Positions 1 through 64,000 of a DNA stretch of 64,000 nucleotides are shown piece by piece (within the stretch, counting starts at the first letter, position 1; each line of letters starts with the position of its first letter). Position numbers and translations under genes: made by a program. Source of the DNA: an uncultured Candidatus Saccharibacteria bacterium (GTDB lineage Bacteria > Patescibacteriota > Minisyncoccia > Phycocordibacterales > Zambryskibacteraceae). The stretch is taken from assembly GCA_964582295.1 (NCBI GenBank), contig CAZOQP010000002.1:82268-146267 (forward strand). The letters run 5' to 3'. Under the pieces are notes generated by a model that saw nothing but the letters and a program-made list of their open reading frames with translations, searched no databases and was not told where the DNA came from.

Positions 1-668
1 TTTGAATCTGTAGCTATGCTCATAACGGCTTTTTCTATCTCTGCATCCTCTGCAAAAAGCGGAATGACATTGTTGTAGCTTTTACTCATCTTTCGCCCGT
101 CAGTGCCGATAATAGTCTCTACTGATTCAATAATGAGAGGTTCCGGCCGTACGAAAGTATCTCCCCAGGTGCGGTTGAATTTATCAGCAGTATCTTGCGC
201 GATCTCCAAATGCTGTTTCTGGTCCTGCCCCACAGGCACCACGTTGGCATCATGAACTAAGATATCTGCCGCCATTAGCATTGGGTAGTTAAATGTTCCC
301 ACGTTCACTTCCTTTTTGTTGGCCTCGGCGTCTTTGAAAGCGTGAGCACGTGAAAGATAAGGCACTGTAGTGAGACATTCAAATATCCATGCCAGTTCTG
401 CAACATGAGGCACGTCTGACTGTAGAAAAATAGTGGCCTTTGATGGGTCAAGACCTACCGCGAGATAATCAAGGACGATCTCCTGTGATTGGGTTTTAAG
501 CTTCTTAGCATCGTGTACGGATGTGAGAGCATGCATATTCGCCACGAAAAGACGGCATTCGTATTCGTTCTGCAGGTCCACGAACTGCTTGAGAGCGCCG
601 AAATAATTGCCTATATGTAGCGTTCCGGTCGGCTGGACACCTGAAACCAATATCTTTTCGCTTGCCAT
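1..668 (-). CDS. trpS: tryptophanyl-tRNA synthetase, N-terminal ~220 aa (gene continues past window start)
   Basis: Reverse translation from ATG at ~668 gives MASEKILVSGVQPTGTLHIGNYFGALKQF... with HIGN (HIGH-type) and KMSKS motifs, typical class I TrpRS. Absent from ORF track because it is truncated by the window edge. Confidence 0.8.
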   Translation of the reverse strand, partial: MASEKILVSGVQPTGTLHIGNYFGALKQFVDLQNEYECRLFVANMHALTSVHDAKKLKTQSQEIVLDYLAVGLDPSKATIFLQSDVPHVAELAWIFECLTTVPYLSRAHAFKDAEANKKEVNVGTFNYPMLMAADILVHDANVVPVGQDQKQHLEIAQDTADKFNRTWGDTFVRPEPLIIESVETIIGTDGRKMSKSYNNVIPLFAEDAEIEKAVMSIATDS

Positions 669-731
669 ATCAGGCGATTATATCAAAAAGCCTGAAATAT
701 GGGCGTTTTTTATACATATCCACGATTTCGC

Positions 732-760
732 TTGACAAAATTAAATAATGGGTGTATATT
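732..760 (+). promoter_or_regulatory. sigma70-like promoter TTGACA-17nt-TATATT
   Basis: ttgaca at ~732-737, 17-nt spacer, tatatt at ~755-760. An AGGAGG RBS lies 5 nt before the ATG at 800. Confidence 0.5.
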
Positions 761-799
761 GTAAGTAGAAGTCAAGTACCCCCAACCACAGGAGGCCTT

Positions 800-1225
800 A
801 TGGCCAGATACAGCTTCAGAAAATACATCATCATGGCTCCGGTCGTGATGTTGGTGATCATGGGAAGTGCTTCGCTCTTTGCGAATGCACTCGCCCCCGC
901 CAGTGCCCCAATCGGGAGAAACTTCGCCGGCGAATTCGCTGGGTTTCAGCGGATGACAGCGACCGCGGATTCACTCGCGGACCCGAAAAGGACGCTCGCT
1001 CTCACTCACAATGACTGCCGGCAGCTAGCCGCCTATTTTTGGAATGCGGGACACACCGCGTCCGAAATGTACGGAGCCGATGCTCCGACCACACGCAATG
1101 TTGTGCGTGCTGTGTATATCTCATCGGCACGCGGTATCGTGCGATGTAGCAAAGATGCCAAGCTCGCACGAAGTGTGTACGCCGAAGATTTGCGAAAGGC
1201 AAAAGAAGCACTCGTTATTTTCTGA
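800..1225 (+). CDS. hypothetical secreted/membrane-anchored protein (N-terminal hydrophobic segment)
   Basis: ORF track 752..1225 uses a GTG start. The ATG at 800 is preceded by AGGAGG and the promoter above. N-terminus MARYSFRKYIIMAPVVMLVIMGSASLFANALAPA looks like a signal peptide or TM helix. Confidence 0.5.
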   Translation: MARYSFRKYIIMAPVVMLVIMGSASLFANALAPASAPIGRNFAGEFAGFQRMTATADSLADPKRTLALTHNDCRQLAAYFWNAGHTASEMYGADAPTTRNVVRAVYISSARGIVRCSKDAKLARSVYAEDLRKAKEALVIF

Positions 1226-1244
1226 AAGCCCTTGAAGCACGTTG

Positions 1245-1290
1245 CAAGCCCTACCGGAAACGGTGGGGCTTGTTTTCTTTTGTTTAAATG
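1245..1290 (+). terminator. putative rho-independent terminator
   Basis: Hairpin aagcccTACCGGAAACGGTggggctt followed by gttttcttttgttt. Confidence 0.4.
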
Positions 1291-1333
1291 TTTATAAATA
1301 GGAAAGATAGACCCTTTCAAACAGGAGATACTA

Positions 1334-2014
1334 GTGGTAAATCTCGGTGAAATAGTTCTCCCAAGACCATTCTTGGTCTCAGTTGACGGTACGTCCGTTT
1401 CAGGAAAAGGTACTCTGGCTAAGGGTATCGCGGCTCATCTCGATCTTCGGCATTTAGATTCAGGTTCTCTTTACAGGGCAACCACTTTTCTAATGCTCAA
1501 AGCCGGACGTAGGCTCAATAATACCTACTGGGCTATCAGGGCAGCACGTGAAGTCACTCCGGACATACTTGGATTGTCTGAACTGCGCTCCCAGGAAGTT
1601 TCTCGTGCTACTCCTGAAATTGCCTCCATACCCGAAGTACGAATGATCGTAACGGAGCGCCAAAAGGCTATAGCCCGGATGTCATCAAAAGGCGTCGTCA
1701 TTGATGGCCGGGCGACTGCAACAGAAGTAATTCCGCACGCAAATGTGAAATTTTTCGTGGATGCGGATGTCGGAGTTCGTGCACGTCGACTCTTTGTGGA
1801 CATGGTAAAGAAGACCGAAAATGCGTCTTTCAATGACATCCTTCTGGAGCTTGAGAAGCGCGACCATACTGACAGCACTCGCTCTCACTATCGGTTAGCA
1901 AAAACGGAAGATATGTACGAGATAGACACCACCCACCTCTCCATAGAAGAAACGTTGGAGATAGCAGTGCAGCACATTGTCTCCAATGTCCAAAACAGCT
2001 CAACCACCGGTTGA
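1334..2014 (+). CDS. cmk: cytidylate kinase
   Basis: VSVDGTSVSGKGTLAKGIAAHLDLRHLDSGSLYRA matches the CMK P-loop and the LDSGxxYR motif. A GTG start is preceded by an aggaga RBS. Confidence 0.8.
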   Translation: MVNLGEIVLPRPFLVSVDGTSVSGKGTLAKGIAAHLDLRHLDSGSLYRATTFLMLKAGRRLNNTYWAIRAAREVTPDILGLSELRSQEVSRATPEIASIPEVRMIVTERQKAIARMSSKGVVIDGRATATEVIPHANVKFFVDADVGVRARRLFVDMVKKTENASFNDILLELEKRDHTDSTRSHYRLAKTEDMYEIDTTHLSIEETLEIAVQHIVSNVQNSSTTG

Positions 2015-2025
2015 GCTGTTTGTTT

Positions 2026-3108
2026 TTATAATCCTTCCTTACGTAGTTCCTCTATTTTTTTCCTTGAGTCTTTTGAAAGTTTCTTTGGCATCTCTATTTT
2101 CACGGTAAGAAAAATGTCTCCCCTTCTGCCTTTTGGCTGAAGAACCCCGCGCTCTTTTATGCGAATAATGTCGCCGAATTTTACACCTTCAGGAATGACA
2201 ACCCGCGCCGGGCCATCCAAAGTTTCTACATTCATTTCCCCGCCCAAAAGCGCATCCGAAAGTTTTACCGGGAGCTCACCTGAAAGATTCACTCCATTTT
2301 TTCTGAAACGAGGGTGGGTGTCTACTCGTACTCCTACATAAAGATCACCTGTCTCTCCGTCCCTCACAGCTTCGCCCATGCGTGCCATTCTCAAAACCTC
2401 TCCGTCGTCAATTCCTGCAGGAACACGCACGTTTATTTCCTCGTCACGACTCACCACTCCCCTGCCATGGCAAAGAGTGCATGGTTTTTCAGGAACAGTT
2501 CCCTTTCCTCCACAAACAGTGCAGTTTTTTTCTGTTGCAATAGAACCCAAAATAGTTCGGCGAACTTCTTTTACGGAACCTTTACCTTTACAGGTGGAAC
2601 AAGTAGATGTTGCGGAGCCCGGCTCTGCAGCACTACCCTTGCATCTGTCGCAGGTCACATAGTGACGGATACGAACACGCCTCTCTGTTCCGAAAACAGA
2701 TTCCTCAAAAGGTATTCGCATTTCCACGTGAATGTCCGCTCCGCGATTCCTGCCGCGTCCGCCGGAACGGCCGCCGAAGAATTCCCCGAAAATGTCTCCT
2801 ATATCAAATTCAAAACCGCCCTGGCCGAATTGAGAATTAAACTGTTCAGAGAACTGACTGAAATCAAAACCTTGGGCTCCGTTCCATCCTCCGAATGCAC
2901 CTGAACCAAGAGAATCGTATTGAGCGCGCTTGTTGTCGTCTGATAGCACCGAATACGCTTCGTTCACTTCCTTGAATTTATCCACATTGCCGCCCTTTTT
3001 GTCCGGATGATATTCATGTGCCAGTTTCCTGAACGCTTTTTTTATTTCGTCTTTGGTGGCGCTTTTAGTAATCCCTAATATTTGGTAGTAATCTTTTTTT
3101 GGCATCAA
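2026..3108 (-). CDS. dnaJ: chaperone DnaJ
   Basis: J domain DYYQILGI...HPDK, a G/F-rich linker, and four CxxCxGxG zinc-finger repeats. Confidence 0.95.
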   Translation of the reverse strand: MMPKKDYYQILGITKSATKDEIKKAFRKLAHEYHPDKKGGNVDKFKEVNEAYSVLSDDNKRAQYDSLGSGAFGGWNGAQGFDFSQFSEQFNSQFGQGGFEFDIGDIFGEFFGGRSGGRGRNRGADIHVEMRIPFEESVFGTERRVRIRHYVTCDRCKGSAAEPGSATSTCSTCKGKGSVKEVRRTILGSIATEKNCTVCGGKGTVPEKPCTLCHGRGVVSRDEEINVRVPAGIDDGEVLRMARMGEAVRDGETGDLYVGVRVDTHPRFRKNGVNLSGELPVKLSDALLGGEMNVETLDGPARVVIPEGVKFGDIIRIKERGVLQPKGRRGDIFLTVKIEMPKKLSKDSRKKIEELRKEGL

Positions 3109-4974
3109 TTATTGTGTAGCACCTTCTCCGCCAGCCGCGCCTTCACTTGGAGGAGTTTGCGGATTCTGACCACTTTGATTTTGCATTGCTTGGCCAACTT
3201 TTGAAAGCTCATCAGAAAGCTCCTGCGTTGCTTTTTTAATAGCGTCAAGGGTGCCTGTGTCCTTAAGGCCCCGTAGAGCCGTAATTTTGGCCTCTACTGA
3301 TGATTTTAGCTCGGAGGGCACTTTACCCCCTGCATCCTTCAGTGATTTTTCTGAAGTATAGATGAGCTGCTCTGCGAGATTGCGCGCCTCCGCAATGTCT
3401 TTTTTCTGGGCATCCTCGGCTGCATGTGCTTCTGCATCTTTTTTCATTTTCTCTATCTCTTCTTTTGAGAGACCCGACGATGCTTCAATACGGATGGACT
3501 GCTCTTTGTTCGTAGATTTATCTTTGGCTTTTACATTGAGTATTCCGTTTGCGTCAATATCAAATGTAACTTCCACCTGCGGCATACCACGAGATGACGG
3601 CGGAATACCATCCAGAATAAATCGCCCAAGGGATTTATTGTCCGATGCCATGGGGCGCTCTCCCTGCACCACGTGTATTTCAACACTCGTCTGATTATCC
3701 GTAGCGGTTGAAAACACCTGCGAGCGCGATGCGGGTACAGTAGTGTTCTTTTCTATGAGTTTCGTTGCAACTCCCCCCATAGTCTCAATACCAAATGAAA
3801 GCGGAATGACATCAAGAAGAAGGATATCCTTCACTTCGCCTGAAATGACACCGCCCTGAACAGCTGCACCAAGTGCTACTACTTCATCTGGGTTGATGGT
3901 TTTATTGGGCTCCTTGCCGAAGAAATCCTTGACGGCTTTTTCAATGGCAGGCATGCGCGTCTGGCCTCCCACCAAAATAACTTCGTCTATCTCGCCTACC
4001 TTGAAAGGCGACGCTTCCATGGCGCGCTTTGTGATGGTCATGGCTCGCTCCACGAATTCACGCGAGAGCTCTTCCAATGTGGCGCGGCTCATTTTTATAA
4101 GAAGGTGCCGCGGCCCGGAAGAATCAGATGTGAGGAAAGGAATATTAACTTCCGTCTCTGTTGCGGTTGAGAGCTCAATTTTTGCTTTCTCAGCTCCCTC
4201 GTCCAAACGCTGGAGGGCAAGAGCATCTCCGCGCACGTCAATCCCCGATTCCTTTTTGAATTCATCCGCAAGCCAATTGATTATTTTCTGATCAATATCT
4301 TTTCCGCCGAGATGCGAATCCCCGTCTGTTGATTTAACTTCAACCACATCATCTCCCACCTCAAGAATGGAAACATCAAATGTTCCACCTCCGAAATCGA
4401 AGACCGCTATTTTTTCGTTCTTCTTTTTATTGAAGCCGTAAGCAAGAGCAGCTGCAGTAGGCTCGTTTATGATGCGCTTCACATCAAGGCCAGCAATGGC
4501 GCCAGCGTCTTTAGTAGCTTGCCTCTGGGCGTCGTTGAAATATGCCGGTACTGTGATAATGGCTTCTGTTATTTTTTCTCCGAGCTTGGCCTCAGCGTCC
4601 GCCTTAAGCTTCTGCAATATCATGGCAGATATCTCTTCTGGACGATATTTCTTGTCGGCCATAGTGATAAGCACTCCGCCATTCTCCGATGCTGAAACTT
4701 CAAAAGGCACAATAGCCTTGTCTTTCTGCACAGCCGGGTCATCAAATTTGTGCCCGATAAAACGCTTTATTCCGAAAATAGTGTTCTTTGGATTGGTTAC
4801 CGCCTGGCGTTTAGCCAAAAGACCCACCAGTCTTTCGCCGGTTTTTGATACGGTAACAATGGAAGGGGTCGTGCGTGCACCCTCCGCATTTTCAATTATT
4901 TTAGGAGCTCCAACTTCCATCACCGCAACAGCGGAGTTCGTGGTCCCGAGATCGATGCCGATTATCTTAGTCAT
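3109..4974 (-). CDS. dnaK: chaperone DnaK (Hsp70)
   Basis: [15 protein letters not shown] and [10 protein letters not shown] Hsp70 signatures. Full length at 621 aa. Confidence 0.97.
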
Positions 4975-5494
4975 TGTTTTGTCCTATTTTTACCTTAGCG
5001 GGTCTGATAATTTTCCCCGATAGTATATAACCTTTCTGCACAACTTCAAGAACTTTGTGGTCCTCCTCTTTCTTATTTGTCGGAACTACTCCCACAGCTT
5101 CATGGAACTTGGGATCGAAAACTTCTCCAGCCGGATTCGACTCTTCCAAGCCATTTTGATTCAGAACTTTTATAAATTGATTGCATACAGGTTCAATCCC
5201 TTTCTCTCCGTGCGCGAGGGCGAGATTAAAGCTATCCAAAACCGGTATCAATTCACTTATTAACTTCTCATTTACAAACTTAGTAAACTCAACTTTGGCT
5301 TCCTCATCCCGCTTCCTCATATTCACGAAATCTGCCTGGGCTCTTTGCCAGGAATCTAGATATTCTTTAGCTTTCGCTTCTGCCGCCTTTAATTTTTCTT
5401 TCAGTCGCGCCGTTTGGGAAAGTGTATTCCCTTCCCCATCTTCCGGCACGAACTCCTCCACATCTATTTCTTCTTCTTTATCAGGATCTTTCAT
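4967..5494 (-). CDS. grpE: nucleotide exchange factor GrpE
   Basis: ADFVNMRKR...LDSFNLAL GrpE core, in a grpE-dnaK-dnaJ gene order. Confidence 0.9.
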
Positions 5495-5552
5495 GGCGAT
5501 ATTCTATTCATCTAAATTACATTACACAAGCTATATTTTCATCAGATTTATT

Positions 5553-5627
5553 TAGAGCGAGAAAATCATGCTAAAAGAGACTAAGACTTGGGCAAGTGCC
5601 CCGGAGCGGTCTCTTTTAGTATGATTT
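5553..5627. repeat. conserved 65-nt hairpin element, copy 1 (19-bp stem, conserved 27-nt loop, conserved agagcgag flank)
   Basis: Stem is aaatcatgctaaaagagac / gtctcttttagtatgattt around loop taagacttgggcaagtgccccggagcg. The same architecture with a near-identical loop occurs at 60106..60180. It ends ~10 nt downstream of the rpsI stop. Confidence 0.6.
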
Positions 5628-5637
5628 TTAAGGGACT

Positions 5638-6060
5638 TTATCGTTTACTCCACTGCGGCGCCTTTCTTGCTTTCTTCAAACCGAACTTACGGCGCTCTTT
5701 CATACGAGGATCACGCTTTAAGTGCCCGCCCTTTTTAACATTTTTACGAAGCTCTGAATCGTAAACTACAAGTGCTCGAGCGATACCATGAGAAACAGCA
5801 TCTGCCTGGGAAGAAATACCCCCGCCTTTAGCCATTACCTCAACTGAAAAGGAATTCTCCATCTGCGCTGTTTTGAGAGGAGACAGAACCTTCGCCCTCA
5901 ATTCTGCGACAGGAAAATATTCTGTGAAAGACTTTTTATTTATAAGTATCGAAAACTCCGAAGCTTTTGTCATGCGCACTCGGGCAATGGAGGTCTTTCT
6001 GCGCCCCACCGCTTCAAAATATTCTGCCTTTTTCTCGGTTTTTTCTTTCTTGGTAGCCAT
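5638..6060 (-). CDS. rpsI: 30S ribosomal protein S9
   Basis: GRRKTSIARVRM and C-terminal KARKAPQWSKR are S9 signatures. Confidence 0.95.
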   Translation of the reverse strand: MATKKEKTEKKAEYFEAVGRRKTSIARVRMTKASEFSILINKKSFTEYFPVAELRAKVLSPLKTAQMENSFSVEVMAKGGGISSQADAVSHGIARALVVYDSELRKNVKKGGHLKRDPRMKERRKFGLKKARKAPQWSKR

Positions 6061-6061
6061 A

Positions 6062-6412
6062 TTATTTCTTTATGATAAGCCGTTTCAATCTCGGTGTACG
6101 AAGCTTGTTTTTCGGAAGCATCCCGTCCACTGCCTTTCTTACTGCCTCACCTACTCCCTTTCTTGCTATCAAGTGAGCCAGAGTTTCTTCTGTAAGACCG
6201 CCCGGGTATTGAGAGTGACTGCGATACATTTTCTCTCTCTTTTTTTTGTCGGAAATTACGAGTGCCGATACATTTTCTATGACAACGGTCGTATCGCCCT
6301 CCTTGTTCGGAGCATAATTTACTGAATTCTTACCCATCAGCACTTTAGCCGCCTCACTTGCGACGCGTCCTAATCTTTTTCCTGCTGCATCAATAGTATA
6401 TGTGTCTTTCAT
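6062..6412 (-). CDS. rplM: 50S ribosomal protein L13
   Basis: MKDTYTIDAAGKRLGRVASEAAKVLMGK is an L13 N-terminus. The ORF track extends 13 codons upstream; the internal Met is the likely start. Confidence 0.9.
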   Translation of the reverse strand: MKDTYTIDAAGKRLGRVASEAAKVLMGKNSVNYAPNKEGDTTVVIENVSALVISDKKKREKMYRSHSQYPGGLTEETLAHLIARKGVGEAVRKAVDGMLPKNKLRTPRLKRLIIKK

Positions 6413-6416
6413 ATTC

Positions 6417-6764
6417 TTATACAAATTCAATGTATGCACGTGCGCTGCCATCTTTCAAACGGCGAACTGTCTTCGTGATGCGCGTATATCCGCCCTTCCT
6501 TTCTCCATATTGAGGGGCTAATTTTTCCACCAGTTTTTTAGCCGGCTTCTCCCCTACCTGGCCGATAAGATACACCCGCGATGCAAGAGTGCCAGTTTTT
6601 GCTCGTGTCACGAGGCGCTCCACATAAGGTTTCATCTCCTTGGCCTTAGCTTCGGATGTCTCTATCCTTCCGTGCACCACAAGAGAACGCGCAAGCCCTT
6701 TCAAAAGCGCCACACGCTGGTTTTTATCACGACCCAATGTTCTTTTTTTCTTGTGATGACGCAT
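6417..6764 (-). CDS. rplQ: 50S ribosomal protein L17
   Basis: MRHHKKKRTLGRDKNQRVALLKGLARSLVVHGRIETS is L17. The start is taken at the internal Met, which avoids overlap with rpoA. Confidence 0.9.
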   Translation of the reverse strand: MRHHKKKRTLGRDKNQRVALLKGLARSLVVHGRIETSEAKAKEMKPYVERLVTRAKTGTLASRVYLIGQVGEKPAKKLVEKLAPQYGERKGGYTRITKTVRRLKDGSARAYIEFV

Positions 6765-6771
6765 TTTACTT

Positions 6772-7734
6772 TTATTCCTTGAGAGTGATGCCGAATTCAC
6801 TCAAAGCTTTTCTGATCTCCTGGATACCTTTAGCTCCGAGCCCGTCCACCTCCAGGAGATCCTTCTCGCGCTTGCGCGAAAGACCTCCTACGGTGCGAAT
6901 ATTGCCCGTTGAAAGAGCATTCAGAGTTCTTGCAGAGAGGCCCATAGTTTCTATGCGCGTCTTCAAAGCGTCGGTATCCGGCTCTTTGGCGTCTGTTGCT
7001 CCAACTGAAGATTTCATGTCTCGCACTGCAAGCGGTTCTTCTTCTTTAAAACCGACGATGGCCTTGAGCTGGTTTATCATTATTTCTATTGATTTCTCCA
7101 ATGCTTCCTTCGGAGTAACTGTGCCGTCAGTCTCAATGAAAAGACGCAAGCGGTTGAAGTCTGTCCTGTCGCCAACGCGCATCTGCTCCACCTCGTAGCT
7201 TGCACGGCGGATGGGTGTGAAGATGGCATCAAGCGCGAGAGCTCCGATGTCCATGCGGGTTTTCTGGATAACCTCGCGTGACATGTATCCGATACCTCTT
7301 TCAAGGGTCATTTCAACATTTATGGATGCTTTGCTGTCAGAAAGTGTGCAGATTATCTGATCGGGAGTGAGAACTTCTACCTGGCCGGGCACTGTTATAT
7401 CTTTCGCAGTGATAACCCCTGCTCCTTTAGAGTTCAAAGTAAGCTTCTGCGGCTCACTTGTTTGCAAACGCATGCGCACACGTTTGAGGTTCAAAAGAAT
7501 GGTCACTACGTCTTCCTTCACACCTGGAATAACGGAGAACTCATGTTCAACGCCTTCTATTTTAACCTGTGTCACGGCAGCGCCTGGAAGTGAGGAGAGA
7601 ATGATGCGGCGGAGAGAGTTCCCGAGAGTGTGTCCGTAGCCGGGATAAAGACCATCTATCTCGTAGACGCCTGAAAAATCCTGCTCTGAGACTATTTTCG
7701 GTTTTGACGGCAATACGATTGACATGTCGTTCAT
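6772..7734 (-). CDS. rpoA: DNA-directed RNA polymerase subunit alpha
   Basis: [24 protein letters not shown] N-terminal domain and a C-terminal alpha-CTD, in rpsD-rpoA-rplQ context. Confidence 0.95.
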   Translation of the reverse strand: [320 protein letters not shown]

Positions 7735-7755
7735 AGTAGTAAGGATAATTTTTAT

Positions 7756-8367
7756 TTAGCGTGAATAATATTCAAGCACCACATCCATATCAAACTGCAT
7801 TTCGGCTTTTGATGCGTCCGGAACACCCGTGACTTTCGCTTCCATTGTTTCAAAATCTGAAGTCAACCATCCAGGCGGGGTGTAGTCCTTAGCGCGTTCC
7901 GCGAGAGTGGCGAACATGGGTGAAGGCCTGCTTTGGAGGCGTACGGAAATAATGTCTCCCACCTTAACGGCATATGAAGGAATAGTGACTTTCTTGCCGT
8001 TCACCGTAACGTGTCCGTGGGAAACTGCCTGGCGGGAAGCAAGGCGGGTGGGGCGGAAGCCTGTTCTGTACACAGTATTGTCCAAGCGCATCTCAAGTTT
8101 TGTAAAAAGGCGGGCTTTGCCTTGAGAGTCTTTCTTTTCAAGAACTTCTTTAACGTATTTAGAAAATTGTTTTTCGGTAAGTGAGTATGTAAATCTGGCT
8201 TTTTGCTTTTCCAAAAGTTGGCGCCCGAACTCTGTCTTAGGTCTCTGCGGTACTTTTCCGTTTCTCTCCTTGCGGGAAAGATTGAGCGCATATTTCTGCG
8301 TCTGTGTTTTCTCAAATATGGGAGCGCCGAGTCGGCGGGCTAATTTGTATTTTGGTCCTGTTATCAT
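7756..8367 (-). CDS. rpsD: 30S ribosomal protein S4
   Basis: MITGPKYKLARRLGAPIF... is S4. Confidence 0.95.
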   Translation of the reverse strand: MITGPKYKLARRLGAPIFEKTQTQKYALNLSRKERNGKVPQRPKTEFGRQLLEKQKARFTYSLTEKQFSKYVKEVLEKKDSQGKARLFTKLEMRLDNTVYRTGFRPTRLASRQAVSHGHVTVNGKKVTIPSYAVKVGDIISVRLQSRPSPMFATLAERAKDYTPPGWLTSDFETMEAKVTGVPDASKAEMQFDMDVVLEYYSR

Positions 8368-8376
8368 GAAATATTT

Positions 8377-8805
8377 TTATACTCTGCGCGGCTTCTTGGG
8401 TTTTGGGCCGTTATGGGGAACCGGAGTCATGTCGCGGATAGTTCCCAAAGCCATGCCTTTGGTGAGGAATCCGCGGATAGAAGATTCACGGCCGGAACCA
8501 ACCCCCTTCACTATCACGTCCACTTTCTTGACGCCGATGGTCGCGGCTTTCTGGGCCAAGGTCTCCCCCACTTTTGCGGCAGCGAAGGGTGTGCCCTTCT
8601 TTGCCCCACGAAAACCTAAGGAACCGCTTGACGACCAGGCCAGTGTGTTTCCTTTTGTGTCTGTCAGGGTCAGTTTGGTGTTATTGTAGGTAGATTCCAC
8701 GCACAAAATACCGGCCTCCACCCGCTTTTTAGAGGACGAGACGGGTGCCTGCGATGCTCCCTCCCCCTCGGTGCTTTCTGTCTTTACAATCCTTTTCTTA
8801 CCCAT
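8377..8805 (-). CDS. rpsK: 30S ribosomal protein S11
   Basis: LTDTKGNTLAWSSSGSLGFRGAKKGTPFAAA is S11. Confidence 0.95.
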   Translation of the reverse strand: MGKKRIVKTESTEGEGASQAPVSSSKKRVEAGILCVESTYNNTKLTLTDTKGNTLAWSSSGSLGFRGAKKGTPFAAAKVGETLAQKAATIGVKKVDVIVKGVGSGRESSIRGFLTKGMALGTIRDMTPVPHNGPKPKKPRRV

Positions 8806-8845
8806 AACTCAATCGTTTGCTTTCATTTCTAAACGTGAAGAATAC

Positions 8846-8874
8846 ATTATATAGAAGCCATTTTAACCTGTCAA
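8846..8874 (-). promoter_or_regulatory. consensus sigma70-like promoter (TTGACA-17-TATAAT) inside the r-protein operon, upstream of rpsK
   Basis: Minus strand reads ttgacaggttaaaatggcttctatataat. This is an exact -35/-10 consensus with a 17-nt spacer, in the unusually long 200-bp rpsM-rpsK gap. Confidence 0.45.
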
Positions 8875-9007
8875 ACTTTCTCCCCTTCTAACCTTTATAG
8901 CGAGGGGTGTTTCCTGAAAATGCCTTGGGAGGAGCGGCCGGCGACGGACGGAGAAAATTTTCAGCAGAAAATTTTCGTGAATTTTCAGGGAATACCCTGA
9001 GCTTCCT

Positions 9008-9388
9008 TTATTTTTTCTCAACCGCCCTTCTTCCGGTTCCCATTGTCTTTCGTACGTTTCCACGACGGGTTCGGGAATTGGTTTTAGTCCTCTGCCCTCT
9101 CACAGGAAGACTGCGAGCATGCCTCAATCCGCGATAGGCCTTTATATCCTTCAAACGCTTCACATTTCCTGCGATCTGGCGTTTCAAATCCCCTTCCAAA
9201 GTGAAGGCTTCAACAAGACCGCGGATAGTGTTCTCGTCCGCCACAGAAAGTGATTTCGGACGGGCACTGAATTCCACCTTGGCCTTCTTCAATATTTCAT
9301 GGGCACGTGAACGGCCGATGCCGTAAACAGCGGTGAGGCCTATTTCCAGGCGCTTCTCTTCGGGAATGGTTATACCTAAAATTCTCAT
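9008..9388 (-). CDS. rpsM: 30S ribosomal protein S13
   Basis: MRILGITIPEEKRLEIGLTAVYGIG is S13. Confidence 0.95.
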   Translation of the reverse strand: MRILGITIPEEKRLEIGLTAVYGIGRSRAHEILKKAKVEFSARPKSLSVADENTIRGLVEAFTLEGDLKRQIAGNVKRLKDIKAYRGLRHARSLPVRGQRTKTNSRTRRGNVRKTMGTGRRAVEKK

Positions 9389-9391
9389 ATT

Positions 9392-9508
9392 TTATCCCTG
9401 CCTCTGCTTGTGGCGGGCGTTTGCTTTGCAGATAACATACACCACCCCTCGGCGGCGTACCACTTGGCACTTATCGCACATTTTTTTGACTGACGATTTT
9501 ACTTTCAT
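9392..9508 (-). CDS. rpmJ: 50S ribosomal protein L36 (38 aa; not in ORF track)
   Basis: Reverse translation gives [38 protein letters not shown]. This is the L36 C4 zinc-ribbon pattern, lying between infA and rpsM as expected. Confidence 0.85.
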
Positions 9509-9581
9509 GATAAATCCTATGCAGGCAGCAATTCTAAACCGACATTCAATAACTGTCAAACCAGAAGCTCCTGTGGCTGTC

Positions 9582-9806
9582 TTATAGTCTTTTAACTATT
9601 CTCCCCTTTCCGCCGTATTCGTCCTTTTCTATTTCCACCTTGTCTCCTACCAGAACCCGAATGCGGTTGAGGCGCATTTTCCCCGAAAGAAAAGTGAGCA
9701 TCTCGCTTTCATTGCCTTCCTGGTCCTTTATGATCACTTTGAACATGGTGTTGGGAAGAGCTTCCACAACAGTGCCTACGACTTTCTCTTTTTGCTGGTG
9801 CGCCAT
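9582..9806 (-). CDS. infA: translation initiation factor IF-1
   Basis: [14 protein letters not shown]...[16 protein letters not shown] is the IF-1 S1-like fold signature. Confidence 0.9.
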
Positions 9807-9821
9807 TATTATTTGTTATTC

Positions 9822-11153
9822 CTACTCCTTGGTCGGGTCAATATAGCTTATTGAAAAACCTTTTGCATCTTCCGGTAATCGGGAGGACCACGGCGGGATA
9901 ACGCTCACCTTCATCCTCTCAATAGCGGGGAATGTTTCCTGAAGCGTCGGCAAAGCCGCTTTTGGCTTTCCTGCAAGTCCAGCGATTATCTCTTCTTCAC
10001 TCGTCTGCCCTACAAATACCATCTCTTCCCTTACCCCGAACTGGAAAGTGGTGTCGCGTGCCGCATCAAATACGGAATCTTCTTCCAGGAAAAATGTCAG
10101 AGCATCGACATTAGCTATGGTTACCGGAATAGTGCCGAAAGATGTGACTTGAGGCGAAAGGAAATTAGCGAGCACATCACGCGGAACTATAACGACAGTC
10201 ATGGAACCGTCTACATTCACCTTGACCGAATTTCCTGTAGGTTCGCTTTGGGGGCCAACCGTGAAAACTGTTTTTTCCAATCCATTGAGGACCACCATGG
10301 TCTCTGGGATCTGCCCGCGCACCTGCTCTAAAAGATCTTCTTTAAGTACTACCTGTATTTCTTCTCTTACTCTCGCCATGTCTTCATCGGCTACCTTTTT
10401 CACGGCCCCTATAAAGCCGCCAGCCATAGCTATTTTTGAACGGGCATACATTTTGGAATAGCGCACGTCGCCCTTGAAGCCAGGGATTGTGAAATCCGTA
10501 AGGCCGATATTATATCTCTCTCCCGGTTCATCGGCATACACCAGCGCTTCAACACTTCCGGGTACAGTTTGGCCGCTCACTACCTTCTGGCCGGGTACCA
10601 CCACCGATTCGTTTATACGATAAATGAGTCCTTCTGGGCTTTCAAAACGGGTATTTTTTATAAGACGCTGCGAAGCTGTACCAAAATCGTTATATATGAC
10701 AATTGTTCCGCTCGCTTTCCTCTCCACCTGCTCTTCACCATTTGCTTTCACGGCCTTGCCGGCAGATTTCGTAACTGTAACTATCTGAAAAGGTAATGCG
10801 CTAGTCGGCAGTGAAGCACCCTCTTCAGTTTTTAATGCCGGGAAAAACTCACTTGAGGTTGCTCGTGCCATTTTCGGTATCACCTCAATGCGTGCGCCGG
10901 ACATGAGAGAAAGCAGTGCAAATATCACAACCAGGCCAAGTACCCCGCCTCCTATATACCACCACATCTTGCCAGATGTCTGGCGGGGGCGGCGTGGCGG
11001 GGGCGTAGGAGGCACTTCTTTATTTATACGGATGGGTATCTCCCTCTCTTTGCCTTTCGCTGGCACAGGTTCTTTTCTGCTGTTTGAAATAGGAACGTTG
11101 CGGATAGTTCTTCCGCTCGGCGGCACCATGTCTTGAAGTACGTTTCGTGGCAT
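9822..11153 (-). CDS. hypothetical membrane-anchored protein (Pro/Arg-rich N-terminus, one TM, large C-terminal domain)
   Basis: PPTPPPRRPRQTSGKMWWYIGGGVLGLVVIFALLSLMSG is a TM anchor. No recognisable catalytic motif. It occupies the position where map/adk/secY normally sit upstream of infA. Confidence 0.5.
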   Translation of the reverse strand: MPRNVLQDMVPPSGRTIRNVPISNSRKEPVPAKGKEREIPIRINKEVPPTPPPRRPRQTSGKMWWYIGGGVLGLVVIFALLSLMSGARIEVIPKMARATSSEFFPALKTEEGASLPTSALPFQIVTVTKSAGKAVKANGEEQVERKASGTIVIYNDFGTASQRLIKNTRFESPEGLIYRINESVVVPGQKVVSGQTVPGSVEALVYADEPGERYNIGLTDFTIPGFKGDVRYSKMYARSKIAMAGGFIGAVKKVADEDMARVREEIQVVLKEDLLEQVRGQIPETMVVLNGLEKTVFTVGPQSEPTGNSVKVNVDGSMTVVIVPRDVLANFLSPQVTSFGTIPVTIANVDALTFFLEEDSVFDAARDTTFQFGVREEMVFVGQTSEEEIIAGLAGKPKAALPTLQETFPAIERMKVSVIPPWSSRLPEDAKGFSISYIDPTKE

Positions 11154-11208
11154 TGATATGAATTATAGTACACCCTCGGCAAATTTTGAAGTGGATTTCT
11201 AAATAGAA

Positions 11209-12840
11209 TTATTCTATTACCGCTTTTATACGTCGTACACCGGCAGAAACTGCCTCTTCTTTTATTATTCTGAACTTCCCTATCTCCGAAATATTCTTCA
11301 CGTGAGGCCCTCCGCAGAATTCTTTTGAATAAGCACTCTCAAGTTTTTCACCTATGTAATAGACGTTAACCTCATCCGGATATTTCTCTCCAAAAAAATG
11401 TCTGGCACCCAGCTTCTCTGCCTCTTCTTTCGGCATCTTCACCATATTGACCGGCAAGCCCTCCGATATTTTCTTATTCACAATATCTTCTACCTGCTGT
11501 TTCTCATCATCAGTGAGTTTCCGCGGAAACGAAAAATCAAAACGCGTTCTCTCGGTAGTGATATTGGAACCCTTTTGCATCACATCCTCCCCAAGCACTT
11601 CATGAAGGGCTTGATGCAAAAGATGCGTCGCTGTGTGATACCTGACTTCAATATCGCTGTGGCCAGCAAGCCCTCCTTTGAATTTTTGTTCTGCTCCTGC
11701 ACGTGAAAGTTCTTGGTGTTTCTTCAGTTTTTCATCAAAATCTGCAATATCAACCTCAATGCCTTTCTTTTTTGCAAGTTCCAAGGTCATTTCCAAAGGA
11801 AATCCGTAGGATGTGAACAAAGTGAAAGCATCCCTGCCTTTTTCAAACTCAATAAGCCCTTCTTTGAGAGTTTCCCTGAATTTCTTTTCTTCTTCTTTTA
11901 TTACTGCAAGTCCGTCATCAGCTACCATTGTGATCTCCTTAAGTCCCAAGACATCCGAATATTGGATAGCGCGGCGAAGAAGGCGTCTTAAGATATAACC
12001 TCTCTCCGTATTAGAAGGCCTTACACCATCCAATATCATATTCAAAGCAGTGCGAGTGTGATCCGCTACAATCCTCTCTGCTTTTATATTTGTTTCAGCC
12101 GACAAACTTTTTATTTTTGAGATTACTGGTTCAAAAATATCGGTATCAAAAACTGTATGAGCTTTTTGTACTACTTTCGTCAAACGTTCAAACCCCATTC
12201 CCGTGTCAATACCTTTTACATCAAGCGGTTTAAGAGTCTTGTCCTTGTTTTGATAGAACTCATTGAAAACGATGTTCCATACTTCAAGACCATCTACATA
12301 TATTTCAGAGGTCGGACCGCACGGACCTTCTTCTCCTGTGGGTCCCCAGAAATTATCTGCCCTCGGAGCACGTTTTATCATTATATTTGGGTCTATATTT
12401 TTCCAGATCTCTTCGGATTCAGTATCCGCAGGCACTTCGCCAGCTGGCGAAATCTCGCCTTCAAAAACCGAGACATAGTCTATTTTCAGACCCATTTCCT
12501 TTGTTATGAATTCATGCGCATATTGAATAGCTTCTTTTTTCCAATATCCTCCGAAAGAAAAGTTCCCAAGCATTTCAAAAAAAGTGAGGTGGCTTTCGTC
12601 ACCTACTTCATCAATATCCGAAGTACGCACACATTTCTGTATGGAAACGGTATTTAGGGAGCAGAAATCCTTTGTCGCATCTTTCTGCCCTATGTAGTAC
12701 GGCTTGAACTGCTGCATTCCTGCAGTAGTGAAAAGTACCGAAGGATCATTCTCCGGGACGAGAGATGCCGAAGGAACGACCGTATGCCCTCTCTTTTCAA
12801 AAAAATCCAGGAACTTTTGTCTTATTTCTTGAGAATTCAT
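11209..12840 (-). CDS. alaS: alanyl-tRNA synthetase, short form (catalytic + editing domains, no C-Ala domain)
   Basis: N-terminus EIRQKFLDFFEKRGHTVVPSASLVPENDPSVLFTTAGMQQFKPYY is the AlaRS class II core. Editing-site HxxxH (HTATHLLH) and CGGPH motifs are present. Only 543 aa, against ~870 typical. Confidence 0.85.
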   Translation of the reverse strand: MNSQEIRQKFLDFFEKRGHTVVPSASLVPENDPSVLFTTAGMQQFKPYYIGQKDATKDFCSLNTVSIQKCVRTSDIDEVGDESHLTFFEMLGNFSFGGYWKKEAIQYAHEFITKEMGLKIDYVSVFEGEISPAGEVPADTESEEIWKNIDPNIMIKRAPRADNFWGPTGEEGPCGPTSEIYVDGLEVWNIVFNEFYQNKDKTLKPLDVKGIDTGMGFERLTKVVQKAHTVFDTDIFEPVISKIKSLSAETNIKAERIVADHTRTALNMILDGVRPSNTERGYILRRLLRRAIQYSDVLGLKEITMVADDGLAVIKEEEKKFRETLKEGLIEFEKGRDAFTLFTSYGFPLEMTLELAKKKGIEVDIADFDEKLKKHQELSRAGAEQKFKGGLAGHSDIEVRYHTATHLLHQALHEVLGEDVMQKGSNITTERTRFDFSFPRKLTDDEKQQVEDIVNKKISEGLPVNMVKMPKEEAEKLGARHFFGEKYPDEVNVYYIGEKLESAYSKEFCGGPHVKNISEIGKFRIIKEEAVSAGVRRIKAVIE

Positions 12841-12843
12841 ATT

Positions 12844-14070
12844 TTATATTACGAAGCGGCCGTTCTTATATATGACCTTGCTCTTTCCGTTGCGGAAATA
12901 CGCGGTAACGATGCGCGGCGCAGTAGAAATGATATCCGTGTGGACAGAAGAATGATTGTAGCCCAATCGTGCCCATTCTTTTTTGGAAACTTTTGCAGGA
13001 TCTCCCGTGTAGCAATTGTGATACGCATTACCGAGAGCAATATGGGTATTGCCGTGCGGCCCACCCACATTTTCGTCAAAAAGGGTTTCCGCCATGAATT
13101 TAGTAATACGAGAAAATCTTTTATCTGTAAGAGAGAATTCTCCCACCTTGTCTGCATTTTCGGTAGCTATCATGGCCTTGAGCACCTTCTCGTTTTTTCG
13201 CGCCCGGCTTTTTATCACTCGGCCTTCTTTGAATTCCAATTCAATCCCTTCTATAAGATTTCCGTAGCGATAAAGCGGCTGGTTGAACTTTATAAAGCCC
13301 TCGGTACCTCTCCAGTCTGGAGAAGTGTATATCTCAAAGCTCGGAATATTGGCACCCCGTCCCCCGTCCCAAGCTCTTTTTTCACCAAGCTTTACCCACA
13401 GATCCACATCGGGACCTTTGACATGAATTTTCTCTATTTTTAGAGCGTTCAATTTTTTCCTGTAAGTTTCTATCTGTTGGAACACTTTTTTCCACTCTGA
13501 TAGAGGATTCTTTTTATCCAGGAAGCACGCTTTTATGATCTCTCCCCAGTATTGTTTTGTTGTCAGTCCCGCTTCTTTGGCTTCACCCGGAGTGCCGTAA
13601 AGAGCGACAGTCCAGGAAAATTTACCCTTATTCTCTTTTTCATTCTGCCAATCCATATAAGGTCTCCAGGCAGCACCCCGCCTCATCATTTTTCTTGAAT
13701 CAACCCCCTGAAGCGATTTAGGATCAGTTTTTGAAATTATGAAAAGAGAATGGTCTATCTGTTCAAGCTGTCCTCGCATAAGCTTGTCTGGGAAAAAATT
13801 TATCTGCTCTTTGCTCGCTCGCAGATAAAATTCTCGACCCTCTTTGAAAAGTATGTCGTCACTCGTTAAATATCTTCCAATAGCATGCCCGCCAGCTTTC
13901 CATACTGCCTTTAATATTTCCGCATAAAGAGGTTTGGCAAATTCAGGCACCTGTACCAAAACGACATCTCCTTTTTTTATTCCTTTCCCGCCACCCAATG
14001 CAAAATTCACCAGGACATCGGCATAGCGTTCCAGGATTTTTTTCGGAGGGGTATATAGAGTGTTTTTCAT
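12844..14070 (-). CDS. M29-family aminopeptidase (AmpS/PepS-like)
   Basis: N-terminus LERYADVLVNFALGGGKGIKKGDVVLV resembles thermophilic metalloprotease M29 proteins. Length 408 aa. Confidence 0.55.
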   Translation of the reverse strand: MKNTLYTPPKKILERYADVLVNFALGGGKGIKKGDVVLVQVPEFAKPLYAEILKAVWKAGGHAIGRYLTSDDILFKEGREFYLRASKEQINFFPDKLMRGQLEQIDHSLFIISKTDPKSLQGVDSRKMMRRGAAWRPYMDWQNEKENKGKFSWTVALYGTPGEAKEAGLTTKQYWGEIIKACFLDKKNPLSEWKKVFQQIETYRKKLNALKIEKIHVKGPDVDLWVKLGEKRAWDGGRGANIPSFEIYTSPDWRGTEGFIKFNQPLYRYGNLIEGIELEFKEGRVIKSRARKNEKVLKAMIATENADKVGEFSLTDKRFSRITKFMAETLFDENVGGPHGNTHIALGNAYHNCYTGDPAKVSKKEWARLGYNHSSVHTDIISTAPRIVTAYFRNGKSKVIYKNGRFVI

Positions 14071-14088
14071 GACTGGTATCGGCTTATT

Positions 14089-14700
14089 CTATATAAGCGT
14101 CTTCAAAACAGCAAAATCTTGTATAAGGGTCGGTTTTTGGGCTTGGTTGTAAATCGCAACCGCAGGATGATAAAGGGGAACCACTTTTATAGGGCCGTAG
14201 GGAGCATCACATTCTATGACCGTGCCGTGCAACTGAGATATCGGTACATCTTTTTCAATGCAATTGAATTTATCCAGAATATATTTCATGGAAAAGCGCC
14301 CGAGAGTGGCCAGAACCTGCGGGCGGATTATCTCAAGCTGACGATCAAGGTACGGGCTATAAGCATCTATCTCCTCCGGGAAGGGATCACGATTGCCGGG
14401 CGGGCGGTCCTTCACTATGTTTGTAATATACACATCCTTACGCGGGATATTCGCCGATTCCAGAAGTTCGTCCAATATTTTGCCGGCTCTCCCTACAAAA
14501 GGCCTTCCGGTTTTGGCCTCATTGGCGCCAGGGGCTTCCCCTATGAACATTATTTTCGCATAGTGGCTACCCTCCCCAATAACAGGCAGCTGCCCCGCCC
14601 CCAAACGCTCCGCATACAAAGGCAAGTCCCCCCCTCTTACGATCTCATCCTTCATCTCTTTCAACTTTTCAAACCTCCCATCTTTATTCTCTATATCCAT
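14089..14700 (-). CDS. uracil-DNA glycosylase, family 4
   Basis: GEAPGANEAKTGRPFVGRAGKILDELL is the family-4 UDG motif. Confidence 0.8.
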   Translation of the reverse strand: MDIENKDGRFEKLKEMKDEIVRGGDLPLYAERLGAGQLPVIGEGSHYAKIMFIGEAPGANEAKTGRPFVGRAGKILDELLESANIPRKDVYITNIVKDRPPGNRDPFPEEIDAYSPYLDRQLEIIRPQVLATLGRFSMKYILDKFNCIEKDVPISQLHGTVIECDAPYGPIKVVPLYHPAVAIYNQAQKPTLIQDFAVLKTLI

Positions 14701-14708
14701 TATATTTT

Positions 14709-14742
14709 TCTATTCTAATGTTCTTAAGAACTTGAGAATAGT
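14709..14742. repeat. palindrome family copy 1 (imperfect; core ctattctaatgttCTTAAGaacttgagaatag) between ArsR stop and udg start
   Basis: Shares 30/32 nt with the perfect copies at 15006..15049 and 16806..16845. Centred on an AflII CTTAAG site. Confidence 0.7.
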
Positions 14743-14979
14743 CTTACCGAGAGGAGAAAGAACATGTCTTACAGAATTTGCATCATTTCTTTTCCAAACA
14801 AGTTTTGCAATGGCAAGACGACGAATATGCTCGCTGGCAGTTTTGAAATTTATCTTTAAGATTTCAGATATTTCGCTCAAAGAAAGATCGGGCTGTTTTG
14901 AGAGTAAAGCTAGAATTTCAATCCTACGATGGTTTGCGAACCCTTTTATCACCCGTTCAATATCTCTAAAATTTTTCAT
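14710..14979 (-). CDS. ArsR/SmtB-family HTH transcriptional regulator (no Cys; non-metal-sensing type)
   Basis: MKNFRDIERVIKGFANHRRIEILALLSKQPDLSLSEISEILKINFKTASEHIRRL is an ArsR winged HTH. Start taken at the internal Met (ORF track 14710..15066 reads through the palindrome). A TATAAT lies ~10 nt upstream. Confidence 0.7.
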   Translation of the reverse strand: MKNFRDIERVIKGFANHRRIEILALLSKQPDLSLSEISEILKINFKTASEHIRRLAIAKLVWKRNDANSVRHVLSPLGKTILKFLRTLE

Positions 14980-15005
14980 AATGCTTTTTATTATAATACA
15001 TTCAT

Positions 15006-15049
15006 TATCTTCTATTCTAATGTTCTTAAGAACATTAGAATAGAAGATA
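15006..15049. repeat. palindrome family copy 2: 44-bp perfect palindrome tatcttctattctaatgttcttaagaacattagaatagaagata, overlapping the -35 region of the ArsR gene
   Basis: Every base is self-complementary about the CTT|AAG centre. Sits immediately upstream of the ArsR TATAAT and start codon. Confidence 0.75.
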
Positions 15050-15055
15050 CCGATA

Positions 15056-15757
15056 TCAATGACCAAGAATCTGTGTCAGTGTATATATCCAGTCTTCATT
15101 CTGCGGAGTTTCTTTCTTTTTGGTTGCCAAAAACCATTCCAGATATTCCCTGTCATTTTGGAGAACTTCGGCAACGGTCAGACCTTTGTATTTTCCAAAT
15201 GAAAAGCGCTTTATGATGCTGGGTTTGCCCGATACTTCCATCATTTGCTGAAGGTCCATTTTATTTAGATAAAACTCAAACAGTTTTTCAAGTACGGCTA
15301 CATCCCCCCTGGCGTCATGAGCTTGGCCCTCCACTTCTATCCCGTGAGCATAACGCAGATATTGAAGCTTGTGCTGGCTCAACACTGCTTCATCATCCAA
15401 GAACCTTGCAACTTTTAAAGTACAAATATATTTAGCGGGTATCAACCCTTCAGATTTCAAAATTGAAAGATCAAAAGCGGCATTATGGGCTACCACTATT
15501 GAATCTTCACTGAATAATTCCGCCAAGCGGACTTTCATGGGGCTTTCGGAAAATAATGGTTTATCCGCAACCATCGCCCGGCTGATGTGGTGAACACTAC
15601 TCGCCTCAAAAGACAATTCCACATCTTCGGGCGGCCTGAAAAGCTCCGTGGAATCTTCATCCGTTTTCCATACTTTGTATGAAAGCTGTACCAGCCGGTC
15701 TTTATCGGTAAGCCCCGTGGTTTCCGTATCTAAAAAAATTATTTTCGGCTCCTTCAT
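15056..15757 (-). CDS. DnaQ-like 3'-5' exonuclease (DEDDh) with C-terminal DUF3820-like domain
   Basis: IIFLDTETTGL (Exo I), VAHNAAFDLSIL (Exo II), HDARGDVA (Exo III). C-terminus FGKYKGLTVAEVLQNDREYLEWF. Confidence 0.7.
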   Translation of the reverse strand: MKEPKIIFLDTETTGLTDKDRLVQLSYKVWKTDEDSTELFRPPEDVELSFEASSVHHISRAMVADKPLFSESPMKVRLAELFSEDSIVVAHNAAFDLSILKSEGLIPAKYICTLKVARFLDDEAVLSQHKLQYLRYAHGIEVEGQAHDARGDVAVLEKLFEFYLNKMDLQQMMEVSGKPSIIKRFSFGKYKGLTVAEVLQNDREYLEWFLATKKKETPQNEDWIYTLTQILGH

Positions 15758-15772
15758 GATAGTAAATTATAA

Positions 15773-16609
15773 CTACTGCAGGTCCTTTATCTCGTGAAGA
15801 ACCATCTCTTTTTTATCTTCCGGCAAGCTAAGTGTGTCCAGGATAAGTGGGTCACTTGCGATAGTGTCGCACAAGATAACGCCTTGCGATAGAAGGGTTT
15901 GTTTCTGGAACTGATCAAGGCTGCCGATGCTTGTAACGGGTACCGCATTAGTTTCCATAATAAAATCATGAAGATTTCCTTTTTCAGGGTAATTCCATCC
16001 CACGAGCTTCAGCTTTTTGCATTCCGCATAGTGAATAGCGGTAGTGGTGAATTTGGTGTTAGTGATAAGCCACCCTTCCGTGAGCTTTCTATCAAAACCA
16101 TAATGAAAAACTGTCTCATCCAGATCATCAATGCGTGCTTTCACATAAAGCACCACTTTCAGATCAGATTTCACCCCGAGCTCGTTATGGAACTTTGCCT
16201 CAGCCATGATCAATTCTTTTTCATTCCAGGCCACCACATCTATCTCGTGCGGTACACACTCACCCAAAACCATCTGGCGGGTTTTCACTTCAAATCCTTT
16301 TCGGCGAAGTATCTCACCTACATAATCTTCAAACGGGAAGCCTGTGGGGCCTAAATTCATGACAGAGCGGCGCAGGGAATACCGGCGGGCCGCTTTGGTA
16401 TGCGAACTGTGTAAAATCTCAAATGCCTCTTTATAAATTTCCGCGGTGAGTGCGCCATCCACCAGAGTCCCAACGATCTTTTTAACTATTTCATCAGCAG
16501 TGTTTTCCTCTGCGCCAGCCTGAACCAAAGAATGGTGAAGTTTTCCTTCATCAAATATCTCCCGTCCGCCGTTTTCTTTTACTATAAAAATCTGCCCCAT
16601 TAAGACCAA
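15773..16609 (-). CDS. ATP-cone domain fused to Mrr-like PD-(D/E)xK nuclease-fold domain
   Basis: N-terminal IFIVKENGGREIFDEGKLHHSL is an ATP-cone. The central HEIDVVAW...LIMAEAKFH is a D-ExK restriction-endonuclease-like motif. Confidence 0.5.
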   Translation of the reverse strand: MVLMGQIFIVKENGGREIFDEGKLHHSLVQAGAEENTADEIVKKIVGTLVDGALTAEIYKEAFEILHSSHTKAARRYSLRRSVMNLGPTGFPFEDYVGEILRRKGFEVKTRQMVLGECVPHEIDVVAWNEKELIMAEAKFHNELGVKSDLKVVLYVKARIDDLDETVFHYGFDRKLTEGWLITNTKFTTTAIHYAECKKLKLVGWNYPEKGNLHDFIMETNAVPVTSIGSLDQFQKQTLLSQGVILCDTIASDPLILDTLSLPEDKKEMVLHEIKDLQ

Positions 16610-17710
16610 TTATACCCCACTCACAATGGCTCCTCCGAGTATATTCCTGCCACTATAAAAAACTACGGACTGCCCGGCGGCTATTGGTGATGGACTTTTC
16701 ACAGATACATACCATTCTCCTGTCGGCGACTTACCCTTTCGGAAGAGTTTAACTTTCTGTTTTGGCTGGCGATAACGAAACCTTGCCTCGCAACTTATCC
16801 CTTCCTTTCCTATTCTAATGTTCTTAAGAACATTAGAATAGGAAATTGATACGTTTGATAGTTTGAGGGTATATTCGCGGGCCAGGGATTTTTGTGGGCC
16901 TACCACCAGCACGTTCCTTTTAATATCTTTTTTTAAAATATACAACGGCTCATCGTCGGACGTTTCGTGTTCCACTCTAAATCCATGTCTCTCCCCTTCC
17001 GTATAAAACCACACGCCATTATGAGTGCCTATTTTTCTCCCTGCCTCATCAAGAACACTTCCCTTCTTCTCACGAATAGATATTTTCAGATATTCCTTTA
17101 GGTCTAGTGGGCCAAGGAAACAAATTCCCTGACTATCTTTCTTTTCTGCTACTGGAATGCCGGCTTTCTTTGCCAAAGCCCTTACCTCCTTTTTAGTGAG
17201 AGCTTCAAGAGGAAATATGACTTTTTCCAGATCTTCAGGTGGTACTGCCCACAGGAAATACGTCTGATCTTTCTGTGAGTCTTTCGGCTCACTTAAAAAT
17301 GCTTCATCGTTTTTAACCGAGATGCGTGCGTAATGCCCTGTAGCTACGAAATCAGCTCCGAGTTTTTTTGCTATTTCAAACAATGTAGAGAACTTCACGA
17401 ACTTATTACAGAGAATATCAGGATTAGGAGTTCTTCCCGCTTTGTATTCGCGTATCATTTCGTCCGCCACATATTTTTTGTACTGCTTTTTAGCATCTGC
17501 AATATAAAGCGGAACATTCAAATGCGCCGCCACACGCATAGCATCACGTCTCTCTTCTTTTTCGTTGCACGGGAAGCCTTCCGGGTGCCATGTTTCAATA
17601 AATACCCCAGAAACATCAAAACCACGCTCTTTCAGAAGATACGCCGAAACAGAGGAATCCACTCCTCCTGACATCCCTACCACCACTTTGACCCTTTTCA
17701 TCGCGACCAA
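16610..17710 (-). CDS. mnmA: tRNA-specific 2-thiouridylase MnmA, carrying an in-frame palindromic insertion
   Basis: VVGMSGGVDSSVSAYLL PP-loop, and C-terminal CEARFRYRQ plus GQSVVFYSG. Residues ~289-303 (SISYSNVLKNIRIGK) are encoded by the palindrome. Confidence 0.9.
   Translation of the reverse strand: MVAMKRVKVVVGMSGGVDSSVSAYLLKERGFDVSGVFIETWHPEGFPCNEKEERRDAMRVAAHLNVPLYIADAKKQYKKYVADEMIREYKAGRTPNPDILCNKFVKFSTLFEIAKKLGADFVATGHYARISVKNDEAFLSEPKDSQKDQTYFLWAVPPEDLEKVIFPLEALTKKEVRALAKKAGIPVAEKKDSQGICFLGPLDLKEYLKISIREKKGSVLDEAGRKIGTHNGVWFYTEGERHGFRVEHETSDDEPLYILKKDIKRNVLVVGPQKSLAREYTLKLSNVSISYSNVLKNIRIGKEGISCEARFRYRQPKQKVKLFRKGKSPTGEWYVSVKSPSPIAAGQSVVFYSGRNILGGAIVSGV
16806..16845. repeat. palindrome family copy 3: 40-bp perfect palindrome tttcctattctaatgttcttaagaacattagaataggaaa inside the mnmA coding sequence
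   Basis: Perfect inverted symmetry with the same 32-bp core as copies 1-2. The ORF stays open and in frame. Confidence 0.75.
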
Positions 17711-17722
17711 TCTAACACATTT

Positions 17723-18679
17723 TCAACGTCCCAAATACTTTTCCCTATTAACCTGATGCTCTTCAAATGTCCTTGCATAATACATACGCCCCGCTTTGTC
17801 CGAAAGAAAATAAATGTAATTTGTTTTTGCTGGGTCCACAGCCGCTTTTATTGAATCAATCCCGGGGTTGCTGATAGGTGTAGGCGGTAGCCCTGCATAC
17901 CTGTAAGTGTTATATGGAGAATCTATTTTCAGGTCGTCCAACGTGAGTTCAAAAGTGCCTTTGCCGTTTATATAAGCGAACGCCGCATCCACCTGAAGAG
18001 GCAGTTTCATATCCAGACGCCGCCACAAAATACCCGCGACTATCGGCCGGTCCTCCGGGAATTTCGTCTCTAACTCCACCAGAGACGCCACGATGATTAT
18101 ATCTTTGAGAGTTCTGTTTGATTTTTCAATATCTTCTGAAAGCGGCTCCACTTTTCTTTCAAAATTGTCGGTCATCATTTTTATCACTTCCGTCTCATTC
18201 ATGGAGGGGCTGAAAAAATAAGTATCTGGAAAAAGATATCCTTCAGGCGCCGTTTTCATAAAATTATCTATGTTGAAGCGCGGAAGAGCGGTCAGCCGCA
18301 AAGCGATATCCTTTTTTGAAAAACCTTCAGGAATGGTAGTACGGATAGGAATCAGGGAAAATCTTCCGTCCACAATGCGAAGCGCCACAGTGCAGGGTCC
18401 GAGCGGATCCTCAAATTCATATATGCCGGCAACGGAAGCCCTGCTGCCCTCCGAGAGGAATGCGCAGGTTTTGAAAAGAAATGCAGACCTGATAATCCCT
18501 GACTTTTTGAGACCTTCCGCTATCTCGTTTAATCCTGCTCCGTTTCTGACCTCAAAAAACGCCGGATATGAAGAACGGGGCGGCGAAAAAGCAAAACCGA
18601 TAATCAAAAACAAAAATAAGGTCGCGACAACCGCGACCACGACCTTAAAGAGGCCTCGTTGTAAAAAGGGCAGAGACAT
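17723..18679 (-). CDS. mltG: endolytic murein transglycosylase MltG (YceG family)
   Basis: DSPYNTYRYAGLPPTPISNPGIDSIKAAVDPAKTNYIYF is the YceG signature. Confidence 0.85.
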   Translation of the reverse strand: MSLPFLQRGLFKVVVAVVATLFLFLIIGFAFSPPRSSYPAFFEVRNGAGLNEIAEGLKKSGIIRSAFLFKTCAFLSEGSRASVAGIYEFEDPLGPCTVALRIVDGRFSLIPIRTTIPEGFSKKDIALRLTALPRFNIDNFMKTAPEGYLFPDTYFFSPSMNETEVIKMMTDNFERKVEPLSEDIEKSNRTLKDIIIVASLVELETKFPEDRPIVAGILWRRLDMKLPLQVDAAFAYINGKGTFELTLDDLKIDSPYNTYRYAGLPPTPISNPGIDSIKAAVDPAKTNYIYFLSDKAGRMYYARTFEEHQVNREKYLGR

Positions 18680-19930
18680 TTATACGGGAAGATTGGCAGG
18701 AGCTTCGCTCTTGCGCGAGAGAACACGCTCAAATGTCGGGGTGGTAGAAACCTGACCCGGCAAGTGAAAAATAGTAGCCACTTCTTCTACCGTCAAAATG
18801 AATGGCTTGCCGTGAAAATTCTTGAAGGGAGGGTGGAAGAAAGCACGGCGCTTGTATGCCTCCAGGAGCTTGGCTTTGTTTTTATGTTCTTTTTTCTTTT
18901 TGAAATCCTGCCAGCGGTAATCATATGTAGGGCCCCAGTCCTTTTTAAATCCATTTAGTGTCTGCGAACTGTACTGACGGAAACATCCTATAAGTCCACC
19001 GTTGTTGGCAGAAGAATAAATGTCCTTGGGAGCAAAGTAAACGGTCCGGATCATGGTGTTGAAGGCATTCTTGGAAATACTTCTCTCTATAGCCATGATG
19101 GTATCTTTTTCTGCCGGCGAAAGTTTTGAATAATCTAGCCGCACTTTCTCATCACTTTTTTCTTCGGGTGCAAAAACACTTTCTTTGATTATTTTCCTTA
19201 TCTCCGTCTTGGCTGCCTTTTTCCAATCTTCCTTTTTTACGAATATCCTTCCTTCTTTTGCTCCCTCCTCTTTGTGCGCCTCAACCAGTATCTGCACCCA
19301 TGCCTGCTCCTGCGGTTTAAGACTGCCCAGGAATTCCAAGATAGGGGTGATAGGGTCTATTTTAAATTCTTCTTTCGGGTCTTTGTCCAAACCGTAATCA
19401 ATATAAGTTTTTATAGGGTAAGCATCTACTTTCGTAAGAGTTAATTGTGCACCATTCAATGTCATTACTTCCGGGTCGTAATTAATAGGTAGTGCGTAAT
19501 CAGGAACCTCAAATATCTCTACTCCGGGATACTGCGAATAAAGCTGGGCCTCTATAAGATTTCTTTGTGATGTGGGTGTCCATATGAAAAATTTCACATT
19601 GCCACCGAGCGATACTATTTCAAGAGAGAACCATGGCCTCGTTTTGCCTTTAATAAAAACTTCCGTGAATGTACCGGAGCTTTTTTCAACCAGAGCATTG
19701 AGAAAAACTTCCATAGCCACAGGAGATTTGCTGACTTCTTTCGGAACACGGACTTCAAGGAGCACTGGGTTCATTCCAGTTATAAATTTAGTCCTCACAT
19801 ATTTCATCCAAATCGTATAAAAAAGGGAGCCGAGAAAAACAGGCACCCAGATAGTCCATAGGTCGCCGAGCACTAAAAGCGACTCCCATATGCGGATGAA
19901 AAATGTTTTTTGTACAAACAGATCAAGCAT
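18680..19930 (-). CDS. hypothetical membrane protein
   Basis: Two N-terminal TM helices. No identifiable family from motifs. Confidence 0.45.
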   Translation of the reverse strand: MLDLFVQKTFFIRIWESLLVLGDLWTIWVPVFLGSLFYTIWMKYVRTKFITGMNPVLLEVRVPKEVSKSPVAMEVFLNALVEKSSGTFTEVFIKGKTRPWFSLEIVSLGGNVKFFIWTPTSQRNLIEAQLYSQYPGVEIFEVPDYALPINYDPEVMTLNGAQLTLTKVDAYPIKTYIDYGLDKDPKEEFKIDPITPILEFLGSLKPQEQAWVQILVEAHKEEGAKEGRIFVKKEDWKKAAKTEIRKIIKESVFAPEEKSDEKVRLDYSKLSPAEKDTIMAIERSISKNAFNTMIRTVYFAPKDIYSSANNGGLIGCFRQYSSQTLNGFKKDWGPTYDYRWQDFKKKKEHKNKAKLLEAYKRRAFFHPPFKNFHGKPFILTVEEVATIFHLPGQVSTTPTFERVLSRKSEAPANLPV

Positions 19931-19950
19931 CTTTTATATTGTACCTCAAA

Positions 19951-19975
19951 AATAAAACCCCTTTAAAGGGGTTTT
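19951..19975 (-). terminator. hairpin aaaacccctTTAAAggggtttt after the HARE-HTH gene
   Basis: Perfect 9-bp stem flanked by A/T runs. Lies between the 19981 stop and the 19930 start. Confidence 0.4.
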
Positions 19976-19980
19976 ATTTT

Positions 19981-21045
19981 TTATTCCTTAACTACAAAAT
20001 GGTATTTTCCTTCCTTGTCCTTTTTGAAAAGCTTGGGGTTCTGAAGGTTCACTAAAATAGTGTTCTCTTTCACATAGCGTTCCTTGAGAACTTTTTCTAT
20101 GATCTTGTCCTTATGCATCGGGCCGTTCTTTTCAATGATATTCACAATGACATCCTTCACCACTCCCGGCATGTATCCCCATTCACGAAGAGCATATAGA
20201 CCGCGACCAACCAGAACAAAACGTGCGTCCTTTATAAGCTCGTTGTGGGTAGTCGCTACATGAGCGCGCTTGTTGAAATAGGTGGTGATGGCCTTGGCAA
20301 CATCACGGAAATGGATAGGAGAACCGTGTTTGCGGATAACAAGATATGCGTAATCGCGGATACCCTTGGCTTTCACATTCGCAGAAGTGGTTTTACCCCA
20401 TTCACCGAGAGGATTCTTCCCTATCTTGTGGGAAACATTGAGCCAGCGTCTGATAACTTCTTCGTTCTTGTATTCATCTGAAACTTCCTTCACGTATTCC
20501 AGGAAATTCTTCACGAGTTCCGATTCAGGCACGAGTTCATTATCATCAAGAGAAGAATAAAGTTTCTCCAAAGCTCCATGAACGGCCTTAGCCAGATTTT
20601 TGTCCACATGCCAGCGCTGTTTGAACTGCTCATCCTCTTTTTCTTTTGTGAACTGCTCGCCCAAAACCAAAAGAAAATGAATGTGATTGGAAGTTGAATC
20701 ATCCGCACCAAATTCCTCCATGAGGTCTTCATGCGTCACAACGCCACCTAGAGTTTTTACCGCGGCCTTCAATTCATCAAAAGCTGCCGTCTCTTTTGAG
20801 TATTCTTTTGATTTGCGGATATTCTGAAGCGCATAAGCATCTATCTGTCGAACTCTTTCGCGAGTGATTCCATATTTATTGCCGATAGCTTCAAGCGTCA
20901 TGGGCTTGGTCTCGGGTCCCAGGCCATAGCGGCGAGTCATTATATCTCTTGCCCTTACAGGAAGAACGGAAAGCAACCTCTTCACCACTTGTTTTGGCTT
21001 GAAGGAGAGCTTTACTTTTGCCTTCTTTGGGCTGGTTTTCTTCAT
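19981..21045 (-). CDS. sigma-70 region-4 domain + HARE-HTH domain protein
   Basis: N-terminal RRYGLGPETKPMTLEAIGNKYGITRERVRQIDAYALQNIRK is sigma region 4. C-terminal PIHFRDVAKAI...DARFVLVGRGLYALREWGY is the HARE-HTH motif. Confidence 0.6.
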   Translation of the reverse strand: MKKTSPKKAKVKLSFKPKQVVKRLLSVLPVRARDIMTRRYGLGPETKPMTLEAIGNKYGITRERVRQIDAYALQNIRKSKEYSKETAAFDELKAAVKTLGGVVTHEDLMEEFGADDSTSNHIHFLLVLGEQFTKEKEDEQFKQRWHVDKNLAKAVHGALEKLYSSLDDNELVPESELVKNFLEYVKEVSDEYKNEEVIRRWLNVSHKIGKNPLGEWGKTTSANVKAKGIRDYAYLVIRKHGSPIHFRDVAKAITTYFNKRAHVATTHNELIKDARFVLVGRGLYALREWGYMPGVVKDVIVNIIEKNGPMHKDKIIEKVLKERYVKENTILVNLQNPKLFKKDKEGKYHFVVKE

Positions 21046-21123
21046 AATGGCTTAATTTGTCCTACAAGTTCTATCACTATGGGTAAATAAAGTCAAGCAA
21101 CCCCCAAATTGTGGATATTTATC

Positions 21124-23961
21124 CTACTCAATAACGATGCTCGCCACCTTCCCGGGTACGTATATGAAGCGTTTAAAGGGGCCTGTAAGGAACTTTTTAA
21201 GGTTTAGGGAATTTTCTATTGCCTTTCTCACGTCATCTTCCGAAGCATTCGCAGCAACTTCCACCACTCCCCTTGTTTTGCCGTTTATCTGCACAGCCAC
21301 TTTCGCTAAAACATCTTCCGCGACACTTTCCGCCTGCGGCCACTCTGCTTCACTCGCTAATCCTTCACCTCCGCTCTTTTCCCACAGTTCTTCCGCTATA
21401 TGAGGTGCAAAGGGAGCAAGAAGAGAAATAAAACGCTTAAAATCTTTTTGGGAAATATTCTTCTCCTTTTCCCACGTGTTCACAAGGATCATAAGTTGGG
21501 AAATGGCAGTATTGAAACTCATGCTTTCAATATCCCGCGAAACTTTCTCTATTGTTTTTTCAAGAATAGATGTGTCTGTAAGCGGAACAGGGGTATCACT
21601 AACTTTCTCTGCAAGGGCATACACTCGCTCCAAAAAACGTCGCGGTCCTACAATGGAATCCACGGACCAAGAAACCGCTTGTTCAAAGGGACCGATGAAC
21701 ATTTCTGCTATGCGCAAAGTGTCTGCCCCGTGCTTTTTAACTATCTCATCCGGGTTTATGACATTCCCCCTCGATTTAGACATCTTCTCGCCGCCTTCAG
21801 CCAAAATAAGGCCGTGGGAGGTACGTTTCTTGTATGGCTCATGTCCCAGAACCAGTCCCTCGTCAAATAAAAATTTGTGCCAGAAACGGGAATATAAAAG
21901 ATGAAGTGTTGTGTGTTCCATTCCACCGTTATACCAATCAACAGGCAACCACTTTTCAAGTGCTTCTTTGGAAGCAAATACTTTTCCATTATGAGGGTCG
22001 CAATAACGATAAAAATACCAGCTGGAACCAGCCCAGTTTGGCATCACATCTGTTTCTCTTTTAGCCTTACCTCCGCATTGCGGGCACTTCACATTCACCC
22101 ATTTATCAATTGCCGCGAGCGGTGATTCACCGGTATCTGTCGGCTGATAATTTTTTACTTTAGGCAGTTCAACGGGAAGATCTTTTTCTGGCACTGGAAC
22201 AACCCCGCATTTTTCACAGTGAATGACAGGTATCGGCTCACCCCAGTATCTCTGCCTGCTGAATATCCAGTCACGGAGTTTGAATGTGGTCTTTTTTTCT
22301 CCGCCGACAAATTTTATGATCTCGTCTTTTACATCAATTGAATTCCCACCATTGAATTTATCTGAATTCACAAGAACTCCGGCTTTTGTATATGCTCCAT
22401 TTTTGGAATTCATTTTAATACCCCATTCCCCCACTTCTGCGTGAGTCATGACATTGTAATTCAGCTCTGATTTATTGAGCCAAATTATGTCGTGATTATT
22501 TTTTTCCTCTTCGTTCAATTCTACCTGCTCATGATCAATGAGGTCGAAAACCACCGCCCTTGTAAAAGCCACCCTGTTTTGATCTTTATGCGCGGCAAAA
22601 TATTCTGCCCTCACTGTCCCCTCGAGAACTTTTATAAGTTTCAAATTAATAAAACCTGTTTCCTCCCGCACTTCTCTTTTTGCTGCCTCCACGATATCTT
22701 CACCATCCTCCACACCTCCCATTGGAAATGTAGTCCACGGAAAATTTCGCCACTTTATTGCAAGATATTTTCCGGTTTTCGGATCTCTGACTATCGGGTG
22801 AACATTTTTTCTTTCTACTACTGTTTTTCCTGAAACTGGCGGATTCTTTTCATCAATGATATTCGGCACGATCACCTCCTTTATCGGCAGATCGTATTTC
22901 TTTGCAAATTCAAAATCCCTTTCATCGTGCGCCGGCACGGCCATGATGGCGCCTGTGCCGTAATGAGGCAGAACATAATCAGCTATCCATATTTGGATTT
23001 CTTCTTTGGTGGCCGGATTTACCGCTTTGATCCCTTTTAGCTCTACTCCAGTTTTCTCTTTCCCCTCCGCAGTCCTGTCAATTTCTGTCCTGTTTTTAGT
23101 TTGTACGATATATCGTACAACTTCCTCCTTGTTCTCTATTTTTTCCTGCAATTCTTGCACCATTGGGTGTTCTGGAGCCAACACAAGATAAGTGGCACCG
23201 AAAATAGTATCCGGCCGCGTTGTGAAGATCTTCAAACTTCCTAAATTATCAACTTCAAAATTTATCTCCGCTCCTTCAGACTTCCCTATCCAATTCCTCT
23301 GCTGGGTTTTTACACGTTCCGGATAATCAACGTCATCCAAGTCTTTATCTAAACGTTCTGCATATTTAGTGATGGCAAGCATCCACTGCTCTTTCTCCCG
23401 CTTCTCCACCGGCGTACCACAGCGTTCACATTTTCCGTCAACTACTTCCTCGTTTGCGAGGCCTATTTTATCTTTCGGGCACCAGTTGATAGTAGCTTTG
23501 GCTTTGTATGCCAAACCTTTCTTTAAAAATTGCAGGAATATCCACTGCGTCCATTTGTAGTATTTAGGATCGGTGGTATTTATTTCCCGCGACCAATCAA
23601 ACGACATACCAAGCGATTTGAATTGTTCACGAAAATTATCGGTATTTTGTTTTGTGATAACTCGCGGGTCTTTTCCAGTTTTCAAAGCAAAATTTTCAGT
23701 AGGCAAACCGAATGCATCCCAACCTATCGGATACAGCACGTTGTACCCTTCCATCTGCCTCTTGCGAGTGATGATATCCATGGCTGTATAACCACGCACG
23801 TGGCCAGCGTGGAGCCCGTCCCCAGAAGGATAAGGAAACTCCATTAGGGAATAATATTTCGGTTTATCTGTTTTTTCTTTCGCCTCAAAAATACCGGATT
23901 TTTCCCAGCGTTTCTGCCATTTCTTTTCTATTTTTGAATGGTCGTACTTACTCATAACCAA
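21124..23961 (-). CDS. leuS: leucyl-tRNA synthetase with an inserted Nudix hydrolase domain
   Basis: HAGHVRGY (HIGH), KMSKS, and the editing domain. An extra ~150 aa between LPIKEVIVP and GVLVNSDKFNGG contains the Nudix box GGVEDGEDIVEAAKREVREETGF. Confidence 0.95.
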   Translation of the reverse strand: MVMSKYDHSKIEKKWQKRWEKSGIFEAKEKTDKPKYYSLMEFPYPSGDGLHAGHVRGYTAMDIITRKRQMEGYNVLYPIGWDAFGLPTENFALKTGKDPRVITKQNTDNFREQFKSLGMSFDWSREINTTDPKYYKWTQWIFLQFLKKGLAYKAKATINWCPKDKIGLANEEVVDGKCERCGTPVEKREKEQWMLAITKYAERLDKDLDDVDYPERVKTQQRNWIGKSEGAEINFEVDNLGSLKIFTTRPDTIFGATYLVLAPEHPMVQELQEKIENKEEVVRYIVQTKNRTEIDRTAEGKEKTGVELKGIKAVNPATKEEIQIWIADYVLPHYGTGAIMAVPAHDERDFEFAKKYDLPIKEVIVPNIIDEKNPPVSGKTVVERKNVHPIVRDPKTGKYLAIKWRNFPWTTFPMGGVEDGEDIVEAAKREVREETGFINLKLIKVLEGTVRAEYFAAHKDQNRVAFTRAVVFDLIDHEQVELNEEEKNNHDIIWLNKSELNYNVMTHAEVGEWGIKMNSKNGAYTKAGVLVNSDKFNGGNSIDVKDEIIKFVGGEKKTTFKLRDWIFSRQRYWGEPIPVIHCEKCGVVPVPEKDLPVELPKVKNYQPTDTGESPLAAIDKWVNVKCPQCGGKAKRETDVMPNWAGSSWYFYRYCDPHNGKVFASKEALEKWLPVDWYNGGMEHTTLHLLYSRFWHKFLFDEGLVLGHEPYKKRTSHGLILAEGGEKMSKSRGNVINPDEIVKKHGADTLRIAEMFIGPFEQAVSWSVDSIVGPRRFLERVYALAEKVSDTPVPLTDTSILEKTIEKVSRDIESMSFNTAISQLMILVNTWEKEKNISQKDFKRFISLLAPFAPHIAEELWEKSGGEGLASEAEWPQAESVAEDVLAKVAVQINGKTRGVVEVAANASEDDVRKAIENSLNLKKFLTGPFKRFIYVPGKVASIVIE

Positions 23962-24017
23962 AATATACTATATTTCTGCCTCTATACCTTAACTTATGAG
24001 TAAGTAACGAACGAAAT

Positions 24018-24557
24018 TTAATCTTTGAATTTCCTCATTGCCACCCACACCAAAAGCACAAGTGCGATGGCCAGAATGACAACTTTCAGTAAGTTATTCG
24101 CAGATGTCCAATAGCGCATGCTTGCGATAATGAAGGAGAGTACACCGGCAAGAGAAAGTGCCTGGCCGAGAAGCATATTTCCCTTAAAGAAGTTCCCGAC
24201 GGCAAGAGTGGCAGCGCCGAGAAGCACCAGTGTTACGAATACATTTCTGTCATAAGCTTTGCGTGCAGTTTCATAATCAGTGGCACATTTGAACTGCGGG
24301 TTGCAATACCCTTTCACCATATCTCTCACCTCGCTTGCGGGTATCGGCTTTCCGTAATAAGCGTTTTCATTCCACTGTCCGCCAACAGCCACACACTGCT
24401 CACGAGTAGTTATAGCTTCATTCACCTGGCTCACAGGGCAATATGCCTCATACATTGGCTCTTTATAAATAAGAGACAAAGCGTAATTAAAGAAAAGGTT
24501 GAGTACGATAACGATTCCCGCCACAAGCGCCCACTTGGTGATATTTGATTGGTTCAT
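24018..24557 (-). CDS. hypothetical membrane protein
   Basis: TM helices at both termini and a Cys-containing middle region. Start taken at the internal Met MNQSNITKW. Confidence 0.45.
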   Translation of the reverse strand: MNQSNITKWALVAGIVIVLNLFFNYALSLIYKEPMYEAYCPVSQVNEAITTREQCVAVGGQWNENAYYGKPIPASEVRDMVKGYCNPQFKCATDYETARKAYDRNVFVTLVLLGAATLAVGNFFKGNMLLGQALSLAGVLSFIIASMRYWTSANNLLKVVILAIALVLLVWVAMRKFKD

Positions 24558-24600
24558 GATATGTATATTATACGACGAATTCCGGGGGTGTCTTTTACCT

Positions 24601-25611
24601 TTATATCCTAAACTCAATCACATCCCCATCCTGCACGATATATTCTTTTCCTTCTGTTCTCACCCATCCTTTTTCACGAGCGACAGCATAACTGCCGGCT
24701 TCTAAAAGATTATCGCAAGCCACCACCTCGGCACGGATGAATTTATCTTTGAAATCCGTGTGAATGGCAGTTCCAGCGATGGGAGCCGTTGAGCCGCGTT
24801 CTATAGTCCACGCACGAGTTTCATCTTCGCCTGTAGTAAAAAAAGTAATGAGATCAAGCAGGGCGTAGCTTTCTTTTATTAAACTATCCAAGCCCGTTCC
24901 AAAAACAGGGTCCACTTTCACAAAACGGCCAGGGATACTTGCCGCTATTTCATCCGCCACATTCTCCCCTGCTTCCGATGTATTCAGAATATAAAGAATT
25001 GGCTTCATGGTGAGAAGATGCATTCCTTGGACGATTTTCTTTTCTTCATCTGTTAGCCGCAAAGTATTTGCCATCTCTCCTTTCTTCAAAACCTCCGCCA
25101 CTTTACGAAGTACGGCTTCTTCTGCTATTGCTTCTTTGTTCCCCGCTTTCACATCACGTGCGAGATTACCTAATCGCTTTGTTACGGTTTCATCATCAGC
25201 CAACACCAACTCAAGATTGATAACACCGATATCTGAAAGTGGTTCCACTTTTCCGGCAACATGAATAATGTCGTCATCTTTAAAAGTGCGCACCATTTCA
25301 GCAATAGCATCCACCTCACGAATGTTCTGAAGAAATTTATTTCCGAGCCCCTCCCCTTCCGATGCACCTTTCACAAGTCCTGCGATATCCACGAATTCAA
25401 CGACCGCCGGAATTGTTTTAGGAGATTTGCTTAACTCCGTGAGTTTCCCCAAGCGTTCATCCGGTACCGGCACAATGCCCACAGATGGATCAATAGTACA
25501 AAAAGGATAATTCTCCGCTGGCACGCTCTTTTTCGTAAGTGTATTAAAAAGCGTGGACTTCCCCACATTCGGTAGGCCGACTATTCCGATGCTTAGAGCA
25601 GAATAAGACAT
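24601..25611 (-). CDS. ychF: ribosome-binding ATPase YchF (Obg-like)
   Basis: IGIVGLPNVGKSTLFNTLT P-loop and the C-terminal TGS-like IVQDGDVIEFRI. Confidence 0.9.
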   Translation of the reverse strand: MSYSALSIGIVGLPNVGKSTLFNTLTKKSVPAENYPFCTIDPSVGIVPVPDERLGKLTELSKSPKTIPAVVEFVDIAGLVKGASEGEGLGNKFLQNIREVDAIAEMVRTFKDDDIIHVAGKVEPLSDIGVINLELVLADDETVTKRLGNLARDVKAGNKEAIAEEAVLRKVAEVLKKGEMANTLRLTDEEKKIVQGMHLLTMKPILYILNTSEAGENVADEIAASIPGRFVKVDPVFGTGLDSLIKESYALLDLITFFTTGEDETRAWTIERGSTAPIAGTAIHTDFKDKFIRAEVVACDNLLEAGSYAVAREKGWVRTEGKEYIVQDGDVIEFRI

Positions 25612-27190
25612 TGCCTACGCGACTAACTGGTATGTTTCCATATACTTTTAATTCTTTTTGGTTTCCTACAATTCTATCAATCGTGTTCAATACTATCTCC
25701 CGTTTAAGCCCGAAATTCAAGTCCTTAAACACTTCACTCGCCTCTTTAGTAAATTCTTCGATCTCTGACTTATTAGGAATACCGAGAGAATTACTGTGGT
25801 TTCTCTCCTCTTTAGCTTTAGCCATTTGGGTCTCTACAGCTTCAATTCTCTCTCTTAGAGGGACCGTGTAATCCTTAAGCTGCTCGAGAGTAAACACCCC
25901 AGCACCATAAGCCTTGTTATATCTTTCTTCCTGCTCTTTGAGCTTCCTGACTTCTTTTTCAAGATCCTTAATATCAACCGAGGAACTTTCCGACTTCGAC
26001 TGCTGACCATTAAGCCAACCTTCGGCTTGTTTTAGTAAAAGTTCAGGCGAACTCATCAGCCCAGCTATTTTCTGCCACACGAGTTTGTCAGCTACCTTGG
26101 CACTCAAGCCCCCTTCAACACATTGGGTCGGAAGAGGAAATTGTTTGATCCTGTCATTACATCGGTAGTAAAGATAACGTCCACTTTTAGGACCACATCC
26201 GCATCTCCTAGATCCACAAGTGCACCACATCTTATTAGCCAGAAGAAATTCGTTCTTCCTGTTTCTTTTTGCTAAAGCAAAATTGGCTTCAAGTTGTCTA
26301 CGGGTGCGATCAAATAAATCTTTATCAATGATCGCTGAAATGGGAATGATATACCACTCGGCTTCTGGCCTATCTTTCCTACTAGTCTTTTTCTGCTTTT
26401 TATATTTTTGCTCTTTGTAAGGGTTCTCCGGCACTACAGCATAAGACTTGCCCCAATGTGCTTCTCCTATATATCCCTTGTGGCGAAGCATAGTAGTAAG
26501 AGTGCTTGTTGCCCACACGCCCTTCTTGCTCTTCCTAGGTTTTATTTTCATCTCCATCAACCTTTTCACCACACCCCGCATTGTCATACCTTCATCGGCT
26601 ATCCATTTGAAAATCATTCTGACGACTCTCGCCTCTTCTTCATTGATTTCGTAATAGCCGTGGACCTTCTCGTTCTTGCGAACATAGGTATATCCATACA
26701 AAGCTTCGGTAGTAAGGATATGACCTTCTTTTACTTTTCTTAATTTACCCAGCCTAAAACGCTCAGATATTTTTGCCCTCTCGTATTGAGCGAACAGACC
26801 CTTTACTCCGTGCAAAATCCTATCTTCATCATTTTTTGGAGCAGGAGTGGTTACAAATATCACTTCGATATTTGCTTCTCTGAGTTCATCCATTACCAGC
26901 TCTTGATATGAATACCTACGAGCAAGCCTGTCTGGATCATAGACCAGAACCGCTTCCCACATCTTACTTTTGGCATCTACACGAAGCTGGTCCAAGTCCG
27001 GCCTGGCCAAGCTATCGCCACTCCAACCATCATCTTTATATTCTTTGACTATCGTATAGCCATTCTTTTGAGCAAACTCTTTAACCGCGGCAATCTGAGT
27101 CTGAATAGTCTGATTTTCCTCCTGGTTGGAAGTTGATACTCTGTAATAAGTTGCGATCAGCTTTTTGATTTGTGGAGTGGATGGGTTCAT
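25544..27190 (-). CDS. large serine recombinase (integrase)
   Basis: N-terminal resolvase domain YYRVSTSNQ...LVYDPDRLAR, a recombinase domain, and a C-terminal Cys-rich/coiled-coil region. Confidence 0.85.
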   Translation of the reverse strand: MNPSTPQIKKLIATYYRVSTSNQEENQTIQTQIAAVKEFAQKNGYTIVKEYKDDGWSGDSLARPDLDQLRVDAKSKMWEAVLVYDPDRLARRYSYQELVMDELREANIEVIFVTTPAPKNDEDRILHGVKGLFAQYERAKISERFRLGKLRKVKEGHILTTEALYGYTYVRKNEKVHGYYEINEEEARVVRMIFKWIADEGMTMRGVVKRLMEMKIKPRKSKKGVWATSTLTTMLRHKGYIGEAHWGKSYAVVPENPYKEQKYKKQKKTSRKDRPEAEWYIIPISAIIDKDLFDRTRRQLEANFALAKRNRKNEFLLANKMWCTCGSRRCGCGPKSGRYLYYRCNDRIKQFPLPTQCVEGGLSAKVADKLVWQKIAGLMSSPELLLKQAEGWLNGQQSKSESSSVDIKDLEKEVRKLKEQEERYNKAYGAGVFTLEQLKDYTVPLRERIEAVETQMAKAKEERNHSNSLGIPNKSEIEEFTKEASEVFKDLNFGLKREIVLNTIDRIVGNQKELKVYGNIPVSRVGNVLFCSKHRNSRPTECGEVHAF

Positions 27191-27375
27191 TTTTTATTTC
27201 TATGCTTATCGAGAAATTTTTTGACCTCCTCTTTTGGGATACGCCACATCGCGGTTTTCCCAGTGCCAAGCTTATAACCCTTGAGAATGCCGCGATTAAG
27301 CCAGCGGTCTACTGTTCGAGAATTAACTCTTAGACTTTTTGCCACCTCGTCATTTGTTAAAAATTCCATAATCAT
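27187..27375 (-). CDS. excisionase-family HTH DNA-binding protein
   Basis: LTNDEVAKSLRVNSRTVDRWLNRGILKGYKLG...WRIPKEEVKKFL is an excisionase/MerR-like HTH. Overlaps the recombinase start by 4 nt. Confidence 0.65.
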   Translation of the reverse strand: MIMEFLTNDEVAKSLRVNSRTVDRWLNRGILKGYKLGTGKTAMWRIPKEEVKKFLDKHRNKK

Positions 27376-27555
27376 ATTATATACCTAGTTGTTCAAAGAT
27401 GCCTTAGTGGCTGTTGATAACCTCCTTCGCCTCATTACTTCTTCAAAAAGCACGGCGAATGCTTTATCGAGATTCCGCTCTCCGCCTTCTACTTGAACAT
27501 ATACAATTTCAGGAGTTGGAAGATGCTTATTTTTCTTCGACGGAGTTTTCATAAA

Positions 27556-28734
27556 TTACTCCGTCTCAGGCGTTATTGATAAACCGATGGGTTCAAACTT
27601 TTCAAGAGCTGCACTAACAAAAGAAATACAGTTAGAGTAAGGCAGCCCCTTAGCCAAGAGTGAAGCTGTCTCAATTTTCTTTGTTAAACGCTCCGTGTGA
27701 TCTCCATTCCAACGAGAAGAGATGACGCCCTTCACTTCTTTAGCTCCGTGCTCAATAATGGCAACGGTTAATCCATAGGAGATCAAGCCATTATTCATAC
27801 TATGAGCCCCTCCCTGCTTACCTGCCTCAGAGAGGATATGGAGGAAAAGATTAAGTTTATCGACCGGACCTAGGAGAGCTAACTGATTGGCGGGGCGACT
27901 TACAATGTCCCGCCAGGATTTATTTACGATTTTCTGAAAGAGACTAGGGGTAAATAGATCAGAAAATACAACAAGTTTAGTCCCATCTCGTTCCAACACA
28001 GAATTAAGCTCTCGCTTAACTGTGGCCGTTTTCTTAATCCGATATTCGTATCTGAATATTTCGCTATCTTGAAGACCGTGCCTTTCGACAAAATTTCTTT
28101 CTCGATTGATACGAGCCTTATCTGTGCGCTTATTTTTTGGTCTGGTTGAGTCAGAGATCTTGTCGTAAATTGAACGTTCAATGGTGCCGGAATAGATATT
28201 CAACACCCGCCCTCCTTTCTTAAACCTCGTGTCAGAAATATCTACCACCTTACTTATATCCACCTTAATAAGTTCGTTGAGAATCTCCCTCAACTGCATT
28301 TTCTTAGGCAACAGAACATTTTTGCAGAAATGGGCGGCAGATACAGAAGCCTTGGCGATTACCGAAGTTTCGATGAGTATCCCTGCATCAAGGAGGGCTG
28401 ATCTCAAGCGGTTAAAGACTTTTTCTTTATCGCTTTCCCGGACTTCTTGAATACTATTCCCGTATAGCAGCTTAGGAACAGAGAACTCGATCTTTAGGAT
28501 ATAGCGCATATCCTTTTTGTCCTCGGTTAAAGCCTCAAAGATTTCTATTCGCGGACGATAGCGATCCTGCTTTGGAGGGCGGAAGGTAAACCTCTTGAGA
28601 TATGGACGCAATGACTGACGCTCAGTCGGAGACAAATCCCGATAAGTTCGTGAGATAAGCTCGGGAACATACCAAGATAAATGCTTTATCTTAAATCTGC
28701 CCGGACCGGGGATTGTGAGAATGACAGTATCCAT
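27556..28734 (-). CDS. hypothetical protein (possible replication/initiator protein of the element)
   Basis: Basic 392-aa protein directly downstream of xis-int. No conserved motif confidently recognised. Confidence 0.3.
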   Translation of the reverse strand: MDTVILTIPGPGRFKIKHLSWYVPELISRTYRDLSPTERQSLRPYLKRFTFRPPKQDRYRPRIEIFEALTEDKKDMRYILKIEFSVPKLLYGNSIQEVRESDKEKVFNRLRSALLDAGILIETSVIAKASVSAAHFCKNVLLPKKMQLREILNELIKVDISKVVDISDTRFKKGGRVLNIYSGTIERSIYDKISDSTRPKNKRTDKARINRERNFVERHGLQDSEIFRYEYRIKKTATVKRELNSVLERDGTKLVVFSDLFTPSLFQKIVNKSWRDIVSRPANQLALLGPVDKLNLFLHILSEAGKQGGAHSMNNGLISYGLTVAIIEHGAKEVKGVISSRWNGDHTERLTKKIETASLLAKGLPYSNCISFVSAALEKFEPIGLSITPETE

Positions 28735-28771
28735 AGGAGTTTTGGTTGTTGTCGGTAGATTTCAAGGAATC

Positions 28772-29047
28772 CTATAGATCGGAGTAGAGTCTGTTCTTAA
28801 GAGCTTTCAGGTTGTCGAAATACGAACGCGCCGAAACTTTTAGAGTATCGGCAAGGTAGGCATCTGCTACAGTCTCAATTCTCTTGGTTCTTTTGAAGGT
28901 AAGGCGAGCCTTATTGGGATTAGTCTTATCCAGAAATAAAAGCCTGAACCCAAGACAGACAAGTGCCGCCGAGAGGCCGAGGTCATAGGTGTAATAGATT
29001 TCCGAGTCTCCTGTCGAATAGAAAACTTCTTTTTTCTTCGTGGTCAT
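28772..29047 (-). CDS. small hypothetical protein
   Basis: 91-aa ORF with AT-rich codon usage consistent with the host. Confidence 0.4.
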   Translation of the reverse strand: MTTKKKEVFYSTGDSEIYYTYDLGLSAALVCLGFRLLFLDKTNPNKARLTFKRTKRIETVADAYLADTLKVSARSYFDNLKALKNRLYSDL

Positions 29048-29230
29048 TGTAATTTTGATTAATTAATAAAGACCTGTCGAAGACAATATAAAAAAACCAC
29101 CGCACCCCACGCGAGGAGTGGGAAACGGTGGGACTAGTGGGGCAATAAAAGCTTATAAATTAAGGGTAATCGGACCAATCCACCAAAATTAAAATCGCCC
29201 GTCCCTCCTGTTCACACCAGATTTAGAGAA

Positions 29231-29731
29231 TTAATTAATGACTGACAACCACACTTTCAGTGAGTCAGATTCCAGCTTGAGCTTGGGTATATTTTTCACT
29301 TTCTTCTTATGTGCGCTAATAACACGCTGAACCTCTTTAAATGTCCCTTTGATGGCTGATTCTTTCTCCGATCTCCCCCTATAGGCATCTGCGGAGGTTT
29401 CATCTCTCCCATTCGTATTCATCTGCTCGAAAATAGCATCCATAGTTTTAGCTGTCCCAAATGGAGTGCACAATGCTTCTAGGAGTCTAAACTTGTTGGT
29501 CCTACAACCTCCAACTTGGATTTTCTCTCCTCCCAGGATTAAGTAGCCATTGTCTTTCTCTATCAAAGTATGCGGCTTGTCCTTAGACTGCCCTATAGCT
29601 GGTGAGGAATTTTCAGAAATATCATCAATCTCTTCAAAATGAAATTGAGCCTTATATTCTTCATAAAGCTTTCCAAAGTCCTTTGAGAAATTGATTCTTA
29701 AAATAGTATCCATATCATTCAAATTCGCCAA
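29231..29731 (-). CDS. hypothetical protein
   Basis: 166-aa ORF overlapping the upstream 542-aa ORF by 17 nt, consistent with operon coupling. Confidence 0.4.
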   Translation of the reverse strand: MANLNDMDTILRINFSKDFGKLYEEYKAQFHFEEIDDISENSSPAIGQSKDKPHTLIEKDNGYLILGGEKIQVGGCRTNKFRLLEALCTPFGTAKTMDAIFEQMNTNGRDETSADAYRGRSEKESAIKGTFKEVQRVISAHKKKVKNIPKLKLESDSLKVWLSVIN

Positions 29732-31343
29732 AAAACTCGAAGTTTCTAATCAAACCTTTATCCTGGAAGTGCCTGAGAACACTTTCTAGCTGATGGGCAT
29801 TGAGACTAGCCTCCCTCATCCATCTATTCCAATCGCTTTGAGGTATATCAATTTGACCTTGTTCTAGATCCCATTCCTCCTTTAGATGCTCGAGAATGAG
29901 CAATCTCTTCTTATCAGCATTATTTGGCTCTCTTTTACTATCAGAAGAAGACTGGGGTGAAGATATAACATTATCTGCAAACAAGCAGAGCTCAACAACT
30001 TTCGCTCTATATTCATTGAACTTATCTCTGTTTTTTACGAGAATATTTCTTCCCTCCACAAACTCTCGAGCCGGTTCGCTACTTATGACGGCAAGACTTA
30101 CCTCGCTTTGAAAACCCAGAGCCCCATTATCAAAGGCGCTTCTCATAACATAGTATAAAGTTCTTTTGTTATCCTCAGAAACCTTGTCCGCAATATTGAT
30201 AGCCTTGTTTATTCGACCAATAGGTGGAAGTTCGTCGTATATAAGATCAAGTATATTTTTTACGGCATACCATCTGTCCTTTTCTTTCTTGAGATCATCG
30301 GGGAACTTTAACGAAGAAACCCTGGATTTCTCTTTCTCTATATCCAGAATTTCCTTTGGAGGGTGCTTGCTGGGGTCTGGGAACTCGTCGGTAAGTTTGA
30401 AAACAACCTCCTCTTTTCTGAAATTCTTTATTGCTAGATTCCCAGCTCTAGCCAAGGCGATGATTGTCTCGTAAAAACGAATATGGTTCTTATCTATTTC
30501 CCAACCACCGAGCTTAGCTAACTCGTTAAAAGTCAAAGCAAGATTCCTGTTGTCATACTTTTTAGAAGCAATCAGTATGGAAGCGCATATCTTTTCTCTT
30601 TGTTGCCTATAGCCGTAATACCTAACACCCCTTGGCTGGTCCAGTTCGTTGAGCATAAAGGCGGTAATATATCCATCGAGTTTTTTGAAGAGTTCTACTT
30701 TATTGATCTTCAAGTTAAAGGTCAAAGCTTTCCAAATTTGGTCTATTGCTCCTCGTTCCGCAAAGATTTTTATATCAACAATTGAGAGCTCCTCTCCATT
30801 TTTAACTTTATTGAAAAGTTTCTCCCCCAAGGAACAAAAATTGTCTATTCTATAGCTTTTTGTAACTTTGCCTGTGCTCGGATGATGGGAAAAGGCCATA
30901 CTTCGAGCAATGAGGTTAGCTTTTTCTTTTTGCGCAGCAATCTTGCGCTCCTCACTTTGATAGTAATCCAGATAACCTTTCGGAATACGAATATTAGATA
31001 TTGTTACTGGCTTAGTAAAGTTATCGTGTAGCTCGATCAAAGCCTTTAAAACCTCCTGGGGACGGAAGTAATAATATCGGTTCTCCAGGTTATCGTGCGG
31101 GCCAATGTCAGTTTTCATTAGCCGCTTCTCAATTCGAGCCAAATAGGCTTCTCTTTCTATCAAATCTACTGACCCTTGTGCTTCCTCAGCTATAAGATCA
31201 CGCTGTTCTGATTCCTCAAAGAAAATAAAATCGCTTACTCTATAGTTTCTCCCCTCAAGCTCATCACTGAGCAGAAGTTTCTCCCAAAGATAAACTTTCC
31301 ATTCAGGCAAATAATGGGTAATTTTCATTGTAATTTCCTTCAA
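29715..31343 (-). CDS. hypothetical protein (542 aa)
   Basis: Long ORF with no recognisable motif. Confidence 0.45.
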   Translation of the reverse strand: MKEITMKITHYLPEWKVYLWEKLLLSDELEGRNYRVSDFIFFEESEQRDLIAEEAQGSVDLIEREAYLARIEKRLMKTDIGPHDNLENRYYYFRPQEVLKALIELHDNFTKPVTISNIRIPKGYLDYYQSEERKIAAQKEKANLIARSMAFSHHPSTGKVTKSYRIDNFCSLGEKLFNKVKNGEELSIVDIKIFAERGAIDQIWKALTFNLKINKVELFKKLDGYITAFMLNELDQPRGVRYYGYRQQREKICASILIASKKYDNRNLALTFNELAKLGGWEIDKNHIRFYETIIALARAGNLAIKNFRKEEVVFKLTDEFPDPSKHPPKEILDIEKEKSRVSSLKFPDDLKKEKDRWYAVKNILDLIYDELPPIGRINKAINIADKVSEDNKRTLYYVMRSAFDNGALGFQSEVSLAVISSEPAREFVEGRNILVKNRDKFNEYRAKVVELCLFADNVISSPQSSSDSKREPNNADKKRLLILEHLKEEWDLEQGQIDIPQSDWNRWMREASLNAHQLESVLRHFQDKGLIRNFEFFGEFE

Positions 31344-31526
31344 ATTTACCCCTTATTTGCCTGTTTTACAATAAAAGATCCGAAAGTTTAGCTCACTTAT
31401 TACGTTTATATTGCTATCCACACTAATGCCTTGAATATGGCATTTTAAGGGAAATCGAGCTATACTATAGCTACTCATCTACCACGAGTAGAAGGAGCAT
31501 CCGAAACCGTCCCGCAAGGGGCGGTT

Positions 31527-32033
31527 TCAGCCTTTTATACGGTTCTGTCTATATTCTTCTCTATCTCGTTCGAATGACTTTATGCGGCGAGGATCAGTTA
31601 CTTGGTAAGCACTAAGTAAAACAAAGTATTGGCTTCTTTTTGCTAAGACTACTGCAAATTGGCCTTTCTCATACCAAATAACCCAATTCTTAGAACTACC
31701 TCTTCTGCTCTCCCAATAGGAAATTATTGACTCATTTTCACAGTTCTTGATAATCCAAGACACCCATCCGATCCGCTTGCAACGCTGGAAGTCAGGAGTT
31801 CTATCCTCTTCTTTTTCTCCCTCTGTTATTAAATGCCAGAAAGTAAAATGTTTCCCTTTCTCCTCAGGGAATCGCCTAGGATTGACTGGTAAGCCTTGAA
31901 AGCGCAACTTATCTTCAACAATAGTCTTCTTAAACACCTCAAAGAGACTTTCTTCATAAGCCTTCCATTCTTCTGTCCGACCGGAGAATTCTATTAATTC
32001 AGGTGGAGTTACATCTATTTCTTCGGACGCCAT
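31527..32033 (-). CDS. hypothetical protein
   Basis: 168-aa ORF overlapping the DUF3800 gene by 19 nt. Confidence 0.4.
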   Translation of the reverse strand: MASEEIDVTPPELIEFSGRTEEWKAYEESLFEVFKKTIVEDKLRFQGLPVNPRRFPEEKGKHFTFWHLITEGEKEEDRTPDFQRCKRIGWVSWIIKNCENESIISYWESRRGSSKNWVIWYEKGQFAVVLAKRSQYFVLLSAYQVTDPRRIKSFERDREEYRQNRIKG

Positions 32034-32713
32034 ATCAGGATATTGAATTTAGACTCATCACGAGATGAGGAGGTGAGCATAACCTCTCCTATCTTGCTCT
32101 CGATCTCTTTAATAACTTGGACCTTGCCACTATTTTTATTAAGACCTCTATGCTTATAAGAAAGTGCACCAGCGAAAATATCGACAAGCTGCATAATCTC
32201 CACCTCATTGGACCTAATCTGTTGTGCTCTGGAGATTGCAATATCCTCTACGCTGGCAATATTGAGTATGCGCTTAAGCTCCATAACCTTTAGATTGCTC
32301 CTGGTATCCTTCATATCAAGATAAAGGTTATACTCCGCATCTTCTCTTATAATAAATTTAAGAAGAAGGTAGAACATCTTGTAATACCAGGTATTGTGAT
32401 CTTGAGAGTAGGCAGAATGGTCAAGAACCGTCTTATCCGGCACCACCACTACCCTAAAATGAAGATCGGGATTATCGAAGAAGTATCTAACTAGCTCGCA
32501 ATAGTATTCAGCTTTTGCTTTGGAGATCTTTGTCCACTTTGCTTCAAAGTGGGGTGGAAGATTGTGCTTTTGCTTTATAGCTCGAATCTCCTCGAAGATT
32601 TGTGAGGTCTTCTCTTTCTCTGCCCATATAGCACCTAGCACAAAGGACTTATTTTTGTCGTTCAACAAGTGACAGCTCTCGTCGCAATAGATATTGTAGG
32701 TTGGCTTAGGCAT
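32015..32713 (-). CDS. DUF3800-family protein
   Basis: N-terminus YNIYCDESCHL and C-terminal QLVDIFAGALSY resemble DUF3800 (DESG...ADxxAG). Confidence 0.5.
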   Translation of the reverse strand: MPKPTYNIYCDESCHLLNDKNKSFVLGAIWAEKEKTSQIFEEIRAIKQKHNLPPHFEAKWTKISKAKAEYYCELVRYFFDNPDLHFRVVVVPDKTVLDHSAYSQDHNTWYYKMFYLLLKFIIREDAEYNLYLDMKDTRSNLKVMELKRILNIASVEDIAISRAQQIRSNEVEIMQLVDIFAGALSYKHRGLNKNSGKVQVIKEIESKIGEVMLTSSSRDESKFNILIWRPKK

Positions 32714-32724
32714 ATTGGTTTTGA

Positions 32725-33357
32725 CTACTTTAATCTACTCCTTTTTCTCAATTTTGCCATATCTTTCCGCATCTCCTCTCTAAATTCTCTCTTAGACTTT
32801 TCAGTCATTTTGTCTCGATGACGAATATAAGACTTCCATTCAGGATTGTGGCGTTCAATTAGCCCTGGGTTATCTTTCTTGAGGAAGATATAGTCAAGGA
32901 TCTTGCCTTCCTCATTAGTAATTTCCCTGGCCACCAACTTCCCTTCCCTGATCATCTTTCTGACCGAAACCGTTCTCACTTTAAACATATCAGCTACTTT
33001 CCACATCCTAAAGAAACTATCGCTATGCTTTATTACATAAGCAGGAATAACACCATTCTTGATCGCTCTGTGGCAATTTAGACATCTTTGACCTCCTTTG
33101 TGATACCAGCCAGTCTGCGGATTGATTGAGGTGTAACATACTAAGCAATTATAAGTTCCTTCGACCGGGAAACCATCTGGCTCTGCTTTTAAGCGTTTCT
33201 CATTTTGAACGTGTCTCTTTGCTACTTCCCAAACTATGTCGAGATAACCAGCAAAATTATGGGCGGCCTCTCTCGCCTTTTCGTCAGTTATTTCCTCCCT
33301 GCTATCCTTCTGCATAATCTCCTTTAGCTCTTGGATTCTTTCTTCTGATAGTTCCAT
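32725..33357 (-). CDS. hypothetical zinc-ribbon protein
   Basis: CLVC...CLNCH pair. Highly charged termini. Confidence 0.4.
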   Translation of the reverse strand: MELSEERIQELKEIMQKDSREEITDEKAREAAHNFAGYLDIVWEVAKRHVQNEKRLKAEPDGFPVEGTYNCLVCYTSINPQTGWYHKGGQRCLNCHRAIKNGVIPAYVIKHSDSFFRMWKVADMFKVRTVSVRKMIREGKLVAREITNEEGKILDYIFLKKDNPGLIERHNPEWKSYIRHRDKMTEKSKREFREEMRKDMAKLRKRSRLK

Positions 33358-33474
33358 AGTCTTATACCTAATTAATAAAATCTGGCCCGTATTTTACACT
33401 CGAAGGTAAAAATGGAAACGGCACCCATTTAGGATGCCGTTCACGTCTAGCGATCTCGCTATAAAAAAGGAAAG

Positions 33475-34374
33475 TTAAACAACCCCCTGTCCGTATCGGA
33501 GCACAAGTATTATAAATAGTGCAGATACTGATATAAGTATGCCCCCAGCAAGCCATATACCTTTGTGATGCCTCTTAAACTCAATAAGAGCCCCAATAAG
33601 CATCAGGCTTGCTATCAGGGCGATAAGTAGGCTATAAAGCCCGATTAGGCTTCGCTTTGGGGATGATACTATTTCCTCAATAATAGAGATGTTGTCTGTA
33701 TAAGCTCCCTCGACTCTCTTTTCTATAGCTTCTGGAATTGCTATCGAGGCCGCCTGCGCCGTAGGTGTTGATCTAACCTCTGTTTTGGGAGTAGCCTTGG
33801 CGACTTGAACTTGCTTTTCAGCAGGGGCCCCGAACATTTGCACAACGAAAGTTGTCTCTCTGCCCTGATACATTCCAACAGCCGTAGCCACTCCTATTTC
33901 CTTAAAATCAGAATTTAGGATATTTGCCTTGTGGCCCGGAGAAGACATCCAAGCATCTGTTACGTCCTTAGAGTCGATGAAATCAATTGCTAAATTCTCT
34001 CCTGCGTATTTGTAAACATATCCTGCCTTTTCTATCCAATACCAAGGTTTCTTTCCATCAGGGCTATTGTGAGCAAAATAGCCCTTCTCTGCCATATCGT
34101 TTGCCTTTAGCTGAGCCGCTTGAGTTAGCAGGTCATTCGGCACAAAAGCAGTTTTTCCCACTGCCTGTCTGTCATCGTTCGTATAAGCGACAACCATTCC
34201 TGCATAAACGGCAGCAAATGAGCTTAGTTTGGGAAGATGGACGAGTATTTTGGATGAGACAAAAAATAATCCAACAAGTGCAATCACAGCAACAATTACT
34301 CCCGTAATCCTGAAAAGGTGGGGATGGTAGTTATTACTGTGATGAGGGACTAGATATTTCTTTACTCGTCTCAT
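33475..34374 (-). CDS. CAP/SCP (YkwD-like) domain membrane protein
   Basis: N-terminal TM, CAP core YFAHNSPDGKKPW...GENLA...WMSSPGHKANIL, and a C-terminal TM. Confidence 0.55.
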   Translation of the reverse strand: MRRVKKYLVPHHSNNYHPHLFRITGVIVAVIALVGLFFVSSKILVHLPKLSSFAAVYAGMVVAYTNDDRQAVGKTAFVPNDLLTQAAQLKANDMAEKGYFAHNSPDGKKPWYWIEKAGYVYKYAGENLAIDFIDSKDVTDAWMSSPGHKANILNSDFKEIGVATAVGMYQGRETTFVVQMFGAPAEKQVQVAKATPKTEVRSTPTAQAASIAIPEAIEKRVEGAYTDNISIIEEIVSSPKRSLIGLYSLLIALIASLMLIGALIEFKRHHKGIWLAGGILISVSALFIILVLRYGQGVV

Positions 34375-34441
34375 ATTTTAATTATGACACGTCAAAAATA
34401 CTCAACTCGCTTGCGAATTGGTATTTACTTGTCTGCTCACT

Positions 34442-34996
34442 TTAGCGGCTACCTGATGCTGCTACTGCCGCAAGCTGTGCTTGAAGCAACTGTATCGCCT
34501 GTTGTATCAGTCCCACAACTCGGGTCTTAAGACTTGCAACCTCTGGACTCTCGACGGTAGTAGATACTACGGTGCTGTTAAGCTGGGCTAGAGTCAGATT
34601 ACCCACATAACCAGTAGTAGGTATGTTGTGTGCTGCCTGATAAGCCATTACTGCCGCCTGGGTAATAGTTCCGAAGTATCCGGTCGGTTCAACACCGAAG
34701 AACCCCTCTGCCTTTAACAGCTTCTGAAGTTCGGTTACTTCTTCCCCTCTAGAACCAAGAGTAAGATGAGAGTCAAACCTGAAACCTGCCTCTCCCAAGA
34801 CTGAACCTGTGTTGATTTGAGCCACAGGAGCAGCCACTACTGGAGGTCTGTTAAACTGTCCAGATCTACCACCAGTTCTGATTACTGAAGGAGGGATTAT
34901 ACCTCCTCCACCTCCACCATACTGTGCATAGCTCGGAGTGGGCATTGCTACAGCAATCAAAGCGGTAATAGCTAATGTTCCAATTATTTTTTTCAT
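34442..34996 (-). CDS. secreted protein with peptidoglycan-binding (PG_binding_1-like) domain
   Basis: Signal peptide MKKIIGTLAITALIAVA, a Gly run, and LGSRGEEVTELQKLLKAEGFF...GYFGTITQAAVMAYQ. Confidence 0.55.
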   Translation of the reverse strand: MKKIIGTLAITALIAVAMPTPSYAQYGGGGGGIIPPSVIRTGGRSGQFNRPPVVAAPVAQINTGSVLGEAGFRFDSHLTLGSRGEEVTELQKLLKAEGFFGVEPTGYFGTITQAAVMAYQAAHNIPTTGYVGNLTLAQLNSTVVSTTVESPEVASLKTRVVGLIQQAIQLLQAQLAAVAASGSR

Positions 34997-35057
34997 TTCC
35001 TTGGATGGATTTACTTTTAATCGCCTAGTTTAACGACTTGTGGCAGGTCGTAGAGAG

Positions 35058-36347
35058 TTACCCCCGAGTAACCCAGCGTTTGTCTCTGGCTGTAAACAAG
35101 GCGTATATGTTGAGCCAATAGAGAAATAGCTCGCGGAGAATTGAATAGACAAATAACCTCCACACCTTCTCTTTGCCCTCTAGGTAAACAAAAATATAGT
35201 GGACGAACATAAACAGGAACCAGCTCGGGAGTATAAATATGAGGAAGAATAACGGCTGGGTAAATATGACAAACAAAATCGCAACTCGTAAGCCAAAGGT
35301 AAAGAATAGCAAGGTTAAATCCCATAAGAGCATTTCAAAAAAGAGTTGCTTTCTGCTTCCCCAAGCATAAGTAAGAGCGTAGATTGCCTCACGGATAAAA
35401 CCTCTCTTCCATCGTAACTGCTGCCTCAAGAAGCTCCTGACAGTCGCTGGAGTTTCTGTATAAGCAATAGCCTCTGCCACATAAGCCACCTCATACTTAC
35501 GCTTTAATATGAGATTTGTTAAGTGCCTGTCGTCAGAGGAGTTGCATTGTTCTCCCAAGAACTCTTGATTTAGAAATTCATCAATTATTTCCTTAATTAT
35601 TGAGGCTTTGTATGCTGATAAGCATCCACTACAGCACTCAACCATCCCTACTGAAGATTGGGCTTTCTTATATACATTCAAGCTAATCCAATAATGTATT
35701 TTTATCAGTCTGGTAAGCCAATTCTGGTTTTCATTCAAGAGAAGTATGTAGCCAGTTGATGCTCCTACACGAGGGTCTTTTAGTGGTTCTACTAATCTCA
35801 CTAAAGCATTCTCATCAAGCACGGTATCACTATCAACTGTTATCACAAATTCACTATCCTGAACCATTTTTGATACTGCGTGATGAAGAGCGTGCCTTTT
35901 ACCCTTATTATTTTCAAAGAGGTGAATTTCAATTTGCGAGTATGTCTTTTGGAGATCCCTTACGACTTTTTCTATTCCCTCTCTTATATCCTTTTTTGAG
36001 CCATCATCAACAAGTAGAATTTTCTTATTTCCTTTGGCGGCAATTATAGACTCTAGGGATTTCTTTAAGAGTTCAGGACGTTCGTTATAACAAGGCACTA
36101 CCACTGCAATAGTTTCATTGTCGTAAGAGGGATATTTGGTTTTCCTAATATCACTTAGGAATAGAAGACCGAAAATATACCAAGTGTAAGTTATAGCTAG
36201 AACAAAATAGACACGAGCGTAAATTGTCCAAAGATTATCATTTAAAGTGATGAAAGAATGGAGGAATACAAAAATAGAAATCCCAAGCAGGACGAATAAA
36301 CATAGGTATATAAGCAACATCAACTGACTATGAGTTATTTTCGGCAT
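35058..36347 (-). CDS. family-2 glycosyltransferase, processive type
   Basis: DDGSKKD, VTVDSDT (DxD), and QQLRWKRG (QxxRW), with multiple TM helices. Confidence 0.7.
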   Translation of the reverse strand: MPKITHSQLMLLIYLCLFVLLGISIFVFLHSFITLNDNLWTIYARVYFVLAITYTWYIFGLLFLSDIRKTKYPSYDNETIAVVVPCYNERPELLKKSLESIIAAKGNKKILLVDDGSKKDIREGIEKVVRDLQKTYSQIEIHLFENNKGKRHALHHAVSKMVQDSEFVITVDSDTVLDENALVRLVEPLKDPRVGASTGYILLLNENQNWLTRLIKIHYWISLNVYKKAQSSVGMVECCSGCLSAYKASIIKEIIDEFLNQEFLGEQCNSSDDRHLTNLILKRKYEVAYVAEAIAYTETPATVRSFLRQQLRWKRGFIREAIYALTYAWGSRKQLFFEMLLWDLTLLFFTFGLRVAILFVIFTQPLFFLIFILPSWFLFMFVHYIFVYLEGKEKVWRLFVYSILRELFLYWLNIYALFTARDKRWVTRG

Positions 36348-36679
36348 ATGTCCTTAGAAGAAAACCTCCAAGAGACCATATGTCGTAAATAACGAAAGCA
36401 TCAAGAAGACGATTACCCAGGTTATTTTCTTTTCTGTGCTCACTTGGATGGATTTGATTGTCTTACGCACAAAGCCCGCCGCCAGGAGCTCTAGGCTTTC
36501 GCCCAGAACGTATAGGTTTCCCCATACGACCATCCAAGGAACCCTGACGACGGGTTTTCTGACTTGGATGGTTTTAGAGCCGTGCCTCTTACGAGGGTTA
36601 GGCTAATTTCCCTACACTTTCACTCACAAGTCAAACTATATTATAATACCCCTATATTGTCAAGGAAAATACGTGGATA

Positions 36680-37711
36680 CTAAAACCAGCTAATCCTTTT
36701 CATCAATTTCTGAGTATTCCCGTGTCTCAAAAGACCTAGGTAAGACTGAATTGTTTCTGTCTTCGCCTCTTTTGCTTGGACAGCATTTAGGGCTCTCCTC
36801 TTAGTTGTAGTCCTTACCACCCGGTGATCAGGAAAATTAACCCAGCCGAGGAAGTCCACTCCAGAGGCGACAGTTTTGGTAAAGACTTTATCCGGGTGAA
36901 GTTCTAGTTTCAATTTTTTCCCAAGAAACTGCCGAATAGTAACCAGGACATTATCCAGCTTCTTCTTATCACCGGAAAGGATAACGAAATCGTCAGCGAA
37001 GCGAATATAGCGCTTGATTTTTAATTCTCTTTTAACAAATTGATCGAGCTCGTTCATATAGATATTTACGAGCAGTTGCGAAGTAAGATTACCTAGTGGC
37101 AATCCCATCCCTTCTTTGACTGGCTGGAAACTATCAACAATCTGATCAAGTAGCCAAAGAATATCCTTGTCAGGAATGTAGTGCTTGAGAATATCTTTCA
37201 GGACGGCGTGATCAATCGTAGCGAAGAACTTCTTTATATCGCACTTCAAAATCCAGACGGTTCTCGTGTGGTTCTGACTCTCGATATAAGCGAAATTCCT
37301 AAATTTCTCTATAGCTTTGTGTGTTCCTTTCTCCAAGCGACAGGAGTAAGAGTCGTGTATAAAAGTCCGGTCGAAAAAGGGATAGAGCACTCTATAAATC
37401 GCGTGATGAAGTAGCCTGTCTCTAACGGCTGCTTTGTGTATATTCCTGGGTTTAGGATCGGAGATATTAAAGGCTTGATAAGGCGAGTGTCGGTAGGTTT
37501 TCTCGGCGAGATCTTTATTTAAAGCTATGATATTACTCATCAAGTTTCGCTCAAAGATCTGCACATCCTTCCTTGAACGCTTACCATTTAGAAACTCCTT
37601 CCAGGCTTGGAGAAGATTTTCAAGAGAAATGATATGCTCATATTTATGAACAAGCCGAATACCCATATAGGTGAGTCTACCCCCCCCCCGCACTTTTGCC
37701 AGTAGTAGCAA
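36680..37711 (-). CDS. DGR-type reverse transcriptase
   Basis: RT motifs: ISDPKPRNIHKAAVRDRL, CDIKKFFATIDH, GLPLGNLTSQLLVNIYMNELD ([I/L]GxxxSQ, typical of DGR RTs), and YIRFADDFVIL (YxDD). About 340 aa with no maturase/endonuclease. The true start is probably the internal Met MGIRLV. Confidence 0.85.
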   Translation of the reverse strand: MLLLAKVRGGGRLTYMGIRLVHKYEHIISLENLLQAWKEFLNGKRSRKDVQIFERNLMSNIIALNKDLAEKTYRHSPYQAFNISDPKPRNIHKAAVRDRLLHHAIYRVLYPFFDRTFIHDSYSCRLEKGTHKAIEKFRNFAYIESQNHTRTVWILKCDIKKFFATIDHAVLKDILKHYIPDKDILWLLDQIVDSFQPVKEGMGLPLGNLTSQLLVNIYMNELDQFVKRELKIKRYIRFADDFVILSGDKKKLDNVLVTIRQFLGKKLKLELHPDKVFTKTVASGVDFLGWVNFPDHRVVRTTTKRRALNAVQAKEAKTETIQSYLGLLRHGNTQKLMKRISWF

Positions 37712-38045
37712 AAGTTAAAAATTGTTATTTAACTTGGATTACTTACCAAAACAATCTGCCAAAAGTGCAGAAATATTCTCTCGGTTTAAGAATTGAGAGT
37801 CTGTTCGTGGAAACAATTGAAGCAGCATCTATCGCTTGGTTTCTTCCCCAGCAGGAGAAGCAACCTTATATCCGTTTAGCCATAAGGAAATGGGACACTC
37901 TCAAAGTCTTACTGCTAATTCTCTGGGAGGCAAAAGGTATCGATAATAAAAAATATATTAACTTATCCGTTCCTATGGAAGAAGTAGGAAGGATGCTTGG
38001 AGGATGGAATGGGCAGATCACTGCTAAACAAAACTCCCCTGCAAG

Positions 38046-38181
38046 AGCAGGAGAGAAATGAAAAGACTTTCGGGGCGAGGAACACGAAACCGTTCTCACG
38101 ATTCCACCTGTTGTCGGAGTTGCCGTTGTAGGCGTTGAGCCACCGGCCTTCGTCGTTGCGGTTGAGACCGAGAACGTTCGG
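38046..38181 (-). repeat. DGR template repeat (TR), 136 bp
   Basis: Aligns to 38593..38728 with 19 mismatches, all at TR T on the given strand (A on the coding strand). Its pseudo-ORF is Asn(AAC)-rich: GNPNVLGLNRNDEGRWLNAYNGNSDNRWNRENGFVFLAP. Confidence 0.8.
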
Positions 38182-38469
38182 ATTGCCATCGGAATCGGTT
38201 ATGTATAAAGCACCTCCCGCGCCACTACCCATAAGAGAGCACCAGGCTCAATCCACAGGCTGTATCGAATGCCGCATCGTAATGCGATAGTGCTCTATAC
38301 CAAGTATCTTCATTTTTTGAAGAGTCTACATAAGCCCTCCGTCTGAAACCGTAGTCTCAGGCGCTCTCAGCTTATGGATACTGGGGTCGGTAGCGGGACA
38401 CCGTAGCCTCCCGCATATTCACCTACTGCCGTTGCTTATCTTAATTGAAATTTTTTACAAAAGGAAAGC

Positions 38470-38490
38470 CCGAGCGAAGTGCTCGGGCCG
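38470..38490 (-). other. GC hairpin gcccgag-cgaagtg-ctcgggc ~100 nt downstream of the VR (candidate DGR cruciform/homing element)
   Basis: 7-bp GC stem. Its position downstream of the VR is analogous to the hairpin required for retrohoming in the Bordetella phage DGR. Confidence 0.3.
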
Positions 38491-38587
38491 GAGTTTGGGA
38501 CACGCTGTTCTCCAGAGCGTGATGGGCGCGGGGCCCAAGGGCAAAGGTCAAAGGATCTAAAAGACCCAAGTGACCAAGTGCTAAGAA

Positions 38588-39253
38588 CTACTCTTGCGGG
38601 GCGAGGAACACGAAACCGTACTCACGACCCCACCTGTCGTCGGAGTAGCCGAAGTAGGCGTCGAGCCACCGGCCCGCGTCGACGCGGAGGAGACCGAGAA
38701 CGATCGGAGGGCCATCGGAATCGGTGATCGGCTCGTGCATCACGATGAGCCAGTAAAGTCCCATCGCGGCGATCTCTTCGTCGGAGACAGACTTCCGCAA
38801 CAGCCGAGCGAGTTCGGCTGTCGGCGTGATGAGCCCCATCTCCTCGGCAACCTTGCGGATGTTCGAGGTGACGCGCTCGTCGTCGGTGAAGCACTCACCT
38901 TTGAGCACCACAGGCTTGTAGGTCACGCCATTGCTGACGACGTAGGACTTCTGCTTCATCACGTCCTTGGCCCAGTCGCCCACGTTGTAGCGGGCCTTCT
39001 CGAGGTCCTTGATGCCGTCCTTACCGGAGACACCGTCGGAGACCACGAGATTGAGCGCCACCGGCGTGATGACATTCTTCTCCGGGGCCTTCGGCTCGAC
39101 CATCTTGATCTCGGCGCGTCCTTCGAGGAGCGCCTTAACCGACGTGAGCCGCCCCCGGGAGGTCAGTGCCTTGAGCTGGTCGGCCGTGAAGCCGTCCGCC
39201 TCGAAAGCGTCTGCCAGTTCGTTCATCTGTCCGATCGTGTAGAGTGAGGACAT
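38588..39253 (-). CDS. DGR target (variable) protein; C-terminal variable region, likely C-type-lectin/FGE-like fold
   Basis: C-terminal ITDSDGPPIVLGLLRVDAGRWLDAYFGYSDDRWGREYGFVFLAPQE corresponds to the TR. The gene is conspicuously GC-rich compared with its flanks. Start taken at MSSLYT (ORF track starts at 39313). Confidence 0.8.
   Translation of the reverse strand: MSSLYTIGQMNELADAFEADGFTADQLKALTSRGRLTSVKALLEGRAEIKMVEPKAPEKNVITPVALNLVVSDGVSGKDGIKDLEKARYNVGDWAKDVMKQKSYVVSNGVTYKPVVLKGECFTDDERVTSNIRKVAEEMGLITPTAELARLLRKSVSDEEIAAMGLYWLIVMHEPITDSDGPPIVLGLLRVDAGRWLDAYFGYSDDRWGREYGFVFLAPQE
38593..38728 (-). repeat. DGR variable repeat (VR) at the 3' end of the target gene
   Basis: See TR. The VR ends at the target stop codon (38588..38590). 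Confidence 0.8.
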
Positions 39254-39422
39254 CGTCCCCTCCTTGGCACATCGTGCCTGTTTGTGATTAACGATTGCTG
39301 GGCCCCTTGCCACAGCGGAGAAAGCCCATTTAAGGCTCTTTCCGCTATGGCAAGTAAGAGTAGTTATTACAAAGATCTACTATTGTTAGTATAGCACCTT
39401 TTGGCTTTTCTGTCAAGGACTG

Positions 39423-39788
39423 TTAATCGAAGGGGGTAGAAATTCCTGCTGCGCGTCCTACTTCAAAAATCACCCTCGCTTCTAGTTGTCTTACCCGGTT
39501 GCCGCTTATGCCTCCAAAGTTCTTACCAGTCTCCGCAAGTGTATGTCGGACACCATCTTTTAATCCGTTTCGGAACTCAAACATCTCACAATACCTCTCC
39601 TTAAGTTTTAAGAGGTGCTTTAACTCTTTATAGGGCTGGATGAATGCCTCGGCGACCGGCTTTCTCATAGTTTGATTATAACCCTTGTCAAAGGTATAGG
39701 CGAGTGTTAATCTACTCCTGCGCGGAAATTTTGGCTCTAAGCGGAAATTCTGTTTTTGCTCTGAAATATCCCATATTACCAATGACAA
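39423..39788 (-). CDS. hypothetical protein
   Basis: 121-aa ORF with no motif recognised. Confidence 0.35.
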   Translation of the reverse strand: MSLVIWDISEQKQNFRLEPKFPRRSRLTLAYTFDKGYNQTMRKPVAEAFIQPYKELKHLLKLKERYCEMFEFRNGLKDGVRHTLAETGKNFGGISGNRVRQLEARVIFEVGRAAGISTPFD

Positions 39789-40663
39789 ATACCTATATGA
39801 TGAAAATAAAACCGCTCTTTAGGGACCTCCCTATTGAGCACGTGGAACGCGACCCAGACCAGCCGCGCCGAGATTTCGGAGTTGGCGGAGACCAGAACAG
39901 GCTCCTGAAGTCTATAGAGACTTATGGCATTGAAGAACCTATTAAGGTGAGTGAGGTTGAGAAGGATCGGTATGTGATTGTCGATGGGCATCGTAGATAT
40001 ATTTGCGCCCAGAGATTAGATTTAAAGACCATCCCCTGCCGAATCTATCCAAAGATGACTGATGGAGAGCTTGAGGCTCGAAGATATGAAATACAGAACA
40101 ACCGAAGAAATTGGAAACCTATGGAGAAATCCAACTCCCTCCATAGAATCAAAACCAAGTTTGGTTTGAATACCAATAGAGAGCTTGCGGATGTTTTAGG
40201 TCTCTCGATTACCATTATTGCTAACTCTCTTCAGATTAGAGATGTAAAAGTAGATTATGTAGAGCTGATGGAAAAGTATGGCCTCTCACAAAGCAATCGC
40301 ACTGAGTTTATCCGTCTCAAGAATAAGCTAAGAAAAATAAAGGACCTAGAAATCGACGACATAGTTCAGATCATTTTTGAAAAGACTCAGAACAATGTTA
40401 TCCGAAATGCTAAGGACTTTCGCAAGTTGGGCAAAATTTTCTTGAGAGCTACTGCCAATGAAAAGGAGCTCTACGCCTTTCTTACCGATCCGGATATGAC
40501 TATCGATGAGCTAGATCAGAGGACCATTCAGTCCGGCTTTTCACTCCTTGTCGAACAAGCAATCCAGGCCATAGCTTCAAAGCGTAAGGATGGAATCGCA
40601 TTCAGTTCAAAGGAAAAGACTCTTCTTACTCAGCTTCGTAATCTCCTACAAAAGGCATTCTAG
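39782..40663 (+). CDS. ParB-like nuclease (ParB/Srx) domain protein
   Basis: IEHVERDPDQPRRDFG...LLKSIETYGIEEPIKV...YVIVDGHRRYICAQRL is a ParB N-terminal domain. Start uncertain; alternative ATGs at 39704 and 39794. Confidence 0.6.
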   Translation: MTNTYMMKIKPLFRDLPIEHVERDPDQPRRDFGVGGDQNRLLKSIETYGIEEPIKVSEVEKDRYVIVDGHRRYICAQRLDLKTIPCRIYPKMTDGELEARRYEIQNNRRNWKPMEKSNSLHRIKTKFGLNTNRELADVLGLSITIIANSLQIRDVKVDYVELMEKYGLSQSNRTEFIRLKNKLRKIKDLEIDDIVQIIFEKTQNNVIRNAKDFRKLGKIFLRATANEKELYAFLTDPDMTIDELDQRTIQSGFSLLVEQAIQAIASKRKDGIAFSSKEKTLLTQLRNLLQKAF

Positions 40664-40666
40664 TTT

Positions 40667-42007
40667 ATGTTGTCTATTAGCCAGGCTCGGACTCGAAAAG
40701 CAGTAGCATATTACCGACATTCAGCGGAAGACAAACAAGAAAACTCGGTTGGTATTCAACGTGGGCACGCAGAGAAATTTGCTAAGCAGTTTCAAATTGA
40801 AATAATCCACGAGGAAGCTGACGAGGGTAAAAGTGGCCTTCTCTCAAACAGGCCTGGATTCGAGAAGCTTTTTAACGATTGGATATTAAATGATACTGCT
40901 CCCGAATTTGAGTATGTGCTTGTTTATGACGTATCTCGGTGGGGCCGTTTCCAAGATCAGGATGAAGCTGCCTACTACGAGTTCAGATGTAAGCAAATGG
41001 GCAAAAAGGTCATCTATGTGTCCCGAGGCTTCCCCAAGGAGGAACAACAGCTTATAAGCCACCTACAGACCTCTATAGAGCGTTATATGGCGGCTGAATA
41101 CTCTCGTCAGCTCAGCGATAAGGTCTTTTACGGCTGCGTAAAGGTATCCGAACAGGGATACTCTGCCGGTGGCACTCCCTGCTATGGTATGGCCAGACTA
41201 CTCTTAGATGTAAATAAAAAGCCTATCCGCATACTTAAGAAAGGAGAGCATAAGCAGATTGCCAATGAGCGCGTAACATTTACCCCACTCAATGACAGCT
41301 CTACCAAGGCTATTCAAAAGATGTTTAGGCTTCTGGTGGAGGACTGGTATGACCCGAGCGAAATAGCCAGAGTGCTTAACGAAGAGAAGATTCTTTCAGC
41401 AAATGGTGGAAAATGGACTAGGGATAAAATAATTAAAATACTCACCAATGAGACCTACACTGGTGCCCGCATCTACAACAAAACCTGGCATAGACTTAAG
41501 CAGAAAATGAGACGTAATCCCCGCTCTGAGTGGGTCATCTCTGAAAATGCTTTTCCTGCCGTAGTTAAGCGAGAGATGTTTATCAAAGCCCAGGAGCATC
41601 TCTACTGGCTTATGCCTTCTAAGTGGAAGAGGGGTATCTACACAATCAGGAAGATAAATACTCTCTTTAAGGCAGAGACTCAAGACATTCTTCTGAAGAA
41701 GCAGATTGATGAGGATACTATCTACCACCTGATGAATGAACTACCACTCCTTTTCTGTGTGAGATTTTATCGAGACTCAGTGCCGCATTGGTGCTTTATT
41801 ATTCCTGAAAGAGTAAGAAACTTCGAGAAGGTGCTTGGGGTTAGCGTAAGCATCGACACCTTTGATCCCATCGAAAGAATATTCCTCATCCCAAGTTCTG
41901 ACTTCAACGAAGTAAACTGCCTTGTCTTTTCTGAAAGTGATCCTTGCTTTAAAGATTACATCATCGAGCGAGAGAATGTTAGGGACACGCTTTCAGCAAT
42001 CGTCTAG
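40667..42007 (+). CDS. large serine recombinase
   Basis: AVAYYRHSAEDKQENSVGIQR...LVYDVSRWGR resolvase catalytic domain plus a recombinase domain. Confidence 0.8.
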   Translation: MLSISQARTRKAVAYYRHSAEDKQENSVGIQRGHAEKFAKQFQIEIIHEEADEGKSGLLSNRPGFEKLFNDWILNDTAPEFEYVLVYDVSRWGRFQDQDEAAYYEFRCKQMGKKVIYVSRGFPKEEQQLISHLQTSIERYMAAEYSRQLSDKVFYGCVKVSEQGYSAGGTPCYGMARLLLDVNKKPIRILKKGEHKQIANERVTFTPLNDSSTKAIQKMFRLLVEDWYDPSEIARVLNEEKILSANGGKWTRDKIIKILTNETYTGARIYNKTWHRLKQKMRRNPRSEWVISENAFPAVVKREMFIKAQEHLYWLMPSKWKRGIYTIRKINTLFKAETQDILLKKQIDEDTIYHLMNELPLLFCVRFYRDSVPHWCFIIPERVRNFEKVLGVSVSIDTFDPIERIFLIPSSDFNEVNCLVFSESDPCFKDYIIERENVRDTLSAIV

Positions 42008-42238
42008 GGCTCTCCAAGTTTTACCTCTGTTTGATATTCCTCCAATCAGGTAAAGGGAGTTTGATTACGAAGGAGAATGGGATAAGTTTGCTCTGCTCTG
42101 ACCAGGTGGCGTGTCTTATTGTGTTCAGACTATGCCTATACTTAATTTCATTCCGAAATAATAGCTTAATTAAGCTATTTTACGAGCGGTTTTATTTTAC
42201 TCCGGTTTTATTTGAACCAGCCCTTTGGGTAATTATGT

Positions 42239-42634
42239 CTAGTTAAATTGCACTTGAAAACTGTACATCCCCATACTGCAAACCCCCCGAAGCGGCTCCC
42301 CCGCTTTTGGCACACCAAGATCAATGATCTCTTCTCCTCTTTGAGCCAGAACCTTTTTAAAACCAATCGAACGGATCACGAGTGCTGCCGAACAGTCGTA
42401 AGTGCCGTTTGTTTTGATTACGAGTTTCGTGGGGATACCGGCCTGTGCTTCAGATACTTTCGGCCAATATCCGCCTTTTGCATCTACCGTAATGTATTGA
42501 ACGCCATCCTTTATTTCTATATTCTGCACATCCCCATCTCCAGGCCCGCCGTTCTTTGATAGTAAAGCACCAAAAAATATGAGCCCTGAACCGAGAACAA
42601 CTGCGGATATAATGATTGAAGCGGTTTTACTCAT
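42239..42634 (-). CDS. cupredoxin-like small secreted protein (copper operon)
   Basis: N-terminal TM/signal. C-terminal CSAALV...CSMGMYSFQV resembles a cupredoxin-type metal site. Start taken at MSKTASII. Confidence 0.4.
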   Translation of the reverse strand: MSKTASIIISAVVLGSGLIFFGALLSKNGGPGDGDVQNIEIKDGVQYITVDAKGGYWPKVSEAQAGIPTKLVIKTNGTYDCSAALVIRSIGFKKVLAQRGEEIIDLGVPKAGEPLRGVCSMGMYSFQVQFN

Positions 42635-42641
42635 ATTGCAA

Positions 42642-43649
42642 TTATATGTTGAATAAGGGGTTAATAATGCCAAGTCCCGCAAGACCGGCGAGAAGCGCGA
42701 ATATTCCGAGACCTACCACCACAACACCTGCTGATTTAAAGAACAAGGGTGCATGTTTTGAGTGAGCGAATGAAGCGGACCCGAAGGAAAGGAGTACAAG
42801 CATCGGCAAAGTTCCCAGTGCAAATGCGAACATGATCAAGAATCCTGAAAGAAACGAACCGCTTGAAAGAGCGGCTACCTGCATTGATTGCGTAAAGCCG
42901 CACGGCAGGAAAAATGTCCCAAAACCAATGATGAGAGGCGTGAGTGTCTTATGTTCTATCTTTCTGAAGAAATCAAAAATTCCCGATGGCAGCGCAATTT
43001 TATTTTTCGCAAACACTCCGAGTAAATTCAAACCGAGGAAGAGCATCACCACGGAGGCCAGAAGCCCTAGGATGGCTGAAAATGTAAAGCTTATACCTAT
43101 TGCATTGCCGATGAGCCCAAGCACCCCGCCGAGCACAGCGAAGCTCACCAATCTTCCAGTGTGAAAAAGCAGAAAAGTTTTGGTATCGCTTACATTATCC
43201 TGAGATATTTTTGCCGAAAGCGAGAGCACCAGCCCACCAACTATCGCGAGACAGCTTGAAACCGAGGCGATGAGTCCTATCAAAAAACTTGTAGCGGGCG
43301 TCGTCGCCCCACCCAGGCCCAAATTCAAAATACCCGACTTTTGTAAAAGAAAGAACAGAGCAAGGAATCCAAGTCCGATCGGGACGGCCTGCCAAATAAC
43401 ATTATTGTTTTGCTTTTCCGAAGCAAGTTTTTCTACCGACAAGGTGTAGCCGTTCTGCCTAATCTTTTCAGTGAGGATATGGGCGAGCTCCTCCGGGTTC
43501 TTTTCGCTATCAGTAATGATATCAACAGTTTCCCCCTTCAGGTCCACCAGTGCACTTTTTACAAAACTCTCTCCATTTAGAACATTCTCTATCAGCATCT
43601 TGCATGATGCGCAGTGAGTTCCTGAAACATGGAATGTGTATGTTTTCAT
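42642..43649 (-). CDS. HMA domain fused to a CcdA/DsbD-like polytopic permease
   Basis: N-terminal GTHCASC (MxCxxC HMA). Membrane part has Cys in two TM segments (SSCLAIVGG, FLPCGF). Confidence 0.5.
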   Translation of the reverse strand: MKTYTFHVSGTHCASCKMLIENVLNGESFVKSALVDLKGETVDIITDSEKNPEELAHILTEKIRQNGYTLSVEKLASEKQNNNVIWQAVPIGLGFLALFFLLQKSGILNLGLGGATTPATSFLIGLIASVSSCLAIVGGLVLSLSAKISQDNVSDTKTFLLFHTGRLVSFAVLGGVLGLIGNAIGISFTFSAILGLLASVVMLFLGLNLLGVFAKNKIALPSGIFDFFRKIEHKTLTPLIIGFGTFFLPCGFTQSMQVAALSSGSFLSGFLIMFAFALGTLPMLVLLSFGSASFAHSKHAPLFFKSAGVVVVGLGIFALLAGLAGLGIINPLFNI

Positions 43650-43702
43650 ATTATTTTATTTATAGTGATTTATGGTGAGTCTGTCGAACCAGCGCAGTCG
43701 AA

Positions 43703-46000
43703 CTATAGCTTCATAGCTTTGATCCTAAGCGAATTAGAAACGACAGAAACACTCGAGAATGCCATTGCGAGACCCGCGAATACCGGGTTCAGGAGCCAGC
43801 CGAAGATCGGATAAAACACTCCGGCCGCAAGAGGAATACCTAGAACATTGTAGATAAACGCCCAAAATAGATTTTGTTTGATGCCACGCATAGTCATTTT
43901 TGAAAGCTTGATGGCTTTCACTAGCTTTGAAATGTCTCCGCCGAGAAGTGTGATACCTGCTGATTCAATGGCTACGTCCGTACCGGTGCCCATAGCAATG
44001 CCGATGTCCGCCTGTGCGAGTGCTGGCGCGTCGTTCACTCCGTCGCCCGCCATGGCCACCACATTGCCTTGGGATTGCAACTCTTTTATTTTCTTGAGCT
44101 TATCCTCGGGCAACACATGGGCGACCACTTCATCAATACCTACAAGCGACGCCATGTATTTTGCCGCCTTCTCATCGTCTCCTGTAAGCATGACAACTTT
44201 TATTCCGAGCTTATGAAGGTCTTTTACCGCCTGTTTTGATTCAGTTTTTATTTCATCAGCGACCATAACAAATCCAAGGACTTTTTCTTTTGTTGCAAGA
44301 ATGACCGGTGTTTTTCCTTGTGCTGTAAATTTTTCTATCTGAGAAGTGTCAAACGTCACACCGAGTTCCTTCATGAGCTTCGCATTGCCCGCATAATATT
44401 CGACACCTCCAATCGTTCCTTTGATCCCCCTGCCCTGAAGACCTTCAAAATCCGAAATATTTTCTATTTTCATCTGTCCATCTGTCATCCCAGGTTCTTC
44501 CACATAGTTCACGATCGCATGAGCAATGGGATGCTCCGATTTCTTTTCGAGCGATGCGAGGATGGAAACCAGTTCCCTATTGTCCATATCGGAGAGGTTT
44601 TGTATATCAACGAGCGTCGGTTTGCCAATGGTTATAGTTCCTGTCTTGTCGACGATAACTGTGTTCACTTTATGAAGTTTCTCTAATGTGGCTGCATCTT
44701 TTATGAGTATCCCTTCTTTTGCTCCTTTGCCCACCCCCACAATGATCGCTGTAGGTGTGGCCAAGCCGAGTGCACACGGGCAGGCAATAACGAGAACTCC
44801 GACGAACGAGACGAGGCCAAAAGAAAGCGCCTGCGAAAATCCGAATGAGCTTGTGCCAAGCAAAAGCCATACTCCCAACGCGAGAAATGCGATGATAAGT
44901 GTGATAGGTACGAAGACGCTTGATATTTTATCTGCAAGTGCCTGTATCGGAGCTTTGCTTCCTTGCGCCTCTTCCACCATTTTTATGATCTGAGCAAGCA
45001 ATGTTTCCGAGCCGACTTTTGTGGCCTCAAACGTGAACGTGCCGCTTGTGTTTATCGTACCCGCGACAACGCTGTCGCCGACCTTCTTCTGTGTCGGCAT
45101 CGGCTCACCTGTAACCATTGATTCATCTACGAATGACTCCCCGTCGGCTATCACTCCGTCGACGGGGATCTTTGCTCCCGGCTTTATGATGATAAGGTCC
45201 CCGTGTTTTACTTCACTCACTGAAATTTCTATTTCTTTGCCCTCGCGAATAACAAGCGCGATTTTTGCCTGAAGATTCAGGAGCTTCTCAATTGCATCCC
45301 CGGTCTTTATCTTTGAGCGGGCTTCCAGATATTTCCCGAGTGCGATGAATGCAATGACGATTATCGTTACGTCGTAGTAAGTATTTTCCACATTTATAAA
45401 TGGTTTGAGTACATCCTCAAATGCCGTAACGGCAAAGCTGTAAAGAAACGCTGACGCCGTGCCGATACCAATGAGTGTGTCCATATTCGCCTTGCCATAA
45501 CGAAGGAAGCGGTAAAAGCCGAGAAGGTATGGTTTACCCACTACAAAAAGCATATATGTCGCCATGATTGGCAGGAGGTGATGGAAAAACTCCTCCGTGG
45601 TAATACCTATTTCTGGAACTACTCCGTATTTGGCCAGAATCTCCCACCCCATGACAAAAAAGCTGATGATGGCGAGAGGGATCGCTGAGATAACTTTCAC
45701 TCTCATGTCAGCTACTTCAGCAAGTTTTTCCTGTTTTGATTGATTGAGCCCGAGATGTGCCGCATGTTCATCGGCAGACATACCCATTTCGCTTGCACTG
45801 AGAGAATATCCGAGTGGCTCCAGCTTTTTGTTAAAATGTTCCTGGCTTGTCTTGGATTCGTCGAAAGTTATCCTAGCTTTTTCCGTTCCATTATTGACGG
45901 AGATATCATCCACACCGTCAATCTTTTTTACCGTCCTTTCCACAATGGAAGCGCACGAGGCGCAGTGCATTCCTTTTACCCTGTAGTGTGCGCTTTTCAT
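43703..46000 (-). CDS. copA: copper-translocating P1B-type ATPase
   Basis: N-terminal [14 protein letters not shown] ([12 protein letters not shown]), DKTGTIT, and [10 protein letters not shown]. Start taken at MKSAHYRV. Confidence 0.9.
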
Positions 46001-46001
46001 A

Positions 46002-46268
46002 TTATTTGGACTTAAGCTTATAAATTTTAAGGATCTCGCCCGTCGCCTTCTTCTCATCTCCATGTTTCATCTGGTGCATTACATGAGTTTCCAAATGATT
46101 CTGCAGGATAAGACTCCCGACGCCTGAGAGTGCTTCTCTGGCCGCTTCTATCTGGGTAATTATGTCAACACAATACTTTTCTCCGTCCACCATTTCCTCA
46201 ATACCCCTGACCTGTCCGGCAATGATAGCCAACCGGCGCTTTGAGTTTTTCTGTATATCTTTTCTCAT
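46002..46268 (-). CDS. csoR: CsoR/RcnR-family copper-sensing repressor
   Basis: [35 protein letters not shown] is the DUF156/CsoR signature, with conserved Cys and His. Confidence 0.8.
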
Positions 46269-46274
46269 GACTTC

Positions 46275-46302
46275 AATATACCCCCCCAGGGTATACTGTC
46301 AA
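46275..46302 (-). promoter_or_regulatory. csoR promoter with candidate CsoR operator in the spacer
   Basis: Minus strand reads cTTGACAgtataccctgggggggTATATTgaagtcATG. The GC palindrome ATACCC..GGGTAT between -35 and -10 resembles known CsoR operators. The mRNA is nearly leaderless. Confidence 0.5.
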
Positions 46303-46394
46303 GTAAAGATAGTGGACAAAAGCACTTGACTTTTTCATATATCCTGTTATATAATAGGGATGGAACCCAACAACTAACCTCAGAGGTGATACCA

Positions 46395-46526
46395 ATGTCA
46401 CAGGATGCACAGTCCGTCATCAACAGCTTACCTACCCCGCAGAAGAATGCGGATGAAGCCCGTGACCGCGCCCTTGAGCAGAAAAAGAAGCGCGACACGC
46501 AATCAAAACCGCCATCAGAAACTTGA
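46395..46526 (+). CDS. small hypothetical protein (43 aa)
   Basis: ATG preceded by a gaggtga RBS and a TTGACT-17-TATAAT promoter (~46326..46354). Followed by a terminator. Confidence 0.3.
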   Translation: MSQDAQSVINSLPTPQKNADEARDRALEQKKKRDTQSKPPSET

Positions 46527-46540
46527 TGGCGGTTTTCGTT
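46504..46540. terminator. bidirectional hairpin aaaccgccatcagaaacttgatggcggtttt
   Basis: 11-bp stem with a T run. Lies between convergent genes. Confidence 0.45.
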
Positions 46541-46544
46541 TTGA

Positions 46545-47126
46545 TTATTTTGCTTTGCGGCCTAGGCGATATACTTTTCTTTTCATGCGTTCGCGGCGCC
46601 ACATTCCGAAGTGTTTCAAGTACCCGAATTTATATACACGAATAGGGCCGAGGCCGGAAAACCAGAGTATCCCCTTTTTTAATTCGTTCGTGGTATCACC
46701 GAACACCAGCCATTGAATGGTCGGGGCAGTATCTGATGTGATGAACATTGCGGCACTTTTTCCTTTCAGGAGTTTTTTCCAAAAATTTCCTCCTGCGGTG
46801 AAATTGTACGCAAAGCCAGGCAACCACACGCGGTCAAAAAGCCCCTTCAAAAGGGCCGGCATAGTGGACCACCAGGATGGATAGAGGATCACGAAGTGGT
46901 CGCACCAGCGCACATTTTCCTGGAACATTAGAAGGTCCGGCTCAAGCTCCTGAACTTTTTTGTATCCGAAGTGAAGAATGGGATCAAACTGCATGTCGCC
47001 TATATTCTGCCGACGTACCTCGTGGCCAGCTTCGTTCGCTCCCCTTTCGTATTCGCTGGCGAGTGTACCGTTAAGAGTATCCTTGTCCGGATGCCCGAGG
47101 AGAATAAAAATTTTCTTCTTTCGCAT
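46545..47126 (-). CDS. flavodoxin-like NAD(P)H dehydrogenase (quinone) family protein
   Basis: KIFILLGHPDKDTLNGTLASEY...VILYPSWWSTMPALLKGLFDRV is a Flavodoxin_2/MdaB-like motif. Confidence 0.65.
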   Translation of the reverse strand: MRKKKIFILLGHPDKDTLNGTLASEYERGANEAGHEVRRQNIGDMQFDPILHFGYKKVQELEPDLLMFQENVRWCDHFVILYPSWWSTMPALLKGLFDRVWLPGFAYNFTAGGNFWKKLLKGKSAAMFITSDTAPTIQWLVFGDTTNELKKGILWFSGLGPIRVYKFGYLKHFGMWRRERMKRKVYRLGRKAK

Positions 47127-47251
47127 ATGTGTTCCATTAATTATACCTCTTCTCCTCTATCCACACCCATGAGCTTGCCGCCCCTCACTTCGTGTGGCGG
47201 CGTTATAATAAATACCGGTCGAAATAAAATTGAATTGACACGAACACATAT

Positions 47252-47653
47252 ATGGCAAAAACATACGCAATTGTTTTTGGTTTCGTATTCCTGATTCTTG
47301 GTCTATTGTCATGGGTATCCAATCCGCTCGTAGGAGCAGGAGCATTGTTTGCGACTAGCACGGGCCTTACCTGGCTCAATCTAATCGCTGGCATTCTCCT
47401 TCTCGTAGCGGGTTTCAAAATGACAGACAAGGCAGGAACTTGGCTTAAAGTTTTCGGTGTTATCTACGCTCTCCTTGGGATCTTGGGACTTCTGATGACT
47501 GGCTCTGACGGCATGGCAAACATTCTTGGGTTATTGAGCGTAAACACCGCAGGTAATTGGCTGCATCTCATCCTGGGCTTGCTCATGTTCCTGGTGGCCT
47601 GGAAAGGCAACCGCGGAACAGCAATGGGAAGCCCGATGGGAGGCCAAATGTAA
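47252..47653 (+). CDS. DUF4383-like small membrane protein
   Basis: Four hydrophobic helices, Gly-rich. Confidence 0.45.
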   Translation: MAKTYAIVFGFVFLILGLLSWVSNPLVGAGALFATSTGLTWLNLIAGILLLVAGFKMTDKAGTWLKVFGVIYALLGILGLLMTGSDGMANILGLLSVNTAGNWLHLILGLLMFLVAWKGNRGTAMGSPMGGQM

Positions 47654-47686
47654 GCTTTCAGGCGCATTTTGTGCGGTTGAATATCC

Positions 47687-47712
47687 AAAACCCCGCCCAA
47701 AAGCGGGGTTTT
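47687..47712 (+). terminator. rho-independent terminator aaaaccccgcccaaaagcggggtttt
   Basis: GC stem plus T run ~35 nt after the stop. A second hairpin ggcggcctccactggcctagtggaggccgcc follows. Confidence 0.5.
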
Positions 47713-47830
47713 GGTATGGGCGGCCTCCACTGGCCTAGTGGAGGCCGCCCTTGGCAACATGGGGACAAATAAAGCTTTATATAGTATAATGCCCTGTGAG
47801 AGAGTTATTAAGTAAAATTGAATTCCTTAT

Positions 47831-48088
47831 ATGGAGAGAAAAGCGAATCCGGCCTTAATGAAGCCCATGACTCTGACAGCAGAGCTTGAAGCGGTTGTCG
47901 GAAAGGGTCCAATGCCAAGAGGTGAAGTTGTTAAGCAGATGTGGGTATATATCAAGAAGCACAATCTTCAGAACCCCCAGAACAAAAGAAACATCTTGGC
48001 CGATGACAAACTGAAGCCAATATTCGGAGGTAAGAGCGAAGTTACAATGTTTGAAATGACAAAACTCGCTTCAGGCCACATGAGCTAA
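47831..48088 (+). CDS. SWIB/MDM2 domain protein
   Basis: LTAELEAVVGKGPMPRGEVVKQMWVYIKKHNLQNPQNKRNILADDKLKPIFG...MFEMTKL is a SWIB domain. Confidence 0.75.
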   Translation: MERKANPALMKPMTLTAELEAVVGKGPMPRGEVVKQMWVYIKKHNLQNPQNKRNILADDKLKPIFGGKSEVTMFEMTKLASGHMS

Positions 48089-48118
48089 AAGGTTTGAACC
48101 CTTATAATTCAAAAACCC

Positions 48119-48146
48119 GCACCTAGGTGCGGGTTTTTGAATGCCC
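48119..48146 (+). terminator. rho-independent terminator aaaaacccgcacctaggtgcgggttttt
   Basis: Perfect stem with flanking A and T runs. Confidence 0.55.
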
Positions 48147-48209
48147 GTTATTCTTTGCTTCAACAACTATTTTTGGGCTATAATCGCCCTTGTTCAGGCA
48201 GGCTTCTGT

Positions 48210-48357
48210 GGGCCCTTAGCTTGGTTGTAGCGTTTCGTGAAATCAACCTAGAAGTGCCCATTGGATAGAAATACATCGATCATGGGCTCTTAGATTGGTT
48301 GTAGCGTTTCGTGAAAGCAACATAGAAGTGCCTGTCGGCGAGAAGTACATTAATTAT
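48210..48357 (+). repeat. two tandem 74-bp units, each beginning with the first ~22 nt of tRNA-Ala
   Basis: Unit 1 (48210..48283) and unit 2 (48284..48357) are ~80% identical. Both start gggcYcttagMttggttgtagcg, compared with gggcccttagcttagttggtagagcg in the tRNA. They are directly contiguous with the intact tRNA. Confidence 0.5.
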
Positions 48358-48433
48358 GGGCCCTTAGCTTAGTTGGTAGAGCGCCTCATTTGCAATGAGG
48401 AGGTCATCGGTTCGAATCCGATAGGGTCCACCA
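48358..48433 (+). tRNA. tRNA-Ala (anticodon UGC), CCA encoded
   Basis: Cloverleaf GGGCCCT-TA-GCTT-AGTTGGTA-GAGC-G-CCTCA-TTTGCAA-TGAGG-AGGTC-ATCGG-TTCGAAT-CCGAT-AGGGTCC-A-CCA. G3:U70 alanine identity pair present. Confidence 0.9.
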
Positions 48434-48458
48434 AATCTGTTAGCATTAGAACCAGTAT

Positions 48459-48899
48459 ATGCAAATTGGAAAAGATTTTATAGGAATCACAACTCCATTT
48501 TACTGCAATGATGGCAAAGGTAATTTCTTGCTTCATAAGCGGAGCAAGAACTGCCGAGATGAGAATGGAAACTGGGACCCCGGCTCTGGAAAACTGGATT
48601 TTGGCATTTCTCTTGAAGAAAATGTATTGCGAGAAATTGCTGAAGAATACGGGTGTAAGGGAGAAATCCAAGAGCGACTCCCTGCACACGATATTTTCCG
48701 AGAGTATAATGGTGTTAAAACACATTGGGTTGCCATACCGTTTTTTGTTAAAGTAAATCCTCAAGAAGTTAGAAATAATGAACCAGAAAAAATTGATGAC
48801 ATGGATTGGTTTAAATTGGGCGAACTACCCCAACCCTTACACACTGGATTTCAGTTCACATTTTCCAAGTTCAGAAATACTTTCGAGAAATATGAGTAG
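48459..48899 (+). CDS. Nudix-family hydrolase (divergent Nudix box)
   Basis: GKLDFGISLEENVLREIAEEYGC approximates Gx5Ex7REUxEExGU. Length 146 aa. Confidence 0.55.
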   Translation: MQIGKDFIGITTPFYCNDGKGNFLLHKRSKNCRDENGNWDPGSGKLDFGISLEENVLREIAEEYGCKGEIQERLPAHDIFREYNGVKTHWVAIPFFVKVNPQEVRNNEPEKIDDMDWFKLGELPQPLHTGFQFTFSKFRNTFEKYE

Positions 48900-48952
48900 T
48901 TGGTTCCAGTTCACGCGGATGCAGTCCACCTTTTATAACCGAGACAATACAC

Positions 48953-50485
48953 ATGGATAACGTTCACTCAAATACACCGAAGAAAGCCACATTGATAATA
49001 GGCATTTCTTTGGCATTGGGGGTATGTTTTGATCTCTTCTTCTACGAAAAAATGCCGGGTATCGGATTCCCTATATACATTCTCCTCATCACATTGGGTT
49101 TGTTCCTCACTTCCATATATTTCGGCAAGCAAATGAATAAGGATGTTCTCTGGCTCCTTATTCCGCTCGGATTTTTCAGTATGATGGTTTTTGTACGTGC
49201 AAGCATCCTCCTCTCCTTCCTCAATATAGTCGCCAGTCTTTTGATCCTTTTAATTATCGCAAGGGTTTCTATCGCTGAGAAAATAAAAAACTTTTCAGTA
49301 GATGAGTACATAAAAGTTTTTTTCGTTCCTTTTAAAATTATCCTACCGTTTTTCAGGACTATTTCTGATCTTTTCTCCACTCGCCGATTTAAATTAGATA
49401 AGGTGGGCACCTGGTCCCCAGTGGTAAAGGGAATAATCATGGCTATTCCTGTCTTGATTCTATTCATTTTACTTTTCTCATCAGCAGACCTGATATTCCA
49501 AAAGTTCATTTCAAATCTTTTTGACATTGATCTAAACATCAACCCCGAAACAGTATTCCGTCTTATTCTCATAGCGCTCTCGGCGTCAGCTTTTATCGGG
49601 GCATATACATATGCATTTCGCGAACCTCACGAAGATACGGTCGGGGCAAACCACAAATTCCCCGCTGTCGGCCATGTTGAGACATCTATAATCCTTGGCT
49701 CCGTAAATGTCCTGTTCCTTGCTTTTGTACTTGTGCAATTAACATATCTCTTCGGGGGCGAGAGCAATATTTCTTCTCAAGGATTCACTTATGCAGAATA
49801 CGCCCGAAAAGGGTTCTTTGAACTAATTGCTGTTGCTATCATCTCCTTCCTATTACTGTGGATTACTGAAAGAGATATTACAAAAAAGGAAGCGGAACAT
49901 AGTATGTTATTCAAGATATTGAGCGGTGCATTGGTTGTTCAAGTGCTTCTTATCATTAACTCCGCGTTCATACGCCTAATGCTCTACGAGGAGGCATACG
50001 GTTTTACGATATTAAGATTTTATAGTCATGCCTTTACTATTTTGCTGGCTCTTATCTTTTGTTTACTGCTCTACAAAATCTACCGGGACAAAAGAGAAAA
50101 TACCTTTGCCTTCAGGATCTTCATGTCTATCACCTTGTTTTTAATAGTAATGAATTTAATCAATCCCGAGGCCTTTGTAGCCAAGCAAAACATTGACCGC
50201 TTCGCCACTACAGGTAAATTGGACGTTAACTACTTGAGCCGCTTATCGGAAGATGCAATTCCTGCAAGTATGAAAGTTTTGGAAATTTCGGATGAAAGTC
50301 TGCGAGGAAACTTTGGGCATGAGCTATATTTGAGAGCAAGCAGACCATCCTCGTCTCAGACTTCCCAATGGCAGTCAATGAATATATCCCGAATAAAAGC
50401 GGAGGAAATACTAAAATCACGAATAGAAGAACTAGAACAGTTCAAAGATTACCGGTCTGACAATTCCACTCTGGAATCTGATTGA
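48953..50485 (+). CDS. polytopic membrane protein (DUF4173-like)
   Basis: At least 10 hydrophobic helices and a hydrophilic C-terminus. Confidence 0.45.
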   Translation: MDNVHSNTPKKATLIIGISLALGVCFDLFFYEKMPGIGFPIYILLITLGLFLTSIYFGKQMNKDVLWLLIPLGFFSMMVFVRASILLSFLNIVASLLILLIIARVSIAEKIKNFSVDEYIKVFFVPFKIILPFFRTISDLFSTRRFKLDKVGTWSPVVKGIIMAIPVLILFILLFSSADLIFQKFISNLFDIDLNINPETVFRLILIALSASAFIGAYTYAFREPHEDTVGANHKFPAVGHVETSIILGSVNVLFLAFVLVQLTYLFGGESNISSQGFTYAEYARKGFFELIAVAIISFLLLWITERDITKKEAEHSMLFKILSGALVVQVLLIINSAFIRLMLYEEAYGFTILRFYSHAFTILLALIFCLLLYKIYRDKRENTFAFRIFMSITLFLIVMNLINPEAFVAKQNIDRFATTGKLDVNYLSRLSEDAIPASMKVLEISDESLRGNFGHELYLRASRPSSSQTSQWQSMNISRIKAEEILKSRIEELEQFKDYRSDNSTLESD

Positions 50486-50492
50486 TCTCAAA

Positions 50493-51479
50493 TTACTTGT
50501 GCAGGGAGTAGGAAGCGTAAATTATATGATCCCAGAATTGCGAAGGAGTAATACCAACGGCGTGGAGGCCATCATGGAAAAATGAGCCGGCGTGCATGGG
50601 CGGGAGAGAATTAATCTCCAAAAACATCACTCCCCTTTTTGGATGAACCACGAAATCAGAGCGCGAGTATGGTCCCAGGTGAAGCGCTTCGTGAGCTTTT
50701 TTAGCAAGAGCGACTATTTCTTCTTTTATTTTCGTGGCAATACGGGCAGGCGCACGACGTGGAGTGGTCTGCATGTGTTTGTTCTCATACGAAAGGAACT
50801 TACCTCTTTCTATTTCAACAGGCATCAAAGCATACAAAGGTTCCCCGCGAAAATCCCGCATGACACCGCAGGTTATCTCAATGCCTGGAATATATTCCTC
50901 CACGATAGCCGCATCATCGTATGCGAAAACATTTTCTATTGCTTTCATTAATTCAGGCGGAGTGGCAACGATCGCAATGCCAAGCGAGGAACTCCCCCGT
51001 GCAGGCTTCACAATGGCAGGCATCGGGACCGAGCGGAATGTTTGGGATATTGACTCATGTCCGAAACCTTCCTTTCTCACCATTTCGTGATGAGGCATAC
51101 GAGACACCACTTTCTTCAGGAATTTTTTAGAGGCATGTTTGTTGTATGAAAGAGCGCTGGCGAAAGGAGATGCGCCGGTGTGGGGCACACCTAAAGATTG
51201 GAGCATGCGGGAAAGCGAGCCATCTTCACCCGCCAGACCGTGAAGTGCATTTATAACGATATCCAGATTGAGAACAACTCTTTCGGGAGTCCGCGGCAAT
51301 CCCCCCATATGCCAAACACCCTGCCTGTCCACCAAAACATCAAAAGCTTCATAGCGATCCTGCAAGTCTTCACGGAGAACAGCTAGTATTGCCGCACCCG
51401 TTGCAAGAGAGACGTCGTATTCAGGAGATGCGCCGCCGCGCACTACACCAACGCGGATCCTTTTAAGACGAAATGACAT
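50493..51479 (-). CDS. ddl: D-alanine--D-alanine ligase (ATP-grasp)
   Basis: N-terminus VGVVRGGASPEYDVSLATGAAI, ATP-grasp core, and C-terminal GSFFHDGL. Confidence 0.7.
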   Translation of the reverse strand: MSFRLKRIRVGVVRGGASPEYDVSLATGAAILAVLREDLQDRYEAFDVLVDRQGVWHMGGLPRTPERVVLNLDIVINALHGLAGEDGSLSRMLQSLGVPHTGASPFASALSYNKHASKKFLKKVVSRMPHHEMVRKEGFGHESISQTFRSVPMPAIVKPARGSSSLGIAIVATPPELMKAIENVFAYDDAAIVEEYIPGIEITCGVMRDFRGEPLYALMPVEIERGKFLSYENKHMQTTPRRAPARIATKIKEEIVALAKKAHEALHLGPYSRSDFVVHPKRGVMFLEINSLPPMHAGSFFHDGLHAVGITPSQFWDHIIYASYSLHK

Positions 51480-51488
51480 GCTCCTATT

Positions 51489-52814
51489 CTATCTCATTCT
51501 TTTGCTACGCAAATGACGATGATAGTTGATTGCAAAACGATGAGCCTCGCTGTTTGCAAGAAGAATGGCCCGCCCCCAGCTTTCCACTGTGTTTTTTTGC
51601 CCGATTATATCTTTGGCTTTGTGCCTTTCGTCTTTTGTAACTGCCGAAATATCAATATTGAAACCTCTCTCGGCTATCACCCCCTTGGCCGCATTTATCT
51701 GCGCAGTACTGCCGTCAACCACTATTAAATTGGGCAGTGGCCATTCAGCATGCCCCAGGCGACGGCGTAGGATTTCCTTCAAATTCGCTATATCGTGGGC
51801 AATATCCTTTCCTGCGCCGCGGATACGAAATTTTCTGTAGTCGCTCCTCAAAGCTTCCCCGTCTTCAACTACCACCATCACGCCCACCGTGTCCGTACCT
51901 GAAATATGTGCGATATCGTATGCTTCAATTCTAAAAACAGCTCCCTGTGTTTTGCTTCTGGCTTCTAGTTTTAGGTCATTTTTCAAAAGAGCTACATCTT
52001 GAATATGATTGAGAGCGAAAATAGTGCGCTTAACTTTTTCAGCTTCTTCGAATTTCTCCGCACGAGCCAGTTTTTTCATATCCTGCTCTAAAGATCTTAT
52101 AACTGCTTTCTTTTTACCCCGGAAAAACAAAATTATGTGGCGGATGGTTTTAGCATATTCCTGTTTAGATATCTCCCCAGTGCATACTCCTGGACACAAT
52201 CCTATCTGCCTGTTGAAGCATGGTCTTCCTCTTCGAGTCTGAAGACCTGTCAGAGTCTGAACGACCTGTCCCGGCTTACACTTGGCGTCTCGGAAAGGAA
52301 AAATCCTCCGTATTATCTTGAGAGCATCACGCAATTGCATACCGTGAGGGAACGGCCCGAAGCTGGCTTTTATTTTTGAAAGTCCAAGCGTTTTGAACTT
52401 CAGGTCACGACCACGCACTATGAGCACCTGCGGAAAATCCCCGCCCGACCGATGACCATCGGTCATTCGGGCAGGCTCTTTGGTAATGACAACATAAGAA
52501 AAGCTTTTATTGTCTTTTTCACGGGCATTATATTTGGGCTGATGTTTGCGTATTTCCTCCGCTTCCAAAATTAGGGCTTCAAGGACGGAGTCGGTAGGTG
52601 TAAAGGAAAGTGTGTCCGCTTCCACAAGCATTGAAACAAGGCGGCTACCGCGCGTGCGGATAAGATCATTGGCAAAATAGCTTCGCACGCGGTCTTTGAG
52701 TGACGTAGCTTTGCCTATATAAAGGATTTCCCTGCCTTTTTTGAAAAAATACACACCAGGGCTTTCGGGAAGGCCATATTTTTTAATATCCCCTATCTTC
52801 ATAAGTGCCGCCAT
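51489..52814 (-). CDS. uvrC: excinuclease ABC subunit C, short form lacking the C-terminal (HhH)2
   Basis: GIY-YIG LPESPGVYFFKKGREILYIGKATSLKDRV, a Cys-rich UvrB-interacting region, and an RNase H-like endonuclease domain. Only 441 aa. Confidence 0.8.
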   Translation of the reverse strand: MAALMKIGDIKKYGLPESPGVYFFKKGREILYIGKATSLKDRVRSYFANDLIRTRGSRLVSMLVEADTLSFTPTDSVLEALILEAEEIRKHQPKYNAREKDNKSFSYVVITKEPARMTDGHRSGGDFPQVLIVRGRDLKFKTLGLSKIKASFGPFPHGMQLRDALKIIRRIFPFRDAKCKPGQVVQTLTGLQTRRGRPCFNRQIGLCPGVCTGEISKQEYAKTIRHIILFFRGKKKAVIRSLEQDMKKLARAEKFEEAEKVKRTIFALNHIQDVALLKNDLKLEARSKTQGAVFRIEAYDIAHISGTDTVGVMVVVEDGEALRSDYRKFRIRGAGKDIAHDIANLKEILRRRLGHAEWPLPNLIVVDGSTAQINAAKGVIAERGFNIDISAVTKDERHKAKDIIGQKNTVESWGRAILLANSEAHRFAINYHRHLRSKRMR

Positions 52815-53148
52815 ATTAGCGCAAGAAGAGATGTATCACCATAAATAATCAGGGCTTCCGCAAATGCGGAAGCCCTTTTTCTACGAAAATGCTACATCTG
52901 ACGACGTTCCTGAAGTGCGGGGTCATCGTGATGCTCGCGCCGCTTTGGTTCTGGTTTTTTGGTCCTCAGTTGCCGGTTCGGGGCGACTTGGGGAATTACC
53001 TCCCCAGCCGGACCAAATCCCCGCCTTTGCGAGAAAAAGATCGAATTACGGCGCTGTTGAGCACCACTTGCTCTTTTCTTCATCCTCGTCCTCGGTGAAG
53101 GATAAGTAAGGAACTGCGCGGACTTACCACTAGTATTTATATCACATC

Positions 53149-55761
53149 CTACCTCTTTCGCAAAGCTTTTTTAAGATATTTTCCTGTGTGGGTATTCGTA
53201 TTCGCCACATCTTCAGGTGTCCCTTTTGCCATTATTCTTCCACCACCGGCACCCCCTTCTGGGCCGATATCTATCACCCAGTCGGATGATTTTATGATAT
53301 CCATATTGTGTTCAATGACCATCACGGTATTACCTTTATCCACCAACCGCTGAAGAATCTCAATGAGTTTGCGCACATCATCATAATGAAGACCGATCGT
53401 CGGCTCATCTAAAAGATAAATTGTTTTCTGGACATGCGGGCGGTAAAGCTCGGAGGAAATTTTCACGCGCTGTGCTTCGCCTCCTGAAAGAGTAGTGGCC
53501 GATTGCCCCAGCTCCAAATAGCCGAGCCCCACATCCTTAAGGGTTTTCAGACGGTCATAAACAGAAGGAATATCCTCAAAAAATTCAATAGCTTCATCAA
53601 CCGTCATCTTCAGTATCTCGTAAATGTTTTTATGCTTGTATGTCACCTCCAATGTTTCCTTGGTAAAGCGCTTGCCCTGGCAGACATCGCACGGCACATA
53701 CACCGTCGGAAGGAAATGCATTTCTACTTCTATAAGGCCATTTCCCTGGCATGTTTCGCACCGCCCGCCGCCGCGCGCGGATGGCACATTGAAGGAAAAC
53801 CTGTTGGCCCGCCATCCGCGCGCCCGCGCTTCCGCTGTTTCCGCAAAAAGATCTCGCACAAATGTCCATGCACCAGTGTAAGTAGCCGGATTTGAACGTG
53901 GCGTGCGGCCGATAGGCGATTGATCAATAAGAATAGTGCGCCCAACGTATTCCGTACCGGAAAAAGAAGCACAGTTATATGTATCTGCCGTTCTATATTT
54001 CCGGTCAAGTCGTCCTTGGAGATTTTTATGCACCACCTCATACATAAAAGTGGATTTGCCGGAGCCGGAAACTCCCGTTAATGCGATAAGTCGGCCAAGA
54101 GGAATTTTCGCATCCACGTTTTGGAGATTGAAAATAGTAGCGCCCTTGATCACAAGTTCCCCCTTCTCGCTCTCCCGGCGTTTTTCAGGCACAGGTATTT
54201 CGTCTTCCCCACGGAGATACGCGAGCGTACGCGAGCCACTCGTGTTTTTCTTTGCAGAAAGTAGATTCTCTAAATAATCGGCTGTTACCACTTCCCCGCC
54301 GTGCATTCCTGCGCCGGGACCTATGTCCACCAGATAATCGGATGCAAAAATAGTGTCTTCATCATGTTCCACTACAATGATGGTGTTCCCGAGGTCGCGC
54401 AAAGATAAAAGGGTTTTCACCAGGCGGTCGTTATCACGAGAATGCAGACCTATCGTCGGCTCATCCAATACATATAGAGCGCCGACAAGGCCTGAACCAA
54501 GCTGGGATGCCAAACGGATGCGCTGGGCTTCGCCCCCTGAAAGCGTGTGAGCGCGCCTATTCAATGAAAGATATTCAATACCCACATTCCTCATGAATTC
54601 CAAACGCGAAGCTATCTCTTTCACCACTACGGACGATATACTTTCTTCCCTTTTCGTAAGCTTTGTCTCTATCATGAATTCGTAAGCATCTTCAATAGAC
54701 ATGGCTGTGAAATCCACTATGTTCTTGCCGTTTATCAAAATATGCAGAGCTTCCTCGCGAAGGCGCGCACCCTTACATTTCGGGCAGGGTTCCGAACCGA
54801 AAAAATGCTTGGTGCCGAGGCCGTTACATTCAGGGCAGGCACCGTACGGCGAGTTGAAAGAGAAAAGACGCGGCTCTATTTCAGGATATGAATAGCCGTC
54901 GTGTGGGCATGAAAATTTTGAAGACAAAAGTGCGTCATCATCTTTGCCGAAAGAGAACACTACCAGCCCTTCGCTTTCGGACAATGCTTTTGCAATAGCG
55001 TCTGAAAGCCGCTCCTCGGCATCTTTGGCGCTGTCCTTTATTTTGAAATCGGTAATGCTTATAGAATCTATCAAAACTTCAATGGAATGCCTTTTGTTCT
55101 TATCAAGCACTATTTGCTCACGGAGTTTTTTCTTCACACCATCCACGCGCACCTCCATAAAACCTTTACCCAGAAGATCGTATAAAAGCTGGTAGTATTC
55201 CCCTTTTCTACCTCGCACCACAGGAGCATAGATCTCCACGAAAGACATGTCATGCACCAGCTTTTTTGATTTAGTTGCAGCACTTGGCTTTTTTATGTGC
55301 TCGTTTATTTTTTCCAGAGCAAAATGTTTTATTTCGTCAAAAGAAAGCTTTGATATTTCGCGGTTGCAAACCAAGCAATGCGGATGGCCGATGCGCGCAT
55401 ACAAAATACGCAGGTAGTCGTATATTTCAGTGATGGTCGCCACCGTTGAGCGTGGATTGTTGGAGCGGGATTTTTGGTCAATTGAAATAGCGGGCGAAAG
55501 GCCGACTATTTCATCCACATCCGGCTTCTGCATCTGGTGCAGGAATTGGCGCGCATATGAAGAGAGAGACTCCACATAGCGCCTCTGGCCTTCTGCAAAA
55601 ATAGTGTCAAAAGCCAGTGAGGATTTTCCGGAGCCGGAAAGGCCCGTCATCACCACCATTTTGTTGCGTGGCATTTTAACCGTGATGTTTTTCAGGTTGT
55701 GCGTGCGGGCACCTTTGACTATAAGCCAGTCTTCTTTATTTGATCCGGGATTTTTTGACAT
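53149..55761 (-). CDS. uvrA: excinuclease ABC subunit A
   Basis: Tandem ABC ATPase modules ([23 protein letters not shown] twice) with zinc-finger insertions. Confidence 0.9.
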
Positions 55762-55896
55762 AAAGCGATTAGCCCCATGGGCAAGCCATAGGGGTTAGAA
55801 CGAACGGATTATAGCATGATCAAAGCTTTTCATATACACCAGACATTTTAAAATTTACAATCTGGATTCTCCTCATAACATACGATATATCGTATG

Positions 55897-57972
55897 TTAA
55901 TTTCTGGGTGGTATCCTTTTTGATTTTGTAGAAAGGTTTTTCTTTTTTTCGGATTCGCGCATTTTTTCGTAAAGCATGCGTATCTCGTCGCGGAGGATGG
56001 CGGCTGTTTCAAAGTCCAATACTTTCACGGCGGCATTCATTTGCTTTTCTTTTTGAGTGATAAGTTTTTTGGGATTTTTAATAAATTGTGCTTCATCAAT
56101 TTTCAGAAGATCACCCACAGCATTACCGTGCTCTCGATTCAGGGTGTCGGTAATATCCCTGATGGCTTTCACAATTGTTTGAGGTGTGATGCCGTGTTCT
56201 TTGTTGTATGCAAGCTGAATGGCTCTGCGTCTTTCTGTTTCCCCTATCGCTCTTTCAAGCGAACCTGTCATATGATCAGCATAAAGAAATACCTTGCCGT
56301 CAACATTGCGAGCGGCGCGGCCAATGATCTGGATGAGCGAAGTTTCTGAACGCAAAAAACCTTCTTTGTCCGCATCTAAAATGCCAATGAAAGTAACTTC
56401 TGGAAGGTCCAATCCTTCTCGCAAAAGATTTACACCCACGAGACAGTCAAATTCGCCACGCCTGAAAGCTGTTAATATTTCTATACGTTCAATGGTTTTT
56501 ATATCGCTGTGAAGATATTTTGATTTGATACCGCGGCCCGCCAAAAATTCCGCCAAGTCTTCCGCCATGCGTTTTGTGAGAGTGGTAGCGATGGCACGCC
56601 CACCTTTTTTTATTATGTTTTCCGTCTCCGTTATAAAATCCTGCACTTGGCCGCCATAATCCCCCCTTGCCGTAACGGGCCGTACGAAAACTTCCGGATC
56701 AATAAGGCCTGTTGGGCGAATGACCTGCTCTACCACCGCATCCGACACCTTCTTTTCATAAGGCCCGGGAGTGGCCGAGGTGTATAAAGTCTGCCCCACC
56801 CTTTCCAAAAACTCTTCATGGCGAAGCGGCCTGTTGTCTTTGGCGCTTGGCAGACGGAAACCATGCTCTACCAGTGTTTCCTTGCGGGATTGATCGCCCG
56901 CATACATACCGTTCAGCTGTGGCACCGTAACATGGGATTCATCAATGACCGTCAAAAATTGCGGCACACCTTTTGAGTCTCTTGGAAAATATGAAAGCAG
57001 ACTATCCGGCGGCTCGCCCGAGCTACGGCCGTCAAAATGCCGCGAATAATTTTCAATACCGTTCACGTATCCGATTTCACGTATAAGAGCAAGGTCGTAA
57101 GAAGTGCGGCGCTTCAATCTTTCGTATTCAAGCAGTTTCCCCTCTGCCTGAAATTTCTCCAACTGCACTTCTAATTCTTTTTTTATTTCCATAAGGGCAC
57201 GTTCTGCCGCACCAGCACCTGCAATATAATGCTTGGCTGGAAAAAGAAAATATACATCCAGATTCCCAAGAATAGTGCGCGAAGTGGCATCATATTTGGT
57301 GAGTGCCGAAATAACACCGCCCGCAATATCCACGCGATATATCACTTTTTCAGAAACCGGCATTATCTCAAAAGCATTTCCCACCACCCGGAATTGCCCT
57401 GCGGTAAGATCGCCATTGGTGCGGGAGTAATGAATAGCTATAAGCTTGCGTATAAGCTCGGCGCGGCTGGCAGATTCCCCTACTGCCAGTTTCAAATGTA
57501 CTTTTTCATATTCCACCGGACTGCCAAGGCCGTATATGCAGGACACACTGGCCACGATGACGACATCTTTCCGTGTTAAAAGAGCTTGGGTAGAGGCATG
57601 GCGCAAGCGGTCAATTTCAGCATTTATCTGTGCTTCTTTTTCAATATACGTGTCCGTCACAGGCACATATGCTTCCGGCTGGTAGTAGTCGTAATAGGAA
57701 ACAAAATAATGCACGGCATTGTCTGGGAAAAATTCTCGATATTCCTGCGCCAATTGCGCGGCCAAGGTTTTGTTGTGAGCAATGACCAATGTTGGTACCT
57801 GTAGTTTTTGGATGACATTCGCAACCGTAAATGTTTTTCCAGAGCCAGTTACACCTAAAAGAGTCTGTTTTTGGAGGCCCTTTTCAAAACCCTTCGTGAG
57901 GGCTTCTATAGCTTTGGGTTGATCTCCCGCCGGAGAGTATTCACTCTTGAGTTTGAATAAGTTGGTTTTCAT
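55897..57972 (-). CDS. uvrB: excinuclease ABC subunit B
   Basis: FKLKSEYSPAGDQPKAI, GVTGSGKT helicase motifs, and a C-terminal UVR domain. Start taken at MKTNLFKL. Confidence 0.9.
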   Translation of the reverse strand: MKTNLFKLKSEYSPAGDQPKAIEALTKGFEKGLQKQTLLGVTGSGKTFTVANVIQKLQVPTLVIAHNKTLAAQLAQEYREFFPDNAVHYFVSYYDYYQPEAYVPVTDTYIEKEAQINAEIDRLRHASTQALLTRKDVVIVASVSCIYGLGSPVEYEKVHLKLAVGESASRAELIRKLIAIHYSRTNGDLTAGQFRVVGNAFEIMPVSEKVIYRVDIAGGVISALTKYDATSRTILGNLDVYFLFPAKHYIAGAGAAERALMEIKKELEVQLEKFQAEGKLLEYERLKRRTSYDLALIREIGYVNGIENYSRHFDGRSSGEPPDSLLSYFPRDSKGVPQFLTVIDESHVTVPQLNGMYAGDQSRKETLVEHGFRLPSAKDNRPLRHEEFLERVGQTLYTSATPGPYEKKVSDAVVEQVIRPTGLIDPEVFVRPVTARGDYGGQVQDFITETENIIKKGGRAIATTLTKRMAEDLAEFLAGRGIKSKYLHSDIKTIERIEILTAFRRGEFDCLVGVNLLREGLDLPEVTFIGILDADKEGFLRSETSLIQIIGRAARNVDGKVFLYADHMTGSLERAIGETERRRAIQLAYNKEHGITPQTIVKAIRDITDTLNREHGNAVGDLLKIDEAQFIKNPKKLITQKEKQMNAAVKVLDFETAAILRDEIRMLYEKMRESEKKKNLSTKSKRIPPRN

Positions 57973-58100
57973 ACTTTTTTCAACACGCCACCCGCCTGGC
58001 GTGTTCACTTTTTATCTTGAAATTAGCGGACATCGGCATACTTTACTACTTTTGGGACGTTTATCCCAAGGTTCCATTATAAAAAGTGGAAGGGCGCCGA

Positions 58101-58451
58101 TTATTCGGCGCCCCGTGTTTTCGCAATCTTCTTTGAGGTCATCCCTTGCCTGGATTGTGCTTTGACGGAAAATCTACCACCAAATTTACTCACGATTGTA
58201 GCGATATTCTTGTTATCGGGAAAGGGACGAACCCCTATTTGGTAGAGAGTCCGGAAAAAAATAAATACGAAGTCGTGGTCGTTCTCCGAACGCGGAACTT
58301 TGGTGGATGGCGGCAGGCCAAACAATATCTCTAAAGCATTGACGCAGCCGGCCTCAAACTCATCAAATCGTGCCAGGCAAGCAGCAAAATCCAAATTCCT
58401 CCCCGTTATGTACTTTTTTCGGAGAGCTGCGATGAACGCTTCGCGATCCAT
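58101..58451 (-). CDS. hypothetical protein
   Basis: 116-aa ORF with no motif recognised. Confidence 0.35.
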   Translation of the reverse strand: MDREAFIAALRKKYITGRNLDFAACLARFDEFEAGCVNALEILFGLPPSTKVPRSENDHDFVFIFFRTLYQIGVRPFPDNKNIATIVSKFGGRFSVKAQSRQGMTSKKIAKTRGAE

Positions 58452-58509
58452 AATATGCCCTCCTTTTGGTTTGGGTTCTCCAGATACCCTACCTCATAGG
58501 CCTGTTCTG

Positions 58510-59724
<1,215 letters not shown>

Positions 59725-59834
59725 TTACCAAAAATGGCTAGTTAAAGGCCTTTTCTGTACATACTTGACAAATTAAATGAATGGGTGTACAATAACAACA
59801 GTTGAACTTTAACCACGGTAACCCGTGAGGCAAA

Positions 59835-60026
59835 ATGAAAGCCGTTTTTGATATTTATGCTAAATCTGCACTGGTAGTAGGAGTATTGGGTGTTGCAGTA
59901 GGTTTCGCTAAGCTTGAGAACCACTTCCAACAAATTATCTGCCTTTTTCTTTCAGCAATATTAGCGGCGGTTCTCGTGGTTGGGGAAAAGATTGCAGATG
60001 CAATCCGCGACAAGAAAGCCCGGTAA
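59835..60026 (+). CDS. small hypothetical membrane protein
   Basis: 63 aa with two hydrophobic helices, followed by a strong terminator. Confidence 0.3.
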   Translation: MKAVFDIYAKSALVVGVLGVAVGFAKLENHFQQIICLFLSAILAAVLVVGEKIADAIRDKKAR

Positions 60027-60030
60027 AGCA

Positions 60031-60063
60031 AAAGCGGCGAGACACGATGTGTCTCGCCGCTTT
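60031..60063 (+). terminator. rho-independent terminator gcggcgagacacgatgtgtctcgccgcttt
   Basis: 12-bp perfect stem plus TTT. Confidence 0.55.
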
Positions 60064-60105
60064 AACATTTTGCCTATTATTTTATTCCACCTTCCTAATC
60101 ACATT

Positions 60106-60180
60106 CAGAGCGAGAGATGACAACGAAAAGAGACTAGGACTTGGGCAAACGCCCCGGAGTGGTCTCTTTTCGTTGTCATC
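60106..60180. repeat. conserved 65-nt hairpin element, copy 2
   Basis: Stem gatgacaacgaaaagagac / gtctcttttcgttgtcatc around loop taggacttgggcaaacgccccggagtg. Preceded by cagagcgag. Ends ~11 nt downstream of the FKBP gene stop. Confidence 0.6.
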
Positions 60181-60191
60181 CCGAGCGTCGT

Positions 60192-60713
60192 TTATTTAAC
60201 CGTCACCAACTCTATTTCAAACAAAAGTGTTGAGTTCGGAGGAATAGTGCCTGCTACCTGATCACCGTATCCAAGGGATGCCGGGATAACCACACGCCTC
60301 ACACCGCCAACTTTCATACCCGTAACACCCTGCTCAAATCCGGGGATTACCTGCCCTGCACCTATTGCAAAGGTGAATGTTTCTCCCCTCACACGAGAGC
60401 TGTCGAATTTGCTGCCATCCGTCAAAAAGCCGTCATAGTGAACAGAAACGAGACTTCCCTGCCTAGCTTCAGTGCCAGTGCCGGTTTTCACGTCAATAAC
60501 CGCGATCTGATTCTGCGGGAGATCTGCAGGAGCGGGGGTATTTTCTTTTGGTATTAGATCAGACAAAGGATTTTCTGCTGTCAGAGCACTGCCTACATTA
60601 GCATTATTTCCGCCATGCAAAAGCGGCTGCCACAGCCCTCGTCCGAACACGTAAAGGATAACGATGAGTGCCACGGAAATGGCAATCCATGTGCGCATGT
60701 GTATATTTGTCAT
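60192..60713 (-). CDS. FKBP-type peptidyl-prolyl cis-trans isomerase, membrane anchored
   Basis: VHYDGFLTDGSKFDSS...FAIGAGQVIPGFEQGVTGMKVGGVRR..IPASLGYG is the FKBP core. N-terminal TM. Confidence 0.85.
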   Translation of the reverse strand: MTNIHMRTWIAISVALIVILYVFGRGLWQPLLHGGNNANVGSALTAENPLSDLIPKENTPAPADLPQNQIAVIDVKTGTGTEARQGSLVSVHYDGFLTDGSKFDSSRVRGETFTFAIGAGQVIPGFEQGVTGMKVGGVRRVVIPASLGYGDQVAGTIPPNSTLLFEIELVTVK

Positions 60714-60794
60714 AGAAATGATTATACCCTACGGGGCTCCCATGCAATTGTCCGTTGCCCACAGGGCGAACCTCGCGTAAAATAAGCAAACAAT

Positions 60795-61865
60795 ATGCAG
60801 GAAAGTACAAAAGATCTGGTAACCCTGAAAGAGATACATGAAGCCTCACAGGCGCGTGTGCATGAGATAGCCCACGAATTCTCCGCCGGCTTCAAATTCC
60901 TGGAAAAATTCAACCGCTCGGTATCCTTTTTCGGTTCGGCCCGCTCAATGCCGGGCGACGTGTATTACGAGGATGCGAGGAAGCTCGGGAATACTATTGC
61001 AAAAGAGCTTAAATATTCCGTCATCACCGGAGGCGGGCCCGGCATCATGGAAGCGGCCAATCGCGGAGCGAAAGAAGCTGGCGGCTCTTCTATCGGCATG
61101 ACCATCCGCCTGCCCATGGCACAGGTTACTAACCCCTACCTCACCGACCACCTAGATTTTTATTATTTCTTCAGCCGGAAAATGTGTCTTACATTCGCAT
61201 CCGAAGCATTTGTTTTTTATCCGGGTGGCTACGGAACATTGGATGAGTTTTTTGAAGTGGTAACCCTTATCCAATCTAAGAAAATCGAGGAGGTGCCGGT
61301 ATTTCTGGTGGGCAGCGAGTATTGGAACGAAGTGGACAGCTTAATAAAAAACACTCTTCTCAAAAGAAAAACGATGGATCAGGACGATATAGCCATCTAC
61401 GCCATAGTGGACGACCATGAAGACATTATCCGCACTATTAAAGGCATGCCGGTTCGCGAATGGCTTCCCTTCCTTGCAAGTGGCGGACTGCCAGAGGAGA
61501 AGATAATAAAAACTCATCCGAAAAACCTTTCAGAGCGCCACTGCGAGCCGTGCGACAAGAAAACCCCGCCCCTGAGCCGCGAGAAAGCAATGGAAATGAC
61601 GGAGGAGCTTGATCACTGGCTCATTACCGATGCACCGACAATAGAGAAGTCTCTTACTTTTGAAAATTTCCGTAAAGCGCTTAATTTTGTTCACGCTGTA
61701 GGAGAAATAGCCGAGACGGAAGGACATCATCCAGATCTATGTATTTATTCCTGGAACAAAGTGAAGATAACCCTTTCCACCCACGCCATAAAAGGTCTTT
61801 CGGATAATGATTTTATCCTTGCGTCGAAGATAGATAGGTATCTTTCTGAAGAGGGATCTGTATAG
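60795..61865 (+). CDS. fusion protein: LOG-family (TIGR00730) domain + pterin-4a-carbinolamine dehydratase (PCD/DCoH) domain
   Basis: N-terminal VITGGGPGIMEAANRGA...PGGYGTLDEFFE is LOG. C-terminal ELDHWLI...FENFRKALNFVHAVGEIAETEGHHPD...LSTHAIKGLSDND is PCD. Confidence 0.65.
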   Translation: MQESTKDLVTLKEIHEASQARVHEIAHEFSAGFKFLEKFNRSVSFFGSARSMPGDVYYEDARKLGNTIAKELKYSVITGGGPGIMEAANRGAKEAGGSSIGMTIRLPMAQVTNPYLTDHLDFYYFFSRKMCLTFASEAFVFYPGGYGTLDEFFEVVTLIQSKKIEEVPVFLVGSEYWNEVDSLIKNTLLKRKTMDQDDIAIYAIVDDHEDIIRTIKGMPVREWLPFLASGGLPEEKIIKTHPKNLSERHCEPCDKKTPPLSREKAMEMTEELDHWLITDAPTIEKSLTFENFRKALNFVHAVGEIAETEGHHPDLCIYSWNKVKITLSTHAIKGLSDNDFILASKIDRYLSEEGSV

Positions 61866-63285
61866 GACTTTCCGGAGAACGAGCGGCCGGATCAAAAATG
61901 GATGGCTCCAATTTTTCTCCATTTATAAACCGTGCCACTCTCTCGCCACCATAAATGGAAGGCAGGATACCCACTCCGTTGCAGCCCAGGTTGTATAAAA
62001 GCCGTCTGTGCTCCGGATCAAAACCGATGAGGCGTATCCTGTTTGGAGTAAAACCCATCAGCCCATGCCACATGAATTTGTATTCCAGCTCTTTCGGTTT
62101 GTCGTATGTTTTGTGCACGAAATCGTCTATCTGTTCCTGTGCGTTCTCCGGAAAATCAAATTCGCGTGAATATTTTTTACGATCATTGAGAGAGAAATCG
62201 GGCCCGCCTATGCAGATAAGGTTGTGCTTCGCGCCTTTGTCGTATTCATAAGGACGGCGGGTAACATAAAAATATGCTTCGCCGGGACTGTCTGAAATAT
62301 CCCCCTCATCTTTTTGAAAATAACTCACGGCCATGGGCGGATCTTTGAATTTTTCCAGGAAACCGGACATGAACGCCACAACACTTTCCACGGTGTGGTG
62401 AAAACGTGTGTCAATGGAAAGCCCTGACGGCGCGAATATTTCCAGATTGTCAAAACCGTTTGTACAAAGGACCACATGCTCCGCCCGCACAGTGTGATCC
62501 ATAGCATCCAAAAGAACATGACTGTCTTTAAGAACCACTTTGGCGATGGGCGTGTGCTCGTAAATGAAAAAGCGGTCTTTGTATTTTTCCAAAAGATACG
62601 CCACTACTTCCTGACAGAAAAGAGCGGAATTCATCACTCCTTTCTGGAAGGAAGTCACAGCCACATATTGAGGATCAAAAGTTTCAAGCCGAGTGATTAT
62701 CTCTTCCCTTGGAGCAACAGAGAAAAGATGTGCGTAGATCTCTGGTATGCGATGAACGAAAGGAGCATCTTCCGCTATCACAATGTCCTCGGTATGTAGT
62801 TTATTCTCTTTGCGCAGGCGATTGTTCTCCAAATGCTTCATTACCTGGATCTCCGTTGAAAGCCCGGCATGACCCTTGAAGCGCGTGAGGGGAATAGAGA
62901 GGCCGGCATCCGTGTACATCTCGTCCAAAAGCGCCCAGGTGTCTTCCATGGCCCTCTGGGCATCCACGGCCATGGCGATGCCGAATTCCTTCACAATGTC
63001 TGAAAGTGGTCTTTCAAAATAAGAGGCAATATAGCCGGCGTTGTGGCCGGTCGCCCCGTGAGCAAGCTTATAGGCCTCAAAAATGGCCACCTTCTTGTTT
63101 GTGTTTTTGAGAAGGAAAAAGGCCGTGGACACGCCCGCAATACCTGCCCCGATGATGGCTACGGGAATAGAAATATCTTGCGAGAGCTTTTGTGGAACCC
63201 GCTCTTGGTCAAGTTGGTGAATCCATGGGGAACGATTTACTGTCATTCGTGTTAGGAGCGGCGAAGCATTCTGTGGGCCGTCCAC
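61813..63285 (-). CDS. FAD-dependent oxidoreductase (DAO family)
   Basis: VAIIGAGIAGVSTAFFL is a Rossmann GxGxxG. Length 490 aa. Confidence 0.6.
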   Translation of the reverse strand: MDGPQNASPLLTRMTVNRSPWIHQLDQERVPQKLSQDISIPVAIIGAGIAGVSTAFFLLKNTNKKVAIFEAYKLAHGATGHNAGYIASYFERPLSDIVKEFGIAMAVDAQRAMEDTWALLDEMYTDAGLSIPLTRFKGHAGLSTEIQVMKHLENNRLRKENKLHTEDIVIAEDAPFVHRIPEIYAHLFSVAPREEIITRLETFDPQYVAVTSFQKGVMNSALFCQEVVAYLLEKYKDRFFIYEHTPIAKVVLKDSHVLLDAMDHTVRAEHVVLCTNGFDNLEIFAPSGLSIDTRFHHTVESVVAFMSGFLEKFKDPPMAVSYFQKDEGDISDSPGEAYFYVTRRPYEYDKGAKHNLICIGGPDFSLNDRKKYSREFDFPENAQEQIDDFVHKTYDKPKELEYKFMWHGLMGFTPNRIRLIGFDPEHRRLLYNLGCNGVGILPSIYGGERVARFINGEKLEPSIFDPAARSPESPIQIPLQKDTYLSSTQG

Positions 63286-63647
63286 TTCCCTGCCGGCATA
63301 TATGCAACGGCGAGGGATGCGAGTAGAAGCACCAATTCAAATTCATATCCGCCAAATCCTTTAGATGCTTTAGCGAAAAGAATAGCTCCGAGCATGATGA
63401 TGGCGAAGAACCAGGCCACTACACGTGTCCAGATGCCGAGTATCATCATTATGCCGCCCGCGAATTCAACCAATGCTACGATAGTCGCGAGAAAGGCCGG
63501 CACTCCCACAGAAAGGAAGAATTCTGCCGTACCGGCAAGATTGCCGAGCTTGCCCCAGCCGTGAAAAATGAAAACGAGGCCGAGAGCGAGGCGTATAAGG
63601 AAAACCGCAAGGTCCGGGTTGTGCGAATGTGAAAGTCTGTTAAGCAT
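63252..63647 (-). CDS. DoxX-family membrane protein
   Basis: LIRLALGLVFIFHGWGKL is the DoxX signature. Four TM helices. Confidence 0.75.
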   Translation of the reverse strand: MLNRLSHSHNPDLAVFLIRLALGLVFIFHGWGKLGNLAGTAEFFLSVGVPAFLATIVALVEFAGGIMMILGIWTRVVAWFFAIIMLGAILFAKASKGFGGYEFELVLLLASLAVAYMPAGKWTAHRMLRRS

Positions 63648-64000
63648 GAAAGTACTATGTAAGCTTGTATGCGAAAATTATAACACGTCCCCACGTGTTA
63701 TAATGTGGGCAGAACCCCCACCGGAGGCGCTCATGCGAAAGCTTAGACTAATGCGAAAGCATAAGAACCTCACGATCAAAAGGAGTAGGAAAAAAAAGCG
63801 AGAGATCTATTTTTTTGATCGGGACACAAGACGTCGCTCAGATCCTATAAGGTCAAAGGAATTCGCGACCCAGATGGTTGAAATATACTACATGCAAGAG
63901 GACATTTCCTTTTTTACCTACAGATATCTACTGCAAAGGATCTCAGCATTAGATATCCCGGATAGTGAGGATGAAAGGTCTTCGTTCCAGATCCCGAGAT

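Follow-up and report, generated by a model that had tools for sequence, protein, structure and literature searches.

An intact diversity-generating retroelement of the CPR type, with a structured RNA domain joined to its template repeat

On a 64-kb stretch of DNA (hereafter the window), a reverse transcriptase (RT) gene, a 136-nt direct repeat and a small GC-rich gene that ends in one copy of the repeat lie close together. This raises the question whether they form one diversity-generating retroelement (DGR), to which class of DGR it would belong, and whether it is still active. A sequence-only reading of the locus had described a complete DGR, with an RT, a template repeat (TR) and an adenine-mutagenised variable repeat (VR) in a target gene, and this central reading was right in every test that we ran. 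We consider it very likely that the cassette is an intact chromosomal DGR, probably still active, that it falls in the CPR-specific clade with architecture B3, and that it belongs to a Zambryskibacteria-like genome. The features of the cassette are collected in Table 1.

Table 1. Features of the DGR cassette, in positions of the window
Feature	Position	Strand	Remarks
DGR reverse transcriptase	36680..37666	-	328 aa from ATG 37666; ORF open back to TTG 37711
Homopolymer tract	37680..37689		G10 on the RT strand; 29 nt separate the divergent avd and RT start codons here
avd accessory gene	37696..38061	+	121 aa from a TTG start; lies between TR and RT, antisense to both
Hairpin CUCUCCUGC...GCAGGGGAG + UUUUGUUU	38024..38055	-	directly after TR; terminator-like; overlaps last avd codons (opposite strand)
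Long-range helix, downstream strand AAAGUCUUUUCAUUU	38056..38070	-	proposed; overlaps last 4 nt of TR
Template repeat (TR)	38067..38202	-	136 nt, 35 A, 8 AAC and 2 AAT codons
Structured RNA domain fused 5' to TR	38201..38438	-	hairpins P1, P2, A-loop hairpin, long stem P3 enclosing P4 and P5
Long-range helix, upstream strand AAAUGAAGAUACUUG	38301..38315	-	proposed; doubles as 3' arm of A-loop hairpin
Terminator-like hairpin and T-run	38457..38489	-	end of target transcript, from terminator scan
Degenerate 7-8-nt repeat array (nnCTTnG)	38534..38587	-	directly 3' of VR and stop codon
Target (variable protein) gene	38588..39253	-	221 aa; N-terminal three-helix module and putative C-type-lectin-like domain
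Variable repeat (VR)	38593..38728	-	final 136 nt of target gene
Long hairpin in target 5'-UTR	39309..39351	-	contains GTG formerly taken as start
Promoter-like site of target gene	39388..39416	-	TTGACA, 17 nt, TG-TATACT

Repeats, reverse transcriptase and Avd

A repeat search of the 64-kb window returned the TR and VR as its single 136-nt direct repeat (86% identity) and no further VR copies. When both are aligned on the coding (minus) strand and the mismatches are tabulated by TR base, all 19 fall on an A of the TR and none on the 101 non-A positions; with 35 A in 136 nt, the hypergeometric P for this outcome is 5.4e-14. The changes from TR to VR comprise seven A>T, six A>C and six A>G, of which 16 affect codon position 1 or 2, and each of the ten Asn codons of the TR is recoded in the VR. 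The length of the match, the VR coordinates and the count of 19 mismatches had all been given exactly by the sequence-only reading, and its translations of both repeats were reproduced, including the Asn-rich TR frame (10 AAY codons). Its location of the TR at about 38046..38181 was 21 nt too low, but the repeat itself is real. TR and VR have in common the A-free, GC-rich 21-mer GGTTTCGTGTTCCTCGCCCCG, an IMH-like segment at the VR 3' end. Beyond this segment the two repeats part, with CAAGAG in the VR and AAAGTC in the TR, which by their sequence can be assigned to an IMH and a differing IMH*.

The RT ORF carries LPLGNLTSQ and FADD motifs and matches Pfam RVT_1 (1e-23) and the PHROG RT family (1e-110); a sequence identical to the 328-aa product is already in the databases. 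Its closest relative in the PDB is 8ub7_A, the RT (bRT) of the Bordetella phage DGR ribonucleoprotein, with 6e-45 against 5e-24 for group II RTs, which is a lead of 21 orders of magnitude. The motifs and this placement by similarity agree with the earlier assignment of the ORF as a DGR-type RT, but the product is likely to be somewhat shorter than the 340 or so residues then proposed (Table 1).

[quoted passage not shown] The product of this antisense ORF matches NCBIfam DivGenRetAVD (8e-14, spanning the full model) and Pfam bAvd (4e-7), both under the curated cutoffs, and the PHROG family "Avd protein of DGR" (2e-11). Its predicted four-helix model, which was built from a single sequence, aligns with 4dwl and with the Avd chains of 8ub7 with TM values of 0.6-0.7 and probabilities of 0.94-0.98; a search of the PDB sequences with the Avd alignment profile gave no match. 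The identification as Avd is supported by profiles from three HMM libraries and by the modelled fold.

It might be argued that the RT stems from a group II intron, a retron or a defence system and that the 136-nt repeat is a partial gene duplication which has drifted. The top NCBIfam match of the RT is indeed an RT/maturase model of group II introns, with 154 bits, under its cutoff of 300. However, no group II intron RNA is found by Rfam, the RT is far nearer to bRT than to group II RTs, Avd is present, and drift would not confine all 19 differences to a single base on a single strand. The whole arrangement moreover recurs in dozens of related loci, and in each of these TR and VR form a separate adenine-specific pair. 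We regard such an origin as extremely improbable.

The DGR can also be placed among known systems. Target, TR and RT lie on one strand, as had been described earlier, but avd, which the earlier reading had missed, is found antisense between the last two. This arrangement of TR-(avd)-RT, in which avd runs against its neighbours and the host is a CPR bacterium, is architecture B3; Wu et al. (2018, PMC5758913) report it for 90% of CPR DGRs. In the scheme of Roux et al. (2021, PMC8144416), CPR-type DGRs correspond to clade 2. The cassette resembles the CPR DGRs of both studies in its gene order and Patescibacteria/CPR host, in having a C-terminal VR in a small target free of signal peptide, transmembrane segment and Pfam domain, and in being chromosomal rather than phage-borne. 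We see no departure from the class within the cassette itself. The small target without a signal peptide had been put forward as atypical, but such targets were reported as typical of CPR DGRs (Roux et al. 2021, PMC8144416). Together with the B3 order this means that the DGR belongs to a known class, and it is one more well-resolved example of a class whose abundance in CPR bacteria was known before. The first survey of CPR-type DGRs was reportedly made by Paul et al. in 2017. The CPR DGR studies consulted here make no mention of the 226-nt 5' RNA, the simple repeat between avd and RT, the CTTnG repeats or the GC3 excess of the target that are described below.

The order of VR, about 330 nt, RNA, TR, (avd) and RT is found in at least 13 genome loci and about 55 metagenome loci. 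Relatives come from Zambryski-, Falkow-, Moran-, Kerfeld- and Andersenbacteria and Paceibacterota. The 226-nt RNA, the long-range helix, the poly-G between avd and RT and the high target GC3 are kept across about 50 to 80 related loci.

The target gene and its chromosomal setting

The target protein lacks a signal peptide, transmembrane segments and Pfam domains, and its family comprises more than 3,000 cluster representatives at 50% identity. Its predicted model suggests a C-type-lectin-like fold, and the match list includes the DGR proteins TvpA and Mtd; Foldseek against the PDB gave nothing significant. The nearest known proteins for the modelled target are DGR variable proteins with a C-type-lectin fold (Mtd 1yu0, TvpA 2y3c) and FGE-like or EgtB C-terminal domains. 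The gene had earlier been given as 38588..39313 with a product of about 220 aa. The gene and the size hold, but the GTG start at 39313 falls within a 5'-UTR hairpin. We place the start at ATG 39253, which has AAGGAGG upstream and gives a product that is 100% identical to P0001. The hairpin is kept, with loop changes, in the related cassette of another Zambryskibacteria MAG (L118), and its sole Rfam match is a chance-level one to S35. The promoter-like site reaches 11/12 in a consensus scan, has an extended -10 and is conserved in L118.

Six nnCTTnG motifs follow directly after the gene. The mean density of this motif is 3.8 per 80 nt in 49 related loci compared with 0.46 elsewhere, and the spacing between motifs peaks at 7-8 nt. 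A GC hairpin that had been noted downstream of the VR at 38470..38490 is real and lies at 38467-38489, but it is found about 100 nt past the VR and does not abut the IMH in the manner of the Bordetella phage BPP-1 DGR, from which our cassette differs in that its IMH is not immediately followed by a hairpin. With the T-run behind it, the GC hairpin has the look of an intrinsic terminator, and a counterpart of hairpin and T-run occurs in related loci.

With 62% GC and a GC3 of 0.85 in a window of 45% GC, the target gene stands out in composition, and it is the only one of about 58 ORFs to do so. This could mean that a chimeric assembly joined the gene to its surroundings or that it was inserted very recently from a foreign source, in which case the linkage to the RT would be spurious. 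However, the TR lies on the AT-rich side by avd and yet matches the VR, and the same join is present in independent assemblies (L118 at 90%; L116 and L117 at 80%). Target GC3 is higher than RT GC3 in 33 of 36 independent loci, so the GC contrast is a property of the clade. Between loci the targets (38-57% identical) are no more similar than the RTs (53-62%), which argues against recent horizontal transfer among the sampled loci. There is hardly any probability left for an artefact or a fresh insertion. As for the cause of the GC richness of this DGR target, A-depletion by mutagenesis does not fit, since outside the VR the coding strand has more A than T and T3 is depleted too. Translational selection is also an unlikely reason, as the ribosomal protein genes in the window have a GC3 of 0.46-0.62. 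The consistent GC3 excess may bear on how the target is expressed or was acquired.

The sequence-only reading had set the cassette inside an integrated element. Two recombinase-bearing blocks flank the cassette here. The L118 cassette sits at the same chromosomal position, with the same flanks (a flavodoxin-like gene, a GTPase-like gene and a tRNA synthetase downstream), and has neither block; the claim of an integrated element is therefore not supported. A LOOT RNA (RF03000) is found at 36491..36604 with 71.5 bits against the Rfam gathering threshold of 46.4. Weinberg et al. are said to have described the LOOT and RT motifs in 2017. We do not count this RNA as a component of the DGR: none of 12 related loci, of which 8 include an RT, has it, it is served by a promoter of its own, and it sits in an 11-kb insertion that is missing from L118.

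Structured RNA around the template repeat

The 226-nt RNA domain directly adjoins the TR, which begins where the 3' strand of P3 ends. Covariance model R1 has a single match in the window, with 198 bits, and Rfam yields no match for the domain at E<=1. In 16 genome loci the domain shows 55 pairs, 43 of them with compensatory changes, and 96% of the cells are paired compared with 79% when shuffled and 40-47% when slid, while in 61 metagenome matches 94% are paired compared with 69% when shuffled and 52 of the 55 pairs are compensated; the covariation counts on alignment A5 refer to an alignment that was fitted to the model. The single-sequence MFE fold of the 421-nt RNA is not distinguishable from shuffles (z = -1.7), so that the case for RNA structure rests on covariation. 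A literature search found no description of a CPR DGR 5' RNA domain.

A second element of the RNA is a proposed long-range helix. On a hand-anchored alignment 76.5% of it is paired, compared with 69.9+-0.7% when shuffled (0 of 500 shuffles reach the observed value) and 39-46% when slid. Cognate duplexes are also more stable than non-cognate ones (permutation p < 2e-4). Two positions of the helix are usually mismatched, and a local hairpin competes with it. The third element, the hairpin directly after the TR, is conserved; its stem covaries in alignment A3 and it is terminator-like by scan. By analogy it is possible that this hairpin is an Avd-binding stem-loop; stem-loops immediately 3' of the TR are described by Handa et al.

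The comparison with the BPP-1 DGR (PDB 8ub7 series; bioRxiv 10.1101/2023.10.23.563531) shows how far the two systems run in parallel. Besides the homologous RT with its conserved PKPR and [I/L]GxLTSQ motifs, they share adenine-specific mutagenesis and, as far as the model can tell, the four-helix fold of Avd. The TR of BPP-1 needs flanking RNA, a role that the flanks would also have here. Sequences upstream and downstream of the TR pair in both, as in the BPP-1 stop duplex, and a stem-loop stands directly 3' of the TR. There are also differences. In BPP-1 avd is sense and upstream of the TR (mtd-avd-TR-Sp-brt), whereas here it is antisense between TR and RT. BPP-1 needs just 20 nt upstream of the TR and has its 140-nt Sp 3' of the TR, whereas here a large structured RNA lies 5' of it. 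The target is a soluble cellular protein here and a phage tail fibre in BPP-1. Finally, transcription of the TR RNA seems to end here at a separate terminator, so that it is probably not co-transcribed with the RT.

We propose that the TR is part of a dedicated non-coding RNA of about 400 nt with its own promoter, which would consist of the 226-nt structured 5' domain, the 136-nt TR and the 3' hairpin with a U-run. No consensus sigma-70 promoter for the TR RNA was detected in the window. The RT and Avd made from the adjoining divergent genes would bind this RNA. The long-range helix, by pairing the segment just 5' of P3 with the segment just 3' of the TR, would together with P3 set both TR ends side by side. 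Ends paired in this way might fix where the cDNA starts, at the TR 3' end, and where it stops, at the TR 5' end next to P3, in parallel to the control that a primer duplex and a stop duplex exert in the DGR RNA of the Bordetella phage. The RT would misincorporate opposite template adenines, and the cDNA would then replace the VR at the 3' end of the target gene. With the 10 Asn codons and some further ones recoded, a predicted C-type-lectin-like binding surface could exist in at least 6e11 protein variants.

The covariance model and base-pairing scheme describe the template RNA of a large clade, with more than 560 RT relatives in metagenomes. As the Bordetella phage is so far the only case in which the function of a DGR RNA has been dissected, the CPR RNA offers a second, differently organised system in which to study how cDNA synthesis is primed and stopped.

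Activity and the tract between avd and RT

Evidence on activity comes from related cassettes. The L118 cassette is 90% identical to ours over its whole length, and the VRs differ, yet the TRs are identical at 136 of 136 positions. Such perfect conservation on a background that has diverged by 10% suggests that the template is still under selection. One 2,359-nt locus was sampled twice, as L116 and L117; the two have identical TRs and nine differences, of which eight lie in the VR. All eight fall on TR adenines, which indicates that the lineage is active, this evidence coming from a sister cassette about 80% identical to the one studied here. The RT, avd and target ORFs of our cassette are all intact, and this particular copy is probably active as well.

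The DGR might on the other hand have fallen silent in this genome, its TR/VR differences dating from past activity and its RT and Avd being switched off, for example through the length of the poly-G. Some related loci do carry in-frame stops in RT or avd (three in L011), and the G10 between the avd and RT starts looks hypermutable and differs in length among relatives. The intact ORFs, the perfectly conserved TR and the recent adenine-only VR change in the sister cassette speak against this, and we think it rather improbable that the copy is silent.

The tract between avd and RT is the sole G/C run of at least 8 nt in the window, and 71 of 78 related loci have a simple repeat at this position, with other simple repeats in place of poly-G in some. 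Tract length varies between near-identical loci, a difference for which homopolymer sequencing error could account in part. Simple-sequence contingency loci located in promoters are known from Haemophilus hifA/hifB, with (TA)n, and from Neisseria porA, with poly-G. The tract resembles these in being a hypermutable-looking repeat in a short gap between divergent genes, with a length that is variable among relatives. A literature search found no paper linking DGRs with homopolymeric tracts. We suggest the tract as a candidate, open to testing, for a switch that turns targeted hypermutation on and off at the population level.

Taken as a whole, the proposal that this CPR clade of DGRs combines an undescribed RNA of about 400 nt, a helix that clamps the TR ends, and an RT and Avd level set by a hypermutable poly-G (or GA/GT) is a tentative one, and we would sooner expect it to fail in some part than to hold in full. 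If it were true, hypermutation itself would be stochastically on or off within a population. Another explanation of the tract, as a coding element that would supply a GGG motif to an N-terminally extended RT, does not agree with the related loci, where the frames differ and, in many cases, stops lie between the tract and the ATG. The G-rich sequence may alternatively serve the RT gene as a long ribosome-binding site.

Composition of the cassette and its place among CPR retroelements

A repeat search of the region returned one long direct repeat, 136 nt in length and 86% identical, and no additional copies of it were found in the 64-kb window. On the minus (coding) strand the template repeat (TR) and the variable repeat (VR) at the end of the target gene show 19 differences. 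The copy closer to the reverse transcriptase (RT) has an A at 19/19 of them, and the VR has T at 7, C at 6 and G at 6. Because only 35 of the 136 bases in the template copy are A, the probability that 19 random differences would all fall on A is 5.4e-14. The 8 AAC and 2 AAT codons of the TR are all recoded in the VR and could by themselves give 15^10, or about 6e11, protein variants. The sequence-only reading that this is a diversity-generating retroelement (DGR) is correct and was well observed: its VR coordinates, repeat length, mismatch count and both translations are exact, but it placed the TR 21 nt too low.

The RT open reading frame contains LGNLTSQ and FADD and matches Pfam RVT_1 (1e-23) and the PHROG reverse transcriptase family (1e-110). 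Its closest solved relative is 8ub7 chain A (6e-45, against 5e-24 for the top group II intron RT), from a series that structure-match annotation identifies as the Bordetella phage DGR ribonucleoprotein. Translation likely starts at the ATG at 37666, giving 328 aa, and an identical 328-aa product is already on record. The cassette had been described as target, TR and RT; these parts are present, but a 121-aa avd gene that occupies the space between TR and RT on the opposite strand had been missed. Its product covers the full NCBIfam model "DGR protein Avd" at 8e-14, under the curated cutoff, and also matches PHROG "Avd protein of DGR" (2e-11) and Pfam bAvd (4e-7). A single-sequence AF2 model of Avd is a four-helix bundle, whose top PDB matches are S23/IVS-family proteins, Avd 4dwl and the 8ub7 Avd chains (TM 0.6-0.7, probability 0.94-1.0). 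Among the related loci, in-frame stops are seen in tblastn alignments of RT or avd at L011 (three in its RT), L020 and about 15 metagenome loci. Some of these probably belong to untranslated leader sequence; others may be signs that the copy has decayed.

Features of the cassette and its surroundings
Feature	Coordinates	Strand	Remarks
tRNA synthetase	23473-23949		counterpart of L118 flank
GTPase-like gene	25258-25614		counterpart of L118 flank
Block 1	~25615-36690		~11 kb, directly after RT stop; also DUF3800 gene, CAP, peptidoglycan-binding protein, GT2 glycosyltransferase, LOOT RNA
Large serine recombinase	25544-27190		block 1
Phage-type replication-protein homologue	31527-32033		block 1
LOOT RNA	36491-36604	-	Rfam RF03000, 71.5 bits; 76 nt past RT stop
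LOOT RNA promoter	36635-36663		consensus site
RT	36680-37711	-	open reading frame
G10/C10 homopolymer	37680-37689		in 29-nt gap between divergent avd and RT start codons
avd	37696-38061	+
TR	38067-38202	-	136 nt
Proposed long-range helix	38301-38315 with 38056-38070	-	covariation in 48 sequences
Structured RNA domain	38201-38438	-	~226 nt, immediately 5' of TR; 55 base pairs, nearly all covarying
nnCTTnG degenerate repeats	38534-38587	-	7-8-nt spacing, directly after VR and stop codon
Target gene	38588-39253	-	221 aa
VR	38593-38728	-	136 nt
Target 5'-UTR hairpin	39309-39351	-	16 bp; kept in L118
Target promoter	39388-39416	-	near-consensus extended -10; kept in L118
Block 2	~39420-46540		~7 kb, upstream of target promoter; also sigma-like protein, ParB, metal-transport genes (DsbD/HMA, P-type ATPase)
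Second serine recombinase	40667-42007		block 2
Flavodoxin-like gene	46545-47099		counterpart of L118 flank

Homologues of the target were found in MAGs of Zambryski-, Falkow-, Moran-, Kerfeld- and Andersenbacteria and Paceibacterota, and a profile search returned 3,210 cluster representatives at 50% identity. All related loci with an RT share the order target, TR, antisense avd, RT, and every one has an adenine-specific TR/VR pair of its own. The order target-TR-avd-RT was named B3 by Wu et al. 2018 (PMC5758913) and makes up 90% of their CPR set. The features of the target had been considered unusual for a DGR, but they are the norm for the CPR class (clade 2), in which targets typically have no transmembrane or other recognisable domains (Roux et al. 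2021, PMC8144416). Since both the B3 order and the small, domain-poor target match published CPR DGRs, the window DGR belongs to a described class and is a typical, ordinary example of it. The interest lies rather in the clade-wide RNA and regulatory features found during checking.

Among relatives of the target (P0051, P0052, P0006), its N-terminal three-helix module of about 50 aa also occurs joined to C-terminal domains that are unrelated. One of these C-terminal domains resembles another VR type, and P0006 has a lectin-like domain duplicated in tandem. A TR, RNA, avd and RT are all missing within 6 kb of many target homologues (loci L001-L005, L009, L012-L014, L017, L022, L023, L027, L028, L031-L035), which are either remote targets or orphans; the one in L001 sits among glycosyltransferase genes. 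At L057 and L058, avd and RT are present and neither the RNA domain nor a TR/VR pair is detectable.

A structured RNA joined to the template repeat

The 390 nt between VR and TR are not spacer. The same elements occur in the same order in all related loci: a run of nnCTTnG repeats, a terminator-like hairpin, an AT-rich stretch containing a -10-like box, and a conserved element, about 226 nt long, extending right up to the TR. This last element is a structured RNA domain, found at the same position in the series L006-L030, L036-L115 and L116-L118. In an alignment of 16 genome loci, 43 of the 55 consensus base pairs show compensatory changes, and 96.1% of cells are paired, compared with 78.9+-0.8% after shuffling of columns and 40-47% with slid partners. 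Length variation is located at the helix tips, and the loops of helices P1 and P2 resemble each other (GNUYAMGGYU).

We searched the covariance model of this RNA, R1, in 80 metagenome loci picked by RT similarity alone; more than 560 RT relatives exist. A full-length match was obtained in 54 of the 56 loci whose sequence extends 800 nt or more upstream of the RT, and every match ends at the TR start. The majority of these R1-positive loci have targets without detectable relation to that of the window, and the RNA domain was not found at loci having only an orphan target homologue. The metagenome hits have 94.4% of their cells paired, compared with 68.6% when shuffled, with 52/55 pairs compensated, in an alignment that was fitted to R1 and is therefore biased towards the structure. 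No match to the RNA domain was found in Rfam 15 at E<=1.

On its 3' side the TR is directly followed by a conserved segment with consensus CAACUCUCUUCAUUU, then by a covarying hairpin and UUUUGUUU, overlapping the last avd codons on the other strand. The CAACUCUCUUCAUUU segment is complementary to AAAUGAAGAUACUUG, located just 5' of P3, the long stem whose 3' strand ends at the TR start. Across 48 distinct sequences, the 15 proposed pairs of this long-range helix are 76.5% paired, against 69.9+-0.7% in shuffles (0/500 reach the observed value) and 39-46% with slid partners. Double changes number 49 versus 20+-3 in shuffles, and duplexes between cognate strands exceed non-cognate ones in stability (p < 2e-4). 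The helix competes with a local A-loop hairpin, CUUCA-A6-UGAAG; the two are mutually exclusive, so an RNA conformational switch between them is possible.

Together with P3, the long-range helix would bring both ends of the TR together, and cDNA synthesis might then start and stop as in the Bordetella phage. In that system a duplex of sequences up- and downstream of the TR halts cDNA synthesis and adjoins the primer duplex, a stem-loop just 3' of the TR binds Avd, and similar elements are stated to occur in CPR DGRs (Handa et al.). By analogy with this duplex and stem-loop, the mechanism proposed here would be the known one. What would set the window apart from the Bordetella phage DGR is the far greater size of its 5' RNA module, together with a TR transcript whose end apparently precedes the RT gene.

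Activity in the lineage and chromosomal setting

The evidence for activity comes from related loci and not from the population of the window. L116 and L117 are assemblies, each from a different run, of one and the same 2,359-nt locus, whose cassette is about 80% identical to that of the window. They differ at nine positions, eight of them in the VR; these 8/8 coincide with TR adenines, and there is no difference in the TR. A second cassette, in a Zambryskibacteria MAG (L118), is 90% identical to the window over 2.3 kb; the TRs agree at 136/136 positions and the VRs differ. Sequence comparison thus shows a lineage that is diversifying and a TR under strong constraint.

The L118 cassette is flanked by a flavodoxin-like gene on one side and by a GTPase-like gene followed by a tRNA synthetase on the other. 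In the window, two blocks that are absent from the syntenic L118 part the cassette from these shared neighbours. The cassette had been placed inside an integrated element; its presence in L118 with the same neighbours and without either recombinase block argues instead that the DGR is resident chromosomal DNA between insertions, not the cargo of one element. We also considered the LOOT RNA as a DGR part and ruled it out, as it has its own promoter, is missing from other DGR loci and lies within the adjacent 11-kb insertion.

Candidate regulatory sequences of the RT and target genes

The G10 tract between avd and RT is the window's sole G/C run with a length of at least 8. A simple repeat is found at this junction in 71/78 related loci (65 poly-G, 4 (GA)n and 2 (GT)n). 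Across 730 kb of loci there are 71 G/C runs of at least 8, and 68 of them are located at the junction. In the 65 poly-G loci the length ranges from G6 to G14 with a mode of 10. It is G10 in the window and G9 in L118, and G8 in L018 versus G9 in L019, two low-coverage assemblies with just one other difference in 2.8 kb, a substitution. A reading of the tract as coding sequence was rejected. It could act as a contingency (phase-variation) switch or serve the RT as a ribosome-binding site of unusual length.

The target gene has a GC3 of 0.85, compared with 0.28-0.62 for all other ORFs in the window (RT 0.46, avd 0.35). The GC3 of its non-VR part exceeds that of the RT in 33/36 independent loci, the excess averaging +0.16 (Wilcoxon 4e-7). 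Neither amino-acid composition nor A-avoidance, expression level or recent transfer among the sampled loci accounts for it. The target has a strong ribosome-binding site, AAGGAGG, which is kept in L118. Across 49 loci, the 80 nt that follow the VR show an eight-fold enrichment of nnCTTnG motifs, and several copies read ACUUGG, an invariant motif also present in the RNA domain.

Follow-up and report, generated by a model that had tools for sequence, protein, structure and literature searches.

The locus and its tandem array

Just one tRNA gene lies in the 64-kb window (the whole stretch of DNA that we analyzed), according to both ARAGORN and Rfam: an intact gene for tRNA-Ala(UGC). Proteins encoded on either side of it have Paceibacteria-like matches and assign the window to Patescibacteria. 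Two head-to-tail units of 74 nt each (48210-48283 and 48284-48357) adjoin its 5' end. The upstream neighbor encodes a SWIB/MDM2-domain protein that is 81-89% identical across many Paceibacteria, and the downstream neighbor encodes a NUDIX hydrolase (Table 1).

The hairpin that follows the SWIB gene aligns to the terminator stems of several Rfam leader families; it is terminator-like and would end the SWIB transcription unit. After it comes a putative promoter, P0. A scan for consensus promoters did not report P0, because its -35 hexamer matches at only 3 of 6 positions. P0 weakly resembles the region that precedes tRNA-Ala(UGC) in a related locus, L024 (p = 0.06), and it would function as a promoter. 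The scan reported no site within the units. In unit 2, the hexamer TACATT lies at -12 to -7 from the first base of tRNA-Ala, with a poor -35 region; the hexamer in unit 1 is TACATC.

Table 1. Features at and near the tRNA-Ala locus, with positions in the window.
Feature	Position	Strand	Description
Large serine recombinase	25544-27190		Pfam
ParB-like gene	39704-40663		
Large serine recombinase	40667-42007		Pfam
SWIB/MDM2-domain gene	47831-48088	+	Upstream neighbor, 85 aa; ORF; homologs with PF02201
Terminator-like hairpin	48111-48138	.	A5-CCCGCACC-TA-GGTGCGGG-T5; read from sequence
P0, putative promoter	48155-48184	+	TTGCTT (48155-48160), 18-nt spacer, TATAAT (48179-48184); ends 25 nt before unit 1; read from sequence
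Stub A1	48210-48232	+	GGGCCCTTAGCTTGGTTGTAGCG; copies tRNA-Ala positions 1 to ~26; first 13 nt identical to tRNA
B1	48233-48283	+	51-nt non-tRNA part of unit 1
Stub A2	48284-48306	+	GGGCTCTTAGATTGGTTGTAGCG; has the D-arm changes of A1 and two more substitutions (C5T, C11A)
B2	48307-48357	+	51-nt non-tRNA part of unit 2; last ~18 nt are GAGAAGTACATTAATTAT
tRNA-Ala(UGC), intact	48358-48433	+	ARAGORN; Rfam RF00005, 73.8 bits; G3:U70 pair, encoded CCA end
NUDIX hydrolase gene	48459-48899	+	Downstream neighbor; starts 25 nt after tRNA-Ala

Structure of the units

Tandem Repeats Finder reported a period of 74 nt with 2.3 copies, 82% matches, and 0% indels over 48209-48375, and a repeat search gave 82% identity between units 1 and 2 over 74 nt. 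The repeat search also found three copies of a 19-nt start, TGGGCCCTTAGCTTGGTTG, at 48209, 48283, and 48357 (spacings of 74 and 74). These results confirm the array that had been described in an earlier, sequence-only reading of this DNA, including its coordinates, its phase, and the two 74-nt units that abut tRNA-Ala. When up to 3 mismatches are allowed, there are three occurrences of the 18-mer GGGCCCTTAGCTTRGTTG; the mean for shuffled sequences was 0.05, and no shuffle reached 3. A 22-mer that is common to both units has no other occurrence in the 64-kb window, and the 22-nt identical run between the units is not significant (p = 0.085).

We divided each unit into a start of about 23 nt (A), which copies the 5' strand of the acceptor stem and the D arm of tRNA-Ala, and the remaining 51 nt (B). 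The match between the stubs and the tRNA runs from base 1 onward: it is perfect for the first 11-13 nt, is patchy through the D arm, and then ends. Over these ~23 nt, the stubs are 83-100% like tRNA-Ala, which bears out the match of about 22 nt that the sequence-only reading had placed at the start of each unit. Relative to tRNA-Ala, A1 has A14G and short deletions in the D-loop and stem runs, and the likeness stops at around position 26. Because A1 and A2 contain the same derived differences in the D arm, a single A-B unit must have existed before it was duplicated. The B parts are 78% identical to each other and, in similarity tests, no more like the tRNA than shuffled sequences are, so the earlier description of these remainders as about 80% alike and unrelated to the tRNA also holds.

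Overall, the units differ solely by substitutions: there are 13, nine of which fall in the last 25 nt (p = 0.005 for the best split, or about 0.03 after a permutation correction), and indels are absent. The conservation of the first 49 nt may reflect constraint or gene conversion. An ORF of 34 codons can be read on the minus strand of the units.

Searches for similarity to known RNAs and elements

Neither unit matched the tRNA family (threshold, 29 bits) or any other Rfam family at E ≤ 10 when searched in full context, and the B parts had no such match when searched alone with truncated matches allowed. The Rfam and ARAGORN results for the units thus agree with the earlier claim that the units cannot form a cloverleaf. 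The B parts were no more similar to the 3' part of tRNA-Ala than shuffled sequences were (p = 0.26/0.80 and 0.85/0.97 in two tests). We also compared them to 15 tRNAs from relatives (3' parts, in both orientations): none of the similarities was significant, and the lowest p value was 0.027 in 90 tests. Similarly, there was no significant match to the leaders of relatives, to the fetched loci, to the unit in L023 (described below), or to the rest of the window. By eye, the units seemed similar to spacers in L024 and L019, but shuffle tests did not support this.

More broadly, a 20-mer from the core of the units had only chance matches, within coding regions, in genome and metagenome collections (in an Aquabacter genome and three JGI contigs). 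Patterns from the units had no match in the viral contigs of IMG/VR, BLAST searches with the units against phage records and plasmids found no match, and no relative of the NUDIX protein was found in viral contigs.

Folding was unremarkable for the units alone: the z-scores were -1.1 for unit 1 and +1.0 for unit 2 (-0.3 and +0.4 for the reverse strands). The leader together with the tRNA had a z-score of -2.0. Unit 1 can form a hairpin of 50 nt (z = -1.9), but its counterpart in unit 2 is weaker, because two of the four substitutions within it break pairs without compensation.

We considered several other identities for the units and rejected them. Coding by a small ORF, including on the minus strand, is not supported: there is no ORF of 50 aa or more, and the 74-nt period is not a multiple of three. 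A tmRNA or permuted tmRNA has no support from ARAGORN or Rfam. Mutagenesis by the nearby reverse transcriptase of a diversity-generating retroelement (DGR) does not fit, as the differences between the units are not adenine-specific. A CRISPR-like array would have identical repeats with spacers that are unrelated, but the "spacers" here are 78% identical to each other, and the Pfam matches in the window include no Cas family. A split or intron-containing tRNA would require another fragment of tRNA-Ala or a T-arm-like piece, and the window contains none outside of the tRNA itself; without a complementing 3' piece in the window, the stubs cannot be completed. Finally, a group I intron was considered: according to one survey, the group I introns in tRNAs of Patescibacteria lie in the anticodon loop, at position 35/36 (PMC13011429), and not in the D arm.

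Recombinases in the window

The sequence-only reading also raised the question of integrases. A Pfam scan of 57 ORFs in the 64-kb window identified no member of the tyrosine recombinase/phage integrase families and no Cas protein. It did identify two large serine recombinases. One of these is next to a ParB-like gene; the pair lies 6-8 kb upstream of the array and beside a copper-resistance cluster. Flavodoxin-like and SWIB genes lie between the recombinase and the tRNA. Genes for a flavodoxin-like protein and a SWIB protein also adjoin the tRNA-Ala(UGC) of a relative, L011, which itself has no units, and this argues that these genes are chromosomal rather than the cargo of an element.

The tRNA slot in relatives

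We recovered the corresponding loci from relatives by using homologs of the NUDIX and SWIB proteins. The closest relative of the NUDIX protein is P0002 (88% identical; JGI 3300071325). In every relative that we inspected, there is a tRNA gene upstream of the NUDIX gene, but the identity of this tRNA varies. The window and L024 have Ala-UGC; L013/14 have Ala-GGC, preceded by Val-GAC; L016-L022 have Ala-CGC; L023 has Val-GAC; and L001 has Leu-GAG. In L002, tRNA-Ala(CGC) is upstream, and another gene lies between the tRNA and the NUDIX gene. Despite the different tRNAs, the short spacer from the tRNA's 3' end to the start of the NUDIX gene is clearly alignable among the window, L023, and L013. 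Since the identity of the tRNA varies while its 3' flank remains alignable, the locus is a slot in which tRNAs are turned over. Judging from these comparisons, the NUDIX-linked tRNA locus is evidently prone to recombination.

In an anchored-suffix test, the final 18 nt of B2 could be aligned over their full length to the sequence immediately 5' of the NUDIX-linked tRNA in L016 (p = 0.004) and in L001 (p = 0.006); these p values are uncorrected and are borderline after correction for nine comparisons. This suggests that B, at its 3' end, consists of native 5' flank from the tRNA slot.

A similar layout occurs at the corresponding place in L023, which comes from an independent assembly and whose NUDIX protein is 86% identical. 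There, tRNA-Val(GAC) (75-151) is directly preceded by a single unit of 72 nt (3-74). This unit starts with 12 exact bases of its own tRNA-Val(GAC), and a patchy match continues to around position 27-28. By an arithmetic estimate, the chance of an exact 12-mer within ~70 nt is about 4 in a million. The non-tRNA part of the L023 unit has no significant similarity to the B parts in the window, so the architecture recurs but the sequence does not. In the comparison across relatives that had been proposed along with the first description of the array, a stub layout was found with a different tRNA in L023, and no stub precedes the tRNA in L013, L019-L021, L002, or L011. In L016, L017, and L024, the upstream sequence is too short to score the presence of a stub.

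L001 has another kind of disrupted tRNA gene. At its positions 4213-4501, a tRNA is split into three pieces that enclose two complete tRNA-Val(TAC) genes. A 22-nt stub of a tRNA 5' end, GGGCTCGTAGCTCAGCTGGTTA, precedes these two genes, and the first break is after position ~21. The 3' strand of the D stem and the 5' strand of the anticodon stem of the broken tRNA lie between the two Val genes. The 3' strand of the anticodon stem, the T arm, and the matching 3' strand of the acceptor stem (CGAGCCC) follow the second Val gene. When the pieces were joined, ARAGORN identified a cloverleaf in 4468 of 5046 combinations of boundaries. Each of the insertions is bracketed by GC-rich inverted repeats. 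The 289-nt region has a folding z-score of -4.3, and its minimum-energy fold includes the outer acceptor stem and one of the bracketing helices. Together, the window, L023, and L001 indicate that tRNA genes have been broken in or just after the D arm at at least three loci of this lineage.

Origin of the array

Most likely, the array is a slightly unusual variant of known tRNA-gene debris and is not functional. In particular, we give a probability of about 40% to the view that the units are 3'-truncated tRNA stubs that arose by illegitimate recombination, were amplified once, and now form a functionless leader. The best reading of each unit is a copy of tRNA-Ala that was cut just after the D arm (at about position 26), together with about 51 nt from the 5' flank of the tRNA.

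The array could have arisen as follows. If the end of the D arm was the site of a break or of illegitimate recombination, then repair would have re-copied part of a tRNA-Ala locus (about -51 to about +26) ahead of the remainder of the gene. The product would be stub-flank-tRNA, with one intact gene kept. The stub would then have gained small slippage changes in the D-loop region. The 74-nt unit (stub plus flank) would next have been doubled, once, when the ~23-nt stub took part in unequal crossing-over with the 5' end of the tRNA, and afterwards the two units would have drifted apart by 13 substitutions. Only events that leave an intact tRNA would survive, which would account for the position of the live gene at the downstream end. 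We infer this order of events. The pieces are arranged as stub-flank-stub-flank-stub, with the final stub continuing into the rest of the tRNA; the copies are of equal length, and their bounds lie at a direct repeat that was already there, as is expected from unequal crossing-over.

Lying between TATAAT (48179-48184) and the tRNA, the array probably becomes part of the tRNA transcript, as a long 5' leader; RNase P would remove it by cutting at 48357/48358, and it would then be degraded. The tRNA may also be driven by another, proximal promoter (TACATT) in unit 2. Presumably, the units have no function of their own. None of the three suggestions in the sequence-only reading stands unchanged. 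One of them was that the units are a repeated promoter or leader. Part of this fits, in that the end of B2 resembles a native flank and the array is downstream of TATAAT, but we found no evidence that the repetition itself functions.

The weak point of this explanation is the founding event, which simple duplication does not explain: no unit-like flank precedes the first stub. Indeed, the 74 nt that precede unit 1 show no relation to either unit (p = 0.69/0.97 and 0.36/0.75 in two tests). This is contrary to a simple tandem duplication, so an additional event or a paralogous template is needed. Some other observations also count against a random scar. In two independent cases, the stubs end at about position 26-28 and the periods are similar (74 and 72 nt). 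The units are 18% diverged, yet they have no indel, and their differences are clustered in the last 25 nt. Also, useless DNA is expected to be deleted from a streamlined genome.

Alternative explanations

The alternative that we rank next, although it is unlikely, is that the array functions as a leader by imitating the tRNA's 5' end: a stub might compete for the 3' strand of the acceptor stem, or it might be a decoy for a factor that binds tRNA, and so modulate folding, processing by RNase P, or the level of the tRNA. The identity of the stub does follow the downstream tRNA in two genomes (Ala in the window and Val in L023). The best-conserved part of the stubs is the first 12-13 nt, or the acceptor strand, and conservation within the units is higher over the first 49 nt than after them; with C5T, unit 2 would still form a G-U pair with the 3' strand. 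When the L023 unit is folded with its tRNA, the stub pairs with the tRNA's 3' end in the minimum-energy structure, but the centroid fold retains the normal cloverleaf, and such an alternative pairing is a trivial result of any duplication of the 5' strand. Furthermore, the universal A14 is lost in both stubs, the folding z-scores are not remarkable, the layout is missing from the relatives listed above that lack a stub, and the units in the window do not have a common structure with the L023 unit (a comparison that involves two copies of the unit and just one distant analog). Slightly lower in our ranking, and also unlikely, is that the array is a relic of a nested or split tRNA like that of L001. 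Under this scenario, DNA containing a tRNA was inserted after the D arm, and the outer 3' part later disappeared when it recombined with its identical inner counterpart, which would leave stub-flank-tRNA. In favor of this is the three-piece tRNA in L001: it has tRNA-Val(TAC) genes nested after a break at ~21, inverted repeats, a strongly negative z-score, and pieces that usually give a cloverleaf when joined. However, the tRNA in the window is not followed by any complementing 3' piece, and we saw no bracketing inverted repeat around B1 or B2. The break is at ~21 in L001, as compared to 26-28 here, and L001 is not a close relative (its NUDIX protein is 80% identical).

Another possibility, which was also suggested in the sequence-only reading, is that the units are decayed duplicates of the whole gene: there would have been three abutting copies of tRNA-Ala, of which the two upstream would have lost all likeness in the 3' two-thirds, while gene conversion from the live gene would have kept their 5' ends alike. 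The period is close to the length of the tRNA, with no spacer (74 versus 76 nt here, and 72 versus 77 nt in L023), and tandem tRNA duplicates do occur in the lineage, as with the two tRNA-Val genes in L001. We nevertheless consider this rather improbable. The 51-nt parts lack the features of a tRNA 3' part: they had no truncated tRNA match at E ≤ 10, and they were not significantly similar to any of the 15 tRNAs in either orientation. Uniform decay cannot give such a contrast between a 5' part of ~23 nt that is 83-100% tRNA-like and 51 nt that are unlike the tRNA. The units end with AT-rich sequence like the native 5' flank, not with CCA, and an ad hoc limit to conversion would be needed at the same place in two genomes. 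We doubt even more that the units are scars of attachment sites, left by an element that used the 5' part of the tRNA as its att site, integrated (possibly twice), and shrank to ~51 nt. Partial tRNA genes beside complete ones are a classic signature of integration (PMC9897764). Also, the repeat begins exactly at base 1 of the tRNA, as if an element had restored the gene, and a ParB gene and a large serine recombinase are located 6-8 kb upstream. But just 51 nt separate the repeats, and the 78% identity of the two "inserts" marks them as copies of one another, not as separate integration events. No tyrosine recombinase was found in the window, the flavodoxin-like and SWIB genes that intervene look chromosomal (as in L011), and neither viral contigs nor phages nor plasmids gave a match to the units. 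Serine integrases are not known to leave long direct repeats, and the elements known to target tRNAs nearly always involve the tRNA's 3' part rather than its 5' part. The earlier idea of a fossil of repeated integrase attachment is therefore not supported, given the short gap, the similar inserts, the end of the tRNA that was copied, and the lack of a tyrosine recombinase in 64 kb. Very unlikely, finally, is an artefact in which a metagenome assembler joined strain variants in tandem. The contig is metagenome-assembled, and an independent Logan assembly of SRR6868922 breaks at ~48136 and ~48378. However, the units share at most 22 exact bases, which is too few for joins at the usual k; the junctions between units carry unit-specific bases, and the units differ at 13 positions; and an unrelated assembly, L023, has the same layout with another tRNA.

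Comparison to known systems

The array has partial parallels in several known systems. The closest are the partial tRNA genes that mark the borders (attL/attR) of integrated genomic islands and prophages (PMC9897764); of the features that define this family, the array has just the repeat. As in those islands, a fragment of a tRNA lies in direct orientation beside the intact gene, and the fragment is not a functional tRNA (PMC9897764). Unlike in our array, their repeats bracket kilobases of DNA with an integrase; here, the 5' part of the tRNA is repeated, the inserts are 51 nt and are copied from each other, and no integrase is linked.

The pseudo-tRNAs that form by duplication and random loss in mitochondrial genomes are also similar: they are head-to-tail with a period of about one tRNA, the upstream copies are not functional, and their copy number is explicable by unequal crossing-over. 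In contrast, the B parts have no trace of a tRNA 3' end, the likeness to the tRNA stops sharply after the D arm, and no unit-like flank precedes unit 1.

Disrupted tRNA genes in archaea and algae are broken at defined places, including the D-arm region, and their pieces are joined via complementary flanks (PMC3978253, PMC3293823). The three-piece tRNA in L001 resembles these genes, but the window has no complementing 3' piece. Such disrupted genes need the splicing endonuclease and ligase of archaea and eukaryotes, enzymes that are not known in Patescibacteria.

The array also resembles the tandem promoters or leaders of stable RNAs, in that a promoter-proximal sequence is repeated before the tRNA, the end of B2 is flank-like, and there is a -10-like hexamer. 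However, the -35 regions of the array are poor, and we know of no tandem promoters in which the mature RNA's first ~23 nt are copied.

Implications

The recurrence in L023 with a different tRNA, along with the nested tRNA genes in L001, hints at a process that is specific to this lineage. A previously undescribed process in Patescibacteria of the Paceibacteria type might insert or re-copy DNA at or after the D arm of tRNA genes while keeping a working gene, and the resulting stubs or split genes could be functional. We think that this is about as improbable as decayed whole-gene duplicates. Its products would include the in-phase 5' stubs that match the adjacent tRNA (as in the window and L023), the nested tRNAs of L001, and the turnover in the NUDIX slot. 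If the recurrence does reflect a specific process, then it would be new bacterial biology, with tRNA genes being remodelled or expressed from interrupted templates; and if the products are functional, then a bacterium would have intron-like or split tRNA genes, or leaders that mimic the 5' end of a tRNA. This can be tested directly with existing metagenomes and metatranscriptomes. If the array is only a scar, then it is a reason for caution in annotating tRNAs and in using island finders that take tRNA fragments as att sites, and it marks tRNA loci as hot spots of recombination in reduced genomes.

Other features of the window

Besides the genes discussed above, the window includes a DUF4383 gene without a close relative (the next best match is 55% identical). 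It also contains a DGR-like reverse transcriptase, an Avd-like gene, and a LOOT RNA.

A tRNA slot upstream of the NUDIX gene

In the window (junction 48424-48470) and in loci L001, L013, L016, L019, L023, and L024 of relatives, a tRNA gene lies directly 5' of the NUDIX gene. The identity of this tRNA differs among these loci (Ala-UGC, Ala-GGC, Ala-CGC, Val-GAC, or Leu-GAG), and the short spacer between the tRNA and the NUDIX start codon is still alignable among the closest relatives. The position adjoining the NUDIX gene is a tRNA "slot" with turnover.

One of these relatives also carries a unit like those of the window. At L023 3-151 (NCBI GCA_040960175.1, JBFOMP010220643.1), a 72-nt unit abuts tRNA-Val(GAC), 5' of the NUDIX orthologue; the layout is the same as in the window's array, and the unit's first 12 bases match the adjoining tRNA exactly. 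Because the contig begins just 2 nt 5' of this unit, there may be additional units upstream. Short D-arm-like strings were also seen immediately 5' of tRNA-Val(GAC) in L013 (TAGTTCAGTTCGG, 140-152) and of tRNA-Ala(UGC) in L011, another locus from a relative (TTAGCTCTTGTG, 3743-3754). They might reflect smaller and more ancient duplications covering some of the 5' portion of a tRNA, or the resemblance may be coincidental.

An independent assembly (Logan contigs L007 and L008, from SRR6868922) apparently represents the same organism as the window. This assembly is interrupted within the terminator palindrome, at about 48136 of the window, and within the tRNA, at about 48378, so neither contig contains the repeat region.

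A tRNA gene in three pieces

L001 (NCBI GCA_030700065.1, JAUYKH010000018.1) contains one tRNA gene that is split into three pieces, with complete tRNA genes nested in the gaps and GC-rich inverted repeats flanking both gaps. Once joined, the pieces fold into a cloverleaf, and the folding z-score of the entire region is -4.3. The arrangement may be a relic; alternatively, it may be a bacterial case of a split tRNA or one with an intron-like interruption.

Other features of the window

In the window's leucyl-tRNA synthetase, the editing domain is closely followed by an inserted NUDIX domain (residues 390-502). Elsewhere, a retroelement-like module resembles a diversity-generating retroelement. 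There are also two large serine recombinase genes, the second of which adjoins a ParB-like gene and lies upstream of a copper-resistance cluster; this may be an integrated element.

Features of L001 and of the window
Feature	Locus	Position	Strand	Remarks
Three-piece tRNA	L001	4213-4501		pieces at about 4213-4234, 4343-4357, 4466-4501
Nested tRNA-Val(TAC), two	L001	4247-4320, 4373-4446		complete
Leucyl-tRNA synthetase	window	21124-23961	minus	
Serine recombinase, first	window	25544-27190		
Retroelement-like module	window	36491-38061		
LOOT RNA	window	36491-36604	minus	71.5 bits; just downstream of reverse transcriptase
Reverse transcriptase	window	36680-37711	minus	
Avd-like gene	window	37696-38061		below Pfam's cut-off
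Serine recombinase, second, with ParB-like gene	window	39704-42007		
Copper-resistance cluster	window	42239-46268		cupredoxin, DsbD/HMA, P-type ATPase, CsoR-like repressor
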